In this document: one piece after another, positions 1-64,000 of the stretch
Layout: each line of letters starts with the position of its first letter
Position numbering within the stretch: position 1 is the first letter of the stretch
NCBI GenBank assembly: GCA_039588295.1
Contig: JBDHAB010000006.1
Location: forward strand, 18,358-82,357
Reading direction: 5' to 3'
Source: Gemmatimonadota bacterium
GTDB lineage: Bacteria > Gemmatimonadota > Gemmatimonadetes > Gemmatimonadales > GWC2-71-9
DNA: 64,000 nt
Notes under the pieces: model-generated
What the model saw: only the letters and a program-made list of their open reading frames with translations
The model's database searches: none
Told to the model about the DNA's origin: nothing
Position numbers and translations under genes: made by a program

Positions 1-1130
1 TTGTTCAATTCAGTGGAATCGAGCAGCAGTTCCTCCTTCCGCGTGGAGCTACGCTGGACGTCGATCGCGGGGTACACCCGGCGGTCGGCAATGTGGCGAT
101 CCAGGATGAGCTCCATGTTGCCGGTTCCCTTGAATTCCTCGAAGATGACCTCGTCCATGCGACTTCCCGTTTCGATCAGAGCGGTCGCGATGATGGTGAG
201 CGAGCCGCCACTGTCGATATTCCGCGCCGCGCCGAAGAATCGTTTGGGCTTCTGGAGTGCGTTCGCGTCTACGCCGCCCGAGAGGATCTTACCCGAGTGG
301 GGGATCACGACGTTGTGTGCCCGGGCCAGGCGGGTGATCGAGTCGAGCAGGATGATGACGTCGCGGCCATGCTCCACCATACGACGCGCTTTCTCGATCA
401 CCATATCGGCGACCTGGACGTGCCGGTCCGCCGGTTCGTCGAAGGTGGAGGCGATCACCTCGGCTCCCTTGACGTTCTCCTCCATGTCGGTGACCTCTTC
501 GGGGCGCTCGTCGATGAGGAGCACGATGAGTACCGCCTCGGGGTGATTCTCGGACATGGAGTTGGCGACCTTCTGGAGCAGGATCGTCTTCCCGGCCTTC
601 GGTGGTGACACGAGCAGTCCGCGCTGGCCGAAGCCCACCGGGGTTAGCACGTCCATCACGCGCATGGACAAGTCCTCGTCGGTGCGTTCGAGCCGAATTC
701 GCCGGTTGGCGTACCGTGGCTTCAGATTGTCGAACGCGATGCGATGCTTGGCCTTCTCCGGGTCTTCGAAGTTGACCTTCTCGACCTTGAGGAGCGCGAG
801 ATATCGTTCGCCCTCCTTGGGTGGGCGAACCTGTCCGAGAATCGTATCGCCCGTGCGCAGGTCGAACCGCTTGATTTGACTCGGACTGACGTAGATGTCG
901 TCCGGGCCGTACAGGTAGTTCCAGTCTTGGCTTCGAAGGAATCCGTAGCCTTCCGGTAGGATCTCCAGGACCCCCTCGCCGCGCAGAACGGTGTCAGAGT
1001 CGAGGAGCGACTGTTCGATGCGGAAGATCAGGTCTTGCTTGCGGAGGCCAGAGTAGTTGGTGATGTTGAGTTCTTCGGCCAGGGCATGCAGCTCGGCGAC
1101 TGATTTCCGCTTTAGTTCCGCGATGTCCAC
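1..1130 (-). CDS. rho: Transcription termination factor Rho (C-terminus runs off the window start; GTG start at 1128-1130)
   Basis: Minus-strand translation gives the Rho N-terminal domain and the P-loop region [26 protein letters not shown]. Absent from the ORF track because there is no in-window stop. The + strand ORF 1..546 is an antisense artefact. Confidence 0.9.
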
Positions 1131-1263
1131 GGTCTAAAGGATCTCCGTCCGAGGACGCGACAGAAGGGTAGCGCGTTCGGCCCGTATGCCGGGCGCATTC
1201 GTATCGCGTCGATGAGATTGAGCGTTTAGGGGATATCGTTGGGCGTGCAGGTGCCGTAATCAT

Positions 1264-2445
1264 ATGACCGCTATGAAGGAGCGTCAAGGGCCATTGTCGA
1301 CCATCGTCACCTACCTCTCCTGGTGGCGCACGATCGCGGCGGGAGACCGGGAGGTGATCGATGCCGTCGTCCATCCGGCGCACCGTGGCCCGTCCCCGGA
1401 CCTCGAGCACGCGCTCGCGAACTGGCCGGGCCCGTACTACTGGTCGCGCGGCGACGGTGAGGGCCGTCTCGTCCTGATTCGGTTGCTGCGGCCGCCGGGG
1501 CGTGAACGGTGGTGGCTCCACGCACTGCTCTTCGGTGCCACGTTCATCACCGTGTGGATGGGGGGAGCGCTCCTCGCCGGATCGCGCCTCCCACTGGCCT
1601 TTCCCTTCAGCATCGACTTTTCCCACGTGCCGCAGCTGCTCGGTGATCTCGTGTCTCAGCTGCTCACCTCACGGCCGGGACTCGACTTCGCGATGGCCCT
1701 GATGGCGATTCTGCTCGCCCATGAGTCCGGGCACTATCTCACAGCCCGCCGGTACGGGATCAACGCGTCACCGCCGTACTTCATTCCGGCGCCGCCGATC
1801 GTGAACTTCATCGGCACGTTCGGCGCGTTCATCCGTCTGCGCAGTCCGGTTGTGGATCGTCGACAGCTCATGGACGTTGGTGCGGCCGGTCCCTGGGCCG
1901 GATTCCTCGTCGCCCTGATCGCATTGGTGGTGGGGTTGTCGCGGTCCCAGTTGGTGTCGGGAGTGGGCCCGTCGGAGCAATTGGTGATCCTCGCGGATTT
2001 CCAGCTCTATCTGGGCGACTCACCCATCATGTATGCACTGCGCCGTGCGATGGTTGGCGAGGGTACGGTGCTCCTGCATCCGCTGGCGTTCGCCGGTTGG
2101 ATTGGACTCTTTGTGACGATGCTGAACCTGCTGCCGATGGGACAGCTGGACGGTGGTCACGTCTTGTACGCGTTGATCGGTCGACGCCAGGCCATGGTGA
2201 GCAGCGCCGCGTGGTTCGGGATCGTGGCGCTCGGCTTCATCGTCGGGAGGGAGACGTCACCGTGGATCGCATGGTTCTGGTGGATCTGGGCGATCGTGAT
2301 CCTGCTGCTCAGTCGCGGTCGTCTCCATCATCCCAACGTTATGGATCGTCACCGTCCGTTGCCCACTGGACGCAAGATGCTCGGGGTCGCAACGCTGCTG
2401 CTGTTCGTCGGCACCTTCAGCCCTATCCCCGTTTACTACATCTAA
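1264..2445 (+). CDS. Peptidase M50 (site-2 protease family) membrane zinc metalloprotease
   Basis: HExxH motif (LLAHESGHYL) inside a polytopic membrane protein; LDGG-like motif (QLDGGHV) in a downstream TM segment. Confidence 0.75.
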   Translation: MTAMKERQGPLSTIVTYLSWWRTIAAGDREVIDAVVHPAHRGPSPDLEHALANWPGPYYWSRGDGEGRLVLIRLLRPPGRERWWLHALLFGATFITVWMGGALLAGSRLPLAFPFSIDFSHVPQLLGDLVSQLLTSRPGLDFAMALMAILLAHESGHYLTARRYGINASPPYFIPAPPIVNFIGTFGAFIRLRSPVVDRRQLMDVGAAGPWAGFLVALIALVVGLSRSQLVSGVGPSEQLVILADFQLYLGDSPIMYALRRAMVGEGTVLLHPLAFAGWIGLFVTMLNLLPMGQLDGGHVLYALIGRRQAMVSSAAWFGIVALGFIVGRETSPWIAWFWWIWAIVILLLSRGRLHHPNVMDRHRPLPTGRKMLGVATLLLFVGTFSPIPVYYI

Positions 2446-2631
2446 CGCGGTCCGGCATGCGCCCGGCCGCACCGGCGTCGGCGCAGTCGTGCGCATGCTC
2501 GCGTCCAAGGTGTTGGACTCCCGCACCACCGGCTGTGGGAGGCCTGCCGCGCGTCCCGTGCGCGGCATCCGGTGGTATTGCGTAAGTCCTAGATGCGTTT
2601 ATATTTGCGCAAACCAACAGGGCAACCGTCG

Positions 2632-2919
2632 ATGCCGGGGACCCCGGTCCGCTACAGCGCTCCAGATCCAAGCGAACCCGCGATTCACGACCTCCCGCCG
2701 CTCAAGTATGAGGCGGGGCCCGTGGCGGTTCGCCTCGAGATGCGCCGCGCGGAAGACGGTACGTGGCGGGGGAGGCTGCTGTTTGGCCCCACGGAATCCG
2801 GGTCAGCGCCCGCCACGGCGGAGATCTTTTGCGCGGTGACCGAGAGCGATCTCTGGGAGTGCGTGCACGATCTTCGGGAGCACCACCTGCGGGACCTCTT
2901 TCGCTCGGTCACCGAGTAG
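2632..2919 (+). CDS. Hypothetical protein (start uncertain; the track start at 2593 lies inside an AT-rich promoter-like island)
   Basis: ORF in track; no recognisable domain. Confidence 0.3.
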   Translation: MPGTPVRYSAPDPSEPAIHDLPPLKYEAGPVAVRLEMRRAEDGTWRGRLLFGPTESGSAPATAEIFCAVTESDLWECVHDLREHHLRDLFRSVTE

Positions 2920-3167
2920 CTTCCTTTCTCTCAACTGCCGGTTTGACAACGCCGTAGCCCTGCTCGGACGCGGTTTCGCGCCAGCACGGCCACCACCGTG
3001 TGCGGCGGCGCGCTCTTTGCTGGAAAACTGTGCAGCCGATGTCGGTGTGCGGGACTGCGGAAGCGTTCCGCGACCTGCTTGACGGGGCTTGCACCCAGGC
3101 GCAAGTTGGCCTTTCCAACCGATCGCGCCTTGCCTCGCGCGCCGCAGTTGCCAGGCTGGAGTTGCCT

Positions 3168-4523
3168 ATGCTAGACGCCTACCCAGGGAGTCGCTCGTCG
3201 CGTCGACCCCTCCGCACTGTCGTGTCGGTCAGTTTCGCACTTGCCCTGTCGGGGTGTGCCGGGGCTCGTCCGGTCGCGGTCTCGCCAAACGAGATTCCCA
3301 CGTTGGAACAACAGTTGGTGGGTGAGCCGCAGAACGCCGGCGTACTGCTCCGGTACGCAGCGGCGTTATTTGCGTCCGGCCAATGCGACAGCGCGATGAG
3401 TGTTGCGCGCAGTGGAGCGAACCTCGCACCGCACGACGCGTTGGCGCCGCTCGTTATCGGGCAGTGTCTCGAACGTGACCGTGAGTGGGAACAGGCGCTC
3501 GATACCTATCGTGCGTTCCTCGCCGCCCATGCCGATCGACGTGGTGCGCCTACTGTGCGTGCCCGACAAGTGCTCGTGCAGCGTGCGCGTGCGAATGAAC
3601 GAGCACAGGTTGCGCTGGCTCATGAGACCGAGCTCGCGCAGCAGGCCGCGGACCCGCAAACAGTGGCCGTCCTCCCGCTGGACATCGTCGGTGACTCGAC
3701 GTATCAGCCGCTGTCCCGCGGTCTCGCACAGATTCTGACGTCTGACCTCGCACTGCTCCAGCGGTTCCGCCTGGTCGAGCGACTGCAAGTCGGTGCGCTC
3801 ATTGACGAGATGGCGCTCGCCGAGACTGGAGCGGTCGATCGCGCGACTGCGGCCCGTGTGGGGCGCTTGCTGCAGGCCGGTCGCATGGTACAAGGACTCG
3901 CGGCGATCCCGCCCGAGGGAGAAGCCCGACTCGAGGCGAGCGTCGTGGTCACGACCGGAGAAGTGTCTACGCCGTCGGTACAGCGGGGACGCGTGCGCGA
4001 CCTTCTCCGAATGGAGAAGCAGCTCGTCGTCGATCTCGCCCAGCGGATGGGATACCTCCTCTCTGAGGCAGAACTTCGTGTCGTGCTGGAGAACGGCACC
4101 CAGAACCTCGCGGCCTTCCTGGCGTATTCGCGCGGCTTGGTGGCGGAGGATCGTGGGGATTACCGGGCGGCAGCAGCGTACTTTGCGGAAGCGGTCCGGC
4201 AAGATCCGGGCTTCGAAGCCGCGCGGACCGAGCTCCAATCGTCGACTGTGACACCCGAAGTCATGCAAGCTGCGCCGACGGACATTACGACTCTCGCAAC
4301 AGAGACCGTGAGCCAACCTGCGCTCATCGTCGAGCCGCCGCTCGGCAGCGTGGTCGCCTCGACCATCGGCGACATCGCGGCCACGCAGTCGGAACAGGTG
4401 AGCACGTTGCCGACCCAACCCGTGAGCGGGACCCAGACCACCACATCGCAGCCGCCACCGACGCCGACGGTGGTCGGTACGACGTTGATGGGGACCGTCC
4501 GCATCTTCTTCCGACTGCCATGA
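3168..4523 (+). CDS. Lipoprotein with N-terminal TPR-like region, CsgG/TolB-N-like alpha/beta domain and Thr/Pro/Gln-rich C-terminal tail
   Basis: Lipobox LALSGC after a basic n-region; internal ATG at 3168 preferred over 3000. Motif AVLPLDIVGDS...LVERLQVGALIDEMAL...GAVDRATAARVGRLLQAGRMVQG resembles the CsgG/LpoB/TolB-N fold. Confidence 0.6.
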   Translation: MLDAYPGSRSSRRPLRTVVSVSFALALSGCAGARPVAVSPNEIPTLEQQLVGEPQNAGVLLRYAAALFASGQCDSAMSVARSGANLAPHDALAPLVIGQCLERDREWEQALDTYRAFLAAHADRRGAPTVRARQVLVQRARANERAQVALAHETELAQQAADPQTVAVLPLDIVGDSTYQPLSRGLAQILTSDLALLQRFRLVERLQVGALIDEMALAETGAVDRATAARVGRLLQAGRMVQGLAAIPPEGEARLEASVVVTTGEVSTPSVQRGRVRDLLRMEKQLVVDLAQRMGYLLSEAELRVVLENGTQNLAAFLAYSRGLVAEDRGDYRAAAAYFAEAVRQDPGFEAARTELQSSTVTPEVMQAAPTDITTLATETVSQPALIVEPPLGSVVASTIGDIAATQSEQVSTLPTQPVSGTQTTTSQPPPTPTVVGTTLMGTVRIFFRLP

Positions 4524-5653
4524 GTATCCGTCGACTCGTACCTGCCGTCGCCGTCGCGCTTGGTTTCGCCGGGGCTGCGAAGGCGCAGGTCCCGATTCGG
4601 ACATCGGTGGCGTTCTTCTCGGAGACCTACAACTTTGATGCCGGTTTGCCCTACAAGCGCGTCAACGAATACTCCGTGCCGATCGGGATCACGGTCCCCT
4701 TCGGACGGTACGGTGATCTCACGCTGTCTACCGGTTACGCGCACATCGTGCTGCGTTCGGCCGATCGAGCGTTGTTCCAGGATCAGCGGCTCTCGGGAGT
4801 GGTCGACACCGAGCTACGGGCGTCGTGGAATGCGATTCCCGGTCGCCTCGTCACGTTCGTCACGGCCGCGCTCCCCACGGGAATCGAAACGGTCGAGGGA
4901 GAGGAGCTGCAGATTCTCGGCGCGCTGGCGAGCGATGTCATCGGCTTCACAGCGCCGACCGTCGGCAGTGGAGGCAGTATCGGCGCCGGTTTTGGCGGAG
5001 CGGTGCCGCTCACAGCGTCGTGGTCCGTTGGGGTGGGCGGCACGTTTCGCAAACCCCTGTCCTATGTGCCCGTCCTCGGCAACCCGCGGGAGCTCCAACC
5101 CGGGGCGGAATTCCGGGCGCGCGTCGGGGTCGAGGGACCGCTCGCTCGCAAGACTTATGTGCGGGTCGCCGCAGTGTTCGCGCATCGAGCCAGGGATGCG
5201 TTGGCGGACACCACGGTAAACGGAGTGGGCAACCGCATCATTGGCTATGTCTCACTGAGCCAGGGAATCGGCAACGCATCGCTGATCTTGTATGGCTATG
5301 ACGTGTTTCGTGGCAGTCCCCAGATCGAACAGACCGCGTTTGGGGCCGCTGTGCTCCAGCGCGGCAACCTCATTGGTGGCGGCGCTCGGGTGGATATCCC
5401 CGTAACGCCACGACTCACGGTCGTACCGCGGGGGGAATTCCGTTTGGCCACCGAGGGGCGGCCCGCGAGCCAGTTCAAGCTGCTGAAAGTCGGTCAGTCG
5501 CTTCGCGGTGGCGTCGCCGCCCGGTATCAGGTCACCCGTCAGTTCGCGGTCGTGCTGCAGGGAAGCGGTACCACGGGATTCGTGGTGCAGGACTTTGAGC
5601 ACATCGACTTCCGTGGCGTCCGTGGCTCCGTCCACGCCGAGTGGAGGCCGTGA
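4520..5653 (+). CDS. Secreted, probably outer-membrane beta-rich protein (hypothetical)
   Basis: Signal peptide (AAKAQ); Gly/Thr/Val-rich alternating pattern; ATGA start/stop overlap with the upstream lipoprotein gene. Confidence 0.5.
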   Translation: MSIRRLVPAVAVALGFAGAAKAQVPIRTSVAFFSETYNFDAGLPYKRVNEYSVPIGITVPFGRYGDLTLSTGYAHIVLRSADRALFQDQRLSGVVDTELRASWNAIPGRLVTFVTAALPTGIETVEGEELQILGALASDVIGFTAPTVGSGGSIGAGFGGAVPLTASWSVGVGGTFRKPLSYVPVLGNPRELQPGAEFRARVGVEGPLARKTYVRVAAVFAHRARDALADTTVNGVGNRIIGYVSLSQGIGNASLILYGYDVFRGSPQIEQTAFGAAVLQRGNLIGGGARVDIPVTPRLTVVPRGEFRLATEGRPASQFKLLKVGQSLRGGVAARYQVTRQFAVVLQGSGTTGFVVQDFEHIDFRGVRGSVHAEWRP

Positions 5654-7005
5654 GAGAATCAGTCACGGCAGCGCTGATGTGCGCGGCCGTGGCCGCCTGC
5701 GGAGAGTTTGCAGCTCCTTCCAATCCCAATGTATCGTTCGCAGTTGTCCCGGTCTTCGGGAGCAACGCGGCGTTCGCGAGTGACGCGAACCGGCTCCGCA
5801 TCATCCTGCTTCGTGAAGTCGCGGGTGAGTTCACCGAGGTAGCCCGCGTCGTGGTCGACATCGACCCGGTCACAGGCACGGCGGATACGACGCTGCAGGT
5901 GTCACTGACCGCAAGCCCGACGCTCTTCCGCATCGTGCTCGAGGCTGTGCGAAGTGCGGATGGCATGGTGCTGTTCACGGGCTCGAGCGACGTGCTGGTC
6001 GAGGCCGGTACGAGTGGTGGGGCAACCCCGGTCGAGATTCCGGTGACGTACGCGGGCCCGACGGCGGCCACGGTCATCCTCGCGCCGAGGGACACTGCCG
6101 TCGACGTCGGTGGCACGTTCCGGTTTCGAGCTACGGCATTTGACGGTCAGGGCTCGGCCGTCGACGTGCCGCTCCGTTTCTTCCTTGTGAATGCGGCCGA
6201 TGCCACCAGGCTGACGGTCGATCGGCTGTCGGGCGACGCGGAAGCCCTGAGCGCTGGGGGTCAGGTGAGTGTGTTCGTTCGAACCGCCGACACTGCGGCA
6301 GCGGACACCACGCGAGTCTTCCTCGGCGTGCAGCCCGGAGCGATCCAAGTGACGCCCGGGTACGCGAACGTCGGAGTGGAGAGCAGCGTGCGGCTCGACG
6401 CGATCCTCTTGGATGCGAACGGGAATCCCGCCGGAACGGCGACGGCGACATGGACCTCGCGCGACGCAGGCGTGGCCATGGTCGATGGCAGCGGACTCGT
6501 AACGGGAGTCGCCCCAGGCACAGCAGTCATCGTAGCTGTCGCATCGGGGTTCACCGATTCGGCGCTGGTAACTGTACCACCTGCCGGTGACGTGGTCGTC
6601 TCCACCACCTCGAATGACCGGGCGTTCCGTGTAACCACGGTCGGGGACACGGTGGTTGTGGACGTCATCGCGGACATGACCTTCACACCGAGTGAGCTCT
6701 TGGGGAGTTACAACGCGGTGCTGACGTGGGATCCGTCGGTGCTGTCCTTCCTGGATGTGCAACCGGGTGACTTCCCGGTGCCACAGGTAAACAGCGCCAA
6801 CGCCGCCGTTGGAGAGTTGCGCTTTGCTCAGGCGGAGGCAAACGGGGCCGCCGGTACGGTTGTGGTTGCGCGAGTTCGGCTTGTCACGCTCGCCGCGGGC
6901 TCCACGGTGCCGGCGGTGGCAATAACGGAGATGTCGGCGGCACAAACCTTCACCGATCTGCTGGCCCGGGTCACCGTGACGAGCGGGACCGTCACGGTGC
7001 AGTAA
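5641..7005 (+). CDS. Lipoprotein with Big_2 (bacterial Ig-like) domains and a C-terminal cohesin-like domain
   Basis: Lipobox AVAAC; Big_2 signature SGLVTGVAPGTAVIVAVASGFTDSALVTV; C-terminal segment ...NAVLTWDPSVLSFLDVQPGDF... is cohesin-like. Confidence 0.6.
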   Translation: MEAVRESVTAALMCAAVAACGEFAAPSNPNVSFAVVPVFGSNAAFASDANRLRIILLREVAGEFTEVARVVVDIDPVTGTADTTLQVSLTASPTLFRIVLEAVRSADGMVLFTGSSDVLVEAGTSGGATPVEIPVTYAGPTAATVILAPRDTAVDVGGTFRFRATAFDGQGSAVDVPLRFFLVNAADATRLTVDRLSGDAEALSAGGQVSVFVRTADTAAADTTRVFLGVQPGAIQVTPGYANVGVESSVRLDAILLDANGNPAGTATATWTSRDAGVAMVDGSGLVTGVAPGTAVIVAVASGFTDSALVTVPPAGDVVVSTTSNDRAFRVTTVGDTVVVDVIADMTFTPSELLGSYNAVLTWDPSVLSFLDVQPGDFPVPQVNSANAAVGELRFAQAEANGAAGTVVVARVRLVTLAAGSTVPAVAITEMSAAQTFTDLLARVTVTSGTVTVQ

Positions 7006-7018
7006 GAGGAGGCATTCG

Positions 7019-7546
7019 ATGATGCGACCGGTTCGATTCTTGACGCTTGCCGCGTTGTTGGCATTGGTGGGGTGCGATGAAGAACCGCTCAATCCTCGCG
7101 GTCCGGGGGAACCCCCACCCCCTGTCGAGGGCATACAAGCGTTCCTCCAGGTGGACGACGACCGAGCGCAACCCGGCGAGCAGGTAAACGTGTACGTCAA
7201 AGTGCAGTTCGGGACGGAGACGGATGCCAAGCTGGGCAGCTACACCGGCCGACTGCGGTTCGATGCGAAGACGCTCGACCTGGCCAGCACAGTCGAGATC
7301 AACGACGGCATGCGGGTTGTGAACCCGAACAACGCCGGAGCCGGTGAGATCAGGTTTGCGGGTGCGGCACCCCGTGGCTTTGAGAACCTGACCGTCTATC
7401 ATGGCCTGTTCGAAGTGAAGGACACGGGGTACATGGATGCCCTGCGGCTCGAGATGGAGGAACTCTCCGCCGCGATGACGCTCACGGATCTCGAACCGCA
7501 GTTACAGGTCGCACCGCAGATCTTTTTGCGGCAAGGCGGGAACTAG
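7019..7546 (+). CDS. Small lipoprotein with a single cohesin-like domain
   Basis: Lipobox LVGC; QVNVYVKVQFG...LGSYTGRLRFDAKTLDL pattern. Confidence 0.55.
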   Translation: MMRPVRFLTLAALLALVGCDEEPLNPRGPGEPPPPVEGIQAFLQVDDDRAQPGEQVNVYVKVQFGTETDAKLGSYTGRLRFDAKTLDLASTVEINDGMRVVNPNNAGAGEIRFAGAAPRGFENLTVYHGLFEVKDTGYMDALRLEMEELSAAMTLTDLEPQLQVAPQIFLRQGGN

Positions 7547-7559
7547 CGCCGAGTAGCGT

Positions 7560-10500
7560 ATGAACGTGCGACGCGCTGTGACGACTACCGCGATGAGCGG
7601 AATCCGGCTCCTGCTGGCCGGCGCTCTGGTGTTGGGTGGACTGTCGGGCCGGGCGCGGGCGCAGGCCATTCCGGTGACCGTGGGGGCGGGCGCGTCATCC
7701 ATCATCGGCAAGGACTTTGACCTCCCGCTTGTCGTCGATATGTCGGCCCGATCGGATAAGCTCGGGAGCTTCTCCGTCAGCCTGCGGTGGGATCCTGCGG
7801 TGCTCCAACTCATTACCGGCCAGGACGGCACGTTCGGGCCGGTGGAGACCAACGAGGACTCTGTTGCCAACGGGTTGTTGCTGATTGCCGGTGCCAATCC
7901 CGCAGGAGTCGGTGGATTGGTCACCTTAGGCGTCGGTCGCTTTCGACCGCTGGCGTCGGACACGACCACGTTTCAAATCACTGTGCACGAGCTGTACGCC
8001 GCGGGGACGTTCGCGGATCTCACGCCGGACGTCGTTGTGGTCACCAATCAGTATTGCCCCGGTCGCGGTCGCTACGGTGATGTCGACCCCGACGGAGTCG
8101 TAGACAGTCGAGATGGCTTGATCGCGCTCATGGAGTCCGTCGGGCTCGACGTCTCAGCGTACGATATCGATCTGGCAGACGTCGACGCCGACGGGAATGT
8201 CGATCCCCGGGATGCGTTGGTGATTCTGTCTTACGGGATCGGCCTCGACGTGAGCGGCTTTCGCGTATTCACGATCGCCCCTGGTGGGATCTGCGCCCCT
8301 GCCGGTGGCCTGACGTACACGATGACGCCCGGCGACGTCAGCGTACTCGTCGACCAGGGTGTCCAGTACGTCCCGACTGCCGTGGACTCCGCGGGTTCCC
8401 CGGTTGCCATCGTGGGTCTGTCCTGGACTACAACGGACGCGGCTGTAGCCACGGTGGACTCGGTAGGGCTGGTGACGGCGCTCGCTCCCGGCTCAACCGT
8501 CATCGCGGCACTGCAAGACAGCTCGGTCGTGGGAACGGTGACGGTGACGGTGGTGGCGAGCCGAGGCACACACTGGGTGGACGCGCTCGCGGCCGGCGCG
8601 CTCAACCGGATCGGATCCCGGGTGCTGCCATTTGATGATGTTGCCTCGGCGCTCGCCGTCGCCGGAGCCAGCGACACGATCCGGATCTTACCGGGTCGCT
8701 ATGAGGAGAACATCACCATCACCCAGCCGCAGGTGGTGTTGGGAGACACCGTCGGTGGAGGCGTGGCACCGCTGATCGCCGCCACGGGACCGTTCACGAC
8801 GGGAATCGATATCACGGCCCCGGGACGGGTCGAACTTCGAAACCTGCGACTCGACACGCTTTGGATCGGCGTGCAGGTGTTCTCGGCTGATACCGTCCTG
8901 GTCAAAGATGTGGAGTTCCGCGCAGTCGGCAGCAACTCTTTCGCGTCGATCCACGTTGACACGGTCACGGCACTGATCGTCGAAGGGTCCCGATTCTTCG
9001 GCGACGCAACGCCATTCGGGAACAACGCGATCAACGTGCTCGGGGGCGCGGGGCTCGTGCGGGTGGATTCGTCATTGATCGCCGATTTTGGAGACTACGG
9101 CATCGAGCTGTTCAACGTGGACAGTCTGTCCATGCGTGGCAACGTGGTGCGGGACAACTACGGGTACGGTGTCTACACATGGTCCTCGGACAGCACGCGT
9201 GCAATCGCGGCGAGCCTCGTCGGCAATCGGTTCGAGCGTAACGGGTTCGGCCAGCTCTATCTCGGCATGGTACGCTCGGCGGCGTTCGACCACAACGTGC
9301 TCCTGACGTCGTCGGGCGGGAGCCAGGGGCTATTCGTCGGTGGGTTTACCCAGACCGTAGCGAGTCTTCTCGGAGATTCGATCGTAGCCCGCCAGGCCGA
9401 TTGGCTATGGATGGACGCGTTCGACAGCCTTCACGTCGATTCGGTCTCGGTGCAGCAGCAGGAGTACGGCGGTGGGTACCTGTACCAAGGCCGAGCGGTC
9501 GTCGTCCGGAACTCGACGTTTACAGGGTTCCCGAACTTCGAAGCGGCAATCGACTTCGGCGCATCGGTGGTGTCGGGCGCGACTATGACCCTGCGGAACC
9601 TGAGCTTCTCGGGGCCCGACTCGTCCGTGTGCAACCGTTGCGCGTATGGGGCGTTGTGGACCAACGTCTCCGTCGACGCCGATAGCATCACGGGTGTGAA
9701 TCTCTACACATTGCTGCGCCAACTCAGCGGAAGCCTGGTGGCACGGAACCTCGACATCACGGATGCGTCGGCCGGGATCCGATCGCGGTTCTGCGGGGGT
9801 CCCGTGCGGGTCTCCAACATGACCGGGCTGGATGTGGAGACCGGCATTCATGCGGAAGCGTGTACCGGTCAGGATTCACTGGTCGTGGATTCGGTCGATT
9901 TCGCTCGCGGGACGTACGGCGTATACAGCTCCGCCATCCCGGTAGTGGTAACGAACTCGTCTTTTACCGACTACCAATACGGGATCTATCACTTTGACAG
10001 CACCCTGGTGGCCACGGACAATCACATCGTCCGGCCGAGGAACTACGGCATTTACGCCGATTTCAACGGCAGTGGCGGGTCGATTTCGGCGCTGCGGAAT
10101 GCCGTCACCTGCGATGCGTTCGGGGCGGTGACAGCGCTTGGGATCGAGGTGTTTGACGGTCCCTCGCAAATCGTCCAGGACACGATCACCGGCTGCCAGG
10201 TAGGGATCGAAGCCGGGGACTTCGCGACGGGGGTCCCGGTCAGCTCGGAGATCCGAGACAACGTTGTGGCCACCCCGGGGAGCGCCAACGCCTGGGGTAT
10301 TCGAAACTGGGGGTATTACGACGCATCACAGGTCGTGGGCAACACGGTGACCGGGCTCGCGGCTCGGGGGGCGATCGTCGTGGCCTCCAGTTGGCTGGGG
10401 GCGCCAGCTCCGCGGGCGGATGTGGACTCCAATACCGTCGACGGTGCGCTTTGCATCGGGATACAAACGTTCTACGCAGATACGCTGATGATCCGCGACA

Positions 10501-11420
10501 ATGCCGTGCGCAACGTCCAGGCCTCGACGTGCAACGTCAGTGGCGCCAGCGGCGGTGGTGCAGCCATCGTGCTCTCACACAGCACGCCGACCGACGACGT
10601 CGCGGAGATTCGTCGCAACCGAATCACCGATGTGAAGACGCACGGGATTGTGCTGGCTCGCGACTTCAACGATTCGGTCGTCGTGATCGTCGACAGCAAC
10701 ACAGTGAAGCGTGCCGACAGTGTCGGCATCTGGATCGCCGACTACAGCAGCGCGTTGATCCGCTATAACGCGATCGACAGCGCCATGCACGACGCGGTGC
10801 AGACGTCCCGCTTCAACTCGACTGGAACGACCGGCAGCGTCATTCTCAACCAGAACAATTTCACCAACTCTGGGCGTTACGGCGTCAGGAACACGGTGAC
10901 CTGGGAGTGGATTGACGCCACCAACAACTGGTGGAACGACCCAAACGGACCCAGCGGCTTCTACGGTGATTCGTCCCGTACCTCCATCGGAGATTCCGTC
11001 TCGAACTTCGTGATCTGGTCGCCAGTGCTGACATCCCCCGCCAACACGCCGGCACCGGCAGCACCGCTCGGCGCGCCGAGGCTGATGGCGACGGCAGGCA
11101 ACGCCGCTCGCGCGGCGGCACCACCCGACGTCCCAGCGCCAGGTGCCGGGGCTCAGGTCCCAATACTTCCAAGGGATCTGGCACCGAGAGTACCGCAGAT
11201 GCCGTCCGTGCTGGAGCGACAGCCGCGAGTGCTCCTCGGAGCCCCGGCACCGTGGCTCGAGCGCCTCCTCGAGCGCGATCGCCAACTGGACGACCGTCTT
11301 GGGGCTTTGCGTGAGCGGCGACGGGCGCGCCTCCTCGAGCGAGCGAAGTCCATCGAGGCGTTCGAACGGCAGCGGCCTCCCACGGGAGGTCCAGGCCGCC
11401 CCGAGGGGGGCGCCCGATGA
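7560..11420 (+). CDS. Giant secreted protein: signal peptide, cohesin-like domain, tandem dockerin-like Ca-binding repeats, Big_2, right-handed parallel beta-helix (PbH1 repeats), Pro/Ala-rich linker and basic coiled-coil tail
   Basis: Cohesin-like N-terminus (GASSIIGKDFDLPLVVDM...FSVSLRWDPAVLQL); dockerin-like GDVDPDGVVDSRDGLIALMESVGL / ADVDADGNVDPRDALVILSYGIGL; Big_2 (VGLVTALAPGSTVIAAL); many beta-helix turns; C-terminal LERLLERDRQLDDRLGALRERRRARLLERAK. Confidence 0.7.
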   Translation: MNVRRAVTTTAMSGIRLLLAGALVLGGLSGRARAQAIPVTVGAGASSIIGKDFDLPLVVDMSARSDKLGSFSVSLRWDPAVLQLITGQDGTFGPVETNEDSVANGLLLIAGANPAGVGGLVTLGVGRFRPLASDTTTFQITVHELYAAGTFADLTPDVVVVTNQYCPGRGRYGDVDPDGVVDSRDGLIALMESVGLDVSAYDIDLADVDADGNVDPRDALVILSYGIGLDVSGFRVFTIAPGGICAPAGGLTYTMTPGDVSVLVDQGVQYVPTAVDSAGSPVAIVGLSWTTTDAAVATVDSVGLVTALAPGSTVIAALQDSSVVGTVTVTVVASRGTHWVDALAAGALNRIGSRVLPFDDVASALAVAGASDTIRILPGRYEENITITQPQVVLGDTVGGGVAPLIAATGPFTTGIDITAPGRVELRNLRLDTLWIGVQVFSADTVLVKDVEFRAVGSNSFASIHVDTVTALIVEGSRFFGDATPFGNNAINVLGGAGLVRVDSSLIADFGDYGIELFNVDSLSMRGNVVRDNYGYGVYTWSSDSTRAIAASLVGNRFERNGFGQLYLGMVRSAAFDHNVLLTSSGGSQGLFVGGFTQTVASLLGDSIVARQADWLWMDAFDSLHVDSVSVQQQEYGGGYLYQGRAVVVRNSTFTGFPNFEAAIDFGASVVSGATMTLRNLSFSGPDSSVCNRCAYGALWTNVSVDADSITGVNLYTLLRQLSGSLVARNLDITDASAGIRSRFCGGPVRVSNMTGLDVETGIHAEACTGQDSLVVDSVDFARGTYGVYSSAIPVVVTNSSFTDYQYGIYHFDSTLVATDNHIVRPRNYGIYADFNGSGGSISALRNAVTCDAFGAVTALGIEVFDGPSQIVQDTITGCQVGIEAGDFATGVPVSSEIRDNVVATPGSANAWGIRNWGYYDASQVVGNTVTGLAARGAIVVASSWLGAPAPRADVDSNTVDGALCIGIQTFYADTLMIRDNAVRNVQASTCNVSGASGGGAAIVLSHSTPTDDVAEIRRNRITDVKTHGIVLARDFNDSVVVIVDSNTVKRADSVGIWIADYSSALIRYNAIDSAMHDAVQTSRFNSTGTTGSVILNQNNFTNSGRYGVRNTVTWEWIDATNNWWNDPNGPSGFYGDSSRTSIGDSVSNFVIWSPVLTSPANTPAPAAPLGAPRLMATAGNAARAAAPPDVPAPGAGAQVPILPRDLAPRVPQMPSVLERQPRVLLGAPAPWLERLLERDRQLDDRLGALRERRRARLLERAKSIEAFERQRPPTGGPGRPEGGAR

Positions 11421-13237
11421 GGTATCTGCGACTGATCTGTCTCGTGGGTCTCATCGGCGCGGTCAGTAGGCCGGTTCGGGCGCAGACGGTGGATCTGTAC
11501 GTCGGCGGGTTAGACTCGCTCGTCGTCCTCACCGGGGATACGGCGAGCGCCGAGCTGTGGGTGAGCAACATCCCGTTCAGCGTCGGTGTCTCGCAGTATT
11601 CCATTGACCTGCTGCTCGACAGCAGCAGGGTCCGGGTGGTCTCGGTTGATTCACTCCCCGGTGAGAACTTGCCCATCCCGACCGTCACATGGCTGTCGTC
11701 CCAGCGCGTGCGCCTCTCGGGGAGCGGCACGGGCACGGCGGTGACCAATGTCAGACTTGGCGTCGTGACGTTCGAGATCGACCCGCTCGCGCAGGAAGGC
11801 TCGTTGGTGAGTTTCGCGGTTAACTCACTGCTGGACCAGGCCGGCGCGAGTCTCCTGCCAAGCCACCGAACGGATCTACTCGACGTGTGTCAGGCGAATC
11901 GGCTGTACGGAGACGTGGATGTGAATCGGGTGGTGAACAGCCGCGATGCGCTGATCACGCTCACGTCGGCCGTTGGGATCGCTGTGGGAGCTCCCTTCGA
12001 GGTACAGTGGGGTGATGTTGATCTCGACCTCCAGGTGACCTCGCGTGACGCGCTGTTCATCTTGAGCGCCGGTGTAGGTCTCTCGGTTCCGTTCGGTGTC
12101 GTGGTGACCGAGCCGATACCCAATCGCTGCGCACCCCTGGAACCAGCCTCGGCGGACCTGGCGTTCTACCGCGGCAGCGAACTGCACGTGATCGATCAGG
12201 GTGACTCGACTCCCCGACCCGTAAGTATGGACCCGTTGGCCCAGAGCTCCTACCGGGTCAGCTGGGCGCCCGACGGTACGCGAGTCGCCTATACCGGGTG
12301 GACCACGGCTGGGTTCGACTATGAGATCATCGCCGCCGATCGCGACGGGTCGAACCCGGACACGCTCACACGGAGTGCCAGCCGTGATTTCTCACCCGCG
12401 TGGTCCCCGGACGGCACCCAGATTGCGTTTCGCTCGATTTTCCGCAGTCCCAGTGGGATCTACGTCATGGACGCGGACGGGGGCAACCAAGTGCACATTG
12501 CCGGCACCGACACGCTGACCGTCGGCAACGATATCGCGTGGAGCCCCGACGGTGCCATGATCGCGTTTGTGGCCTATGGTTCGGCTACTCCCGGTGGCCC
12601 GTTCCACCCCTGGACGGCTGACCTCGCGGGTCAGACGCTGCAGCCGGTCCCGGCGACGACGATCCAGCACGCCGAGAGTCCGTCCTGGTCGTCGGCCAGC
12701 GACTCGCTCGTGTTCTATAGCTCGTTGGACGCTGGCCGCTTGTACGTGATGGCCGTTCCGGATACTGCGGGGGTACCGGCCGCTTCGCTGCTCTTGGTTC
12801 AGCATTACCCCTGGTGGGCGCCGAACGGCATCGCGTTCCAATCCCAGCGCTTGTGGCCGTACCGGCTCTACCTGCGGCGAGCCTCCGATGGTCGCCATTT
12901 TCGACTCACGCGCGGGTCGGGCGGCAACGACATCCGTGTGACGATGCGAGACCCGAATCTGGTCTATGTCGACGTCGTCTCGGTCGTGCCGGCGAGTGGC
13001 ACGATACCCGCCGGCGCTCCGCTGCCGCTCACGGCAACAGTGACGAACAGCGACCTGACCGTGAATGCCACCGTACCCCTCAGGTGGATCAGCCGCGATC
13101 CGACCATTGCCACAGTGGCACCGACGGGGACACGGACGGCCGACGTGTCCGGTGTCGGAACATCGGGGCAGAGCACGTGGATCGTCGTGACCGCTGGGGG
13201 CTGGCGCAGTGACAGCTCGCAGGTGACGGTGCAATGA
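11417..13237 (+). CDS. Secreted protein: cohesin-like domain, dockerin-like repeats, TolB-like (PD40/WD40-like) beta-propeller, C-terminal Big_2
   Basis: Signal peptide; GDVDVNRVVNSRDALITL / GDVDLDLQVTSRDALFILSAGVG; repeated WAPDGTRVAY / WSPDGTQIAFRS / WSPDGAMIAFVA propeller blades; ATGA overlap with the upstream gene. Confidence 0.7.
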   Translation: MRYLRLICLVGLIGAVSRPVRAQTVDLYVGGLDSLVVLTGDTASAELWVSNIPFSVGVSQYSIDLLLDSSRVRVVSVDSLPGENLPIPTVTWLSSQRVRLSGSGTGTAVTNVRLGVVTFEIDPLAQEGSLVSFAVNSLLDQAGASLLPSHRTDLLDVCQANRLYGDVDVNRVVNSRDALITLTSAVGIAVGAPFEVQWGDVDLDLQVTSRDALFILSAGVGLSVPFGVVVTEPIPNRCAPLEPASADLAFYRGSELHVIDQGDSTPRPVSMDPLAQSSYRVSWAPDGTRVAYTGWTTAGFDYEIIAADRDGSNPDTLTRSASRDFSPAWSPDGTQIAFRSIFRSPSGIYVMDADGGNQVHIAGTDTLTVGNDIAWSPDGAMIAFVAYGSATPGGPFHPWTADLAGQTLQPVPATTIQHAESPSWSSASDSLVFYSSLDAGRLYVMAVPDTAGVPAASLLLVQHYPWWAPNGIAFQSQRLWPYRLYLRRASDGRHFRLTRGSGGNDIRVTMRDPNLVYVDVVSVVPASGTIPAGAPLPLTATVTNSDLTVNATVPLRWISRDPTIATVAPTGTRTADVSGVGTSGQSTWIVVTAGGWRSDSSQVTVQ

Positions 13238-16200
13238 AGCGCCATCTGATGCACGGTTTGGCGGCGCTGTCGATTGCCGTGCCGCTCCACGCTCAGACGG
13301 TCGTCGTGGGTGTCGGCGGCGAGTTGAGCGCCAACCTGTTCGAGGATGTGAACGTTCCGGTCTTCGCGGATATGCGTGGTATACCCGGCGAGAGGCTTGG
13401 GAGCTACACCGTTCGGGTGAGTTGGGATCCGGCTGTTCTCAGCTACCTCGGGGTGGCCCCTGGGACCTTCGCCGCTCCGGTTGTTCGTACCGACAGCGTG
13501 TTCGGCGGGATCGTGTACGTCACCGCCGTATCGGTGGTTGGCCGGGATTCGGTCGTCGATCTATTCAACCTGGAGCTCTACTTCCACACAACGGGCACGA
13601 GTGCCATCGATATCCAGGTCACGGAGCTCTCCGGTATCGGACCGTCGTTCACCGACTTCGTCGCGGCCGCCGCCGTGTCGACGGTGAGCGGCACGTTCTG
13701 TCCGGCCGGCGGCAGGTGGGGCGACCTCGATGCAGACGGATTCGCCAATAGCCGAGACGCGCTGGCGATTCTCACGAGCGTGGTCCAACTCCCCGTGAGC
13801 CCGGCATTCGACCTTGCGCTCGGAGACGTGGATGGCGACGGGAAGGTCGACACGCGCGACGCGCTCATTCTGTTGTCCTACGCGGTGGGAATTGATATCG
13901 CCGGACAGCGGGTACTGCTCGTGGTGCCTGGTGCATGCGGCACCGGTAACACACCGTTGATCGTGATTGTCCCGGACACCGCCGACCTCGTCGGGGGCCA
14001 GTCCGTGCGCCTGCACGCCTTGATTAGTGACTCTTCGGGTAACTCGACGCTCGCCGCAGGCGTGAACTGGCAGGTCGCGGATCCCAGCGTGGCCACGGTC
14101 GATACTGCCGGTCTGCTCACCGTCCGCGACAGCGGGACGACCACAGTCACCGCCGCCTTGGGACCGGGCATTCGGGCCACGGCGACCGTGATCGGCCGGC
14201 TTCGTCGGCCCGTGTGGTATGTGGATGCCACGACCGCGACGCGGCAGACCGTTCAGATGGGCACGCAACAGTGGCCCTTCTCCACGCCGGAGCTGGTCTT
14301 CCCGCACCTGAGCGAGGGCGACACCGTCATGATCGCCCCGGGTGTCCACGACTACGCTGATACGACGTTCAATTGGATCGACGTTGGCGCCGTGTTCATC
14401 GGCGATACCAGCGGCGGGGTCGCGCGGCCCGTCCTTCGGGCTCGAGAGGCAGACTTCGTGGACGCGTTCCCATGGTCGGGTGGCGTGCGCGGGGAGTTGC
14501 GGAATCTCGTGCTCAAGGGCTTCTACTACGGCGTGGACATGAGCGGGCTCAAGTCCCTGGTGATGGACAACGTCAGGATCGAGGCGCCGCGCACGGGCTG
14601 GGGCTACGGACTCTTGGTCGACCAACCCGCCGATACGATCACGGTCATGCGAAGCGAGCTGGTGGGTGACTCGGCGTTTGGCGGGATCGGCATCTACGTG
14701 AGCCAAGGTGCCGAACTCTTCAACCTGCATGACTCACGGGTCATCCAGTGGGGTGGTGAGGGACTCTGGGGGTATGACGTGGATTCCCTCGATGTGCTAC
14801 GGAGCGAGATAAGCCACAACTCCAGTGAGGGCATTTTCCTGTTGACATCGAGCAGTCCCAGCGTGAGCGCTCGAATCTCGCAGAGTCGCTTCGAGAGCAA
14901 TTACTCGGAGACGATCTACATCGGTGGCGCGCGCACGGTGGCGCTGGACCACAACTATCTCTTCGTCGATGACGGTGACGCCATCGACGTCTTTGGCCCC
15001 AGCGATCCGCTCGGAAGGGCAGCCGGGGTCAAGTTCTCCTCGCTCGGTGACTCGCTCGAGTTCCGTGCCGACGACTACGATTGGCTCGATGTGTCCGACA
15101 TGGATAGCGTGATCATCGATTCCCTGTGGTTCGAGAACCCTGCGGACACGGCGATCTATCAGTACGGCTGGATCCGGGCCAACTCCGCGGTGATCACGAA
15201 CTCCGAGCTACTCAATCTGTGGCAAGAAGGAATCGACTTCAACGGCCGGTCGTTGGCAGTGGACAATACAACCTTCACGGGGTGTCAGAATCCCACAGAT
15301 TGCGATTGGCTCGACGTCACCGCGATCGACGCCTGGTCCGGCACCGACTCCGGACCGGCTGTCACCATCGCCAACTCGTCGTTTTGGAACGTCTGGTACG
15401 CGCTGAGGACAACTTCCTCGAACGACAGCGCGGGGCCCACCATCCTTCAGAACAACATGGTCGATAGTGCGTCGTACGCGTTCCAGGTCAACGGCGACAG
15501 CGTCGTGATCACAGACAACGATCTGAGTCGGATTCAGTACTACGGTGTTTGGGACGACCGGTCTGGTGCTAACAAGCCACCCGAGTTCGCCACAATCGCG
15601 CGGAACCGAATCACCTGCGCCATCACGGCGGCGGCCTCGTATGGAATCGTTCATGCCAACGCGCCAGCGCGGATCGAAGCCAACACGGTCAACGACTGTG
15701 ATTACGGAATCTGGGTGGACAACTCGACCGTGTATCCGCTCCAGACGATCGAGATCGTCCAAGACACGATCAACATGGACGTGGGGGGCACAGGCATCTA
15801 TGGCATCTACCTCACGAATCGGTGGCTTGCGACCGTGTCGCACAATCGGATCCGTAACGCCGGCATCTACGGGGTGTACTTGACGCCGAATATTCTCGTT
15901 GGTGACGCTGCCGCGATGACTGTGGACAGCAATGCGGTGTCGGGCTCCGGCTCCATCGGGATCTATCTCACGCCGTCTGATTCGATGGATGTCGTCGGTC
16001 GGTGGAACAACATCGCGAACAATGCGGTCGACGGCGTCCAGTCGGCTGGCACGGGAGTCCGCAGCTTCACACTGGGTCGTTTCGTGGGGAATGGCCGGTA
16101 CGGGGTGTACAATCTTGGCTTGCAGACCTTCGATGCGACACAGAACTGGTGGGGGGATCCGGCCGGCGTCGGCGGTCCGGGAGCGGACACCGTGTTTGGA

Positions 16201-16515
16201 GCGGTCGATCCCAGCAACCCGCTGGCGTCCGATCCGACTGGGACGGTGCCACCGTTGGTGCCCCCTGCAAGCGGACTCGTGGCGAACATCCCGCAAGCGA
16301 CTGATGCTCTGCGCCCTGCACCGCAGGTAACCCGTGCCGCTCACGATGAAGCTGCAGTACGGAAGGCGCAACGCATCGAGCGAATGAAACTGCGTGACGC
16401 GCAACGGGCTGCAAAGGAAGCGGAGAAACTCCGCCGACAACAGGAGCTCGGGCGCGAGAGGCAGGCGATCTCGCAGCGGCGCGTCGTCAAGTCCGGGGAG
16501 TCGCCCATGCAGTAA
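13234..16515 (+). CDS. Giant secreted protein, paralogue of 7560-11420: cohesin-like, dockerin-like, Big_2, parallel beta-helix, Lys/Arg-rich coiled-coil C-terminus
   Basis: Signal peptide LHAQT; GDLDADGFANSRDALAILTSVVQL / GDVDGDGKVDTRDALILLSYAVGI; Big_2; PbH1 repeats; C-terminal AAVRKAQRIERMKLRDAQRAAKEAEKLRRQQELGRERQ; ATGA overlap upstream. Confidence 0.7.
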   Translation: MKRHLMHGLAALSIAVPLHAQTVVVGVGGELSANLFEDVNVPVFADMRGIPGERLGSYTVRVSWDPAVLSYLGVAPGTFAAPVVRTDSVFGGIVYVTAVSVVGRDSVVDLFNLELYFHTTGTSAIDIQVTELSGIGPSFTDFVAAAAVSTVSGTFCPAGGRWGDLDADGFANSRDALAILTSVVQLPVSPAFDLALGDVDGDGKVDTRDALILLSYAVGIDIAGQRVLLVVPGACGTGNTPLIVIVPDTADLVGGQSVRLHALISDSSGNSTLAAGVNWQVADPSVATVDTAGLLTVRDSGTTTVTAALGPGIRATATVIGRLRRPVWYVDATTATRQTVQMGTQQWPFSTPELVFPHLSEGDTVMIAPGVHDYADTTFNWIDVGAVFIGDTSGGVARPVLRAREADFVDAFPWSGGVRGELRNLVLKGFYYGVDMSGLKSLVMDNVRIEAPRTGWGYGLLVDQPADTITVMRSELVGDSAFGGIGIYVSQGAELFNLHDSRVIQWGGEGLWGYDVDSLDVLRSEISHNSSEGIFLLTSSSPSVSARISQSRFESNYSETIYIGGARTVALDHNYLFVDDGDAIDVFGPSDPLGRAAGVKFSSLGDSLEFRADDYDWLDVSDMDSVIIDSLWFENPADTAIYQYGWIRANSAVITNSELLNLWQEGIDFNGRSLAVDNTTFTGCQNPTDCDWLDVTAIDAWSGTDSGPAVTIANSSFWNVWYALRTTSSNDSAGPTILQNNMVDSASYAFQVNGDSVVITDNDLSRIQYYGVWDDRSGANKPPEFATIARNRITCAITAAASYGIVHANAPARIEANTVNDCDYGIWVDNSTVYPLQTIEIVQDTINMDVGGTGIYGIYLTNRWLATVSHNRIRNAGIYGVYLTPNILVGDAAAMTVDSNAVSGSGSIGIYLTPSDSMDVVGRWNNIANNAVDGVQSAGTGVRSFTLGRFVGNGRYGVYNLGLQTFDATQNWWGDPAGVGGPGADTVFGAVDPSNPLASDPTGTVPPLVPPASGLVANIPQATDALRPAPQVTRAAHDEAAVRKAQRIERMKLRDAQRAAKEAEKLRRQQELGRERQAISQRRVVKSGESPMQ

Positions 16516-16546
16516 GTGGAGTCATGGGCCAAGAGTACGAACGGTA

Positions 16547-16577
16547 GCGCCCGGCGGATTCAGCGTCCGCCGGGCGC
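16547..16577. terminator. Perfect 12-bp GC hairpin (GCGCCCGGCGGA / TCCGCCGGGCGC, 7-nt loop) between convergent genes; candidate bidirectional terminator without a U-tract
   Basis: Inverted repeat read directly from the sequence; sits between the stop at 16515 (+) and the stop at 16609 (-). Confidence 0.4.
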
Positions 16578-16608
16578 CTGCCGTTACAACCGGTTCAGCT
16601 TGGGCCGG

Positions 16609-17745
16609 TCAGGCCATTGGAGCCGTCGCTCTCCTCGGGCACGGCGGCAACGCTGCCTCGGCGGCGACAAAGTCGCTCGGCATGCTCTCCAGACACTCCA
16701 GGGGGTCGCAACAGGTGTGACACACCCGCTTGAACCCGCGGAAACCCAGAAGCTGCACTTGTGGTGCGAGGAACGCTGGCTTGGCGGGCTCCTGGGCAAG
16801 CAGGTCGGTGCTCAAGTACTTCTTGTTGTCATCGCAGAACACGGTGACGACCACGGCCTCCGATCCCATTTCGTTCTGGACACGGAGGGCGCCGAGAAAG
16901 TTCGCCCCGGAGGAAATCCCCACGCCGAGCCCCAGCTCGGTCGCGAGCTTCTGCGCCATCAGAATCGCGTCGCCATCATCCACGTCGACGACAGCATCGA
17001 GGAAATCCAGATCCACAATGGGCGGAATGAACTCATCGGAGATCCCCTGGATTCGGTGTCTACCCACGCGGTGGCCTGTTGAAAGCGTCGGGGAGCTGGC
17101 GGGTTCCAACGGGTGCAGTTTCACATCGGGGTGGCGAGCGCGGAGGAACTGACCGACACCCATGATCGTGCCACCCGTACCGACACCCGCGACGAAGGCA
17201 TCCGGAAACGCGTCGCGAAACCTGAGTTGCCACCAGATTTCCGGCCCCGTCGCCTGGGCGTGTGCCTCGATGTTGTCACGGTTTGAGAACTGCCGTGGCA
17301 GGAACGCGTGGTCCGACTGGGCCGCCAGCTGCTCGGCCCGCTCGATGCTGCCGAGGAAGCCACCTTCCTCCTTACTCACCAGCTGAATGTCAGCCCCCAG
17401 GCTCCGGATCAGATTGATACGTTCGGCGCTCATCCAATCCGGCATGAAGATGGTAACCGGGTGGCCCATGGCCCGCCCGATTGCCGCAATGGAAATCCCG
17501 GTGTTGCCGCTGGTCGCCTCCACGAGACGATCGCCTGGCTGAAGCGCACCCGTGGAATAGCCCTGTTGCAGAATGAACAGCGCCATGCGGTCCTTGATGC
17601 TCCCGGTCATGTTGATGTGCTCGGCCTTGGCATAGATCACGCGCGGCTTGCCACGAACGGTGAAGTCAACGGCGAGCAGCGGTGTATTGCCCACCAGACA
17701 CTTCAATCCACGGATGCGGCGTTCGAGATCCCGACTGGCCTCCAT
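16609..17745 (-). CDS. cysK: Cysteine synthase (PLP-dependent, CysK/CysM family) with an unusual ~70-aa Cys-rich C-terminal extension
   Basis: Lys-PLP region NTPLL...[26 protein letters not shown] and [10 protein letters not shown] motifs; start at the internal Met (MEASRD) preferred; tail ...[15 protein letters not shown]...PPCPRR. Confidence 0.8.
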
Positions 17746-17908
17746 GGTCCCCTCACACGACGGATCGAATGGTATCCTCCCAAAGCACCCGCGAGTACCG
17801 AAGTGGAGTTTACGGGTCCAGGCTGCAGTCGGCAATCGGACCCGACGGGAGCCGGTTGTCGACCCCCGCAAGCCGGTTAGCTTCGGGTGTGTGGTAAGAG
17901 GATTGCGC

Positions 17909-19195
17909 ATGGAGTTCGTCAGCACAGCCGGGGAGTCAACGCCAACCGATCTGCGATCGGCACTGATTCGCGGACTGGCGCCGGACGGCGGTCTCTACCT
18001 ACCCGCTGCGCTCGAGCCCCTTTCCGCCCACAGCGTTGCCGATCTGCGGGGGTGTTCGCTGCAAGAAGCCGCGGTCGGGCTGGCGCCCCGGCTCTTCGGA
18101 ACCGCTGACCCGGCGACACGGCTCGGCCAGAACCTCAGAGACGCGCTGAGCTTCCCGATTCCTCTGGTACCGTTAGAGGAGCGGATCTTCGTCCTCGAGG
18201 TGTTTCATGGCCCGACGCTCGCATTCAAGGACGTCGGTGCGCGGTGCATGGCGAGGCTCATGGCGACGCTGCACGACCAGACGGAGCCTCTCACGGTTCT
18301 CACCGCCACGTCGGGTGACACCGGCGGAGCCGTTGCGCATGCGTTTCACGGGCTTCCAAACACGCGCGTCGTTGTGCTGTATCCGGAAGGTCGGGTCAGT
18401 GCGTTCCAGGAGCGCCAGTTCACGACACTGGGTGGCAACGTCCGTCCAGTGGCCGTGTCAGGAACGTTCGACGATTGCCAACGGCTCGTGAAGCGCGCGC
18501 TCGAGCATGAGCGGTCGCGAGCCGGGCGTCTCCTGACCTCCGCGAACTCCGTCAACATCGGTCGCCTCCTGCCGCAAGTCTTCTACTACGCCTACGCGTG
18601 GGCGCAGCTGCCTGCGTCACACGCGCCGCTCCTGGTGTCCGTGCCATCCGGCAATTTCGGGAACCTCACGGCCGGACTGATCGCCAAGCGGTTGGGAATT
18701 CCGATTGATGTCTTTGTGGCCGCCACGAATGCAAACGATGTTGTGCCCCAATTCCTGCGCACGGGCGACTTCAACCCGCGGCCGTCGATGCGCACGATCT
18801 CCAGTGCCATGGATGTGGGGAACCCTAGCAACGTCGACCGCATGTTGGCTTTGTACGAGCATGATCTAACCGCACTGCGCCGCGACGTGGTGGGCCGGTC
18901 CTCCAGTGACGCGGAGACCCGCGATTGCATCGCCGAGGTCTTCGGGCGCACCGGCTACGTACTCGATCCTCACTCGGCAGTGGGCTATCTCGGGCTCGAA
19001 GCGGAACTGGCGAGTCGTCGGGATGCCGTGGGGCTCCTGCTCGCGACGGCGCATCCTTCCAAGTTCGCCGATATCGTGGAGCCATTGATCGAACATCACG
19101 TTCCACCGCCGCCGTGGTACACGGTGCCCGCCCGCCCGTCTGGCGACGTGATCCGCATCGGTCCGTCATTGGAGGCCCTGATCCCACTGCTCTAG
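17909..19195 (+). CDS. thrC: Threonine synthase
   Basis: [14 protein letters not shown] (PLP lysine region) and [10 protein letters not shown] motifs; start at the internal ATG at 17909 (the N-terminus of the track ORF overlaps cysK). Confidence 0.85.
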
Positions 19196-19330
19196 GGCCA
19201 GCTCGCATACCCGAAACAGACGCTCCCGAACGCGAGAAGACTTTCAGTTTGACGCTCGTCGTTACTCCCGGAGGGGTTCGGCCGTCTCTCTGTTGAAGCG
19301 AACGAGACGGAAACCACGGGAGGGGACATA

Positions 19331-19750
19331 ATGAGGAAGCACACCTTGACCCTGGCTGCGCTGGCGCTCGCGTTGCCGGCGCCGATCGCGGCGCAGCAGC
19401 AGCAGCAGCAACTTCGCCAACAGCAGGAACAGCAGCTTCAGCAGCAGGAGCAGCTCCACCGGATGCAGCAGCAGATGGAACGGGTCATGAGCCAAGTGCG
19501 GCAGCTCAATCAGCAGATGGTTCAACAGCGGGTGCGCCAGGAGTTTCGACAGATGGGGCAGCAGATGGAACAGGCGGGCGCCCGTCTCCGCGAGATGGTG
19601 CGAAATATCGAACAGCTTCGGCAAGATCCGGCATTTGCCCAAGTCCAGAATCGCGGCGCGGACTTCGAGCAGCTACGGATCCGGATCCGCAACATGGTAC
19701 GTGAGATGGATCAGGCACAGCAGGCGTTGAGGAAGCTCGTTGGTCAATAA
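19331..19750 (+). CDS. Small secreted Gln-rich coiled-coil protein
   Basis: Signal peptide ALALPAPIAAQ followed by QQQQQQLRQQQEQQLQQQEQL...; GGGAGGGG RBS upstream; CAG-repeat coding. Confidence 0.55.
   Translation: MRKHTLTLAALALALPAPIAAQQQQQQLRQQQEQQLQQQEQLHRMQQQMERVMSQVRQLNQQMVQQRVRQEFRQMGQQMEQAGARLREMVRNIEQLRQDPAFAQVQNRGADFEQLRIRIRNMVREMDQAQQALRKLVGQ
19394..19460 (+). repeat. CAG/CAA trinucleotide (polyglutamine-coding) tract
   Basis: gcagcagcagcagcagcaacttcgccaacagcaggaacagcagcttcagcagcaggagcag read directly. Confidence 0.6.
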
Positions 19751-20658
19751 TGCGCCTGAAGTTGGTGGTCCCGCTCGCCGGCGGGCTGGTCGGAAGTCCG
19801 CTCGCCGCCCAGTCCCTGACCTACGAGGGAGGACTCTCTCTGGCGAGCGGGACCTACATCTTCACCGAACGCACCAACAGCGTGGCCCTGTCCTCGGGAA
19901 TCGCGGTGCGGTTTGGCCCTGTGGCTCTGAGGGCAGCGCTGCCGCTCTACCTCCAGAACACCACGCTTGTCACTGGCTCCGGCACTGGGCTAGTCCCGAC
20001 GGGGGGATCGGCGAGCGAAGCGGTTGCGGACTCGTCGGCGGCCAGACGCGGCCGCACACGAGGATCGCTCGCAGAGGCCAACCCAGTCCCCGCGGTGACG
20101 ATGTCGCCCACCGGAGCACTTGAGAGATCCGAGGATCTGGTGGAGGTGCCCTCGTCGTCGGTGACCGGTTATGAGATGGCGATCGGCGATCCTACGATCG
20201 GCGTGAATATCCTGTTCGCCACCGGCAACAGAATCAACGCCTCCGCTGGAGCGGCCGCGAAGATTCCGGTGACTGATACGACGAGTGTCGGTACCGGCGA
20301 GTGGGATGTGGGGGCACTGGCCTCGCTCTCGTACCGGGTTGGCGTGACGACGTTCTTCGCGGCCAACGTTGCCTACTGGCACTACGGAGATCTCCCGACC
20401 CTGGAGCTGCGGAGTTCGGTTCTGGGGACACTTGGTGTGTCATATCTGAACCTCAACGGTTGGGGGTTTTCAGCGTCCGTTTATGGTGCTGCCTCGGCAA
20501 TCGAAGGATTTCGGGACACCTATGCAATTGGGCTCGGCGGCACACGAATCAGCCGACGGGGCAGTATCGGTGTCATCGCCTCTCTCGGTCTGTCGGAAAC
20601 CGCGCCCGACTTCTCTTTTGGTGTCACCTGGCGTCTCACCCTGCTCCCGGTCTACTAG
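19750..20658 (+). CDS. Putative outer-membrane beta-barrel protein, translationally coupled to the Gln-rich protein
   Basis: Signal peptide (SPLAAQS); alternating amphipathic beta pattern; C-terminal aromatic residue (..LLPVY); ATG overlaps the upstream TAA. Confidence 0.5.
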   Translation: MRLKLVVPLAGGLVGSPLAAQSLTYEGGLSLASGTYIFTERTNSVALSSGIAVRFGPVALRAALPLYLQNTTLVTGSGTGLVPTGGSASEAVADSSAARRGRTRGSLAEANPVPAVTMSPTGALERSEDLVEVPSSSVTGYEMAIGDPTIGVNILFATGNRINASAGAAAKIPVTDTTSVGTGEWDVGALASLSYRVGVTTFFAANVAYWHYGDLPTLELRSSVLGTLGVSYLNLNGWGFSASVYGAASAIEGFRDTYAIGLGGTRISRRGSIGVIASLGLSETAPDFSFGVTWRLTLLPVY

Positions 20659-20741
20659 GCCCGCGATCGCGTCCCGGCTTGCCACGCCGGAATTCTCCAG
20701 AGAGTATTGAAGGCAAACGAACCGGATGTCGGGGTGCGCTC

Positions 20742-21719
20742 ATGGCGATCCGAAGGATTGGGGTACTCACCAGTGGGGGCGACGCCCCCGGCATGAACGC
20801 CGCCGTACGCGCGGTGGTGCGTACCGGGGTCGCACGAGGTTGGGAGGTGTACGGCATCCGCCAGGGATTCGCCGGACTCATCACTGGTAAGGTGGGGCAG
20901 TTGGGTCCTCGGGATGTCAGTGGCATCATCCAGCTCGGCGGCACCATGTTGGGCAGCGCTCGATCGGCCGAGTTCGAGACCGACGTGGGTCGCAGCCATG
21001 CAATCCGGGTGCTCCGCCAACATGAGATCGATGCGCTGGTGGTCATCGGAGGCAATGGGTCACAGCAAGGGTCGAACGCGCTCCGTGAATCCGGATTCCC
21101 TGTGGTCGGCATTGCCTCCACGATCGACAACGACTTATACGGCTCAGAGATCACGATCGGTGTCGACACAGCGCTCAACATTGCCATCGAGGCGATCGAT
21201 CGACTCAAGACGACCGCTTCATCGCATCAACGAGCCTTCCTCGTGGAGGTGATGGGTCGCGATAGTGGGTACCTCGCGCTGATGGCGGGGATCGCCGGTG
21301 GTGCCGAAGCCGTCGTGATTCCCGAGGTGGAGACGGATCCCGACGCGGTCGCGACCGAGCTGCGAGAGGCGTACGAGAGGGGAAAGTCCCATGCCATTGT
21401 AGTCGTGGCCGAGGGCGACGAGTACAACGCGGAATCACTGGCCCGACATTTTGCGGAGCACCGAGATCGCCTCGGCTTTGAGTTTCGCGTCACCACGCTG
21501 GGCCATGTCCAACGAGGTGGCACGCCGGGTGCGTTCGACCGGTTGCTGGCCACGCGGATGGGATCGGCCGCGACGGACTGCATTGGACGGGGTGAGGTCG
21601 GTGTCCTCGTAGGCCTCAAGAAGGGCGATCTGGTCAGCACGCCGCTGTCCCGAGTGGTTGCAAACACGAAGGAGCTCGACCCGGAGCTGTTGGAGCTGGC
21701 GCGCCTCCTGGCACGCTGA
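20742..21719 (+). CDS. pfkA: ATP-dependent 6-phosphofructokinase
   Basis: IGVLTSGGDAPGMNAAVRAVV, VIGGNGS and MGRDSGYLAL motifs; start at the internal ATG 20742 (the track ORF is over-extended from 20301). Confidence 0.9.
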   Translation: MAIRRIGVLTSGGDAPGMNAAVRAVVRTGVARGWEVYGIRQGFAGLITGKVGQLGPRDVSGIIQLGGTMLGSARSAEFETDVGRSHAIRVLRQHEIDALVVIGGNGSQQGSNALRESGFPVVGIASTIDNDLYGSEITIGVDTALNIAIEAIDRLKTTASSHQRAFLVEVMGRDSGYLALMAGIAGGAEAVVIPEVETDPDAVATELREAYERGKSHAIVVVAEGDEYNAESLARHFAEHRDRLGFEFRVTTLGHVQRGGTPGAFDRLLATRMGSAATDCIGRGEVGVLVGLKKGDLVSTPLSRVVANTKELDPELLELARLLAR

Positions 21720-21765
21720 ACACGCCCCTCTCGATCGACCTGCAACGGAATTCGGAGGTTGAAGC

Positions 21766-23103
21766 ATGTCGGCACTCGAACGACGGGACTTCATCAAAGG
21801 CGCGGCCGGCGTCGCGGCAGGCTTGGCGGGGATGCCACCCCTGTTGCTCCGGCGACGGGACGATCGCACGGTGCGACTGGGTATCATTGGAACCGGAGGT
21901 CGCGGGCGGAGCCTGCTTGGTCTCGCACTTCGGCGAGGCGACACCGAGGTCAACGCGTTGTGTGACATCGACCCCGAGGCGCTCCGCATGGCCCAGGATA
22001 TGGTGCGCGAGGCCCGAGGGCAGGACGTGGAGGGCTACGGAAACGGAGACGAGGACTTCCGCAACCTCGTGTTGCGAGACGATCTCGACGCCGTCATCGT
22101 CGCGACACCTTGGCTCTGGCACACGCCCATGGCAGTGGCTGCGATGCGAGCCGGGAAGGCTGTAGGGGTTGAAGTACCGGCCGCCGTCACAGCGGAGGAA
22201 TGCTGGGATCTCGTTGACACGTCGGAGGAGACGCGCATGCCCTGCATGATTCTGGAGAATGTGTGTTACCGCCGCGACGTGATGACGGTGCTGAACATGG
22301 TGCGCCAAGGACTCTTCGGGGAGGTGCTTCACTGCCATTGCGGCTATCAGCACGACCTCCGGGACATCAAATTCCAACCAGGTGTGCAGTTTGGACCTGG
22401 GTCCAAGGGCGAGGCGCGCTGGCGCACGCAACACTCAATCCACCGTAACGGCGACATCTACCCGACCCACGGCATCGGCCCAGTCTCGAATTTCCTCAAG
22501 ATCAACTATGGGAATCGATTTGCGACGCTCACGTCGACCGCAACCCGGTCGCGTGGCTTGCATGACTACATCGTCGAGCATGGAGGTGAGGATCATCCCA
22601 ATGCGAAGATCCGGTTCGCGCTCGGCGACATCGTGACCACCGTCATTCGGACAGCGAATGGGGAGAGCATCGTCGTCATTCACGACACCAATTTGCCGCG
22701 GCCGTACTCGCTCAATTTCCGGGTCCAAGGTGCGAAGGGAATCTGGATGAGCGACAATCGATCGATCTACCTCGAAGATATGAGTCCCGAACCGCATCGG
22801 TGGGAGCCGTTCGAGAGCTATCGAGAGCGCTACGATCACCCGCTCTGGAAGCGCCACGAAGAGGAAGCCACCGGGGCGGGCCATGGCGGGATGGACTTCT
22901 TCGTGGTCCACGCGTTCATCGAGTCCGTCAAGCGGCGTGTGCCGCCACCACTCGATGTCTACGCCGCGGCGTCCTTCAGTGTTATCAGCGCTCTCTCCGA
23001 ACAGTCGATCCTTAAGGGTGGCGAGCCGATGGAGTTTCCCGATTTCACACGAGGGCGCTGGGTCAGGCGTGAGTTCTCCTTTGGGATGAGTGAGGAGTTC
23101 TGA
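21766..23103 (+). CDS. Tat-secreted Gfo/Idh/MocA-family NAD-dependent enzyme, GH109-like (alpha-N-acetylgalactosaminidase-like)
   Basis: Twin-arginine motif RRDFIKGAAGVAAG; Rossmann RLGIIGTGGRG; the combination of a Tat signal with the Gfo/Idh/MocA fold is typical of GH109. Confidence 0.6.
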   Translation: MSALERRDFIKGAAGVAAGLAGMPPLLLRRRDDRTVRLGIIGTGGRGRSLLGLALRRGDTEVNALCDIDPEALRMAQDMVREARGQDVEGYGNGDEDFRNLVLRDDLDAVIVATPWLWHTPMAVAAMRAGKAVGVEVPAAVTAEECWDLVDTSEETRMPCMILENVCYRRDVMTVLNMVRQGLFGEVLHCHCGYQHDLRDIKFQPGVQFGPGSKGEARWRTQHSIHRNGDIYPTHGIGPVSNFLKINYGNRFATLTSTATRSRGLHDYIVEHGGEDHPNAKIRFALGDIVTTVIRTANGESIVVIHDTNLPRPYSLNFRVQGAKGIWMSDNRSIYLEDMSPEPHRWEPFESYRERYDHPLWKRHEEEATGAGHGGMDFFVVHAFIESVKRRVPPPLDVYAAASFSVISALSEQSILKGGEPMEFPDFTRGRWVRREFSFGMSEEF

Positions 23104-23137
23104 TCGACGCGACAGGACCTGTCGAAGGGAGGCCGTG

Positions 23138-24061
23138 ATGAAAGAGTGGCGTGGAGGCATCTCGCTGCGGCTCGTGCTCATCGCCGCAACCGGCGCCTCG
23201 CTGGGTTCGTGTGGTCAGAGCAGAATCGAGAACAAGGTGCTGGTGATCGGTTTGGATGGGGTGCGGGTCGACGTTCTCGCGGAGGCACAAACGCCGTCGC
23301 TCGACTCACTCATCGCCGAGGGGACATTCAGCGCCGCGGCGCTCACGGGAGAGCCGACGGTCAGCGGCCCGGGATGGTCCAGCATGCTGACCGGTGTGTG
23401 GCCGGCGAAGCATGGCGTCCACGGTAACAACTTCACGGGCAACGCGTACGATGCCTATCCCGACTTCTTGACCCGCCTGGAGCGCATGGACTCCAGCTAC
23501 TCCACATTCGCTGTTGTCGACTGGCCGCCGCTTGGCTCCACCGAATCCGGGGGTCCGCTTCTCAGCCATGCTATCGACACGAAGCACACCTTCAACGGTG
23601 ACGAGCTAGGGTATGATGTCACGGACTCGCTGTCGGCTGTCGTTGCGACTCAGTTTCTCGAAAATGAGGCAGTGGACGCAGCGTTCGTGTACTTCGGGGA
23701 CATTGACGTGGTGGGCCACGAGACCGGATCACTCTCAGATGAGTACCGCGCGGCGATTGAGGCTGCTGACCGGCAGGTGGGGGCGCTGCTCGAGGCCGTT
23801 CGCCGTCGCCCGACCTACGATCGAGAGAACTGGCTGATTCTGGTGAGCACTGACCACGGTCGCCGCGACGACGGCGGACACGGGGGGCTTTCCGACAAGG
23901 AGCGGACCATCTTCTACCTTGCAGCCGGACCCTCGGCGATCAAGGCGCAGGTGCTGACACCCCCGAGAATCGTTGACGTGGCAACGACGGCGCTGGCACA
24001 CCTCGGCGTCCGGGTCCAACCCTCGTGGGGGCTCGACGGGCGCATCGTCGGATTGCAGTAG
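23138..24061 (+). CDS. Lipoprotein, nucleotide pyrophosphatase/phosphodiesterase (alkaline-phosphatase superfamily, ENPP-like)
   Basis: Lipobox LGSC; VLVIGLDGVRVD; metal-ligand motifs GH..TGS...DHG; internal ATG 23138 preferred. Confidence 0.65.
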   Translation: MKEWRGGISLRLVLIAATGASLGSCGQSRIENKVLVIGLDGVRVDVLAEAQTPSLDSLIAEGTFSAAALTGEPTVSGPGWSSMLTGVWPAKHGVHGNNFTGNAYDAYPDFLTRLERMDSSYSTFAVVDWPPLGSTESGGPLLSHAIDTKHTFNGDELGYDVTDSLSAVVATQFLENEAVDAAFVYFGDIDVVGHETGSLSDEYRAAIEAADRQVGALLEAVRRRPTYDRENWLILVSTDHGRRDDGGHGGLSDKERTIFYLAAGPSAIKAQVLTPPRIVDVATTALAHLGVRVQPSWGLDGRIVGLQ

Positions 24062-25263
24062 CAGGCGTGTCCGACCCCCACGACATCTTCCTTGCGGAGT
24101 TCGGTCCGCCTGGCCCGACGCATCGGGTGCGGGTGCCCGGCCGGGTGAACCTGATCGGTGACCATATCGACTACGCGGGTCTCGCGGTCCTGCCGATCGC
24201 CCTGCAGCGGACCATCGTCGCGTATGTGCGGGCGCGGACCGACAGGTCAGTGCGGGCAGTCAATGCCGACCGAGGCTTTCTCGACCGCCGGTTCGACGTG
24301 CACTCCACAATCCAGCCGTTTGCGGCCGGCGATTGGGGCAACTACCTCAAGGCGGCGGTGCAAGGGCTCGAGCGTCGCTACGGCCCCCTGCGCGGTTTCG
24401 ATGCAGCTCTTGGATCGACCATCCCGGTTGCGTCGGGGCTCAGCTCTTCGTCGGCGCTGGTCGTGACCACGGGCCTCTGTCTCGCAGCGGTGAGTGGACT
24501 GGACGTGGCGCCGGAGCAGTTCGCCGAGGATCTCGCCGACGCAGAGCGCTACGTCGGAACGCGAGGTGGCGGGATGGACCAGGCCATCTGTCTGAGTGCG
24601 GTCGACGGTGCGGCGTCGCGGGTGGAATTCGATCCGCTCCGGCTGACGTCAATCTCGGTACCTGGCAATTGGCGGTTTGTGGTCTCGTCGAGTCTGGTTC
24701 CCGCCCCGAAGTCGGGGGCAGCGCGAGACACCTACAATAGCAGACGTCAGGATAGCGAAACGGCACTGCGCACGCTCTCCGCGCATCTTGGCGGTGTCGA
24801 CGTTCGCTCCTACCGAGAGTTGGTGGGCAGTCGGCCGCTGGCAGATCTGTTGGGAACGGCCGAAGGCTACCTCGATCGAGTCTTGCTGCAGCGCTTTCGA
24901 CACGTCGTCACTGAAAGCGATCGCGTTCATCGCGCCGAACAGGCGATGCGAGGTGCCGACGCCGAAACCTTCGGCCGGCTCATGTCGGAGTCGCACTGCA
25001 GCTTGCGAGATGACTACGCGGTCAGCTGTTTGGAGTTGGACGAGCTTGTCGAGCTCGCCATGTCGGCCGGTGCGTTGGGTGCGCGCCTGACCGGTGCTGG
25101 ATTTGGAGGCTGCAGCGTCGCGCTTTGCCTTCGAGAAGAGGTCGACGCCGTTATGGCCGCGCTACGGGATGGTTTCTACGGGCCGCGGGGTGTTCGAGCG
25201 GCTACTGAGGAACATCTCTTTGTCGCAACCCCGTCGGCAGGTGCCGGCGTCGCCCTCCTGTAG
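24025..25263 (+). CDS. GHMP kinase of the galactokinase family (galactokinase or N-acetylgalactosamine kinase); alternative GTG start at 24067
   Basis: Galactokinase signature PGRVNLIGDHIDYAG; GHMP ATP-binding motif PVASGLSSSSALVV; GGGMDQAIC. Confidence 0.75.
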   Translation: MGARRAHRRIAVAGVSDPHDIFLAEFGPPGPTHRVRVPGRVNLIGDHIDYAGLAVLPIALQRTIVAYVRARTDRSVRAVNADRGFLDRRFDVHSTIQPFAAGDWGNYLKAAVQGLERRYGPLRGFDAALGSTIPVASGLSSSSALVVTTGLCLAAVSGLDVAPEQFAEDLADAERYVGTRGGGMDQAICLSAVDGAASRVEFDPLRLTSISVPGNWRFVVSSSLVPAPKSGAARDTYNSRRQDSETALRTLSAHLGGVDVRSYRELVGSRPLADLLGTAEGYLDRVLLQRFRHVVTESDRVHRAEQAMRGADAETFGRLMSESHCSLRDDYAVSCLELDELVELAMSAGALGARLTGAGFGGCSVALCLREEVDAVMAALRDGFYGPRGVRAATEEHLFVATPSAGAGVALL

Positions 25264-25287
25264 GCACGGCACGCAGGTCAGTGGTTT

Positions 25288-27054
25288 CTAGCCAAAGCCA
25301 ACGCGCGGCAACGCCTTGAACAGCCCCGCTGCAGCGACTGCAACAATCACGGCGCACGCGATCCCCGGACCGACACTCCCGTACACGATGAATCCGGTTC
25401 CGAAGAGCGCCGCGTACACCACCACACACCCAAGGAACCAGCAGAGGAACGCGGCTGGTAGGCTTTCACCGCCGTCGGTCGGCTCGACGCGTACAACGGC
25501 ACGCCATCCACGACCGAACGGACGGATACGGTCATAAAACGATTGAAGCGTCGTGGCGGCCGCCGCCGGCGTGACGAGGGTAACGGCAATCCAGCCCACC
25601 GTCGTGATGGCAACTCCGATGACGAGCTCGACCGAGGCGTGGAGGGCCGGCCGACCCAACGCTTCGTGTACGAACTGGAAGTACACGGCCACGAGGAACG
25701 ACAGGATCATGGCGGCGATCTCGCTCCACGCGTTGATCCGCCACCAAAACCACCGCAAGAGGAAGATGAGTCCGGTGCCGGCTCCGATCTGCAACAGGAT
25801 CTGGAACGCTTGCAGCGCGTTCTCCAGCCAAAGAGAAAGCATGGACGCCAGCATAACCAACACGATGGTTGCGACGCGTCCGACCGCAACGTAATGCCGC
25901 TCGGCTCGGTCTCTACTGACAAAACGCCGGTAGACGTCATCGACGATGTAGGACGCACCCCAGTTGAGGTGGGTGCTGATGGTCGACATGTACGCCGCGG
26001 CGAGTGATGCCACAACCAGACCGAGGAGTCCATGCGGAACGAAGACGAGCATAGCCGGATAGGCCAAGTCATGCCGCACGATCGACGGGTCGAGGTTGGG
26101 GAATCTCGCCGTGATGGATTCGAGGCTCGGGTAGACGAGCAGGGAGGCCAGAGCAACGATGATCCACGGCCATGGGCGCAGAGCATAGTGGGCGACGTTG
26201 AACCACAACGTCGCGAGCATCGACTCTCGTTCGTTCCGTGCCGCCAGCATGCGCTGCGCGACGTAGCCACCGCCGCCCGGTTCCGCCCCGGGGTACCAGG
26301 TGCTCCACCATTGGATGGCGATTGGCACGATCAGCACGATGGCTACGGTTCGCCAATCGGCGAAGTCCGGTAAGAGCGAGAGCTTGCCGGCGAGATCCGG
26401 GCTGGCGACGAGACCCGCGAGGCCTCCCACTTCGGGCTGCTGGAGCGCGAAATAGGCGGCAGCGATCGAGCCGATCATTGAAATCACGAACAGCAGGAGG
26501 TCGGTCACGACCACGCCCCACAGCCCCGAAGTCGCGGAGTACAGTGCGGTTGCCGAGCCGGCGATGAGGACCGTCGAGTACTTGTCCAGGCCGAGGAGGA
26601 CGCCGGAGATCTTGATCGCGGCGAGCGTGACACTCGCCATGATGACGACGTTGAAGAATACTCCCAGATAGAGGGCCCTGAATCCGCGCAAGAACGCCGC
26701 CGGCCGGCCCGAGTAGCGCAGCTCGTAGAAACCGATGTCGGTGAGTGCGCTGGAACGGCGCCAGAGCTTGGCGTAGAAGAACACCGTGCACATCCCGGTG
26801 ATCAGGAACGCCCACCACATCCAGTTCTGGCTCACCCCGCCGGTTCGCACGAGGTCCGTGACGAGGTTGGGGGTATCGGTGGAAAACGTGGTTGCCACCA
26901 TGGAGGTCCCGAGCAGCCACCATGGGAGCTTGCGACCGGAGAGAAAGAACTCCTGCGTGCCCTTGCCGGCTCGTCGCGCGAAGAAGAGCCCCACCGCCAC
27001 CACGACCATTCCGTAGAGGGCGATCACGCTCCAGTCGACGCCAATCAGTTGCAT
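25288..27054 (-). CDS. Sodium:solute symporter family (SSF) transporter
   Basis: Polytopic membrane protein with an SSF-type N-terminus (FFLSGRKLPWWLLGTSMVATTFSTDT). Confidence 0.8.
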   Translation of the reverse strand: MQLIGVDWSVIALYGMVVVAVGLFFARRAGKGTQEFFLSGRKLPWWLLGTSMVATTFSTDTPNLVTDLVRTGGVSQNWMWWAFLITGMCTVFFYAKLWRRSSALTDIGFYELRYSGRPAAFLRGFRALYLGVFFNVVIMASVTLAAIKISGVLLGLDKYSTVLIAGSATALYSATSGLWGVVVTDLLLFVISMIGSIAAAYFALQQPEVGGLAGLVASPDLAGKLSLLPDFADWRTVAIVLIVPIAIQWWSTWYPGAEPGGGGYVAQRMLAARNERESMLATLWFNVAHYALRPWPWIIVALASLLVYPSLESITARFPNLDPSIVRHDLAYPAMLVFVPHGLLGLVVASLAAAYMSTISTHLNWGASYIVDDVYRRFVSRDRAERHYVAVGRVATIVLVMLASMLSLWLENALQAFQILLQIGAGTGLIFLLRWFWWRINAWSEIAAMILSFLVAVYFQFVHEALGRPALHASVELVIGVAITTVGWIAVTLVTPAAAATTLQSFYDRIRPFGRGWRAVVRVEPTDGGESLPAAFLCWFLGCVVVYAALFGTGFIVYGSVGPGIACAVIVAVAAAGLFKALPRVGFG

Positions 27055-27057
27055 GTG

Positions 27058-28089
27058 CTACGACAGCCCCTGCCAGAGGAGCTTGGGATAGTGGCCGGTT
27101 GCGGTCAGTTGCACAATCCTATGCGCCACCGCTGGGGTATCCTGGGCGTAGGTGATGCCGAGCCATTCCTCATGTGTCGTCAAGATTCGGACTTGGAGTC
27201 CTTGCCGAAGGACCTCCGCACGGAGGGCATGACTCAACAGGAATTCCGCGGTCTGATCGTGTGTCTGTTCATCGAGGAATGCATCGAACTGTCGCTTCAG
27301 CATGGCTAAGGCGCGATGTGGCAGACCCCAGAGGTTCATGGACGTGATCTCGTCGCCGGTGAGCGTAATTGCCTTGTGGTCTTCGATCACTCCGCGGATC
27401 ACATCCCCGCTCTTCATCACACCGAGAACCTCGACCAGATCGGCCAAATGGCCCTCGGTGGTTGGCCGGCAGATGGCTCGAGACACGCCGCCGAACTGGG
27501 ATAGCGTGGTCCTCAGCGGATAGCCGACGAGTGCGGCCACGTCGGGCTGATCGCACAGATGCGTGTGTAGCATGGCGTACGCGTCGGGCCCGTAGTAGTC
27601 GTCCGCGTTGCAGACCGCGAAGGGTCCATGCAGTAGTGCTCCGGCCGCCAACAACGCGTGTCCCGTCCCCCATGGTTTTCGTCGACGCTGGTGTGCGGAG
27701 GACGGTAGTGAAGCCCCGTCCAGTGTCTGAGTTGCAAACGTGACCGGGAGCGTCTCGCGAAACTGCTTGACCACGTGTGTCTTGAACCGTTCTTCCATTC
27801 CTGACGGCACTACGAGCACAAAGCGCCCGAACCCGGCTTGCTTGGCGTCGTAGATCCCGTAATCCATGAGAGCGGCGCCGTGAGGTCCGATGGGCTCGAG
27901 CTGCTTGAGGCGTCCAAAGCGACTGGCGGCTCCGGCTGCGAGCACGACCAGCGTCAGTTGAGTCACGGGCGGCTCCTCCCAGGCTCTTGCTTGTCCCTCA
28001 GCTTCCCGATATGCTAGCGAGCGAAGAGGAGATACCTCTCTCTCTCGACCCCCGCAAGGTGTAGGGGTCGCCGCGGCTTCCACGCGCAC
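27058..28089 (-). CDS. Sugar-1-phosphate nucleotidyltransferase (NTP-transferase / UDP-sugar pyrophosphorylase-like); N-terminus probably shorter than the ORF
   Basis: LVVLAAGAASRFGRLKQLEPIG glycine-rich nucleotide-binding loop; stop overlaps the SSF transporter start, so operon-linked. Confidence 0.6.
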   Translation of the reverse strand: MRVEAAATPTPCGGREREVSPLRSLAYREAEGQARAWEEPPVTQLTLVVLAAGAASRFGRLKQLEPIGPHGAALMDYGIYDAKQAGFGRFVLVVPSGMEERFKTHVVKQFRETLPVTFATQTLDGASLPSSAHQRRRKPWGTGHALLAAGALLHGPFAVCNADDYYGPDAYAMLHTHLCDQPDVAALVGYPLRTTLSQFGGVSRAICRPTTEGHLADLVEVLGVMKSGDVIRGVIEDHKAITLTGDEITSMNLWGLPHRALAMLKRQFDAFLDEQTHDQTAEFLLSHALRAEVLRQGLQVRILTTHEEWLGITYAQDTPAVAHRIVQLTATGHYPKLLWQGLS

Positions 28090-28103
28090 GCCGGACTCAC
28101 CGC

Positions 28104-28574
28104 ATGAACGCTGATCCCGACGGCGTGAAGCGACTGGTCTCGGCGCGGCAGGCGGTCACGCTGATGGCGAGCAGTAGCCAGCGCGTACACACAGCTTCCC
28201 TCGCAGAGATTCTGGCGGGGTCCGATTGCTCAACGGTGGTGTTGGAGGCACGGCTTTCGAACGGTGACGAATTGATGGCGCACATCTTGATGGACTTCGT
28301 GCAGCCTGCGGAGCTGGAGCTAGCCGTCCCACGTGTCGAGGGCGAGGTTGAGCGAGTTCCACGTGGATACCGATTGACGTTGACGTCGAACTCGCTGGTG
28401 AGGAACGTGGAGCCTTCCCCGGACGTGGCTGCGGCCCAGTTCTCTGACAATTTCTTCGACTTGCTGCCCCGCGGGCACAAGACCGTGCAGCTCGCGACGA
28501 CTGAGCGATTGAACGTCACGGAGGTGTTGGAAATCAGAACGATGGTAGATTCCTGCAGAGCGCTGCATGCATAA
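28104..28574 (+). CDS. Hypothetical protein (weak; region has lower GC3 than its neighbours)
   Basis: ORF ends 8 nt into the cysteine-desulfurase gene; no domain recognised; competing antisense ORF at 28097..28771. Confidence 0.25.
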   Translation: MNADPDGVKRLVSARQAVTLMASSSQRVHTASLAEILAGSDCSTVVLEARLSNGDELMAHILMDFVQPAELELAVPRVEGEVERVPRGYRLTLTSNSLVRNVEPSPDVAAAQFSDNFFDLLPRGHKTVQLATTERLNVTEVLEIRTMVDSCRALHA

Positions 28575-29799
28575 CGTCGCTTCGACAGATCAGATACGCG
28601 CATACTTCCCGGCGCTGCAACGTAGAGAAGCCGGCTACCCCGTTGCCTATTTCGACGGTCCAGGTGGGACGCAGGTTCCACATCCCGTTGTCGACGCGGC
28701 GACAGACTACCTCTATCATCACAACGCCAACACGCATTGGAACTACCCGACTTCCAGTGAGACCGATGCATCGCTCGAGCACGCGCGCCGCGTGTTTGCC
28801 GGGTTCTTGCATTCGGCTCCAGAGGAAATCGTGTTCGGTGCTAACATGACGACCCTCACGTTCCATCTCGCGAGGGCGCTCGGGAGAAGGCTCTCCGCCG
28901 GGGACGAGATCATCGTGACGGAGCTGGACCATCACGCCAACATCGCCCCCTGGCAGGCGCTCGAGGCGGAACGGGGTGTGCGGGTCCGTTGGGCCCGCAT
29001 GATTCCTGAGACCGGGCAGCTCGACCGGGAACATCTCGAAGGCCTTGTCAATGCGCGTACGAAGGTCGTGGCAGTCGGAGCAGCGGCGAACGCGCTGGGA
29101 ACCGTCAACGATGTTCGCGCGGTTGCGGATTGGGCACACGCGGTAGGGGCCCTCGTGTTTGTGGACGGCGTCCACTACGCACCACACGCACTGCCAGACA
29201 TGCAAGCCTTCGATTGCGATTTTTTCGCCTGCTCGCCGTACAAGTTCTATGGCCCGCATCTCGGAGTGCTGTTTGGACGGCGCGAGCTGCTCGACTCGCT
29301 GGAGTTCGCAGAACTCGAGCCGGCGTCCCATGTGGCACCCGAACGGGCGGAGACCGGGACCCTGAATCATGAGGGTATCGTCGGTGCCGCCGCGGGTGTC
29401 GAATGGCTGGGATCCCTCGCTGAAGGCAGCGCGCTCCGCACGCGCCTTGCGACCACATACCGAGTGCTCGAGCAGCGCGGCGGCGAGCTCTTCGCCGCGA
29501 TGTGGGAGGGACTGACCGCAGTGCCTGGCGTTCGGCTGTACGGCCCGCCACCCAATGCGCCGCGGACGCCGACCCTGGCGCTCACCGTTGACGGCACGCC
29601 ATCCTCACGCGTGACACGGCAGTTGGCCGAACGGGGTGTCTTCACGTCGCACGGGGATTTCTATGCGCTGACCGTGGTCGAACGCCTCGGGCTGCTTCCC
29701 GAGGGACTCGTTCGCGCGGGCTGCGCCTGCTACACCACCGCGGAGGAAGTCGACCGTCTCATAGGGGGGATACGCGCGTTGGCCGACGGTGGCGCGTAG
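28567..29799 (+). CDS. Class-V aminotransferase / cysteine desulfurase (SufS/CsdA/selenocysteine-lyase-like)
   Basis: Fold-type I PLP enzyme with active-site Cys region GCACYT near the C-terminus; DHHANIAPW; S-x-(Y/H)-K motif region FACSPYKFYGP. Confidence 0.75.
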   Translation: MHNVASTDQIRAYFPALQRREAGYPVAYFDGPGGTQVPHPVVDAATDYLYHHNANTHWNYPTSSETDASLEHARRVFAGFLHSAPEEIVFGANMTTLTFHLARALGRRLSAGDEIIVTELDHHANIAPWQALEAERGVRVRWARMIPETGQLDREHLEGLVNARTKVVAVGAAANALGTVNDVRAVADWAHAVGALVFVDGVHYAPHALPDMQAFDCDFFACSPYKFYGPHLGVLFGRRELLDSLEFAELEPASHVAPERAETGTLNHEGIVGAAAGVEWLGSLAEGSALRTRLATTYRVLEQRGGELFAAMWEGLTAVPGVRLYGPPPNAPRTPTLALTVDGTPSSRVTRQLAERGVFTSHGDFYALTVVERLGLLPEGLVRAGCACYTTAEEVDRLIGGIRALADGGA

Positions 29800-29853
29800 A
29801 GTCGATGTGCGACGGTGACGCCAGTCGCCGAAACCGTGCCCGCTGTTCCTTCT

Positions 29854-30501
29854 CTAGAATCCGAACGACACGCCGATTGACACGACCGGGTAAAACCGCA
29901 CCCAGTTGATGTCGTCTTCGAACGCCACTTCCTCCCGCTGCAGCTCCGTTTGAAACGTCGGATCCGTCGAGATCGGGCCGCTTGCCGCGAGCTGAGCCTC
30001 GGGCTTCCCGTGAAACGCTAGCCCAAAGTCGAGAATGAACCCGAGTCCTCGCTTGGCGATGTTGCCAAATCCGATGCCGAGGTACGGAGCCAGCTCGTTC
30101 GTTGCAACCACCGCACTCAGGGTGCCGACGTCCGCCGCTGTGTAGGTGACGTTCCCGATGTCGACGGAACTGAGAAGCGTTCCTGTTGCCCCGGGGTCTT
30201 CCGTGGACAAACGGGCGCCGCCGCTCAGCCGCAGCCCACCCACGAGGAAGAGATCCACCATTGCGGTGAGCTGGGGTGAAGGAATGTCAAACTCGTACTT
30301 GATATCAGCGAGCGTAATGCTCGGAGTTATGGGGAAAAGGTTCGCTCCGACCCGCACTCCCACGCGATCGTTGACTGAGATGCCGACATCGGCCCCCAGT
30401 CCCATCGTCCCCACGTGAGGGGCGACGCCAATGCTCTGTGCGGTCACCACCGATGTCCCAACCACGGCCACGACGCTGAGAAGAGAGAGGACGCGCGTCA
30501 T
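29854..30501 (-). CDS. Small outer-membrane beta-barrel protein (OmpA-like N-terminal barrel / OmpW-like)
   Basis: Signal peptide MTRVLSLLSVVAVVGTSVVTAQS; alternating hydrophobic strands; C-terminal ...GVSFGF. Internal Met chosen as start. Confidence 0.55.
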   Translation of the reverse strand: MTRVLSLLSVVAVVGTSVVTAQSIGVAPHVGTMGLGADVGISVNDRVGVRVGANLFPITPSITLADIKYEFDIPSPQLTAMVDLFLVGGLRLSGGARLSTEDPGATGTLLSSVDIGNVTYTAADVGTLSAVVATNELAPYLGIGFGNIAKRGLGFILDFGLAFHGKPEAQLAASGPISTDPTFQTELQREEVAFEDDINWVRFYPVVSIGVSFGF

Positions 30502-30699
30502 AGAGAACCCCGAGTGTGAGTCCCGAATACTTTCAGGTCTGTCGTGTATACCATAAGAGAACGTCTGTGGCACACGGTGGCAACGATGTGAGCAGTGGAG
30601 TGGTTGACGTGCGTGGAGCGTTCGTTCGGTCACGCGTGCTTGCGGAGGCCGTCGGGGCGGAACAGATTCCGACGACTGGAGAGGGATGGATCGGACGTT

Positions 30700-31359
30700 A
30701 TGCTGGGCATCTACATTTTCGCCGCGATTGTTGGCGGAGGGCTACTCCTTCTCTCCGTGCTGGGCGGTGGGGAACACGACGCCCATGCGGATGCCTCGGG
30801 ATTCGATGCGGACCACGACATCGGCCACGACCTGGGGCACGACATCAGCCACGACGTGGGACACGACGTCGGGCATGACGCCGATGCGGTTCACCATGTT
30901 CATGGTGGTGCCGGTGAAATCGTCCTCGGCCTGTTTCGGCCGCGCAACGTGACTTTCTTCCTCGCAGGATTCGGGCTGACCGGGACGCTGCTCACGCTTC
31001 TCAGCCCGTCGAGCGCCGGAGCCAGCCTGATTCCCTCGGTGGTCATGGGGTTCGGCGCCATGGTCGTGACGCACGGTGTGTTCACGTGGCTGCGGCGCAG
31101 CGAGAGTGCGGTCGATCTCGTGAGCGATGCTGACATGGAGGGGTGTCTCGGGCGCGTCGTGTTGCCGCTGGCTCCGGGAGAGCGCGGACGCATCGCGTGC
31201 AAGGTGGGCGGCCGCGAGGTTTACCTCGTCGCGATACTCGCCGAGGGGTATGTGGAGGCACTTCCACCGGGACGTGAAGTCGTGGTGCTGCGCGTATCGG
31301 AAACCGTTGCGCACGTCATGCCGTTCGAGTCACGCGAGCTTCCACCTTCAACTAGCTGA
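30700..31359 (+). CDS. NfeD-like membrane protein with C-terminal OB-fold and an internal His-Asp repeat
   Basis: N-terminal TM (MLGIYIFAAIVGGGLLLLSVLGG), second TM pair, C-terminal beta-rich OB-like region; lies upstream of flotillin, the classical pairing; (HDxGHD)n insert. Confidence 0.6.
   Translation: MLGIYIFAAIVGGGLLLLSVLGGGEHDAHADASGFDADHDIGHDLGHDISHDVGHDVGHDADAVHHVHGGAGEIVLGLFRPRNVTFFLAGFGLTGTLLTLLSPSSAGASLIPSVVMGFGAMVVTHGVFTWLRRSESAVDLVSDADMEGCLGRVVLPLAPGERGRIACKVGGREVYLVAILAEGYVEALPPGREVVVLRVSETVAHVMPFESRELPPSTS
30811..30882 (+). repeat. Six tandem 12-nt repeats (CACGACnnnGGn) encoding the (H-D-x-G) histidine/aspartate repeat
   Basis: gaccacgacatc ggccacgacctg gggcacgacatc agccacgacgtg ggacacgacgtc gggcatgacgcc. 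Confidence 0.6.
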
Positions 31360-31366
31360 GGGACGT

Positions 31367-32635
31367 ATGGACCCAACTGCCGGAGTGATCCTTGGAGGGA
31401 TAGCTCTCGGACTCGTCGGAGCGCTGATCTACGCCGTGCGTTCCTTGATCGTGATCTGTCTACCCAACGAGATGGTGGTCGTCACTGGCCGGAGTCGTGT
31501 CGCGGCGGACGGTCGTCGGATCGGCTACCGCGTTCTCCACGGTGGGCGCACCTTGCGCATTCCCATCGTGGAGCGGGTTTCGCGCATCGATCTGACCACG
31601 ATCCCGCTCGATGTGACCGTGCGCAATGCGTACTCCAAGGGTGGAATTCCGTTGATCGTTCAGGGCATCGCAAACGTGAAGGTCAGTGCCCGCGATCCCA
31701 CCTCTCACAACGCGGTCGAGCGACTGCTGGACAAGCCGTTCGAGGAGTTGATGCATATCGCGAAGGACACCTTGGAGGGCAATCTCAGAGGCGTGCTGGC
31801 TACACTCACGCCGGAAGAGGCCAACGAGGACCGACTGAAGTTCGCGCATCGGCTCATCGAGGAGGCGGACGAAGATCTCAAGAAGCTTGGCTTGGAACTC
31901 GACACGCTGAAGATCCAAAGTCTCACCGATGAGGTGAACTATCTGGACTCGATTGGGCGGCAGCAGACGGCGGAGATCCTCAAGAAGGCCCGTGTGGCCG
32001 AGGCGCAGCGCGCATCCGAGGCGGAGCAAACGGAAGCGGGTGCGCGCCAAGCCGCGCAGGTCGCGGCGATCCAAGCCGATCTCGCCATTACCGAAGAAAA
32101 CAACCGGCTCCGGGTACGTCGGGCCGAACTCGAAGCGGAAGCCCTTGCCCGCGAGGCCGAGGCAAAGGTCTCCGGCGAGAAGGCCCGCGTCGTGGCGGAG
32201 CAGGTTCTCCAGCACGAGCGCATCGCGCTGGAGCAGCGTCGTCTCGAAGCCGACGTGCTGCTCCCGGCACAGGCCGACCGAGAGGCGGCGGAGCAACGCG
32301 CCAAGGGGTCGGCAGCCACGATTGCCGAAGACGGCAAAGCACGGCTCTTCGTACTGGGGGAGACGATCAAGCTCTATGAATCTGCCGGCAGCGAAGCTGA
32401 ACGCATCTTCATCTTGAATATGCTGCCGGACATCATCCACGAGATTGCACACTCGGTCGAGGGCGTTGATATCGACAAGGTCACGGTGATCGACTCCGGA
32501 GGCCGCAGCACCGGCGTTGCCTCGGCTACGGGACAACTCCCCGAGGCGATCATCAAGCTGACGGAGCAGATCGAGACGGCCACAGGCGTGAATATCCTGA
32601 GTCGTCTGGGAGAGAAGTCGGCGAAGAAGTCGTAA
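31367..32635 (+). CDS. Flotillin (SPFH/band-7 domain, FloA/YqiK-like) with long Ala/Glu/Arg-rich coiled coil
   Basis: N-terminal TM, then SPFH core (PLDVTVRNAYSKGGIPLIVQGIANVKVS), EA-rich flotillin repeats and C-terminal conserved region; internal ATG 31367 is the start. Confidence 0.8.
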   Translation: MDPTAGVILGGIALGLVGALIYAVRSLIVICLPNEMVVVTGRSRVAADGRRIGYRVLHGGRTLRIPIVERVSRIDLTTIPLDVTVRNAYSKGGIPLIVQGIANVKVSARDPTSHNAVERLLDKPFEELMHIAKDTLEGNLRGVLATLTPEEANEDRLKFAHRLIEEADEDLKKLGLELDTLKIQSLTDEVNYLDSIGRQQTAEILKKARVAEAQRASEAEQTEAGARQAAQVAAIQADLAITEENNRLRVRRAELEAEALAREAEAKVSGEKARVVAEQVLQHERIALEQRRLEADVLLPAQADREAAEQRAKGSAATIAEDGKARLFVLGETIKLYESAGSEAERIFILNMLPDIIHEIAHSVEGVDIDKVTVIDSGGRSTGVASATGQLPEAIIKLTEQIETATGVNILSRLGEKSAKKS

Positions 32636-32788
32636 CCGCGGTTCCACCGTCCCGCACCGCTGCGACCCACGGCCACCTGCTCGAGTTCGGGATGGTGGCC
32701 GTGGCTTCACGAAGGCTTCACGGTCCATTCAATCTGCGCCGGATAGGCTCCATGCCTCCCGTGCGCCGACCACCTACAACGAGACGAG

Positions 32789-33835
32789 ATGTACACCACT
32801 TGCATCTACTGTAAGCGTCCGCTCGGAGCCAACGAGGTGATCGAGTGCTTCCCCGTTGGGCGTCGGTTGGCGTTCGACGTGGAGAAGGGGCGGCTGTGGG
32901 TGGTGTGCCGACGATGCGAGCGCTGGAACCTGTCACCACTCGAAGAACGCTGGGAGGCGTTTGAGGAGTGTGAGCGGCTGTTTCGCTCGACTCGTCTTCG
33001 GATGTCCACCGATGAGGTAGGACTGGCGAAGGTCAAGGAAGGGCTCGAGCTCGTGCGGATTGGGAAGCCGCTCCGACCCGAGTTTGCCGCATGGCGGTAC
33101 GGTGATCAGTTTGGACGGCGTCGGAGGCGGGCGATGATCTGGACCGGGGCGGGTATCGTGGCCGTGGGAGCGGTCACCGCAGGCGGCATCGCTCTTGGAA
33201 TCGGTGCTGGCTTCGCACCGCAGATTCCCAATCTCATCATGAATGTCCCGGTCCGAGCGCGCGTGCGCGCCCCTGACGGTCGGGTTCTCAAATTCCGCAA
33301 CGCGGACATGCATAAGGCTCGGTTCCTGATGGAGCCGGGGTCGGACGACTGGGTGATCTCGGTCAAGCACAGCAAGGGGAAGGAGACCTTCATGGGCCCC
33401 ACCGCCATGCATATCGCGAGTCACCTGCTCCCCGCGTTGAACCGCATGGCTGGTTCGCGACAAGCCGTTCGCACGGCGGTCGACCGTATCGAAGCCGCGG
33501 GCGATCCGGAGCGGTACCTCGAGGGCCTCTCGCACGAGATCGACCCAAACAAGCCCGAGCCCGGGTATGGTCGCCCCCTGTTCCCCGGTAAGCCCGGCGT
33601 CATCCACAAACTTCCGACACCGACCCGGCTCGCGCTCGAGATGGCGCTTCATGAGGAACAGGAGCGTCGCGCGTTGGCGGGCGAGCTGATCGAACTCGAG
33701 CTGGCGTGGAGAGAAGCGGAGGAGATCGCAGGCATTGCGGATGACATGTTCGTTCCCAAGGAGTTCGAGGAGTTCGCTGAGCGGCACCGAGTCACGGCTT
33801 GCGACGAAGCACCTGATGATGATGATCGAGGCTGA
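32789..33835 (+). CDS. Hypothetical protein with N-terminal Cys4 zinc-ribbon, central TM segment and acidic C-terminus
   Basis: CIYC...CRRC motif; hydrophobic segment MIWTGAGIVAVGAVTAGGIALGIGAGFAP; no family recognised. Confidence 0.5.
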   Translation: MYTTCIYCKRPLGANEVIECFPVGRRLAFDVEKGRLWVVCRRCERWNLSPLEERWEAFEECERLFRSTRLRMSTDEVGLAKVKEGLELVRIGKPLRPEFAAWRYGDQFGRRRRRAMIWTGAGIVAVGAVTAGGIALGIGAGFAPQIPNLIMNVPVRARVRAPDGRVLKFRNADMHKARFLMEPGSDDWVISVKHSKGKETFMGPTAMHIASHLLPALNRMAGSRQAVRTAVDRIEAAGDPERYLEGLSHEIDPNKPEPGYGRPLFPGKPGVIHKLPTPTRLALEMALHEEQERRALAGELIELELAWREAEEIAGIADDMFVPKEFEEFAERHRVTACDEAPDDDDRG

Positions 33836-33933
33836 CCCACGCGTCGCGACGGCGGACGGGCTGGCGCGCCCAGGACACTCGAGGATCTTCGCGGGCATCC
33901 GGGGTAAGAAACGGACAAGGCGCTGCGTCCGTA

Positions 33934-36138
33934 GTGCATGTACGGATCCTACAAGTGGAGTTTTGGGTGGTCGTCAGTCTTCGTAACCGAGTTGGACAGG
34001 CTCTGTCGAGCCATTACGACCTCGAGCGCGAGCTCGGTCGCGGAGGAGCGGCCGTCGTTTACCTGGCACACGACCGCAAGCATCGGCGAGACGTGGCGAT
34101 CAAGGTCATGCACCCCGAACTCGGAGCGTCCATCGGCGCAGAGCGCTTCTTGCGCGAGATCGAAATCGCCGCCCAGCTCAGCCACCCCCACATTCTGCCG
34201 CTCTACGACTCCGGGGAGCTCAACGGATTCCTGTACTACGTCATGCCGTACGTCGCCGGTGAGTCCCTGCGCCAGCGGCTCCACCGGGAGGGAAGGGTCT
34301 CGCTCGACGAATCGCTCCGTATCGCCCTGGATGTCGCGGATGCGCTGACGTACGCGCACGGACGGGGCGTCGTGCACCGGGACATCAAGCCGGAGAACAT
34401 CCTGCTGGAATCGGGCCATGCCTTGGTGACCGACTTCGGGGTCGCGCGAGCGATCTCTGCAGCCGGCAAAGACCGAGTAACGCTGCCGGGGATGGCCGTC
34501 GGCACCCCAACCTACATGAGCCCTGAGCAAGCCGGCGGTGATGAGCCCGTGGATGAGCGGGCAGACATCTATGCGCTCGGATGCGTGCTGTTCGAGATGT
34601 TGGCCGGCGAGCCGCCCCACTCGGGACCGAACCCACAGGTCATTCTCGCTCGGAAGGCCGCCCATCCCGTCCCCAACTTCGGCCATATTCGAGACGCAAT
34701 CACGGTCTCGCTGGAGCGCGTGCTCCGCAGAGCGCTTGCCTGGGAGCCGCGGGACCGATTCTCCACGTCGGCTGAGTTTGCCGAGGCCCTCTCCGCTCAC
34801 GCGGCGAACTCTCCGCCAAATGGGCACGTGGCCGTGGCAACGGCCACGTCGGTAGCCCGCTCGATCGCCGTGCTGCCGTTTGCGAACATGAGCCCCGATC
34901 CGGAAAACGAGTACTTCAGCGACGGCATTGCCGAGGAGATCACCAATGCCTTGGCCAAGATTCAGTCGCTGCACGTGGTGTCGCGGACCTCGGCGTTTGC
35001 GTACAAGGGGAAGGACCAAGACGTGCGGAGGATTGGTGACGCGCTCGGCGTGGGAACGGTGCTCGAGGGGAGCGTGCGGAGGGCGGGTCGGCGGCTCCGG
35101 ATCACCGCCCAGTTGGTGAGCGTCACCGACGGTTATCACCTGTGGTCCGAACGGTATGACCGGGAAGCGGAGGATGTGTTTGCGATTCAAGATGAAATCG
35201 CCCGGAGCATTGCTGATGTGCTCGAACTCATGCTGACCGATGAGGAGAAGCGTGCTCTCGAGAAGCCTCCGACCGTGAACGTGGAAGCGTACGAGTGCTA
35301 CCTTCGCGGTCGGTACTTTCTGCATCTGTTTCAGAAAAACACGGTTCGGCATGGCAGGGATATGTTTGCGCGAGCGATCGAGATCGATCCCAACTATGCC
35401 TTGGCGTTCGCCGGATTGGCCGACTGTTGCTCGTTTCTCTACATGTACTTCGACGGCAGCGCGCCCATTCTCGAAGAGGCGGATGCCGCGAGCCGTCGGG
35501 CACTCGACCTGGACCCCGGCCTCGCCGAAGCCCACGCGGCTCGGGGCCTGGCCGTGGCACTGCGCCAGCGCTATGCGGAAGCGGAAGCCGAGTTCGAAGA
35601 GGCAATCCGCCTCAACTCGGCGTTGTTCGAAGCCTTCTACTTCTATGCGCGGACCTGCTTTCAGCAGGGGAAGCTCGAGTCCGCCGTCGAGTTGTTCGAG
35701 AAGGCCTGTGAAGTCCATGACGACTATCAGGCCCGACTGCTCGCCGCCCTGAGCTACGCCGGTCTCGGGCGGGCCGACGATGCGCGAGCAGCCTACCAGC
35801 GGGCGCTCCGCGCCACCGAACGACATCTCGAGCTCTCACCCGGTGACTGCCGTGCGCTGACACTCGGGGCGGGGTGCCTGGCTCGACTTGGCCGTGAGCG
35901 CGAAGCGATCGAGTGGTGTGATCGCGCGCTCGGCATCGATCCGGATGACCCCGTGGTGGTCTACGCGGTTGCATGTGTAGACGCCGTGCTCGGACGGACC
36001 GACGTGGCGCTCGACCGACTGGAGCAGGCCATCCACGGTGGATTCGGGAACAAGAAGTGGATCCAGAACGACCCGGATTTTGCCACCGTCCGCGAGCACC
36101 CCCGCTTCCAGGAACTCGTGGCCGTAAGCCCGGACTAG
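33934..36138 (+). CDS. Ser/Thr protein kinase fused to a TolB-N-like (CsgG/LpoB-fold) domain and C-terminal TPR repeats
   Basis: Hanks kinase motifs GRGGAAVVYLA, VAIK, HRDIKPENILL, DFGVARA, TPTYMSPE; then IAVLPFANMSPDPENEYFSDGIAEEITNALAK...; then TPR-like helices. Confidence 0.85.
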   Translation: MHVRILQVEFWVVVSLRNRVGQALSSHYDLERELGRGGAAVVYLAHDRKHRRDVAIKVMHPELGASIGAERFLREIEIAAQLSHPHILPLYDSGELNGFLYYVMPYVAGESLRQRLHREGRVSLDESLRIALDVADALTYAHGRGVVHRDIKPENILLESGHALVTDFGVARAISAAGKDRVTLPGMAVGTPTYMSPEQAGGDEPVDERADIYALGCVLFEMLAGEPPHSGPNPQVILARKAAHPVPNFGHIRDAITVSLERVLRRALAWEPRDRFSTSAEFAEALSAHAANSPPNGHVAVATATSVARSIAVLPFANMSPDPENEYFSDGIAEEITNALAKIQSLHVVSRTSAFAYKGKDQDVRRIGDALGVGTVLEGSVRRAGRRLRITAQLVSVTDGYHLWSERYDREAEDVFAIQDEIARSIADVLELMLTDEEKRALEKPPTVNVEAYECYLRGRYFLHLFQKNTVRHGRDMFARAIEIDPNYALAFAGLADCCSFLYMYFDGSAPILEEADAASRRALDLDPGLAEAHAARGLAVALRQRYAEAEAEFEEAIRLNSALFEAFYFYARTCFQQGKLESAVELFEKACEVHDDYQARLLAALSYAGLGRADDARAAYQRALRATERHLELSPGDCRALTLGAGCLARLGREREAIEWCDRALGIDPDDPVVVYAVACVDAVLGRTDVALDRLEQAIHGGFGNKKWIQNDPDFATVREHPRFQELVAVSPD

Positions 36139-36230
36139 CCGCCGAGCCGCGCACCCCCTATCCTACATATCAGACAGTTCTCGTCACTTTTCCCTGTCCG
36201 TTCAGGACCCTTATCGTCGGGAGACAATCG

Positions 36231-36704
36231 ATGACACCACATCGGTGGAAGATGCTCCTCGGAGGGGCGGCTGTCGTAGCCGTCACCTCGGTCGGGTTGG
36301 CGGCGACCCAGTCGTCCCAAGCGAGGGCGGAAGCGACGGTCACCGTCTACAAGACTCCCACTTGAGGGTGCTGCAACCAGTGGGTCGTGCACCTGCAAGA
36401 GAATGGGTTCGACGTGGAGACCGTGGAAGTGGATGGCCTGGCCCAGGTCAAGGCCGAACACGGCGTGCCACAGGCGCTGGAGGGATGTCACACTGCCGTG
36501 GCCGATGGATACGTGATCGAGGGTCATGTGCCGGCCGACGTGGTTCGGAAGTTGCTCAAGGAGCGACCCGAAATCGCGGGCGTGGCGGTACCGGGCATGC
36601 CGATTGGCTCTCCGGGCATGGAGGTGCCGGGCAGGACGCCTGAGCGGTACGACGTGGTGGCCTTCGCCAAGGATGGCAAGACAACGGTCTACGCACGCCG
36701 ATAG
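36231..36704 (+). CDS. DUF411/CopG-family periplasmic metal-binding protein interrupted by an in-frame TGA (36363-36365) at the first Cys of the conserved CxCC motif; selenoprotein candidate or pseudogene
   Basis: ATG 36231 gives signal peptide MTPHRWKMLLGGAAVVAVTSVGLAATQSSQA then TVTVYKTPT-[TGA]-GCCNQWVVHLQENGF...GCHTAVADGYVIEGHVPADVVRKLL...GVAVPGMPIGSPGME, colinear with DUF411. The track only reports the GTG-started remnant 36387..36704. Confidence 0.55.
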
Positions 36705-36788
36705 ACGTACGGACAATCAAAGGTGGAGGACAAGCGGAGCCCCAACCCGGACCAGCGGGGGGGCTCCGAAGGTTCATGGGCGGGCGTT

Positions 36789-37590
36789 GAAAGTCGCAGA
36801 CCCTGTGGTGACGGCGGGTCCGCACCGGTGGCTGTTGCCACGCGAGCACGGCGCGTATGCGGAACTGTTGTTCCCCGTGGTGACGGGCTGGGCGAGTCGT
36901 TCACCCGACGTGGCAACCGTGCTCTTCACGGTGGCTGTGGTTGCGGGCTTCCTTTCCTATGAGCCGCTGATGGTTCTACGAGGAGTCCGGGGACGCCGGC
37001 TGCAGGACGCACTCGGTGAGACGGCCCACACGCAGTTGCTCCTGTTCCTCTCCGTCGGCACGGTGACCGGCGTGCTGGCAGTTGCCCTGACCGGGACCGC
37101 CACCCAAGTGGCAGCGCTCGTTCCGGCGGCCTGTGCGGTTGCCCTGCTTCCGTGGCTGTACCGCCACCGACTGAAGACCCTGGCGGCGGAGATCCTCGTG
37201 GTAGCGGCGTTCTCGGCGACGGTCTTGCCGCTGGCGGTCAGGGAGGCCGCCGATTGGCGGTTCGCCTGGACGGCCGCTGCCGTGTGGTGCGGCAGCTTCA
37301 CTCTGGGCACGCTGGCGGTCCATGCGATCAAAGTGCGCCACAAGCAGACGGTAGGCGTGCGATGGTCGCGCCCGGCGGCACCCGCGCTCGCCCTTGTTGC
37401 GGTCGGGATCGGAGTCGTGGGACCCGTGCTGGGAGCGATTCCTGTGACTACGGGCGTGGCGCTGGTCGTGCCGGCCGTACTCGCGGGCCTGTTCAGCGTC
37501 CTGCCTGTACATCCACGGCGCTTAAAGAGAGTGGGGTGGTCGTTGGTTGTGGCGAACGTCATCACGCTGGTACTGCTGCTCCTCAGGTAG
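36789..37590 (+). CDS. Polytopic membrane protein, YwiC-like (start uncertain: TTG 36789 or GTG 36804)
   Basis: WLLPREHGAYAELLFPVVTG N-terminal motif followed by about 8 hydrophobic segments. Confidence 0.45.
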
Positions 37591-37893
37591 GCCGAGTGCG
37601 CCGACTGGGGCTTTCCGTATGGCCGAGATCGTACGCCGATGGATCTGACCATTCCCGATGCCGCGCTGTCGGAGTTGGCGGCAGCGTTCTTTCAAGCGAC
37701 GATCACGCTCGGGTTGGTGCTCCTGTGCGCGTGGGCCGTAGCGACGCGTGCGTTACGGATGAATCGCGGTTCGGCTGGGGGGGATCGTGGTATCCCGGTC
37801 TGCCATTGCGGGACGGGTGCCCATGACCCACCTTTCGCGGTCGCGGCGCCCGTGTGGGCGCCGACGCAGCGACTGTATTATGGGAGGATGCTC

Positions 37894-38430
37894 ATGCGGT
37901 ACCTGTTGACTCTCGCGCTCCTGACCGTGCCCGCGGGTCTCGTGGCCCAAGAGGCTGGTAAACCGATGCCGCCGCACTATCGCGAAGTGCAGGTGCGGAT
38001 GCTCGAGCTCCAACGGGACATGCTGTTGGCGATGGCGGACTCGATGCCGGAGTCCTTGTATCGCGAAGCCGCAACGCCGGCCCAACGAGACTTTGCCCAG
38101 CAGCTCCATCACGCCGCATCGACGATCGTGTTCATCGGCGCGCGGTTCGCAGGTGCCACGCCGCCGGCCCTGCCGGACACGGCGACCGTGCTCAACGGTC
38201 GCGAAGGTATGCGCGGGTATATCAACGCCGTCTATGATTTCGGCGTCCAGGCGCTCAAGGATCAGTCGGATGAGGCTCGCGCGACCGTTGTGTCGTTCTT
38301 TGGGGGTCAGCAAATTCCCAACTGGCAGGTCTGGGATGAGATCCACCAGCACACGATTTGGACGGCCGGGCAGTGCGTCGCCAACTTCCGCAAGCACGGC
38401 ATGGCACCGCCAGGATTCGGGTTCTTCTAG
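37894..38430 (+). CDS. Secreted DinB/YfiT-like (DinB_2) four-helix-bundle metal-dependent protein
   Basis: Signal peptide MRYLLTLALLTVPAGLVAQEA; His-containing helices (HHAAST..., H..TIWTAGQ); GGGAGG RBS placed for ATG 37894. Confidence 0.55.
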   Translation: MRYLLTLALLTVPAGLVAQEAGKPMPPHYREVQVRMLELQRDMLLAMADSMPESLYREAATPAQRDFAQQLHHAASTIVFIGARFAGATPPALPDTATVLNGREGMRGYINAVYDFGVQALKDQSDEARATVVSFFGGQQIPNWQVWDEIHQHTIWTAGQCVANFRKHGMAPPGFGFF

Positions 38431-38496
38431 CGCCCGAAGAGCGCTTCTCGGTTGTTGGAGGGTCGGAACCGACTGTAACGATTTGGAGGGAGTACG

Positions 38497-38745
38497 ATGG
38501 GTGATCCTATCTCACTCGATCACTTTGTGACCAAGATGGAAGGGCTCAACGATGAGATGCGGGGCGGCCAACTCAAGCACGGGGAGTACGACCAACGCTT
38601 GGCGCGCATCATCGGTGAGCTGCGGGACCGGAAGATTGATGCAGACCGATCGGACATCAACACGGCGATCGACGGCCTTCTGGGCCGCGGTGTGATCACG
38701 CCGGCTGTGAAGGAACACCTCCTCAGCCGCCTCGGTCTCGAATGA
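38497..38745 (+). CDS. Small protein with SHOCT-like C-terminal motif
   Basis: GGAGGGAG RBS 8 nt upstream; C-terminal LLGRGVITPAVKEHLLSRLG resembles the SHOCT short C-terminal domain. Confidence 0.45.
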   Translation: MGDPISLDHFVTKMEGLNDEMRGGQLKHGEYDQRLARIIGELRDRKIDADRSDINTAIDGLLGRGVITPAVKEHLLSRLGLE

Positions 38746-38802
38746 TCCAATGGGCGCCCGGCCGCTTCGGCCGGGTGCCCGTTACCCGCGCTGGTCGACC
38801 GC

Positions 38803-39621
38803 CTATCGCACCGTGCGAAACCAGGCCCAACCGGCGAGACCGGGCCCCAAGATCCAGAATCCCAGAGAGAGCATCGCGACGGCAACCGTCCCGATGATCC
38901 CGATTCGCTGTACAATACCGGCGCCGATGGGCCCGAGCAGGCTAAGGTCCGTGTCGAGCGTCGCAATGACACCCACGCGAAATGCTTCCACCGGATTCAC
39001 GAAGGTCCATGCCACCAGGGAGGCCTCCGGCAAACCCAGGCGAATGAATGCCGTGATGATCCCGAGGGAACCGAACGCCACCAGTACGAGCCACAAGACG
39101 ATGCCCACGGTCGTTGCACGAGCCCGCGTTCGGGCAATCGTGGAGAGACACATGCCGACTGCGACGAATGCGAGGGCGAGAAGGGCGACAAAGACGAAGA
39201 GGGCCATCACCCAATGGGGAGGGACACCGCGCAGCACCGCTACCCCACCGGCGGTACCGAAGCCGATCGTGAGCGACAGAAGCACGGCCACGCTCATGCC
39301 GGCCCACTTGCCCGCGTAGATCTCGCCAAAGGTCACCGGCTGAGCGAGGAAGTACTCGAGGGCTCCGGACTCGCGATCCTCGGTGATGGCGGCGGCGGCT
39401 GGAAACAAGGCCATGAGCGGTACGAACAGCAGGGCGATGTGGATCATTCCCGCGAAGGCTTTGGCGAAGCTGCGGTAGCCGACGATCGCAGTTGTCCCGG
39501 CTCCCAGCGTCACCAGCAGCAGTCCGCCGATGAAGAAGATCACGGAGTAAGCAAGGAACCAGCGGGCACGGAGTGACCCCGTGAGTTCCCGCCGCACCCA
39601 GAGCAAGAGGCGTGGCATCAC
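38803..39621 (-). CDS. nosY: ABC-2 type transporter permease (NosY-like)
   Basis: Six-TM ABC-2 permease; stop/start overlap with the upstream ATPase; part of the nos cluster. Confidence 0.7.
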   Translation of the reverse strand: MMPRLLLWVRRELTGSLRARWFLAYSVIFFIGGLLLVTLGAGTTAIVGYRSFAKAFAGMIHIALLFVPLMALFPAAAAITEDRESGALEYFLAQPVTFGEIYAGKWAGMSVAVLLSLTIGFGTAGGVAVLRGVPPHWVMALFVFVALLALAFVAVGMCLSTIARTRARATTVGIVLWLVLVAFGSLGIITAFIRLGLPEASLVAWTFVNPVEAFRVGVIATLDTDLSLLGPIGAGIVQRIGIIGTVAVAMLSLGFWILGPGLAGWAWFRTVR

Positions 39622-40565
39622 GGTTCCGTCAGCCCGTTGGTCACCGCGGTACCGTGTGTGCTGCTGTCCTCCCCGAGCACGTGCTCCAGGATCTCGTGCA
39701 GGGAAGGGCTGTCTACCCAGAAGTCTTCCACTGGAATCCCAGCCTCACGGAGCCCCACGAGGATACCTATTCGAGCCGTCTGATCGACTCTGACACCCAC
39801 GGCCGTTCCGTTTGCGAGGACTGGCGGCAACTGGCGTCGCGAGTGTAACCACGCCTCGGCGTGTGAACGACGATCCGCCGGCACCTTGATCCAGAGAACC
39901 GAAAGAGCGCCTAAGCGTTCGCGCAGGTCGGTCCGATCACCGTCGAACACGATGCGTCCTTGATGCAGCACCAGCAGGCGATCGGTGACCGCCTCCACGT
40001 CTGCCAGACGGTGCGACGCGAGCATGATCGTGGTTTGCGGGTCGGCGTTCGCGACAACTCGGAGGAACTCGCGCCGGGCTCGTGGGTCGAGGTTCGCCGT
40101 CGGCTCGTCCAGGAGTAGCAGCGGGTTTCGCTCTCCAAGCGCGAGTGCCAGGAGCACCTTCTGGAGCATACCACCCGAGATCGTGTGCAACGCTTTGTGT
40201 CCGTGATCGTCCATGGAGAGTCCCAGCGCCGCGAGCTTCTCGTGCACCATCGCGCTGTCAGCCTGTCGGAGGCGCGTGAGAAACTCGACCACCTCCCCGA
40301 GCGTACCGCTGAAGTGGGGTGCTCGTTGGGGCACGTACCCGATGAGCGCACGGGCGTCTCGACTGGCGGATCGCACGTTTCGGTCACCAACCCACAACTC
40401 GCCGCGGAATGGGACGAGGCCAAGCAGGCAGCGCAGGAGCGTCGTCTTGCCGGCGCCATTGAGGCCAAGGAGCGCGATCCGCTCGCCCGGTTGCACGGTG
40501 AAGTCGAGGTCCTGGAGTACCCAGTGACGGCCGAGCTGCGTCGCGAGCCCCGTCGCCCGTATCAT
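39618..40565 (-). CDS. nosF: ABC transporter ATP-binding protein (NosF-like)
   Basis: Walker A GLNGAGKTT, signature ISGGMLQKVLLALAL, Walker B LLLLDEPT. Confidence 0.8.
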   Translation of the reverse strand: MIRATGLATQLGRHWVLQDLDFTVQPGERIALLGLNGAGKTTLLRCLLGLVPFRGELWVGDRNVRSASRDARALIGYVPQRAPHFSGTLGEVVEFLTRLRQADSAMVHEKLAALGLSMDDHGHKALHTISGGMLQKVLLALALGERNPLLLLDEPTANLDPRARREFLRVVANADPQTTIMLASHRLADVEAVTDRLLVLHQGRIVFDGDRTDLRERLGALSVLWIKVPADRRSHAEAWLHSRRQLPPVLANGTAVGVRVDQTARIGILVGLREAGIPVEDFWVDSPSLHEILEHVLGEDSSTHGTAVTNGLTEP

Positions 40566-41938
40566 CGATGACCCGCCGCGGATCGTTTGAGGTACGGGAC
40601 GATCGCGCTGGCAATCACGGCGGCGGCAAAGAAGCCGGCCGCGGCGGGCAGCGACGACTTCTGCTCGCTGGGGCCGCCCGACCGGGTCGTGGCCACGAGT
40701 CTTGGCAGGGAGTCGACGACCACAGGCTCGGGTGCAAGTAGGGGAAACACGCGCCCCAGGAGATTAAGGGCGGTGGTGGCTAGAGACAGGTTGTAGAGTC
40801 GCAGACCCTGGTGTTTCGCAAACAGGTCGTCGGAGAGCCGCTCATACACGAACGGCATGTCGCCATGCCCGTCTCCGTCGGCATCGAACCCCACGTAGTC
40901 GCTCCAGTAGTTCTCAAGCCAACGATTGCGGAGTGCGGTGCCGCCACCTGCCACGGCCACGGGTTGCACGTTGTCAATGAACTGGTTTGCGCGGAAGACG
41001 TTTCCGTGCACCGAAGGAAGCATTGCCACCGCGACATCGTTGTACGCCACGACGTTGTCTTCGAACTGGTTGCTGGCCCGCTCGGACGACGGGGAGTTGT
41101 CCAGCGAGATCCCCACGGCGTTCTTGATCATGAAGTTCCCAACCGCTCGGATATCATCGGAGTCCTTGAAGCCGATGCCGCGTCCAGTCGTGCCTTTCGC
41201 ATGGGCGAACACATTCCCCCGGAAGGTGATGCCCCGCGAGTACATGATGAACGCGCCGACGCGATTGCCGTGAAACGCGTTGTCTTCAAACACATTGTGA
41301 TCGCTGTACATGTAGTGCAGACCGTAGCGACTGTCCTGCACCTGGTTGCCCCGGATCAGCGTACTATCCGAAAACCAGATCACCAGGTCGCGGACGCGGT
41401 CCAAGCGATTGTCAGTGACCGTGCCGTTGTGGCTGTACCAGAAGTGGATCCCGTCACCGCGCAGCGGGAGCGCCAGGTTCTTTCCCTCGATGCTGTTTCG
41501 GCGGACGATCGCATTGTGGCACTGCTTGAGATAGATCCCGAACAGCACATCCTCGAATTGGTTGTCCTCGATGCGCACGGCATCGGCCCCGTCCGCGATG
41601 ATTCCGGAATCTTCCCGAGATTGATCGCTACCTGACCCACGAATCACGAACCCACGGACCGTCGCCGATGCGCGGATCACGATGACGCTGCCTCGCCCAT
41701 CTCCTTCGATCACGGTCCCGGGCTCGCCCACGAGCACCACGGGGCGGTCCAGCAGGAGGTGTTCGTGATACGTGCCGGCTGTGACGACGATGGTGTCGCC
41801 CGGCGCCGCTGCTTGCAGTGCATCCCGAATGGTGGCGTGGTCGCCCTGCGGGCCAACCGTGAGTTGTGAGGCCTGAAGTGCCAGGAGAGCAGCGTAGACG
41901 ATCACGTTACGCCGTCTTCTTGAACCGCCGCCACTCAA
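40562..41938 (-). CDS. nosD: Periplasmic copper-binding parallel-beta-helix protein NosD
   Basis: Repeated NxxxxN beta-helix turns (IRGNQVQDSRYGLHYMYSDHNVFEDNAFHGNRVGAFIMYS...); directly downstream of nosZ/nosB and upstream of nosF/nosY. Confidence 0.85.
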   Translation of the reverse strand: MSGGGSRRRRNVIVYAALLALQASQLTVGPQGDHATIRDALQAAAPGDTIVVTAGTYHEHLLLDRPVVLVGEPGTVIEGDGRGSVIVIRASATVRGFVIRGSGSDQSREDSGIIADGADAVRIEDNQFEDVLFGIYLKQCHNAIVRRNSIEGKNLALPLRGDGIHFWYSHNGTVTDNRLDRVRDLVIWFSDSTLIRGNQVQDSRYGLHYMYSDHNVFEDNAFHGNRVGAFIMYSRGITFRGNVFAHAKGTTGRGIGFKDSDDIRAVGNFMIKNAVGISLDNSPSSERASNQFEDNVVAYNDVAVAMLPSVHGNVFRANQFIDNVQPVAVAGGGTALRNRWLENYWSDYVGFDADGDGHGDMPFVYERLSDDLFAKHQGLRLYNLSLATTALNLLGRVFPLLAPEPVVVDSLPRLVATTRSGGPSEQKSSLPAAAGFFAAAVIASAIVPYLKRSAAGHR

Positions 41939-42518
41939 GGAACACGACCACCGGGCCGATCAGTCCGGCGATGCCCATGAGGATCGCTCCCAACGCAGGC
42001 CAGCTCGAGACGGAGAACTGCCCGACGGCGGTCGGTCCGATGAAGTGCGGGGTGAACGGGTCGATCTTGAGCGGGGCCGTGGGAGAGAGGTCGTGGCCGT
42101 ACTCGTACAGCCAGTGTTGCAGAGTGTACAGCATGACCGCACCGAACAGGACGAAGTCCATCCAGCCGAGTGCGGCGATCGGCATCCGGCCGATCAGCGC
42201 CGTGAGGAGCGCGAACGCGAAGAACCGCAGAATGAAGAATGGGATGAAGCGAAACTCCGGAAACTCGTCGGCATCGATCTCCTTCATCCCGATGTAGTGA
42301 TTGAGCAAGTTCACTTCGGAGACATCGCCCTCGACGGTAGTCGGGTGAATCATGACCGCGAGCCCATCCGGGTACTGCGGGGCGCGCAACGTGATCCGCC
42401 ATGTCGGGAGGAATGCAGCGGGGAGAATCGCGAGCGTTGCCGCGACGATCAACACACGGCTCGTATATGACAGTTGAGTTTGAAAGAACGTCGTGATCTT
42501 GTCCATGGATTCCATCAT
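41907..42518 (-). CDS. nosB: Integral membrane protein in the nosB position of clade-II nos clusters
   Basis: Four to five TM helices; sits between nosZ and nosD; start placed at ATGATG (42513-42518) preceded by AGGAGA. Confidence 0.55.
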   Translation of the reverse strand: MMESMDKITTFFQTQLSYTSRVLIVAATLAILPAAFLPTWRITLRAPQYPDGLAVMIHPTTVEGDVSEVNLLNHYIGMKEIDADEFPEFRFIPFFILRFFAFALLTALIGRMPIAALGWMDFVLFGAVMLYTLQHWLYEYGHDLSPTAPLKIDPFTPHFIGPTAVGQFSVSSWPALGAILMGIAGLIGPVVVFLEWRRFKKTA

Positions 42519-42620
42519 CGAGATTCTCCTCATTGGAGCGGCGGGGCCCCAGTGCCCCTCCACCCACCGTGCGGGAGGGCGGATCGTGGGTGGAGGGGTG
42601 TGTGTCGAGCTACGAGGTCG

Positions 42621-44579
42621 TTATCGTGGCTCGACCAAGAGATAGCCCGCCATCTCGAGATGGAGCGCGGAGCAGAACTCCGTGCAGTAATACGGGTAGA
42701 CGCCCGGCGCGTCGGCAACGAACGCCACCGTCTCCGATTCGCCCGGTTCCAGGCTCAGGTTGATGTTGTATTTTGCGATTCCAAATCCATGGGTGGCGTC
42801 GTGTGCCGTCTCGACACTGGTGATGTGAACGATGACACTGTCGCCCTCACGCACGCGTACCCGCTCGGGATTGAAGTGCGAGCGTATCGCGGTCATGTAG
42901 ACGTGTACGGTGTTGCCTCGACGTTGGATTCGCTCTTGTCCAAGCTGCACCGCGTTGGCGGACGGCCCCATGGTTCCCGGGCTGTATCCGACCTGCGGGT
43001 ACACCCGAAACGGCTGCAGTTTGTCGGTCTTGATCATCTGCGCGTAGTGCGGCTCCCCGATGCCGATGGGCATGTCGTAGAGCAGCTGCATCTTGTCGCC
43101 CGAGATGTCGATGAGCTGGAAGTTCTGCGGCAGGAGCGGCCCCACATCGTTGAAGCGGTCGAGCGACCACTTATCCATCGCGATGAGGTACTTGCCGTCA
43201 GGCGACTTGGTGTCGCCCTCCGCCGTGGCAAGGTGGCCGACGTTGTAGTGCACGCCGATCGTGTCCAGCCACTGGAGCGGATTGAGGCTCCACTTCGTGA
43301 CTTTGGTGTCGAGGAAGATGGACGTGTAGGCGTTCCCCTTGTCGTCGAACTGGGTGTGTAACGGTCCCAGGCCTACCTCGAGCTGACCGTCGAGCACCGA
43401 GGCGAAGTCGAGGATCGGCACACCGTACGCGTCGTTGCCGCTGAAGACCTGATTCTCGATTGCCTGCTGGATCTTCTCCCACGAGTAGACGGTGACGTGG
43501 GGATCGAGCTTCCCGGATACGACGATGAAGCGGCCGTCTGGCGTCACGTCGGCACCGTGTGGGCTCTTGGGTTCCGGAATGAAGAAGAGAATCCCCTCGT
43601 CGATCGCCGTCTGGAGCGGAATCACCCGCTGGCCGCGTGCCATCCGAGTGTTGCCGGCGGTGGCCGCAATCTCTGCCGCCTTCTGCCAGTTGATGACGTG
43701 CATGTAGTCCATGTCATTGGCGGACGCACCGGCCTCGAACGCGGGGTTCCCGCTCTCGATGCCCCCGGTGGCCATTTCGGTATTGAACGAATTGAGGAAC
43801 GCCCATCCGAAGGACGGTCCCTTGCCGGCATCGGAGAGATCGTGCCAGTACGGGGGAAGCTCGATCGAGAACGACGCGGCCTCGTCGATTCGCCCGCGGT
43901 CGCGGTCGAACTTCCACATCGTGATCAGCCCTCGATAGTCCTGCTCGTACCGATCGAGTTCGGCATAGTCGACCCACAGCGGCACCGAGTACTGCGCGCC
44001 CTCGATCACGTACTCGGTGTTGGGTGTGACGAAGGCTCCACCGTGGTTGGTGCCCATGTTCGGATTGGTCACGATCTGCTTGGTCTCGAAGTCCCGCAGA
44101 TCGATGACCGCGATGCGCGGATTGGCCTTGTCGTTGATGAACAGGAACTGACCGTCGTAGTCCGCGTCGGTCTCGGACAGGGCAGGATGGTGCGTATCAC
44201 CCCAGGTGATCTCATGGCCAGCCATGCGTCCGCTCGCCATGAGCTCCTTGTGCTCCTCGGCGCCGTACCCGTATCCCTGCCAAGGCTCCGGTGTGAACGC
44301 CGCGATCACCTTGAGCAGGCGCATGGAGGGAACCCCGATGACCAGGACTTGGCCCGAGTGTCCGCCAGACGAGAACAACATGTACTCGTCCATCTGGCCT
44401 GTCGGCTGATAGGTTTTGAGTGCGGCCACCATGTCCGCGTCGGTCAGGCCTCGATTCCGGGCGATGGAGCCGAGATCGGCGCTGCCTCCCGGCGTGGCGC
44501 AGGATCCCATCCCGGCAACGATGACCACAGTGATGGCTACGGTGAGGGCGAGTCCCCACCCCAATCTCTTGGATTGCAT
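42621..44579 (-). CDS. nosZ: Nitrous-oxide reductase NosZ, clade-II-like (Sec-type lipoprotein signal)
   Basis: Signal peptide with lipobox-like GMGSC (not a Tat motif); beta-propeller CuZ domain with conserved His; C-terminal cupredoxin CuA site HGFGI...YYCTEFCSALHLEM. Confidence 0.9.
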   Translation of the reverse strand: MQSKRLGWGLALTVAITVVIVAGMGSCATPGGSADLGSIARNRGLTDADMVAALKTYQPTGQMDEYMLFSSGGHSGQVLVIGVPSMRLLKVIAAFTPEPWQGYGYGAEEHKELMASGRMAGHEITWGDTHHPALSETDADYDGQFLFINDKANPRIAVIDLRDFETKQIVTNPNMGTNHGGAFVTPNTEYVIEGAQYSVPLWVDYAELDRYEQDYRGLITMWKFDRDRGRIDEAASFSIELPPYWHDLSDAGKGPSFGWAFLNSFNTEMATGGIESGNPAFEAGASANDMDYMHVINWQKAAEIAATAGNTRMARGQRVIPLQTAIDEGILFFIPEPKSPHGADVTPDGRFIVVSGKLDPHVTVYSWEKIQQAIENQVFSGNDAYGVPILDFASVLDGQLEVGLGPLHTQFDDKGNAYTSIFLDTKVTKWSLNPLQWLDTIGVHYNVGHLATAEGDTKSPDGKYLIAMDKWSLDRFNDVGPLLPQNFQLIDISGDKMQLLYDMPIGIGEPHYAQMIKTDKLQPFRVYPQVGYSPGTMGPSANAVQLGQERIQRRGNTVHVYMTAIRSHFNPERVRVREGDSVIVHITSVETAHDATHGFGIAKYNINLSLEPGESETVAFVADAPGVYPYYCTEFCSALHLEMAGYLLVEPR

Positions 44580-44622
44580 GCTAAGGAACTCCTGAGTTGG
44601 TGACAGCTGAGACTTGCACGGG

Positions 44623-44643
44623 ATGATAATACGATATTATCAT
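44623..44643. promoter_or_regulatory. Perfect 9-3-9 inverted repeat ATGATAATA-cga-TATTATCAT in the AT-rich nosZ / Rrf2 divergent intergenic region; operator candidate
   Basis: Palindrome read directly; the only AT-rich island in the 127-bp divergent promoter region. Confidence 0.4.
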
Positions 44644-44706
44644 GTGTATGTCAGAATATAGCGGTGGTCGCTCCGCCTGCAACCCCTAAGTCGAGGCATC
44701 ACACGG

Positions 44707-45135
44707 ATGCTGTCCGGTACCGCCCAATACGCCCTTCGAGCGGTAGTCTGCCTGGCCCGGCAGCCTCGGGAGAGTACGGTAACCGCGACAGATCTGGCCA
44801 ACGCAGTGGATGTTCCCAGGAATTACCTGGGGAAGATCCTGCACGAGCTGGTTCGAGCAGGCATCCTCATGTCGTTGCGAGGCAAGCACGGTGGGTTCCA
44901 GCTCGCGATGGGGTCGGAGGACCTCCCACTCATCCGCATCGTGTCGCTGTTCGACGAGATCGGTGAGCAGCGTACGTGCCTCCTCGGGCGGGCAGAGTGC
45001 TCCGACCGTGACCCATGTCCCATGCACGGCCGGTGGAAGGCGACGGCGGAGGAGATCACCAACTTCTTCGGCCACACCACGATTGCGGATGTGCTTGGCC
45101 AACCCGACCCGAGCGGACGCCGGAGTGGCGTATGA
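44707..45135 (+). CDS. Rrf2-family transcriptional regulator (NsrR/IscR-like, three-Cys cluster ligands)
   Basis: wHTH N-terminus (LSGTAQYALRAVVCLA); Cys ligands in CLLGRAECSDRDPCPMH; divergent from nosZ. Confidence 0.75.
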   Translation: MLSGTAQYALRAVVCLARQPRESTVTATDLANAVDVPRNYLGKILHELVRAGILMSLRGKHGGFQLAMGSEDLPLIRIVSLFDEIGEQRTCLLGRAECSDRDPCPMHGRWKATAEEITNFFGHTTIADVLGQPDPSGRRSGV

Positions 45136-45461
45136 AGAGCAGGGACGGCAGCGCCGGCAGCGTCGTGCGACTCGGCGAGCTCGTTGACTACCAAGCTGGG
45201 GCCATCGTCAGCAAGATCCTTCTCAAGACTGCCGCGGGTTCGGTCACGTGCTTCGCCTTCGACCAGGATCAGGGTCTCAGCGAACACACGGTTCCGCATG
45301 ACGCGTTGGTCTACATGCTGGACGGAGAGGCAGATGTCACCGTCTCCGGTGTGGTCCATCATCTCGTGGAGGGCGATGGACTCGTCATGCCGGCCAACCA
45401 ACCGCACGCCCTGCATGCCGACACACGCTTCAAAATGGTGCTGACCATCTTGCACGCTTGA
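45132..45461 (+). CDS. Cupin-domain protein
   Basis: Cupin motifs (G..H.H...E..YMLDGEADVTV... GDGLVMPANQPHAL); ATG overlaps the rrf2 stop (ATGA). Confidence 0.55.
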   Translation: MKSRDGSAGSVVRLGELVDYQAGAIVSKILLKTAAGSVTCFAFDQDQGLSEHTVPHDALVYMLDGEADVTVSGVVHHLVEGDGLVMPANQPHALHADTRFKMVLTILHA

Positions 45462-45485
45462 TCGCGGGCCGCGGGAACTCCACCC

Positions 45486-45926
45486 GTGGCTCGGCGGTTC
45501 ACTGGCGGGAAAGAAGGTCACATGGTCCGTGGGCAGATCCAGTTCACCGAGGGGCTGCTGCGGCTGCCCATTCGGATTCAACTCTGGCTGCTGCTCCTCG
45601 GCGGCATCAATCTCGTCGTGCCGCTCTTCTTTCTCGATCGCCTGGAAGCCAGGCTCACGCTCGGCGCGTTTCTGGTGGCCATGACGCTGATGGCCCTCCT
45701 CACGCAGCGCTGGGGCTTCACCCGCATCCTGGGACTGGGCCACGTCGTGTGGTTCGCGCTGCTCCCCTTCCTGTGGACCCGGCTCGATACCGACTTACCC
45801 AACGACCTCTTCGGAATCTGGATCCGGGCCGTGCTCATCCTGAACGCCATCTCACTGGCGTTCGATGTGGCCGACGTCGTCCGCTACGCTCGCGGCGATC
45901 GAGCGAAGCTGGTAGCCGGGCTCTAG
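45486..45926 (+). CDS. Small membrane protein (hypothetical)
   Basis: Four predicted TM segments; no family recognised. Confidence 0.4.
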   Translation: MARRFTGGKEGHMVRGQIQFTEGLLRLPIRIQLWLLLLGGINLVVPLFFLDRLEARLTLGAFLVAMTLMALLTQRWGFTRILGLGHVVWFALLPFLWTRLDTDLPNDLFGIWIRAVLILNAISLAFDVADVVRYARGDRAKLVAGL

Positions 45927-45954
45927 CCTCCCAGTCCTCTCCTCCCGTATCCTC

Positions 45955-48336
45955 TCACGGCAGGTGGAACAACCGAGCGACCACCCCGGCCCCCGTTGCA
46001 CCCGCGTGCGCGAACCCAAGATGCAGTGACTGCCCGCCGCCGGTCTGAAAGAACTGCACCGTGATCGGGTGGTACCCGGCGGCAAGCCCGATCATCCCCG
46101 ACTTTTCGCTGGTCCCATGCAACCCGTCGTGGTCGACAACCATCTCATCGCCGATGAGCAGTCTGCTCCCGTCGTCGGACGACAGGAAGAACGTGTAGAT
46201 CCCGTCAACGGGTACGAAGACGTACCCGTTGAAGACCAGGCCGAAGTTCTCCTCCCGAGCGAAGCCTTGGATCTCAACGTCCGCGGCGACTCCCTCACTG
46301 ACTGGACGCATGTCTGCCAGCTGTTCGACTGACCTCACCCGGCCGTCGTACTCGTAGTAGGCATACCGCAAGCCTGTCTCGACGGGTTCGTCCAGCGTGG
46401 TGGCCGCACGAAGCGTGGTCTTTCTGAAGGTGGCGCTCCTGGGAGCACCGGCTCGTCCGTTGGGGAGGAACAGACGCGCGGTGACCGTTACGCCCGTTTC
46501 GTTCACCGGGAGTCGGATCGACCCCGTGTATCGCGGCGCCGTCGGGTTCGGGTCCGTCCCATCGGTGGTGTAATGAATGCGCCCGTCGCTCATGAGGGAC
46601 TTGAGCGTCACCGTGATTTCATCGTCGAGCGTGAGTGCGTCCTCCTCCAGCCCGGCGACGTTGGGAATGCGGTAGCGCACGCCGAGGCCGTCGAGTCTCT
46701 GGAAGTGGGCCGGGAGGCGATTGGTGAAATGCTCCCAATCGCGGTGCCCTTTGGCGGACCACACGACCTCCGACAGCGCGAGGAGTCGCGGCGCGACCAT
46801 GTACTCGACGTAGTCGGTTGTGGTCATGTACTCGGTCCAGACGTTGCCCTGCGCACCGAGCACGTGAACGGCCTCGTCCTCGGTGAGCGCCTCCGGGACG
46901 GGCTCGAAGGCGTACACATGCTCGAGCGGACTGTAGCCCCCGATGGCGAGGGGCTCGAACTCGGGATCGCCCTGATAGTAGTCAAAGTACACGTGACTCG
47001 TTGGAGTCATGATGACATCGTGGCCCTGTCTCGCGGCATCGATGCCGCCTTCCATGCCCCGCCACGACATCACGGTCGCCTCGGGCGCGAGCCCACCCTC
47101 GAGGATCTCGTCCCAGCCAATCAGCCGCCGCCCGTTCGACAATAAGAACCGCTCGATTCGTCCAATGAAGTAGCTCTGGAGCTCGTGTTCGTCGGCGAGC
47201 CCCTCACGCCTGATCAGCTCCTGTGCAACCTCGCTTGCTTCCCAGCGGCTCTTCGGTGCCTCGTCGCCACCGATATGGACGTACGTACCCGGGAACAGCT
47301 CGATGACCTCCGTGAGGACATCCTCGAGGAACGCGAACGTCTCTTCTTTGGGGCAGTAGATGTCTTGGGTCACGCCCCACCTGGTGGAAACTTCGAAGGG
47401 GCCCTCGGTGCAGGCCAATTCCGGGTACGCTGCCAGCGCGGCAACGGAGTGTCCGGGCATCTCGATCTCGGGGATCACCGTGACGTAGCGTCGCAGTGCG
47501 TGGTCCACGACTTCCCGGATTTCCTCCTGCGTGTAGAACCCGCAGTAGGGTATTCCATCGCCGACGAACGGATCGAAGTTCTTCTCGACGATCGTCTCCT
47601 TGCGGCAGGAGCCGATCTCAGTGAGCCGGGGGTACTTCTCGATCTCGATCCGCCATCCCTGGTCTTCGGTGAGATGCCAGTGGAAGGTGTTCATCTTGTA
47701 CATGGCAAGCAGGTCGATGTACTTCTTGACGAATTCGACGGGGAAGAAGTGGCGGCCGACGTCGAGGTGCATGCCGCGGTAGCTGAAGCGAGGGATGTCC
47801 AGAATCTCGACTGCCGGGATGCCGCGCGCCGCAGCGGCGGCGCCGACCTCCGGTGGCAGCAGTTGACGCAGCGTTTGTAACCCGTAGAAGAGCCCGGCCC
47901 CGGTGGGTGCGGAGACCATGATGGACTGTGGCGTCACCTCCAACACGTACTGCTCGGGGTGGGCCCGGGTCTCGCCTTTCCAGAGGAGGAGCGCCACGCT
48001 GCCAGGTATGGGCTGCGTGACCGGGTCGGATGCGACATCCAGACGGACGTCCCATTCGTCAGCGAGCAGCGTGGCGGTGTAGGCAGCGAGTTCGCGGAGT
48101 CCCGGGTCCTCCGGGTCAGACAGGACGATGCTCGAGAGCGTGGCGAGCGGTAGTGTGCCCCGGGCCGGCGCGACCTCGGCGGGCCATGGAACAAGGTGCA
48201 AATCCTCGATGCTGGTCATGGCTCCGGTCGCTTCCGGTGTGGGCGGTGGCGCCGGGTCCACGTCGGTGGTTCGAGCGCTGCACGCAGTGATCAGGGCGAG
48301 CAACGTCGCGCCGGCCAGATGGTCCATTCCACGCAT
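45955..48336 (-). CDS. Lipoprotein beta-N-acetylhexosaminidase (GH20) with C-terminal PA14-like domain
   Basis: Lipobox LITAC; GH20 catalytic region RGMHLDVGRHFFPVEFVKKYIDLLAMYKMNTFHWHLTEDQGWRIEI and HIGGDE; C-terminal GDEMVVDHDG... PA14-like. Confidence 0.8.
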   Translation of the reverse strand: MRGMDHLAGATLLALITACSARTTDVDPAPPPTPEATGAMTSIEDLHLVPWPAEVAPARGTLPLATLSSIVLSDPEDPGLRELAAYTATLLADEWDVRLDVASDPVTQPIPGSVALLLWKGETRAHPEQYVLEVTPQSIMVSAPTGAGLFYGLQTLRQLLPPEVGAAAAARGIPAVEILDIPRFSYRGMHLDVGRHFFPVEFVKKYIDLLAMYKMNTFHWHLTEDQGWRIEIEKYPRLTEIGSCRKETIVEKNFDPFVGDGIPYCGFYTQEEIREVVDHALRRYVTVIPEIEMPGHSVAALAAYPELACTEGPFEVSTRWGVTQDIYCPKEETFAFLEDVLTEVIELFPGTYVHIGGDEAPKSRWEASEVAQELIRREGLADEHELQSYFIGRIERFLLSNGRRLIGWDEILEGGLAPEATVMSWRGMEGGIDAARQGHDVIMTPTSHVYFDYYQGDPEFEPLAIGGYSPLEHVYAFEPVPEALTEDEAVHVLGAQGNVWTEYMTTTDYVEYMVAPRLLALSEVVWSAKGHRDWEHFTNRLPAHFQRLDGLGVRYRIPNVAGLEEDALTLDDEITVTLKSLMSDGRIHYTTDGTDPNPTAPRYTGSIRLPVNETGVTVTARLFLPNGRAGAPRSATFRKTTLRAATTLDEPVETGLRYAYYEYDGRVRSVEQLADMRPVSEGVAADVEIQGFAREENFGLVFNGYVFVPVDGIYTFFLSSDDGSRLLIGDEMVVDHDGLHGTSEKSGMIGLAAGYHPITVQFFQTGGGQSLHLGFAHAGATGAGVVARLFHLP

Positions 48337-48515
48337 CGTCTCTTCTCCTCAGAGGGTCAGGGCGGCTCGGGGAATTCTACTGCCTTGCCGGCGTCTGCAC
48401 AGGGTCGGCGCTGAGGGGCGGCGCTGCCTGCGGCAGCCGTGGGGCCGCCCTCGAGTGCCGAACGCGCTATCTTCCATCCTCGTCCGAGGCCGGTCGTCGA
48501 CCGCGCCCCCGACCG

Positions 48516-51500
48516 GTGACCCTCGAGCTCCAACGCATGAGCCTACTGCACCGCTACCGCCACCCAGGACTCACCGACACCAAGAAGGATGCCCTGCTGC
48601 AGACCGCTCGACAGCGGGTGAGCCGAAGCATCCGTGATCTCGACACCGAGGTGTGCTTCAACCTCGACGTGACGGGCGCACTCTCGGTGGAGGAGGAGCG
48701 GGCCCTCACGTGGCTGCTGGCGGAAACGTTCGAGCCAGACGGGTTCGGTGAGCAGTCATTCCTGCGAGGGGACGGTGTGGTGGTCGAGGTAGGTCCACGG
48801 ATGAACTTCACCACGGCGTGGTCCACGAACGCCGTCGCCATCTGCCATGCCTGCGGGCTCACAGCGATCCGGCGGATCGAGCGGTCGCGCCGGTTCTTGA
48901 TTCTCGCTGGCGACGACCTCGACGAAGAGAAGGTCCGGGCATTGCTGGCGCTGGTGCACGACCGGATGACCGAGTGCCGGTATCCCGAGCCGCTCGCGAC
49001 GTTCGCGACCGGTGTTGAACCGGAGCCTGTGTTTGCGGTACCGGTGTTGGAGCAGGGAAGGGGTGCGCTGGAGCGAATCAACCACGAGCTGGGGCTTGCG
49101 TTCGACGAGTGGGACCTCGATTACTACACCGATCTGTTTGCAAATCGGATTGGCCGCAATCCGACCAATGTCGAGTGCTTCGACGTGGCGCAGTCCAACA
49201 GTGAGCACTCGAGGCATTGGTTCTTCAAGGGGCGGTTGGTCATCGATGGAGCGGCGATTCCGCACCACCTGATCGCCCTCATCAAGGGCACGTTGGACGC
49301 GAATCCCAACAACAGCATCATCGCGTTCCGAGACAACTCGAGCGCCATCCGGGGTTACTCGATCTCCACGATCGTCCCTGCGGTGACGGGTCGGCCATCT
49401 CCGTTCGTCGCAACGGAGGCGCTGTATCACGCCATCTTCACGGCCGAGACCCACAACTTCCCGTCGGGGGTGGCGCCGTTCCCCGGCGCTGAGACGGGGA
49501 CGGGCGGACGCATTCGGGATGTACACGCCACCGGACGCGGCTCGTTGGTGGTGGCGGGTACCGCGGCATACTGTGTTGGCAATCTCCGCATTCCCGGCTA
49601 CGAGCTGCCGTGGGAACGCAAGGACTTCGAGTACCCCGGCAACCTCGCCTCTCCGCTCGAGATCGAAATCCAGGCGTCGAACGGCGCGTCGGACTACGGG
49701 AACAAGTTCGGCGAGCCCGTCCTCCAGGGATACACCCGTGCGTTCGGGTTACGCTTGCCCAACGGTGAGCGCCGCGAGTGGATCAAGCCGATCATGTTCA
49801 GTGGCGGTATCGGTCAGATCGATGCACGCCATGTGGAGAAGGGTGCACCCGCGCGCGGCATGCTTGTCGTCAAGCTGGGTGGTCCGGCCTATCGGATTGG
49901 CATGGGGGGTGGGGCGGCGTCGAGCATGGTCCAGGGAGAGAACGTCGCCGAGCTCGATTTCAACGCCGTGCAACGGGGTGACGCGGAGATGGAGCAGAAG
50001 GTGAACCGCGTGATTCGGGCGTGCGTCGAACTCGGAGACGATAATCCGGTCGTCAGCATTCACGACCAAGGCGCAGGTGGGAACTGTAACGTCCTCAAAG
50101 AGATCGTGAGCCCGGCCGGGGCCACGATCGAGGTGCGTGCAATCCCGCTGGGCGACGATTCCCTCTCCGTACTCGAGATCTGGGGCGCCGAGTATCAGGA
50201 GAACGACGCGCTACTCATTCATGAGGATCGAGCGACGGCATTCGGTGCCCTGTGCGAGCGGGAGAACGTACCGTTCGCCGTCGTCGGGCGGGTGACGGGT
50301 GACGGCAAGATCGTCTTGCGGGATGCAACGGATGGCTCAACTCCGGTCAACTTCGAGTTAGAGGCCGTGCTCGGCGACATGCCGCAGAAGACGTTCGTGC
50401 TCGAGCGACTGCCCGTGCGACTCGCACCCTTACGGCTCCCCACGGCGCTCACAGTGGCCGACGCCCTCGATCGTGTGCTACGGCTGCTCACGGTGGGGTC
50501 CAAGCGGTTTCTCACGACAAAGGTCGATCGGTGCGTCACCGGGCTCCAGGCCCGGCAGCAGTGCTGTGGTCCCCTTCAGCTCACCGTGGCGGACGTTGCC
50601 GTGATCGCGCAGAGCCACTTCGGAGTCACGGGTGCCGCAACGGCGATCGGGGAACAGCCGATCAAGGGACTCATCAACCCCGCGGCCATGGCACGGATGT
50701 CGGTAGGTGAAACGCTCACGAACCTCGTGTGGGCGAACGTCAGTGCGCTCGAGGATGTGAAGTGTTCGGCCAACTGGATGTGGGCAGCGAAGCTCCCCGG
50801 TGAGGGTGCCGCGCTCTACGACGCCGCTCAGTCGCTCCACGACATGCTGATTCACCTCGGCATCGCGATCGACGGAGGCAAGGACAGCCTCTCGATGGCG
50901 GCGCTCGCACCGGACGGACACGGTGGGAGTGAAACGGTCAAGGCCCCTGGGAGTCTCGTGATATCGGCGTACGCCACATGTCCCGACGTCACCAAGACGG
51001 TGACTCCGGATCTCAAGCGGCCGGACAGCGGGCGCCTCCTCTATGTGGACTTGGGCGGCGGGCACTATCGCCTCGGCGGTTCCGCGTTGGCGCAGGTCTA
51101 TGAGCAGGTAGGTGACAGGTCGCCGGACGTCGACAATCCCGCACTGCTGGAGCGAGCGTTCAATGTTGTGCAGACACTGATCGAGGATGGCGTGATTGTG
51201 GCCGGCCATGACCGGAGCGACGGTGGGCTCGTCACGACCCTACTCGAGATGGCGTTTGCCGGTGATTGCGGGATCGAGGTGGACCTCCCGGCCTCCGGGG
51301 CCACCCCCATCGGAACCATGTTTGCGGAGGAGCTGGGACTGGTGATGGAGGTGGATTCCGCCGACGAGCGGCCCGTGCTCGAGGCGTTTGATCGGGCCGA
51401 CGTCCCGTGCGTCTCCGTGGGATCCGTCGTTCGCGACAAGCACATCCGTATTCGCATCGGCCCCGAGATCGTCGTCGACGCGGATATGCGCGACCTGCGC

Positions 51501-52460
51501 GACCTCTGGGAGGCTACCAGCTTCGAGCTGGACGCGTTGCAGGCCAGTCCCAAATGCGTCGCGCAGGAGCGTGCGGGGCTGCGCGAACGCCAGGCTCCTC
51601 CGTATTCGATTCCGTTCGTGCCCACACCCACGGCACCTGCGATCATCGAGTCATCGACTAAAACCAAGGTCGCGATTATCCGCGAAGAGGGCTCGAACGG
51701 TGACCGTGAGATGGCGTCTGCGTTCTCTGCGGCCGGCCTCGAGCCATGGGACGTGATGATGTCCGACTTGCTGCGGGGACGGATCGACCTCGAACGGTTC
51801 CGCGGTGCGGTGTTCGTCGGTGGGTTCAGTTTCGCAGATGTCATGGACTCGGCGAAGGGGTGGGCGGGCGTCATTCGCTTCAATCGGGTTCTCTGGCACC
51901 AGTTCCAGGACTTCTACCAGCGGCCCGATACGTTCAGTCTCGGCGTGTGCAACGGCTGCCAGCTCATGGCACTCCTTGGCTGGGTACCGTGGCAGGGGCT
52001 CGATGACGCGCGCCAGCCACGATTCATTCAGAACGCTTCAGGTCGCTTCGAGTCACGGTTTGCGACCGTTGCCATTCAGGAGAGTCCTGCCGTCATGCTC
52101 AAGGGGATGGCGGGTGCCACCCTCGGTGTCTGGGTGGCCCACGGCGAAGGTCGTGCCTATTTCCCGGACACCGAAATTCTCCGCCGCATCGATGTAGAGC
52201 GTCTCGCCCCCGTGCGCTTCGTCGACGACGCCGGACAGGTCACCGAGGCCTATCCCTTCAATCCGAACGGCTCTCCGCTGGGCATCACTGGCCTCTGTTC
52301 ACCGGACGGCCGCCACCTCGTCATGATGCCCCATCCGGAGCGGACATTCCTCAAGTGGCAGTGGGGTTGGATGCCCGAGGCGTGGAAGCGCGATCTCGAG
52401 GCCGCCCCGTGGCTTCAGATGTTCCAGAATGCCCGGGAGTGGTGCGAGGGACGTCAGTAG
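48516..52460 (+). CDS. purL: Phosphoribosylformylglycinamidine synthase, large single-chain form
   Basis: 1314 aa; FGAM-synthase AIR-synthase-like repeats (ETHNFPSGVAPFPGAETGTGGRIRD) and C-terminal glutaminase domain with catalytic GVCNGCQLM. Confidence 0.9.
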   Translation: MTLELQRMSLLHRYRHPGLTDTKKDALLQTARQRVSRSIRDLDTEVCFNLDVTGALSVEEERALTWLLAETFEPDGFGEQSFLRGDGVVVEVGPRMNFTTAWSTNAVAICHACGLTAIRRIERSRRFLILAGDDLDEEKVRALLALVHDRMTECRYPEPLATFATGVEPEPVFAVPVLEQGRGALERINHELGLAFDEWDLDYYTDLFANRIGRNPTNVECFDVAQSNSEHSRHWFFKGRLVIDGAAIPHHLIALIKGTLDANPNNSIIAFRDNSSAIRGYSISTIVPAVTGRPSPFVATEALYHAIFTAETHNFPSGVAPFPGAETGTGGRIRDVHATGRGSLVVAGTAAYCVGNLRIPGYELPWERKDFEYPGNLASPLEIEIQASNGASDYGNKFGEPVLQGYTRAFGLRLPNGERREWIKPIMFSGGIGQIDARHVEKGAPARGMLVVKLGGPAYRIGMGGGAASSMVQGENVAELDFNAVQRGDAEMEQKVNRVIRACVELGDDNPVVSIHDQGAGGNCNVLKEIVSPAGATIEVRAIPLGDDSLSVLEIWGAEYQENDALLIHEDRATAFGALCERENVPFAVVGRVTGDGKIVLRDATDGSTPVNFELEAVLGDMPQKTFVLERLPVRLAPLRLPTALTVADALDRVLRLLTVGSKRFLTTKVDRCVTGLQARQQCCGPLQLTVADVAVIAQSHFGVTGAATAIGEQPIKGLINPAAMARMSVGETLTNLVWANVSALEDVKCSANWMWAAKLPGEGAALYDAAQSLHDMLIHLGIAIDGGKDSLSMAALAPDGHGGSETVKAPGSLVISAYATCPDVTKTVTPDLKRPDSGRLLYVDLGGGHYRLGGSALAQVYEQVGDRSPDVDNPALLERAFNVVQTLIEDGVIVAGHDRSDGGLVTTLLEMAFAGDCGIEVDLPASGATPIGTMFAEELGLVMEVDSADERPVLEAFDRADVPCVSVGSVVRDKHIRIRIGPEIVVDADMRDLRDLWEATSFELDALQASPKCVAQERAGLRERQAPPYSIPFVPTPTAPAIIESSTKTKVAIIREEGSNGDREMASAFSAAGLEPWDVMMSDLLRGRIDLERFRGAVFVGGFSFADVMDSAKGWAGVIRFNRVLWHQFQDFYQRPDTFSLGVCNGCQLMALLGWVPWQGLDDARQPRFIQNASGRFESRFATVAIQESPAVMLKGMAGATLGVWVAHGEGRAYFPDTEILRRIDVERLAPVRFVDDAGQVTEAYPFNPNGSPLGITGLCSPDGRHLVMMPHPERTFLKWQWGWMPEAWKRDLEAAPWLQMFQNAREWCEGRQ

Positions 52461-52600
52461 TCGACCGGCCACGCACAAACGCTTGCCCTGGTTACAGATC
52501 CATCCAACGGAACGGCCGTTGCGGCGAGCGGGATTCCGATCCAATTTATCGTACTTCCCGCGAGCGGATTGGAGCGGGTCACTCATTCTCCGGCAGGCCT

Positions 52601-52801
52601 ATGGACGAGCCAACCCCCTTGATGGGCAGGGTGGTAGGGGGTGAGCGTGTCGCCCGGTGCCAGGCGGCCCTGTTGCGCCTGAGCACCGCGATCGCGGCAG
52701 CGCCACACGAAGACATCTGTCACAGCCAGTCTCCGGCGGATCTGGTCGAAGAAATCCGCGGTCTCGTTGCCGCCGCGACTGCGCGGGAGTCCGCGTCGTG
52801 A
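52601..52801 (+). CDS. Short upstream ORF whose product mimics the N-terminus of the downstream histidine kinase
   Basis: [22 protein letters not shown] versus HK N-terminus [22 protein letters not shown]; its TGA overlaps the HK GTG start (GTGA). Confidence 0.25.
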
Positions 52802-55449
52802 CCGGGAATCGCTCCGGGGCTCCCGTGAACGGCGACGTGGAGCGCCGTGCGCTTCAGCGACGGCAAGCGGCGCTGCTGCGTCTCTCGACGGCCATCGTCG
52901 CGGCGCATGACGAGGCGGAAGTGTATCGCTCGATGGTCCAGGGCCTCCAGGATGAAGCGCTGGGATACAACTTCCTTGGCGTCTTCATCATCGAACCCGC
53001 CACGGGCGACCGGCTGCTCCAAGCCAGTGTCGGCTGGCCGGACGGTCCGCACCATATGCGCGTGCGGCATGGCGAGGGACTCAGTCAACGCGCCATCGAC
53101 GACGGGCAGGTGCACTACACGCCAGACGTGACGCGAGAGGCCGGGTACCTTCCCAGCCTCGCCAGCGGCTCCGAGGTCGACGTCCCGTTGCGGGTCGATG
53201 GGCAAACTATCGGGGTCCTGGTGGTCGAGAGCAACGAGCCCAACGCGTTTGGCGAGGAAGACTTCGAGATCCTGACGGCCGCGGCAAACCAGGCGAGCAT
53301 CGCGATCGGCCGGGCTCGGCTCCTCAGCGCCGAACGGCGGAGGGCTGACGAGCACGAGGCGCTGCTGGATACCATGCGGGACCTCGCCGGGGAGCTCGAG
53401 CTTCCGAAGGTCCTCCAGGCCGTGCTGGAGCGCGCGGTGACGCTGCTCGGCGTGACGGGAGGTGAGGTGGCGATCTACGACGACGACCGAAAAGAACTCG
53501 TTGTCGTGGCGAGCGAACACATCGGCAAGGACTCGACCGGAACGCGATTGGCGCTAGGAGAGGGCGCCATGGGGGCCGTGGCTGAGTCCTTGGAGCCGCT
53601 CATCATTCCGTCGTATCACGAGTGGATGGGTCAGTCGGTGCAGTACGCCGACGTTATGGTGCACTCGGTGATGGCCGCACCACTCCTCATCGGACGGCGG
53701 CTTGTAGGAGCGATTGCCACGGTCCATTCCGATCCAGATCGGGTGTTTGGAGCCGAGGACCTGCGGCTGCTCAATCAGTTCGCGCCCCAGGCCGCGATTG
53801 CCATCGAAAACGCTCGGCTGTTTGCGGCCGAGCGCAAGCGGGCCGAAGAGCAGAAAGCACTGCTGGACACCATGCAGGATCTCGCGGGGGAACTCGAGCT
53901 CTCCAAGGTCTTGCAGGCGGTGCTGGCGCGCGCCGTCACACTGCTCGGCGTGACCGGCGGTGAGGTTGCCATCTACGACGAGGCCACCCAACAGCTGGAG
54001 GTCGTCGCGAGCGAGCAGATCGGTAAGGATTCAACGGGGACCCGGCTCAGGCTGGGTGAGGGAGCCATGGGGGCGGTAGCCGAATCGCTGGAGCCCCTGA
54101 TCATCCCGTCGTATCACGAGTGGTTGGGGCAATCGGCGCAATACGCCGACGTCACGGTCCATTCGGTGATGGCGGCGCCGCTCCTCATTGGGCGTCGCCT
54201 GGTTGGGGCGATCGCGACGGTCCATTCCGATCCCACACGGGTGTTTGGGCCGGAAGACCTGCGATTGTTGCACGTGTTTGCGCCCCAGGCCGGCATCGCG
54301 ATTGAAAACGCGCGATTATACATGGCGGCGCAGCAGCAGAAGCAGTACTTCGAAACGCTGGTGTCGAACAGCCCGGTGGCAATCGTCACGCTGGACCGCG
54401 ACCACAATATCGTGTCCTGCAATCCGGCGTTCGAGACGCTGTTCGGCTACCTGAAGTCCGAGGCGGTTGGCCGCAAACTCGATGAGCTCATCACGACGGA
54501 GTCAACGAAGTCTGAAGCCGTGGCATACACGCGTGAAGCACTCGACCACGCCGTGCATGGCATTGGACGGAGGCGACGTAAGGATCGTTCGCTGGTGGAT
54601 GTGGAGGTCTTGGGTGTTCCGGTGATCGTCGACGGCAAGCGTGTCGGGCTCATGGGGCTCTACCACGACATCAGCGAACTGTCACGTGCCCGTCGCGATG
54701 CAGAAGCGGCGAGTCACGCCAAGAGCCAGTTTCTCGCGAGCATGAGCCACGAGCTCCGCACACCGCTCAACGCGATTATCGGGTATTCCGAGATGCTGCA
54801 GGAAGAGGTCGAGGAAATGGGCCACAAGGAGCTTGGATTCGACCTGCAGAAGATCCACACGGCCGGAAGACATCTCCTTTCCCTCATCAACAATGTGCTC
54901 GACCTCTCGAAGATCGAGGCGGGTAAGATGGATCTCTTCTTGGAAACCTTCGACATCGGCGACATGCTGAACGATGTCGTGACGACGGTCCGGCCGCTGG
55001 TGGACAAGAACCGGAATGAGCTCACGGTTCGCGGCGGGGACGATCTGGGAAGCATGCATGCCGATCTCACAAAGGTCCGTCAGATGCTCCTCAACTTGTT
55101 GTCCAACGCCTGCAAGTTCACCGAAGAGGGAACGATCTTACTGGCGGTCGAGCGAGAACGATCGGCAACCGCCGACGAAGGCATGATGCTCTTCGAGGTG
55201 GCCGATGACGGAATTGGCATGACGCCAGCGCAGATGGACAAGCTCTTCGAGGCGTTTTCTCAGGCTGAGGCGTCCACGACGAGCAAGTACGGCGGCTCGG
55301 GTCTTGGACTGGCGATCACCAGGCGGTTCTGTCACATGATGGGTGGCGATGTCCAGGTGGCGAGCACTCCCGGGCGAGGATCGACGTTCTCCATCAGGTT
55401 GCCGGTGCGGGTCGATGTGTCCGCGGCGGCAGCGGCATTACCGGAGTAA
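52798..55449 (+). CDS. Sensor histidine kinase with three GAF domains, a PAS domain, HisKA and HATPase_c
   Basis: Three repeats of the ...LLDTM(R/Q)[32 protein letters not shown]... GAF core; PAS ([28 protein letters not shown]); H-box [18 protein letters not shown]; G1/G2 boxes ([15 protein letters not shown]). Confidence 0.8.
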
Positions 55450-55466
55450 CCACGGAGGCCGGATCG

Positions 55467-55838
55467 ATGGCGCGCATCCTGTTGGTCGAGGACAACGAGA
55501 TGAACCGCGACATGCTGTCGCGGCGGCTCACCCGCAGAGGCTATGATGTCACCATGGCCGTTGATGGACGTCAGGGCGTTGAGATGGCGCGAAGTGGGGC
55601 GTATGACCTGATTCTCATGGACATGAGCCTTCCGGAGATCGACGGTTGGGAGGCGACACGACGGCTCAGAGCAGCACCCGAGACACAGACTGTTCCCATC
55701 ATCGCTCTGACCGCGCACGCCATGGCCGGCGATCGTGAGAAGGCCATTGAGGCGGGCTGTGACGATTACGATACCAAGCCCATTGAGCTCAAACGGCTGC
55801 TCTTGAAAATCGAGGCCCTGCTCCCGAGAGACGCGTGA
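55467..55838 (+). CDS. Stand-alone response-regulator receiver domain (CheY-like)
   Basis: ILLVEDNEMNRD, DLILMDMSLPEIDG, TAHAM, CDDYDTKP receiver motifs. Confidence 0.85.
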   Translation: MARILLVEDNEMNRDMLSRRLTRRGYDVTMAVDGRQGVEMARSGAYDLILMDMSLPEIDGWEATRRLRAAPETQTVPIIALTAHAMAGDREKAIEAGCDDYDTKPIELKRLLLKIEALLPRDA

Positions 55839-57766
55839 CCGATTTGCGACCGCAGACGATCTCGGATCTCCGGCACGATCTCCGGACGCCCGTGAATCAC
55901 ATCGTGGGCTATGCCGAGATGCTCCTTGAAGATGCCGTCGAGGCGAAGCAGGTGGAACGCCGCCAGGCGCTCGAAGTGGCAATTGGTGCGGCACAGGACG
56001 TGCTGAGCCTCATCAACACGGCGCTTCCGCCATCGCGTGACGAGATTCCGCCGCAGGACATCGTCGGCCTGTACGACTCCCTCCGCGAGCCGCAGGGCCG
56101 TATCCTCGCGTCGATGCAGCATCTTCTCGCGCAAGTGGGGACCGCGGACGACGGTCTTCGCAAGGACATCGCACGGATCATTGCTGCCGCCGAACGCATG
56201 GTCGAGCGCGGCGCGCCCGGTTCGGCAGTGTCCGAGACCGCGCAACCGCACGCGACCCAACCCCAGGAGCCGCCTCCACGGGTTGAGGCGGCAGATTCCA
56301 CGAGCAGTGCGCGTGTGCTCGTTGTAGACGATGTCGACGACAACCGCGAGGTGCTGCGCCGTCGCCTCGAGCGTCAGGGCTACGGAGTCGATTCGGCTGC
56401 GAATGGACGCGAAGCACTCGAGATGGTGGCGGCAGGTGACTATGATCTGATCCTCCTCGACGTACTCATGCCCGAGATCGATGGCTATGGAGTTCTCGGA
56501 TCCCTCAAGGACACTCCAGGAACGCGTGACATACCGGTCATCATGATCTCCGCGCTCGACGATGTGGCGAGTGTCGTGCGGTGTATCGAGCGGGGCGCCG
56601 AGGACTATCTGCCGAAACCGTTCGATCCCGTGTTGCTCCGAGCGCGCATCAGTGCCTGCCTCGAGAAGAAGCGGCTGCGTGATCAGGAGGTGGAATACCT
56701 AGAGCGCGTCCAGCAGGTGATCGAAGCCGCCTCCGCGGTGGAGGCCGGGGAGTATCAGCTCGGCACCTTGGGTGACCTCGCCAACCGTGCGGATGCGTTG
56801 GGGAGGCTCGCGCGCGTGTTCGACGGCATGGCCGTGGAGGTCCGTGCTCGCGAGGAACGGCTCCAAGAGCGTGTGCACGACCTGCGCAGGGAAATCGAGG
56901 CGGCGCGAGTGACGGCCCCCAACGGCCATTCCGTCGATGGGGGGAATCTCAAGACCGGACAGCAGTTCGCTGGAAGGTATGAGATCCTTGCGGTACTGGG
57001 GTCTGGTGGGATGGGGTCCGTCTACCATGCACGCGATGTGGAACTCGGGGACGAGGTCGCTGTCAAGACGCTCCGGCCGGAACTGGTCACCGATGAAACC
57101 CTGATCGAGCGCTTCAAGCTGGAAATCAGGCTCGCCCGCAAGCTGTCGCACCGCAACGTCGTGCGGACGCACGACCTCGGCCAGTGGGCGGGCGTGTACT
57201 ACCTGACGATGGAGCTCGTCGAGGGCATTACCGTCCGGCATCTCATTGACACGCGGGGGCAGCTGGGGGTCTCCGCCTCTCTCGCGATCGGGGCTCAACT
57301 CGCTGAGGCGCTCCAGGTCGCCCACGAGCAAGGTGTGATCCACCGCGACATCAAGCCGCAGAACCTCCTGCTGGACGCCGACGCGGTGCTCAAGGTGATG
57401 GACTTTGGCATCGCGCAGCTGGCCGAACGTACGAGCTCGATTACGGAAACCGGACTCACGGTGGGGACACCGGCGTACATGCCGCCGGAACAGCTGCTTG
57501 CCGAAGGAGTGGACGGGCGGAGCGACCTCTATGCTGCCGGGGTCGTGCTGTACGAATGTCTGACCGGGACGATTCCGTTCGAAGCACCATCGCCGATCGC
57601 ACTCATCGCAAAGGTCTTGAACCAGGAACCCGCGCCACCGGCCGCGCGCAACCCGGATGTGCCGCCGGCGCTCTCGGCTCTCGTGCAGCAGCTTCTCGCA
57701 AAGAAGCCGCAGGACCGGATCCAGTCGGCCGCCGAGCTCGCCTCGCGACTACACGAACTGCACTAG
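55835..57766 (+). CDS. Fusion protein: HisKA-type phosphoacceptor domain (no ATPase domain), receiver domain and Ser/Thr protein kinase
   Basis: ISDLRHDLRTPVNHIVGYAEML (H-box); VLVVDDVDDNREV...DLILLDVLMPEIDG...KP receiver; Hanks kinase GSGGMGSVYHA, VAVK, HRDIKPQNLLL, DFGIAQ, TPAYMPPE. GTGA overlap with the upstream REC gene. Confidence 0.8.
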   Translation: MTDLRPQTISDLRHDLRTPVNHIVGYAEMLLEDAVEAKQVERRQALEVAIGAAQDVLSLINTALPPSRDEIPPQDIVGLYDSLREPQGRILASMQHLLAQVGTADDGLRKDIARIIAAAERMVERGAPGSAVSETAQPHATQPQEPPPRVEAADSTSSARVLVVDDVDDNREVLRRRLERQGYGVDSAANGREALEMVAAGDYDLILLDVLMPEIDGYGVLGSLKDTPGTRDIPVIMISALDDVASVVRCIERGAEDYLPKPFDPVLLRARISACLEKKRLRDQEVEYLERVQQVIEAASAVEAGEYQLGTLGDLANRADALGRLARVFDGMAVEVRAREERLQERVHDLRREIEAARVTAPNGHSVDGGNLKTGQQFAGRYEILAVLGSGGMGSVYHARDVELGDEVAVKTLRPELVTDETLIERFKLEIRLARKLSHRNVVRTHDLGQWAGVYYLTMELVEGITVRHLIDTRGQLGVSASLAIGAQLAEALQVAHEQGVIHRDIKPQNLLLDADAVLKVMDFGIAQLAERTSSITETGLTVGTPAYMPPEQLLAEGVDGRSDLYAAGVVLYECLTGTIPFEAPSPIALIAKVLNQEPAPPAARNPDVPPALSALVQQLLAKKPQDRIQSAAELASRLHELH

Positions 57767-57796
57767 GCTGCGTCCGAACTCGGAGTTCGCCGGCGG

Positions 57797-60193
57797 CTAG
57801 GACCGCGCGATCGGGGCGCCGAGGCAGGTATTGGGAATGCCGAATGCGTCCACCAAGGCCACCGCGTCGGTGCGAACTTCACCGCAGAGCTGGTTCACGA
57901 GCCCCCGGATCGCCTTCGCCTTGTTCGATGCGAGGTACCCGCTCTCCAGAAACCACCCACGGTCGTGTTCGATACGCCAGAGGGCGTAGAGATCGGCCAG
58001 GGATTTGAGTATGGGGCCGAACGATTTGTCCTGGTTTGCCGCGGACGCGATCAGGAACTGCTCGACGATCACTCGTTCGGCGTGGGCGCGCGCCAGGGCG
58101 ACAAGGTGATCCTGGCAGCTGTTGAACGCCGACAGCGAGTCGTGTCCGTCGTCGAACAGGCGCTTGAGTCGTTGCGCCGCCGATGCCAGGAGGCGCTGTT
58201 CACGGTACGTGAATGCGCCGAGTTGGAAGTCCGGGCCGCGCAGGTGGTCCTCGTCGGTCAGCCGGGTAATGATCGGGTTCAACTCCGTAACCGTCGTCGC
58301 GGTTCGCCGCGCCAGGAACTTGAGGACGCCGAAGAACTTGAGCTCGCCGAATTGGTGCCGATATTCGGTGAGCAGGCCCTTCGCAACGAGCTGGAGTAGG
58401 ACGGTGTTGTCGCCCTCGAACGTGGTGAACACATCGGTATCGGCCTTGAGGTGCGCGAAGCGATTGACCGTGAGGTACCCCTGGCCCCCGCATGCCTCGC
58501 GGCACGTCTGAAGGGTATCGATCGTCTGCCAGGTGCTGATCGCCTTGATCCCGGCCGCCAGCGCTTCCACCTCCCGCGCGTCTTCGTCTGTCCGATCGAG
58601 GAACCGCCGCACCAGGTACTTGACGGCGAAGTCGAGCGCATAGGCGGCTGCGAGGCGTGGCATGAGCCGACGCTGGTGGGTCAGGTAGTCGAGGATTACC
58701 TGTTCCGGTTCGCCGGCACGGCCGAATTGCCGACGCTCCGCGCCGTAGCGGATCGCGATCGCGAGCCCCGATTTGGCAGCGCTCAGCGCCGCCGCTGCGA
58801 CGCTGATCCGCCCACCGACGAGGGATCCGAGCATGGTGAAGAACCTTCGAGAGGGGTCGGCGATCGGGCTGTGGTATTCGCCGCCTGGGCTCACGTCCGC
58901 GAAGCGATTCAGCAGGTTCTCGCGCGGGATGCGCACGTGGTCGAACCAGATCCGCCCATTGTCGACGCCGTTGAGTCCGAGCTTTTCCCCGCAGTCCTCG
59001 ATTCGCACTCCCGGCAGTTGGTCGCCGTCTTCCGAGCGGATGGGCACGACGAACGCGTGTACCCCGTGGTGCTCCTCGTCTATTTCGAGTTGGGCGAACA
59101 CCGTGGCGAGACGACCATGGAGCGCTGCATTCCCAATGTAGTCCTTCCGCGCCTCGTCGGTCGGTGTGTGGATCACGAACTCGTCGCTGCCGATGTCGAA
59201 CCGCGCGACGGTTTCGACATCGCGCACGTTGGAGCCGTGACCCGTCTCAGTCATGGCGAAACAGCCTGGCAGGTCGAGGGTTCCGGCGGCGTGGAGGTAG
59301 CGATCGTGGTGGTCACGCGTGCCCAGCTGGTGGATACTGCCGCCGAACAACCCGAACTGGACGCCGAACTTGACGACGAGGCTGAGGTCAAAGAAGGCGA
59401 GTTGCTCGAACGTGGCGATGAACGACCCGAGGTCGTCTCTCCCGCCGTACGCCGCTGGGTAAGCGGTGGCGCCGAGGCTGTGGCCGGCAAGTGTGCGGCA
59501 CCACTCCAGGACGCGCTCGCGGTAGGTTGCCTTGTCGAGTCCGTACGCATAGCGAAAGGAAGCCTTCCCTAGCAGAGAACGGACCGCCTGCCGCGCCTCT
59601 CCATATTCCCCATCCAATACTCCCGTCAAGCCTGCCACATCGAATCGGCGGGGCTCCTCCGGGGGCACGACGCGCTCCGGCGCCGCGGCAACCAGCTCCT
59701 GTGAGGCCTCGGTCCCGATCACGCCCATGGCACGCTCAATCTCGGCGAGGGCGTGTTGCGCCTCCTCCGTCTCCCAATCGCCAAGATCTTCTGCGCCCTG
59801 GCGTGCCAGCTCGATCCCCAACTCTGCCAGCGATCGCCGCCGCGCACTTGGCAGGCGTCGGGCGAGTCGTCGAATCGTCCCTAAGAGGTGCTGGAGCTCT
59901 CGCGCCGTCGGCGGCGACTGAGGGTCCAGCCAGGCACGGATGACGCGTTGCACATCGGCGCCGAGCCAGCCCTGTTTGGCCACGATCTCCGAGATCACCT
60001 GCATCTCGCTCATGGTGAGCGTGCAGTCCGCCCATGCCACGTAGATCAGGGGAAGCAGGGGGAGGAGAGCGGGGTCAATCCGATCCGGCATGCGTGGTGG
60101 GTGTTCCTGCGCCATGTGCGTGCTCCGTTCCGTCATCGCCGTGGAGATAGCCCGGTCACCTGGCCTACGATACGCGTGGACCGTATTGTACAC
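57797..60193 (-). CDS. Acyl-CoA dehydrogenase/oxidase-family flavoprotein with ~250-aa N-terminal TerB/DjlA-N-like extension (start may be at an internal Met, 60115-60136)
   Basis: ACAD core MTETGHGSNVRDVETVA...; C-terminal four-helix domain; the N-terminal extension has no ACAD similarity. Confidence 0.7.
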   Translation of the reverse strand: MYNTVHAYRRPGDRAISTAMTERSTHMAQEHPPRMPDRIDPALLPLLPLIYVAWADCTLTMSEMQVISEIVAKQGWLGADVQRVIRAWLDPQSPPTARELQHLLGTIRRLARRLPSARRRSLAELGIELARQGAEDLGDWETEEAQHALAEIERAMGVIGTEASQELVAAAPERVVPPEEPRRFDVAGLTGVLDGEYGEARQAVRSLLGKASFRYAYGLDKATYRERVLEWCRTLAGHSLGATAYPAAYGGRDDLGSFIATFEQLAFFDLSLVVKFGVQFGLFGGSIHQLGTRDHHDRYLHAAGTLDLPGCFAMTETGHGSNVRDVETVARFDIGSDEFVIHTPTDEARKDYIGNAALHGRLATVFAQLEIDEEHHGVHAFVVPIRSEDGDQLPGVRIEDCGEKLGLNGVDNGRIWFDHVRIPRENLLNRFADVSPGGEYHSPIADPSRRFFTMLGSLVGGRISVAAAALSAAKSGLAIAIRYGAERRQFGRAGEPEQVILDYLTHQRRLMPRLAAAYALDFAVKYLVRRFLDRTDEDAREVEALAAGIKAISTWQTIDTLQTCREACGGQGYLTVNRFAHLKADTDVFTTFEGDNTVLLQLVAKGLLTEYRHQFGELKFFGVLKFLARRTATTVTELNPIITRLTDEDHLRGPDFQLGAFTYREQRLLASAAQRLKRLFDDGHDSLSAFNSCQDHLVALARAHAERVIVEQFLIASAANQDKSFGPILKSLADLYALWRIEHDRGWFLESGYLASNKAKAIRGLVNQLCGEVRTDAVALVDAFGIPNTCLGAPIARS

Positions 60194-60220
60194 CGTCGAT
60201 CGATTCGGAGACTATGGCAC

Positions 60221-62458
60221 GTGCCCGAGTTGTTGCAACAGGTCAAGCTTGCCCTCGCCAGCCGTTATGCTGTTGAGCGGGCCCTCGGCCAGGGGGGGAT
60301 GGCGAGCGTGTTTCTCGCCGAAGACTTGAAGCACGGGCGGCAGGTGGCCGTCAAGGTCATCCGACCGGAACTCACGCTGACCATCGGGATGGACCGGTTT
60401 CTACGGGAGATCGGCATCGCCTCGCGTCTCAGCCACCCGCACATCCTTCCCGTGTACGATTCCGGTGAGGCGTCCCGGCTCATGTATTACGTGATGCCCT
60501 ACGTTGCCGGCGAGTCCCTCCGCATGCTGCTGGACCGGGTTACGCGGCTGGAGGTGGATGAGGCGGTACAGATCGCGTCGGAGGTGGCTGGGGCGTTGGC
60601 CCACGCGCATGCGCACCACGTGATTCATCGCGACATCAAACCGGCGAACATTCTTCTCTCAGACGGGCATGCGGTCGTCGTGGATTTCGGCGTTGCACGG
60701 GCGATCGGCGATGTGGGGAGAGAGTCGATTACGGCACCGGGCATCGCCGTGGGTACGCCGTCGTACATGAGTCCCGAGCAGGCGAGTGGTGAGCGGCAGC
60801 TCGACGGTCGCAGTGACATCTACTCGCTTGGCTGTGTGCTCTTTGAGATGCTGGTCGGCGAGCCACCGTATACGGGCCCCAGCACTCACGCGGTGATTGC
60901 GAAGTGCTTCTCGCAGCCGACGCCGTCCGCCCGTGCGGAGCGCCGCAAAGTACCGATCCACGTCGACCGCGCGATTGCCCGAGCGCTCGCGAAGGTTCCG
61001 GCCGAGCGCTTCTCGACCGCGACCGAGTTCGCCGACGCACTGTCCGATCCGGGTGCCCTGCCGCCACCGCCGGCTCCGACGTCCATCGCGGTCCTGCCGT
61101 TCGTCAACCTACAGGGCGATCAGGAAGACGACTACCTGAGCGACGGCATCACTGAAGAGATCATCAGCGCTCTGAGCAAGCTGCAAGGCCTGCGGGTAGC
61201 AGCCCGGACCTCCTCGTTCGCCTATAAGGGCACGTCTGAGAGCATACCCCGCATCGGCACCGAGCTCGGGGTTGCTGCGGTGCTGGACGGCACCGTTCGC
61301 CGTTCGGGTGACCGTCTGCGCGTGTCCGCGCAGCTCACGAACGTGAGCGAAGGATATCCGCTCTGGGCCGAGCAGTTTGATCGGGAGATGGAGGATGTAT
61401 TTGCGATCCAGGACGAGATCGCCGGGGCGATTGTCGCGACCCTGAAGGGGCGCCTGGCGGCCGAGCGGCGCGAGCGCATCGTGAAACGCTACACGGAGAA
61501 TGTCGAGGCGTACGAGCTGTACCTCAAGGGGCGTTATGTCGAGAAGACTCGGCGGCCGGCGGGGTTTGCCAAGGGAATCGAGTACTTCGAGCAAGCGATC
61601 GCCAAGGACCCCCATTACGCCCTCGCGCATGCAGGACTGGCCGACTCGCACACCCTGCTTGCGTGGTACCGGTTCCTCGCTCCCCACGAGGCGTTTCCCA
61701 AAGCGAACATCGCTGCGATGCGTGCGCTCGATATCGACGAGCTTCTACCCGAGGCGCATACGGCGCAGGCTCAGGTCAGATTCTACTACGAGTGGGATTG
61801 GAATGGTGCGGAGCGGGCATTCTCCCGCGCCCTGGAGCTGAACCCGAACGACGCGACGGCCCTCCACCTGTATGCGGAGTACCTCGCGTCCCAGCGCCGC
61901 CTGAACGAGGCATTGGCCCACGTGCAGCGCGGTCACATGCTGGAGCCACTGTCGCCGACGATCAACGCCGGCCTGGGGTGGATGCACTACTTCTGTCGGG
62001 ATTATGGACAGGCGATTGAGCACTTTCGCAGCACGCTGGAGCTGGATCCCGAGTACGTCTTTCTGCACTGGTTTCTCGGCCAATGCTACCTGTTGAGCGG
62101 GGAGTATGATACGGCCGTCGACACGCTGCGCCGTGGGCTGGAGGTGAGCGACGGCCATCCCGGCATGGCGGCGTATCTGTCGTACGCCTGCGGTCGGGCC
62201 GGCGACCGCGCGGAGGCCTCAGTGTTGCTGGATTCCCTCGTGCAGCAGGCCGTCGAGCACTATGTCCCGAGTGATTACCTCGCCGTTGCGCATGTGGGTC
62301 TCGGACAACTGGACGACGCGATTCGCTGGCTGGAGCGCGCATGCCGGGAGCGCGCACTGCATCTCGTGTTTCTCGATGTCGACCCGCTGTTCGACGAGCT
62401 CCGAGCGGACGAGCGCTTCACCCGAATCCTGCAGAACCTTGGACTGAAGCGAGGCTAG
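60221..62458 (+). CDS. Ser/Thr protein kinase + TolB-N-like domain + TPR repeats (paralogue of 33934-36138)
   Basis: GQGGMASVFLA, VAVK, HRDIKPANILL, DFGVARA, TPSYMSPE; then IAVLPFVNLQGDQEDDYLSDGITEEIISALSK...; TPR helices. GTG start at 60221, because the track start 59888 overlaps the divergent ACAD gene. Confidence 0.85.
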   Translation: MPELLQQVKLALASRYAVERALGQGGMASVFLAEDLKHGRQVAVKVIRPELTLTIGMDRFLREIGIASRLSHPHILPVYDSGEASRLMYYVMPYVAGESLRMLLDRVTRLEVDEAVQIASEVAGALAHAHAHHVIHRDIKPANILLSDGHAVVVDFGVARAIGDVGRESITAPGIAVGTPSYMSPEQASGERQLDGRSDIYSLGCVLFEMLVGEPPYTGPSTHAVIAKCFSQPTPSARAERRKVPIHVDRAIARALAKVPAERFSTATEFADALSDPGALPPPPAPTSIAVLPFVNLQGDQEDDYLSDGITEEIISALSKLQGLRVAARTSSFAYKGTSESIPRIGTELGVAAVLDGTVRRSGDRLRVSAQLTNVSEGYPLWAEQFDREMEDVFAIQDEIAGAIVATLKGRLAAERRERIVKRYTENVEAYELYLKGRYVEKTRRPAGFAKGIEYFEQAIAKDPHYALAHAGLADSHTLLAWYRFLAPHEAFPKANIAAMRALDIDELLPEAHTAQAQVRFYYEWDWNGAERAFSRALELNPNDATALHLYAEYLASQRRLNEALAHVQRGHMLEPLSPTINAGLGWMHYFCRDYGQAIEHFRSTLELDPEYVFLHWFLGQCYLLSGEYDTAVDTLRRGLEVSDGHPGMAAYLSYACGRAGDRAEASVLLDSLVQQAVEHYVPSDYLAVAHVGLGQLDDAIRWLERACRERALHLVFLDVDPLFDELRADERFTRILQNLGLKRG

Positions 62459-62460
62459 GG

Positions 62461-63561
62461 ATGCCGATACGCGCGGTGGTCATGACGCGACCCGAAACGC
62501 CATTGGAGCAATGGGATCTCGACGATCCGCTGCTGGAGGATGGAAGCATGCTTCTCGAGACGGTCGCGAGCGAGGTGTGCGGGACGGACGTGCACCTGTA
62601 CCACGGTCGTCTCGAAGGGGTGCCGTACCCGATCGTACCGGGCCACGTGAGTGTCGGGCGCATTCTCGAGTTGCAGGGTGTCGACCACGACGCCATGGGG
62701 CAGCCACTGCGTGTCGGAGACGAGGTCACGTTCTACGACGTCCACGAGGTGTGTAACGCCTGCTACCATTGCACCGTGGTGCAGCAGCCGAACCGGTGTC
62801 CCAGTCGCCGAGTTTACGGGATCACGTACTCCGCGACCGAGGGTCCGTTGGGTGGTTGGGCCGAGCGGATCTATCTCAAGCCGGGTGTGCGGGCGCTCAG
62901 GCTACCCGAGGGGCTCACGTCGGACGACGTCATCGGCGGTGGGTGCGGGCTCTTTACGGGGTTTGCGGCGGTGGAGCGAAGCGATCTCGCGATGGGCGAC
63001 TTCGTCGTGGTACAGGGTGCCGGTCCCGTCGGGCTGGGCGCGGCGGCGTTTGCAGCGCTCAGGGGCGCGCATACGGTTGCCCTGATCGGTGCGCCACAGG
63101 CGCGACTCGACCTGGCGAAAAAGTTGGGTGCGGACGTGGTCCTTTCGTTGGACCGGCCCATGGAAGAGCGTGCCGCCGTGGTGCGGTCCCTCACGTCGGG
63201 CCGCGGGGCAGACGTGATCATCGAGGCAAGCGGGAACCCACTGGCCATCACCGAGGCACTCGAGCTCTTGCGCGACGGCGGAACCTACGTCGTCGGCGGG
63301 CACTACACCGATACCGGGACGGTCGCGATCAACCCGCATACCCACATCAATCGGCGCCACGCGAACATCCTCGGCCAGTGGGGCACGGATTTTCGGCACA
63401 TCGTCCGAGCGCTGCGCCTCCTGGCCAAGCACCGGGACCGCCTGCGGTTCAGTCAGATCATCGGTGCACGATATGGGTTGGCGCAGGCGGAGAATGCTCT
63501 GCAGGATGTCGCGGCGCTACGCGTGACCAAGGCGATCATCGACCCCTCGCTCGGGCGGTGA
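62461..63561 (+). CDS. Zinc-dependent medium-chain alcohol dehydrogenase family (threonine/sorbitol dehydrogenase-like)
   Basis: Catalytic Zn CGTDVHLY...GHV..G; structural Zn CNACYHCTVVQQPNRC; Rossmann VVQGAGPVGL. Confidence 0.8.
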   Translation: MPIRAVVMTRPETPLEQWDLDDPLLEDGSMLLETVASEVCGTDVHLYHGRLEGVPYPIVPGHVSVGRILELQGVDHDAMGQPLRVGDEVTFYDVHEVCNACYHCTVVQQPNRCPSRRVYGITYSATEGPLGGWAERIYLKPGVRALRLPEGLTSDDVIGGGCGLFTGFAAVERSDLAMGDFVVVQGAGPVGLGAAAFAALRGAHTVALIGAPQARLDLAKKLGADVVLSLDRPMEERAAVVRSLTSGRGADVIIEASGNPLAITEALELLRDGGTYVVGGHYTDTGTVAINPHTHINRRHANILGQWGTDFRHIVRALRLLAKHRDRLRFSQIIGARYGLAQAENALQDVAALRVTKAIIDPSLGR

Positions 63562-63578
63562 GTCTCCAGTTCGCGACG

Positions 63579-64000
63579 CTACGGATAGAGGCGTTCCAAG
63601 GCCCAGCCTGACTCTGTCCTCGTGTACCGCAGCCGGTCGTGCAGTCGATTGAGGCGGCCCTGCCAGAACTCGATCCGGTCGGGACGCAAGCGAAACCCGC
63701 CCCAGAAGGGGGGCAAGGGAACGTTCTCCCCCTTGAACTTGTCCTCGTACTTGCGAAACTGGTCGTCGAGCACGGTACGGCTTTCGAGCGGGCGACTTTG
63801 TTGGGAGGCCCAGGCTCCGATGCGGCTTCCGCGCGCCCGGCTCCGAAAATAGGTCTCGGACTCCTCCGGCGTGATTCGCTCGACCAGGCCCTCCGCGCGC
63901 ACCTGACGTTCGAGGACCGACCAGTAGAAGATCAACGCCGCCCGGGGGTTGGCGAGCAGCTCGTCGCTCTTCCGGCTCTCGTAGTTGGTGTAGAATACGA
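63579..64000 (-). CDS. pdxH: Pyridoxamine 5'-phosphate oxidase (N-terminus runs off the window end)
   Basis: Minus-strand translation continues in frame to position 64000 (...[37 protein letters not shown]...); C-terminal [32 protein letters not shown] is the PNPOx signature. Confidence 0.8.

Follow-up and report, generated by a model that had tools for sequence, protein, structure and literature searches.

The CopG-like proteins, which are the closest described relatives of the protein reported here, are described as periplasmic proteins with a thioredoxin fold (PMC7558416; PMC8456105). In the accounts given there, CopG contains a tetranuclear, Cys-bridged copper cluster that is held by a CxCC motif and two Met residues (PMC7558416 and PMC8456105, citing Hausrath et al., 2020), and the Met pair that serves as copper ligands has the form M-x6-M (PMC8456105). 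The same sources put forward the proposal that CopG interconverts Cu(I) and Cu(II), acting as a copper oxidoreductase or as a copper donor to other cuproproteins, and they describe the contribution of CopG-like proteins to copper resistance as occurring chiefly in anaerobic conditions (PMC7558416; PMC8456105). The present work concerns a gene located in a 64-kb stretch of DNA from a member of the Gemmatimonadota, the whole of which was analyzed and which we will refer to as the window. The protein encoded by this gene resembles CopG of Pseudomonas aeruginosa and CutG of Rhodobacter capsulatus in its assignment to the DUF411 family, in its predicted fold and periplasmic location, in its size, and in the presence of the x-C-C, GCHT, GHVP, and M-x6-M motifs. 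However, it differs from both of them in that the first Cys position of the CxCC motif is encoded by UGA, and in that it is known here from its sequence alone.

Thioredoxin-fold selenoproteins typically carry selenocysteine (Sec) at the N-terminal position of the CxxC motif. In the UxxC selenoproteins of this fold (Sec-glutaredoxin, Sec-thioredoxin, and DsbA-like proteins), as in the family to which the window protein belongs, Sec stands in for the N-terminal Cys at the start of helix 1, homologs containing Cys coexist with those containing Sec, and a hairpin follows the UGA within the open reading frame. In contrast to the plain dithiol/disulfide of these proteins, the motif U-G-C-C of the window protein contains one Cys more, in the manner of a metal-cluster site. 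A further likeness is seen with three predicted metal-handling selenoproteins, namely the cation-transporting ATPase E1-E2 (UxxC), the SO_0444 Cu/Zn efflux transporter (UxC), and SaoT (UxxC / CxCC), in all of which Sec similarly occupies a presumed soft-metal ligand position, and SaoT also shares with DUF411 a form of the thioredoxin motif, CxCC, that is rare elsewhere (Table 1 of PMC13188914). However, these proteins belong to unrelated families (no HMM match) and are found mostly in anaerobes, and, unlike them, the DUF411 family has a homolog whose structure defines a multinuclear copper cluster.

The gene occupies a single reading frame on the forward strand, which extends from the ATG at 36231 to the TAG at 36702-36704 and contains the TGA at 36363-36365 as its sole in-frame stop. 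Its parts are as follows:

36219..36224, + strand: Shine-Dalgarno-like GGGAGA, 6 nt 5' of ATG 36231 (read from the sequence; putative function)
36231..36704, + strand: complete CopG/DUF411 gene, 157 codons including the UGA at codon 45 (translation, Pfam, and match to 6WIS)
36231..36329, + strand: predicted signal peptide, residues 1-33 (by-eye inspection)
36363..36365, + strand: in-frame TGA, the predicted Sec codon U45, at the position of the leading Cys in the copper-cluster motif CxCC
36366..36374, + strand: G46-C47-C48, the rest of U-G-C-C, situated 3' of the TGA and ahead of any later start codon
36477..36620, + strand: Pfam core of DUF411, with the other conserved residues intact (Pfam and alignment to 6WIS)

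The translation from ATG 36231 reads MTPHRWKMLLGGAAVVAVTSVGLAATQSSQARAEATVTVYKTPT-TGA(36363-36365)-GCCNQWVVHLQENGF...GCHTAV...GHVP...PGMPIGSPGME...VYARR-TAG. The part upstream of the TGA consists of a leader, MTPHRWKMLLGGAAVVAVTSVGLAATQSSQARA, that begins with basic and continues with hydrophobic residues and is followed by the strand-loop ATVTVYKTPT. This leader has a basic n-region (HRWK), a hydrophobic core (LLGGAAVVAVTSVGLAA), and the residues A-R-A ahead of the predicted cleavage site, and based upon this n-h-c arrangement the protein is predicted to be exported to the periplasm. When a Cys was written at the TGA position for the purpose of the Pfam profile search, the window protein matched DUF411 (PF04214) with a score of 90.4 bits (E = 5.8e-26; cut-off 27), and it also matched Glutaredoxin (PF00462) with 25 bits over residues 37-76, which assigns to the TGA the first position in the CxxC of the thioredoxin fold. 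In a phmmer search against all PDB chains, the only family matched was that of P. aeruginosa CopG (6WIS/6WJE), with E = 7.5e-32 and an alignment spanning the entire mature domain (query residues 3-121 to residues 5-121 of 6WIS_A). In view of this homology to CopG, the window protein would be expected to possess a thioredoxin-like fold and to bind a copper cluster. In the alignment, the TGA codon pairs with the first Cys of 'NCGCC' in 6WIS, and the residues C86-H87 (GCHT), H99 (GHVP), and M123 and M130 (GMPIGSPGM, the M-x6-M pair) are all intact. Of the CxCC motif itself, C47 and C48 are present and the first position is UGA; as Sec is an isosteric analog of Cys, the full motif exists in this protein only if the UGA is read as Sec. 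An earlier, sequence-only reading of this DNA had described the frame from ATG 36231 as encoding a signal peptide and an otherwise intact DUF411 protein in which TGA replaces the first Cys of CxCC, and both parts of that description were borne out by the translation, the PF04214 match, and the alignment to 6WIS.

The codon equivalent to this TGA was compared in 160 related loci, comprising the best 80 from genomes (one genome per GTDB species) and the best 80 from metagenomes (JGI metagenome contigs). It was found to be TGA in 46 of the 160 loci, with 23 of the best 80 coming from each source, and the best 80 genome loci also included 54 with TGC or TGT and three that were unparsed. In total, the loci with TGC or TGT (referred to below as Cys forms) numbered 109 as against the 46 with TGA, and neither TAA nor TAG was observed at this codon in any of the 160 loci. 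The genes with TGA (referred to below as Sec forms) are from Gemmatimonadota, Vicinamibacterales and other Acidobacteriota, Rokubacteria/Methylomirabilota, Chloroflexota (Anaerolineae, Caldilineaceae, and Ardenticatenaceae), Binatia, and delta-proteobacterial MAGs. The sequences OY760734.1, CAXXVU020000002.1, CBDAVM010000001.1, CBDBMZ010000003.1, CBDEVO010000003.1, and JBFIHA01 are among the carriers of the TGA form.

In the Sec forms, both flanks of the TGA show conservation of the coding sequence. An in-frame leader of hydrophobic or lipoprotein type was present 5' of the TGA in all 24 Sec forms examined in this regard, and in every Sec form examined the TGA was preceded by V-Y-K-S/T-P-T and the frame stayed open for 110-115 codons past it, up to the normal C-terminus. 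The residues G/D-C-C that follow the TGA, which are part of the motif G/D-C-C-x-x-W, were retained in 47/47 Sec forms, and this conservation makes sense only if translation passes the TGA. The gene order Ser/Thr kinase - DUF411 - YwiC-like membrane protein is shared by the window with a Gemmatimonadales MAG (L002) and a metagenome contig (L084), both of which have TGA and whose mature domains show 70% and 73% identity, respectively, to that of the window protein. Among the nearest relatives of the latter (70-74% identity), both Sec forms and Cys-form lipoproteins are represented. In a neighbor-joining tree, which was poorly resolved, the Sec forms were placed in several clades and their distribution required 8 parsimony changes; judging from these sequences, Sec forms appear to occupy at least 5-8 clades and the family to switch repeatedly between Sec and Cys. 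A comparison of orthologs had been suggested in the sequence-only reading, and its outcome is that TGA is found at the exact codon in syntenic and in many more distant relatives, with both flanks conserved. As TGA is retained at this copper-binding Cys position by dozens of soil and sediment bacteria that are distantly related to one another, the UGA is very probably read as Sec, and we assign a probability of roughly 0.87 to the interpretation that this gene encodes a Sec-containing CopG of the type U-x-C-C, for which ordinary bacterial SECIS/SelB decoding is proposed.

A candidate for the SECIS element is present directly downstream of the UGA, where two alternative hairpins can be formed:

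36366..36397, + strand: SECIS candidate, two alternative hairpins with the common 3' strand GCACCUGC (folding and RNAalifold)
36366-36371 paired with 36389-36394, + strand: hairpin (i), minimum free energy (MFE) structure, apical loop AGUG at 36379-36382
36380-36385 paired with 36391-36396, + strand: hairpin (ii), consensus of the window clade, loop CGUGC at 36386-36390 (RNAalifold)

The MFE hairpin of the window, GGGUGC.UG.CAACC[AGUG]GGU.CG.UGCACC, has a folding energy of -14.7 kcal/mol (z = -1.4), which is unexceptional when considered alone, and the stem GGTGC...GCACC that had been noticed earlier by eye forms a part of it. This arrangement is similar to the validated SECIS element of E. 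coli fdhF in that the latter is also a hairpin immediately following the UGA within the open reading frame, with a comparable energy (-14.9 kcal/mol), an apical loop at a distance of about 20-25 nt from the UGA, and the sequence GGUC at +21 in its loop as compared to +20 in the window. However, there is no sequence homology between the two, and the structures within DUF411 differ between clades. The folding energy of the first 48 nt did not separate Sec forms from Cys forms, one reason for which is that the codons of W-V-x-H-L (UGG GUN ... CAC CUG) are self-complementary. In place of whole-region folding energy, we therefore adopted a position-specific measure with control offsets, namely the longest uninterrupted helix having its center between +20 and +26 nt downstream of the codon. 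By this measure the mean helix length was 6.7 bp in the 47 Sec forms versus 5.0 bp in the 109 Cys forms (Mann-Whitney p = 9e-12, with sequences counted regardless of kinship), and helices of at least 7 bp were present in 28/47 Sec forms and 10/109 Cys forms. The helices of the Sec forms are longer despite a lower GC content of the hairpin region (57% versus 62% in the Cys forms). At the control offsets of -57, +120, and +180 no excess of helices was observed in the Sec forms, and at +60 it was only slight.

The codons within this region also differ between the two forms. At codon +8, which lies within the hairpin, the Sec forms have V/G/A/S/L whereas the Cys forms have E/D/K, and codon +10 encodes Leu in 43/47 of the former whereas it encodes Met in 30/109 of the latter. 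A G was present as either the first or the second nucleotide in the apical loop in 21/24 Sec forms, and a G at either of these positions is part of the bacterial SECIS consensus given in a recent study (PMC13582414). When RNAalifold was applied clade by clade, consensus hairpins were obtained for 3 of 4 clades, consisting of 6 bp for the clade of the window, 7 bp with a triloop starting with G for a large second group, and 7 bp with the loop GGUCUUG for the Vicinamibacterales; the hairpins of the Chloroflexota Sec forms were weak. RNAalifold over all 47 Sec forms gave no single consensus structure, and an Rfam scan of the window gave no match. Covariation assessed on one fixed helix was weak, with slid-partner controls scoring about equally high, and this weakness is accounted for by the core pairs being fixed by the Trp/His/Leu codons. 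Overall, the RNA evidence downstream of the UGA is position-specific and supports Sec, although it falls short of proof. The search for a SECIS-like structure that had been recommended earlier thus yielded an enrichment of hairpins directly after the UGA in Sec forms relative to Cys forms, and this, together with the TGA in the orthologs, supports the earlier suggestion of a Sec-containing DUF411 protein with a U-x-C-C motif.

No homologs of selA, selB, or selD were detected in the 64-kb window or in about 1 Mb of related loci by tblastn with E. coli SelA/SelB/SelD, and no tRNA-Sec was detected in the same sequences by ARAGORN; a tRNA scan of the window likewise gave no match. For the window this result is to be expected, as 64 kb is a small part of a multi-megabase genome. 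Selenoproteins have been reported in the Acidobacteriota, Chloroflexota, and Methylomirabilota, including 63 predicted selenoprotein genes in one Methylomirabilota MAG, and our search of the literature found no statement on selenoproteins in the Gemmatimonadota. Scans of the window based upon GC3 and codon usage revealed no other convincing selenoprotein candidate with an in-frame TGA, and these scans are insensitive, as the DUF411 gene itself was not flagged by them. A class-V aminotransferase encoded at 28567-29799 was also considered. The possibility had been raised that it acts as a selenocysteine lyase, and this role was rejected, as the protein matches TIGR01976 ('cysteine desulfurase-like'; 440 bits) and not SclA.

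Among the alternatives to Sec insertion, the one that survives best, although we consider it unlikely, is that the UGA is passed without Sec, either by low-level read-through with a near-cognate Cys or Trp tRNA or by a restart at GTG 36387, which would give a leaderless protein of 105 aa lacking CxCC. This GTG exists and is used in public gene calling. A public protein collection contains precisely the 105-aa product that results from a start at GTG 36387 (P0001), and on the separately assembled JGI contig Ga0452209_010302 (L083; 36 kb) the gene is called as two ORFs, one of 37 aa that stops at the TGA and one of 105 aa downstream of it. Further, in 17/47 Sec forms the sole possible start is at codon +7, and the Sec machinery is absent from the sequence searched here. 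However, in 11/47 Sec forms the 14 codons following the TGA include no ATG, GTG, or TTG, and the start positions vary among the rest. The leader and the G-C-C, both of which precede any restart, are conserved, although the restart product would not need them, and a leaderless protein missing three cluster ligands would not qualify as a CopG. Against leaky termination, the exact replacement of a redox/metal Cys in combination with a position-specific enrichment of hairpins constitutes the signature of Sec.

The same gene calls are widespread in the databases. About 19 of the 150 best matches to the 105-aa product among 50%-identity representatives, including all four of the best matches in that library, are proteins of about 105 aa without the leader and CxCC, which start at or just after W-V-x-H-L or directly at C-C. 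Their frequency indicates that Sec forms are common and are systematically mis-annotated; by splitting or truncating the genes of Sec forms, the public calls deprive the database proteins of both the leader and the metal site.

The alternative that the gene is a decaying pseudogene resulting from a recent nonsense mutation, which had also been entertained in the sequence-only reading, is considered highly improbable. A change of TGC or TGT to TGA needs only one base, gene callers handle the gene as broken, and no Sec machinery was found in the window or in the related loci searched. However, the TGA is present in 46/160 relatives belonging to several phyla and clades, including the syntenic orthologs at 70-73% identity, and in these loci the codon is never TAA or TAG. 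The gene also contains no further stops or frameshifts, and its leader, G-C-C, and downstream ligand motifs are conserved. In comparative work, selenoproteins are customarily recognized by the existence of Sec/Cys pairs together with sequence that is conserved through the UGA, and a recent nonsense mutation is incompatible with such a pattern. Lastly, a sequencing or assembly error at a true TGC or TGT, likewise mentioned earlier and requiring only one wrong base in a metagenome assembly, can be dismissed with near certainty, as the independent contig Ga0452209_010302, which across 18.5 kb departs from the window by 4 mismatches and one gap (99.84% identity), contains the identical TGA, and the TGA state recurs in 46 unrelated assemblies.

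In the Sec interpretation that we favor, translation would start at ATG 36231, as is suggested by the Shine-Dalgarno-like GGGAGA and the conserved leader. At the UGA at 36363, the stem-loop in the next ~35 nt would recruit SelB-GTP-Sec-tRNA(Sec), and Sec would be inserted in place of termination. The location of the UGA at a Cys position, the conservation of coding on both sides of it, and the enrichment of hairpins were observed, whereas this step would additionally call for an interaction between SelB and the SECIS element and for selABCD in the genome. The signal peptide would then export the protein, leaving a mature thioredoxin-fold form of ~124 residues, in which a copper site could be built from U45, C47, C48, and M123/M130 in the manner of the homologous CopG. 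Based upon general Sec chemistry, the selenolate of U45 at the N-terminal, nucleophilic position of the CxxC would be softer, of lower pKa, and more reversibly oxidizable than a thiolate, and it would thereby tune the handling of Cu(I)/Cu(II) in the periplasm.

The DUF411 family is apparently uncatalogued as a selenoprotein family. PF04214 is absent from the 119 prokaryotic selenoprotein families/subfamilies listed in a review of May 2026, which calls itself the most comprehensive inventory and which gives domain accessions (PMC13188914). DUF411 is likewise absent from the deep-Sep supplementary lists, and the NCBIfam selenoprotein models (release June 2026) gave no match to the window protein. 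Full-text searches of the literature retrieved no paper joining DUF411 with selenocysteine or selenoprotein, and nothing relevant for CopG or COG3019. This comparison covered the sources named here, with BSepDB and the groundwater MAGs of Deng et al. (2026) lying outside of it, and a prior listing without a name is possible. The remark in the sequence-only reading that no Sec-containing DUF411 was known agrees with the 119-family inventory, the NCBIfam models, and the full-text searches.

As to the broader interpretation, we regard it as evenly poised that Sec-containing DUF411/CopG proteins form a widespread and uncatalogued family, accounting for ~29% of the 160 closest loci, in which selenium may be part of a multinuclear copper site, and a role of the protein in supplying copper to nosZ is more speculative. 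If true, the family would be widespread in bacteria of soil, sediment, and groundwater, and it would add phyla of aerobic or facultative soil bacteria (Gemmatimonadota, Vicinamibacterales, Rokubacteria, and Chloroflexota) to a selenoprotein catalog that is dominated by anaerobes. A Sec-containing DUF411 bears upon the preference for Sec over Cys at soft-metal sites, and this family would offer numerous naturally occurring Sec/Cys pairs as well as recurrent switching. A naturally occurring variant with Sec in place of a ligand of the Cu4 cluster of CopG would also provide a ready probe (Se K-edge, 77Se NMR) of the role of CopG.

In the window, the DUF411 gene converges on a clade II nos cluster that is 2 kb away and has the order nosZ, an unassigned 210-aa ORF, nosD, nosF, and nosY, with its end at 38803:

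42621-44579: nosZ (TIGR04246, 862 bits)

A recognizable nosL was not found in this cluster, and the product of the DUF411 gene, located near nosZDFY without nosL, might serve nitrous-oxide reductase by conditioning or supplying its copper. No cop, cus, or multicopper-oxidase operon was found around the window gene. Adjacency to nos genes was not seen in the stretches covered around the other Sec-form loci, and of 20 neighboring ORFs of Sec forms from other lineages, 13 of which had Pfam matches, none of these 13 belonged to a copper-resistance family; a link with nitrous-oxide reductase is therefore speculative. Clustering of the neighbors of Sec forms for conserved genes was confounded by overlapping shadow ORFs. 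On its 3' side, the DUF411 gene of the window is followed by the gene for a YwiC-like membrane protein and then by that for a DinB-like protein, and the neighbors of the Sec forms in other lineages, as identified by Pfam among the 20 ORFs, were heterogeneous housekeeping genes.

In the DNA that follows the in-frame TGA (36363-36365) of the predicted selenocysteine-containing CopG/DUF411 gene, the codons for the conserved W-V-x-H-L segment (UGGGUN...CACCUG; columns 18-34 of A1, our alignment of the DUF411 loci, equivalent to window positions 36380-36396) are intrinsically self-complementary, and this is also true of the forms with cysteine at this position. This self-complementarity may predispose DUF411 genes to recurrent conversion from cysteine to selenocysteine. 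The His of this segment is replaced by Tyr in several Chloroflexota proteins, selenocysteine and cysteine forms alike, and in some selenocysteine forms (L034, L085, L089, L095 and L119) the codon directly after selenocysteine is changed, giving U-D-C-C in place of U-G-C-C. The nearest full-length database proteins are cysteine-form lipoproteins (P0027, P0049, P0056, P0067 and P0040), which share 70-74% identity with the mature domain. In these proteins a long Ala/Pro-rich linker extends from the lipobox to the domain, whereas the leader of the selenocysteine form in the window is short.

A separately assembled JGI contig (L083) differs from window positions 26387-44875 by four substitutions and one gap over 18.5 kb. 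The two contigs may therefore come from a single population, either as strains living side by side or because it was sampled twice. In the public JGI gene call for this contig, a single DUF411 gene (9866-10318, corresponding to window 36252-36704) is cut in two, viz. a 37-aa ORF extending up to the TGA and a 105-aa DUF411 ORF starting from the GTG at window position 36387. Truncated calls of the same type were observed in about 19 of the 150 best representatives from the 50%-identity library.

The DUF411 gene is preceded by the gene (33934-36138) for a large, TPR-repeat-containing Ser/Thr kinase, and a gene for a YwiC-like membrane protein (PF14256) lies directly 3' of it both in the window and in its two syntenic orthologues, L002 (a Gemmatimonadales MAG) and L084 (a metagenome contig). 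No terminator-like site was found in the DUF411-YwiC interval, and the pair may be co-transcribed. The window also carries, at 38803-44579, a nitrous-oxide reductase cluster of the clade II (Sec-dependent) type, among whose genes no NosL-like copper chaperone was recognisable; the DUF411 gene is situated some 2 kb past nosY, on the opposite strand.

Genes neighbouring DUF411
36787-37590, +, YwiC-like
L002 3577-4329, YwiC-like
L084 2337-3077, YwiC-like
38803-39621, -, nosY
39618-40565, -, nosF
40562-41938, -, nosD
41935-42567, -, 210-aa ORF within the nos cluster
42621-44579, -, nosZ (TIGR04246, 862 bits)

The nos cluster is adjoined by a large GH20 beta-hexosaminidase gene with PA14 and chitobiase C-terminal domains (45955-48336, reverse strand), with a 306-aa ORF (44823-45743) between them. 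Lastly, the class-V aminotransferase (28567-29799, forward strand), for which a selenocysteine lyase role had been considered, scored far below the SclA cut-off. With 440 bits it passes the cut-off of TIGR01976, the model named 'cysteine desulfurase-like protein, VC1184 family', to which it is assigned.

Follow-up and report, generated by a model that had tools for sequence, protein, structure and literature searches.

This locus raises the question of whether a His-Asp phosphorelay controls a eukaryotic-like Ser/Thr kinase, as the initial annotation suggested from the layout of three consecutive genes. We examined these genes within the window (the whole 64,000-nucleotide stretch of Gemmatimonadota DNA analyzed here) and compared them with related loci. 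On sequence evidence, they appear to form a conserved three-gene Gemmatimonadota operon in which a His-Asp phosphorelay is wired directly onto a eukaryote-type Ser/Thr kinase. The connection appears to run through a HAMP domain and through an unusual helical module that carries a histidine and is duplicated internally.

Gene order, sensor kinase and stand-alone receiver

The genes, with the features of the histidine kinase, are located as follows.

52601..52801, + strand: 66-aa ORF, probable N-terminal remnant of an upstream GAF-kinase paralogue that has been lost (similarity to N-termini of tandem kinases)
52798..55449, + strand: sensor histidine kinase, 883 aa, GAF x3-PAS-HisKA-HATPase_c (Pfam)
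53362..54357, + strand: tandem GAF2/GAF3 repeat in the kinase, two 498-nt units (self-comparison)
54349-54672, + strand: kinase PAS (Pfam, converted to window coordinates)
54718-54924, + strand: kinase HisKA (Pfam, converted to window coordinates)
54748-54750, + strand: predicted phospho-His 651 of the kinase (HisKA domain)
55063-55410, + strand: kinase HATPase_c (Pfam, converted to window coordinates)
55467..55838, + strand: REC1, stand-alone receiver, 123 aa, proposed intermediate receiver of the relay (Response_reg, 98.2 bits, Pfam)
55835..57766, + strand: fusion protein, 643 aa, with tandem DHp module, tether, REC2, HAMP and Ser/Thr kinase (Pfam, alignments)

The three ORFs thus follow each other as kinase, REC1 and fusion. 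Between the kinase stop codon and REC1 lie 17 nt, with GGAGG 7 nt upstream of the REC1 ATG, and the GTG start of the fusion overlaps the REC1 stop as GTGA (55835-55838), in agreement with the translational coupling initially proposed. This 4-nt overlap was documented in about 5-6 loci, including the window, L085, L086, L087 and the P0126 place. The order kinase(s)-REC1-fusion was kept in L001-L007, L009, L085, L088 and the P0126 place, and related loci carry two to three tandem kinases each. Among the 150 best representatives at 50% identity, 7 have the full architecture, which, as far as these sequences go, is confined to a narrow family whose members are Gemmatimonadota wherever a source name is given. 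Gene order is conserved across this phylum, and all domains named in the initial annotation are there, intact and conserved.

Indeed, the kinase is a cytoplasmic protein without a fused receiver, and its description as a triple-GAF and PAS histidine kinase was borne out by three GAF stretches together with PAS (54.7 bits), HisKA (73.6 bits) and HATPase_c (100 bits). The best NCBIfam matches to its core were the hybrid kinases LuxQ, TorS, BarA and ArcB, all under their cut-offs. With the kinase nearest the receiver in L002, L003, L006 and L009 it shares 72-78% identity. The GAF2 and GAF3 units, with a period of 166 aa, share 81% identity at the protein level and 75% at the DNA level, and some kinase orthologues apparently have one GAF fewer.

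The range under study begins at 52601 with the ATG of the 66-aa ORF, whose TGA stop shares nucleotides with the GTG start codon of the kinase gene. Residues 11-42 of this ORF can be aligned with the N-terminal end of the first tandem kinase, at 71% over 28 aa in L002 and 81% over 26 aa in L004, as compared to 50% over 36 aa for the N-terminus of the window kinase itself. The GTG at 52798 is the plausible kinase start; a longer ORF from 52657 was rejected, its Arg-rich N-terminus looking non-coding.

As described in the initial annotation, the gene after the kinase encodes one Response_reg domain. REC1 contains E8/D9, D52 (55620-55622), T82, Y101 and K104, and its full-length orthologues preserve the catalytic motifs and the alpha1 helix. 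Conservation among orthologues is higher for REC1 (68-86% identity) than for the fusion (52-62%). The closest solved relatives of REC1 are PleD D1, a hybrid-kinase receiver (7c1j) and DivK (89 bits).

Histidine module, receiver and kinase domain of the fusion

The layout read for the fusion, a HisKA region without an ATP-binding (CA) domain followed by a receiver and a complete Hanks kinase, was confirmed by Pfam with the H-box intact. Its parts are the following.

55847..56038, + strand: DHp repeat 1, residues 5-68, H-box LRHDLRTPVNH (HisKA match, similarity to kinase DHp)
55874-55876, + strand: H14 of DHp repeat 1 (checked in the window)
56048..56218, + strand: DHp repeat 2, residues 72-128, degenerate hairpin without histidine (alignment to repeat 1)
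56219..56305, + strand: variable low-complexity tether between module and REC2, residues 129-157 (pLDDT, orthologue variation)
56306..56680, + strand: REC2, residues 158-282, proposed terminal receiver (Response_reg, 101 bits at residues 161-272, Pfam)
56690..56908, + strand: divergent HAMP domain and following helix, residues 286-358 (hhalign, Pfam at the equivalent place in orthologues)
56978..57727, + strand: Hanks-type Ser/Thr kinase domain, RD type, residues 382-631 (Pkinase, 172.8 bits, Pfam)

The HisKA match (residues 7-65) scored 49.9 bits when the N-terminus was searched by itself and 40.1 bits within the full-length protein, above the Pfam cut-off of 26.9 bits, and no HATPase_c match was found anywhere in the protein by Pfam. 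Repeat 1 is 39% identical to the DHp of the operon kinase over 66 ungapped residues (E = 4e-14), and its best solved sequence relatives include RetS and a related 'Histidine kinase' entry (7n0e). In repeat 2, L79-Y80-D81-S82-L83-R84-E85-P86 aligns with L12-R13-H14-D15-L16-R17-T18-P19 of repeat 1; homology between the repeats is moderate (P about 2e-4, the observed score being reached by 1 of 300 shuffles). The CA-less HisKA region is, by these alignments, a tandem duplication of a DHp hairpin, with the histidine (H14) in the first copy only. The checked H-box and REC2 residues are invariant in 63 orthologues, among them H14, R17, T18, P19 and N21 of a module that is otherwise only 36-52% identical, which speaks against the H-box being a degenerate remnant.

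AF2 folds the hairpin pair with high confidence as a single-chain four-helix bundle, in a monomer prediction that also leaves room for a homodimer. A two-domain model of module and REC2 reached a pTM of 0.80 despite the disordered tether, implying a confident predicted docking of the fusion's own REC2 on the bundle. Beyond the H-box hairpin come the degenerate second DHp hairpin and then a disordered tether, with pLDDT below 50 at residues 128-146 in one model and at 128-142 and 148-155 in the model of module and REC2; its length and sequence differ among orthologues.

REC2 contains D165/D166, D209 (56459-56461), S239, Y258 and K261. The segment after it, initially described as a coiled linker of about 100 aa, is not merely a coiled coil. 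When compared by hhalign with the HAMP domains of four TM-dCache-HAMP-STK paralogues, which score 47-56 bits with Pfam HAMP, it gave a probability of 91.6% (P = 8e-7). With Pfam HAMP (cut-off of 25 bits), the corresponding segment of orthologue P0007 scored 28.6 bits, that of P0125 22.3 bits and the window copy 12.5 bits. On this homology, the linker consists of a divergent HAMP domain followed by a helix. The kinase domain has the catalytic Lys and Asp read by the initial annotation (K411, D505, D523) within a complete set of K411, E430, H503-R504-D505, N510 and D523-F524-G525, all found in the window, and its catalytic residues are invariant in 24 orthologues. Its activation loop is rich in Thr and Ser (ERTSSITETGLTVGTP), and its best NCBIfam match was the PknB/Stk1 kinase domain (324.9 bits, under the 450-bit cut-off).

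A proposed phosphorelay and its alternatives

On balance, we think it probable that these genes encode a multi-step phosphorelay with a Hanks-type Ser/Thr kinase as output. Each of the four phospho-sites, with its catalytic context, is intact and does not vary among orthologues. The GAF/PAS kinase, or the two or three tandem paralogues in relatives, would autophosphorylate on His651 and pass the phosphoryl group to D52 of REC1, which would act as a hybrid-kinase receiver detached from its kinase. Since the module has no ATP-binding domain, H14 could be charged only by back-transfer from a phospho-receiver; REC1~P would therefore be its donor, and H14~P would in turn phosphorylate D209 of the flexibly tethered REC2 in cis. 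The state of REC2 would then be transmitted through the divergent HAMP and helix to the Ser/Thr kinase domain, probably by altering dimer geometry and activation-loop autophosphorylation, and would switch phosphorylation of its presumed substrates on or off.

The distribution of H14 favours this relay. A receiver, stand-alone or fused to a kinase, lies directly upstream in 13 of 13 loci with an intact histidine (the window, L001-L007, L009, L085, L087, L088 and the P0126 place). In L086, the kinase ahead of the fusion gene carries the receiver itself and so is a true hybrid kinase; its stop overlaps the fusion start, and the fusion has kept the histidine and lost T18 and P19. The histidine was lost in two lineages, P0127/P0286 (L083) and P0135 (L084), and these fusion genes are orphans with neither kinase nor receiver nearby, suggesting that H14 is tied to the kinase/receiver pair. 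Both lineages retain the helical module and a phosphorylatable REC2, so the module must have a role beyond phosphotransfer. REC-HAMP-STK proteins without the histidine module also exist (P0125, P0134), and L089 combines such a protein with a hybrid kinase and a stand-alone receiver, indicating that a stand-alone receiver goes with these kinases also where a second histidine is missing. The His-less and the module-less contexts are represented by two loci each.

The earlier proposal of His-Asp-His-Asp control is thus upheld in part: conserved gene order, H14 co-occurrence, the orphans and the L086 hybrid speak for it, whereas the L089 arrangement and coinciding docking features leave room for direct transfer from kinase to REC2. 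Repeat 1 and the kinase DHp have N, G and Y in common at H+7, H+11 and H+12, positions that we take to be specificity-determining, and given their overall identity both could dock the same receiver. REC1 and REC2 are 41% identical with a common alpha1 (N-R-D/E-x-L-x-R-R-L), so that the kinase might phosphorylate REC2 directly. In such a branched system, possible but in our view rather unlikely, REC1 would be a sink or modulator and the module a cis dock and phosphatase for REC2~P or REC1~P. This would suit L089, the AF2 placement of REC2 on the module and the His-less orphans, whose REC2 must be charged directly by some kinase. The pattern H14-D15-x-x-T18, with its T18 invariant in the 63 orthologues, presumably corresponds to the HisKA phosphatase motif, and the module may act as a phosphatase. 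However, Thr/Asn matters more than the histidine for HisKA phosphatase activity, and it is the histidine that disappears with the partner genes. Moreover, the phosphoryl group of the L086 hybrid would end on its own receiver and need the histidine to move on, and conservation of REC1 above that of the fusion would be unusual for a mere sink.

Other readings dispense with phosphotransfer through the module. REC1~P could bind it as a pseudo-DHp without chemistry, binding alone altering Ser/Thr kinase activity, as in a DivL/DivK-like allosteric switch. The DHp of DivL is degenerate, like this module without ATP-binding domain; DivK is a close solved relative of REC1, and His-less lineages retain the module. 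Yet pure binding needs no invariant H14, R17, T18 and P19, it leaves the joint loss of histidine, REC1 and kinase unexplained, and the full set of REC2 catalytic residues suggests that REC2 is itself phosphorylated, making such a switch quite improbable. The resemblance of the first hairpin to the kinase DHp and to RetS and 7n0e would also fit a RetS-like interference, in which this hairpin would pair with the GAF-kinase DHp as a heterodimer and block or redirect that kinase. We hold this to be highly improbable: the dimerisation face is predicted to be occupied in cis by the second hairpin, the gene context gives no call for kinase inhibition, and REC1 and REC2 would be left unexplained. Hardly tenable, and already disfavoured, is a decaying H-box region in what is simply a REC-HAMP-STK response regulator. 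Module-less proteins (P0125, P0134) and histidine loss in some lineages agree with it, but not the invariant H-box in a divergent module, the HisKA score, the high AF2 confidence or the strict co-occurrence with partner genes.

Comparison with known signalling systems

The proposed phosphorelay resembles several known ones. In the sporulation relay (KinA-E - Spo0F - Spo0B - Spo0A), where multiple kinases converge on one single-domain receiver, and in the relay CckA - ChpT - CtrA, a His-Asp-His-Asp chain uses a second histidine on a DHp-type hairpin unable to autophosphorylate. In Spo0B and ChpT, which are homodimers, a CA-like alpha/beta domain is retained, whereas the module described here has a second degenerate hairpin instead, is fused to the terminal regulator and would have an enzymatic output rather than DNA binding. 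The yeast Sln1 - Ypd1 - Ssk1 relay, also of the His-Asp-His-Asp kind, controls the Ssk2/Ssk22 MAPKKK and likewise ends with a receiver governing a Hanks-type kinase. It is eukaryotic, with a true HPt and a receiver that binds the kinase in trans, while here receiver and kinase are one polypeptide connected through a HAMP domain.

Like the HPt domains of ArcB, Ypd1 and ShpA, the module is predicted to be a small all-helical shuttle with one histidine between receivers, modelled as a single-chain four-helix bundle. The earlier term 'HPt-like' holds as a functional analogy and not as homology, as Pfam found no Hpt match in the fusion at E values up to 10 and the H-box is of the HisKA type in a duplicated DHp. 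The two show no relationship in sequence, and any real resemblance is convergent.

A precedent for the same relay logic is the alphaproteobacterial general stress response relay Pak-SdrG-PhyT-PhyR, to which the MrrA hub is related (PMC5964349). There, several sensor kinases feed one single-domain receiver, and a kinase-like protein both passes the phosphoryl group by way of a conserved histidine to the terminal receiver and complexes the terminal regulator (PMC5898713). By the same analogy, our module probably holds unphosphorylated REC2 as PhyT holds PhyR. PhyT, however, is a separate membrane protein, and its relay ends in a sigma-factor partner switch. The histidine module described here is a soluble one of the HisKA family, internally duplicated and fused to REC2, and the output is a Ser/Thr kinase.

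Cyanobacterial HstK-type dual kinases (cbSTKIII family; PMC2176072) also combine a Hanks kinase with two-component parts (GAF, HisKA) in one protein. Their order and logic are reversed, with an N-terminal Ser/Thr kinase before GAF-HisKA-ATPase, no receiver in between and HisKA within a complete histidine kinase. Finally, TM-dCache-HAMP-STK receptor kinases of Gemmatimonadota (L010-L017) are 46-53% identical to the fusion from about residue 292 to the end, sharing a homologous HAMP-plus-kinase module. They take their input from a dCache-like periplasmic sensor flanked by two membrane helices, while the fusion has a phosphorylatable receiver for this purpose, so that its HAMP follows a soluble domain instead of a membrane helix.

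Gene string and encoded domains

All three open reading frames were located where the initial annotation had placed them, and a small ORF precedes them. The features of the string are as follows:

52601-52801 (+), 66-aa ORF just 5' of the kinase gene
52798-55449 (+), GAF/PAS histidine kinase (phospho-site H651)
53362-53859 and 53860-54357 (+), GAF2 and GAF3 of the kinase
55467-55838 (+), stand-alone receiver, REC1 (phospho-site D52)
55835-57766 (+), 643-aa fusion protein with, in order, a tandem DHp module (repeat 1, residues 5-68, with H14; repeat 2, residues 72-128), a tether, the receiver REC2 (D209), a HAMP linker and a Ser/Thr kinase (STK)

The kinase gene has a plausible GTG start at 52798; a longer version from 52657 was rejected because the extra part is Arg-rich and non-coding in appearance. 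Pfam analysis recovered the domains that had been proposed for this protein, namely three GAF stretches, a PAS domain, HisKA (73.6 bits) and HATPase_c (100 bits), and H651, like the catalytic residues of REC1 and of the fusion, was verified in the window sequence. The REC1 gene begins 17 nt past the kinase stop codon and is preceded by GGAGG. Its product contains Response_reg alone (98.2 bits), as expected of a single-domain receiver, and the match to profile PF00072 is accompanied by E8/D9, D52, T82 and K104. The GTG of the fusion gene overlaps the TGA of REC1 as GTGA (55835-55838), in agreement with the translational coupling suggested previously. A promoter and terminator scan of 52300-58000 gave no signal above shuffle expectation. 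The gene 3' of the fusion encodes a convergent acyl-CoA oxidase, and neighbour genes provided no candidate substrate, the downstream neighbours varying among the loci examined.

In the fusion protein, HisKA (PF00512) covers residues 7-65, scoring 40.1 bits when the entire protein is scanned and 49.9 bits when the N-terminus is taken alone (curated cut-off of 26.9 bits). H14 was invariant among 63 orthologues, which speaks against the H-box region being a degenerate remnant. HATPase_c was absent from the fusion in the Pfam analysis, so there is no complete transmitter and the description of a HisKA without CA domain was correct. The receiver reported to follow it (Response_reg, residues 161-272, 101 bits) belongs to PF00072 and has D165/D166, D209, S239 and K261, which are invariant in the 63 orthologues. 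The claim of a complete Hanks kinase was also borne out, with Pkinase (PF00069) at residues 382-631 (172.8 bits) and the catalytic Lys and Asp in place (K411, HRD 503-505, DFG 523-525). The full set of residues G389/G391, K411, E430, H503-R504-D505, N510 and D523-F524-G525 was invariant in 24 orthologues, and the domain is of the RD type with Thr/Ser residues within the activation loop.

We compared the string with loci of other genomes (L-numbered) and with related proteins (P-numbered). The order kinase(s)-REC1-fusion was found with tblastn, using the window proteins, in L001-L007 and L009, and REC1 also lies directly upstream of the fusion in L088 and at the place of P0126. The GAF kinases are often in tandem, with two in L002, L003 and L004, three in L009, and three followed by REC1 and the fusion in L085. 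The 66-aa ORF ends in a TGA that overlaps the kinase GTG. Over residues 11-42 it matches the N-terminus of the leading GAF kinase of the tandem sets in L002 (71%) and L004 (81%). Since relatives have two to three tandem kinases and the window has one, this ORF is probably what is left of a deleted kinase paralogue. Within the remaining kinase, GAF2 and GAF3 form a tandem repeat of 166-aa units with 81% protein identity and 75% DNA identity. Some orthologues (e.g. that of L003) seem to be one GAF short, so the number of GAF domains varies within the kinase family. In L088 (L088:2-853), the kinase ends in two consecutive receivers, giving the string kinase-REC-REC, REC1, fusion.

The N-terminal module and the linker of the fusion

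Helix 3 of the module (L79-Y80-D81-S82-L83-R84-E85-P86) aligns with the H-box of repeat 1 (L12-R13-H14-D15-L16-R17-T18-P19), and hhalign placed the family profile for residues 5-68 collinearly with that for residues 72-128 over 52-58 columns (P of 1.7e-4 to 5.7e-4). In a column-shuffle control, the observed value of 23.5 compared with a mean of 10.3 (sd 2.3), and 1 of 300 shuffles reached it. On these alignments we have moderate confidence that the two repeats are homologous. Based on the repeat alignment and the shuffle control, a degenerate, His-less second hairpin would therefore occupy the site of the CA domain. The AF2 model of residues 1-160 consists of an all-helical part followed by disorder, with residues 72-128 forming a second helical hairpin and residues 129-157 disordered. 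In the AF2 monomer prediction, which is compatible with a homodimer as well, repeat 2 closes a four-helix bundle in cis, and we infer from this model that the DHp bundle may be closed in this way.

With its H-box hairpin and no ATP-binding domain, the module resembles the Spo0B/ChpT-type histidine phosphotransferases. These carry a C-terminal CA-like alpha/beta domain, and no such domain was present in the AF2 model of residues 1-160. The module had been called HPt-like; any such likeness would be one of topology and role and not of descent, as the Hpt profile was unmatched and HisKA was the sole family found for residues 1-159 at E values up to 10. Meaningful matches in a PDB sequence search with the N-terminus were DHp domains (E of 7e-4 or weaker). 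The top matches of that search, designed helical repeat proteins aligned with residues 80-134, were put down to helical composition bias.

The segment between REC2 and the STK, initially described as a coiled linker, is most probably a divergent HAMP domain, judged by homology to the HAMPs of paralogues. Its family profile aligned with the HAMP of four paralogues with a probability of 91.6% (hhalign, P = 8e-7, 46 columns), and the alignment spans helix 1, the connector and helix 2. Relative to the curated cut-off of 25 bits for Pfam HAMP (PF00672), scores were 47-56 bits for the four transmembrane-sensor paralogues scanned, 28.6 bits at the equivalent position of orthologue P0007, 22.3 bits for the related protein P0125 and 12.5 bits (E = 0.19) for the window copy. 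The paralogues, found in L010-L017, have two membrane helices, a dCache-like sensor, a HAMP domain and a Ser/Thr kinase; L011:596-2710 and L016:6990-8990 are examples of such receptor STKs, with a periplasmic dCache-like domain and HAMP directly before the kinase. Their match to the fusion starts at residue 292-320. Given this homology, REC2 would feed a HAMP-STK unit that is driven by membrane sensors elsewhere in the phylum. In Gemmatimonadota, the coupling of Hanks kinases to HAMP seems to be a recurring theme.

Conservation and the probable phosphoryl route

A protein search with the fusion retrieved over 120 clusters with 60-68% identity, and almost all of them have precomputed HisKA, Response_reg and Pkinase matches. 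Every source name given among those clusters was Gemmatimonadota, and a genome scan agreed. When 1.84 billion representatives were searched exhaustively with HMMER, the full module-REC-linker-STK layout was present in 7 of the best 150 matches, indicating a family that is real and conserved but narrow; REC-linker-STK was present in 4 further proteins among these 150. The "2-stretch" HMMER matches were discarded as receiver-plus-kinase proteins after a domain survey identified nearly all of them as multi-kinase proteins. REC1 orthologues were 68-86% identical, the full-length ones keeping the alpha1 helix and catalytic motifs, whereas the fusion was only 52-62% identical in the same loci.

State of the fusion module and upstream context in the compared loci
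Loci; module; upstream context
Window, L001-L007, L009, L085, L087, L088, place of P0126 (13 loci); His intact; stand-alone receiver directly upstream
L086 (P0129); T18 and P19 lost but His retained; kinase of hybrid type with the receiver fused to it, stop overlapping the fusion start
L083 (P0127/P0286 cluster); VRQQLRAS, His lost; orphan, kinase and receiver absent nearby
L084 (P0135); ARLRARRR, His lost; orphan, kinase and receiver absent nearby
L081/L082 (P0134); module absent; orphan
L089 (P0125); module absent; hybrid dCache kinase and stand-alone receiver

The string, conserved and translationally coupled, encodes four phosphorylatable sites in fitting domains, kinase H651, REC1 D52 and fusion H14 and D209. 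The DHp of the kinase aligns with repeat 1 over 66 residues without gaps, at 39% identity (E = 4e-14), and the two have in common N at H+7, G at H+11 and Y at H+12, which we take to be partner-specificity positions in the light of the EnvZ specificity-rewiring work. REC1 and REC2 are 41% identical and have a common alpha1 motif. With these shared features REC1 could bind to each of the two histidine helices, which a relay would require; by the same similarities, the kinase could equally reach REC2 directly.

Judging from the sequences, the likeliest mechanism, and one we hold to be somewhat probable, is a relay in which the phosphoryl group would pass from H651 of the kinase to D52 of REC1, then to H14 of the fusion and on to D209, the state of REC2 acting through HAMP on the Ser/Thr kinase domain. 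By comparison with PknB-like kinases, this control would operate through dimer geometry and trans-autophosphorylation. By analogy, sequestration of REC2 and a phosphatase activity may be further roles of the module; such logic has been shown experimentally for Pak-SdrG-PhyT-PhyR (PMC5898713).

The main rival is a branched system in which the module would be a dock or phosphatase. In its favour, REC2 can evidently be served where a second histidine is lacking, as in L089 and the His-less orphans, and the kinase/repeat 1 and REC1/REC2 similarities permit direct transfer from the kinase to REC2. The His-less lineages (L083:1295-3268 and L084:3125-5131) retain the four-helix module and an intact, phosphorylatable REC2. 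We consider the branched system possible, if rather unlikely. The association of the histidine with an upstream receiver, in a comparison where the His-less and module-less contexts come from two loci each, argues for chemistry at H14 rather than for a role limited to structure or binding. As the histidine goes with the upstream receiver, a DivL/DivK-like binding switch appears improbable, and we give even less credit to a RetS-like heterodimerisation of the fusion with the kinase. That the module is a functionless remnant is hardly credible, H14 being invariant among the orthologues.

PMC9981736 offers no decisive rule by which intermediate and terminal receivers could be told apart from sequence, and the aromatic switch residue, which we tried as such a test, did not discriminate, being kept in both REC1 and REC2. 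The Gemmatimonadaceae locus L089 (L089:1602-6151) encodes a dCache-HAMP kinase of hybrid type, a stand-alone receiver and a module-less REC-HAMP-STK, which together have three receivers and one histidine.

Comparison with known systems and other genes in the window

The logic of the proposed relay is classical, like that of Spo0F/Spo0B, ChpT and PhyT. The yeast relay Sln1-Ypd1-Ssk1-Ssk2 likewise governs a Hanks kinase, although it does so in trans and via a true HPt. Cyanobacterial dual kinases join Hanks and two-component domains (PMC2176072), but in an order that is the reverse of the fusion and with no receiver. In two 2025 reviews (PMC12471899, PMC12189002), TCS/STK links appear almost only as STKs phosphorylating response regulators. 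The operon suggests wiring in the opposite direction, in which a phosphorelay commands a Ser/Thr kinase within one polypeptide, conserved across a poorly studied phylum. Our literature search found no characterised receiver-controlled Hanks kinase, while bare REC-kinase architectures may figure in Galperin's 2006 response-regulator classification, and no tandem-DHp phosphotransferase. Three features appear to be new, namely a duplicated DHp within a single chain, the junction of REC with HAMP and a Ser/Thr kinase as the output.

Tentatively, the module might be a natural single-chain DHp with one histidine, in which a His-less copy replaces the partner subunit, joined to the receiver that it targets and driving a Hanks kinase via REC-HAMP. 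If true, histidine phosphotransfer would have a third structural solution in addition to HPt domains and the dimers of Spo0B and ChpT, and this would be the first described bacterial phosphorelay with a Ser/Thr kinase output, as far as the literature search shows. Should the mechanism hold, it would offer a tractable soluble system for receiver switching of a Hanks kinase through HAMP, and a natural DHp bundle closed within a single chain, with bearing on the evolution of phosphotransfer modules and on specificity engineering. Several paralogous GAF kinases would feed a single receiver, much as happens in sporulation, with protein Ser/Thr phosphorylation as the endpoint instead of transcription.

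Other features of the window were also recorded:

33934-36138 (+), Hanks kinase with C-terminal TPR array
59888-62458 (+), Hanks kinase with C-terminal TPR array
40562-41938 (-), NosD-like beta-helix protein
42621-44579 (-), nitrous-oxide-reductase propeller-repeat protein
7560-11420 (+) and 13234-16515 (+), two very large right-handed beta-helix proteins (one with Big_2) flanking a PD40-repeat protein

A TPR kinase is also located near the fusion gene in L002. The NosD-like and propeller-repeat proteins point to a nos gene cluster, roughly 10 kb upstream of the three-gene string and apparently unrelated to it. The beta-helix and PD40 group is probably a cluster of cell-surface or secreted proteins.
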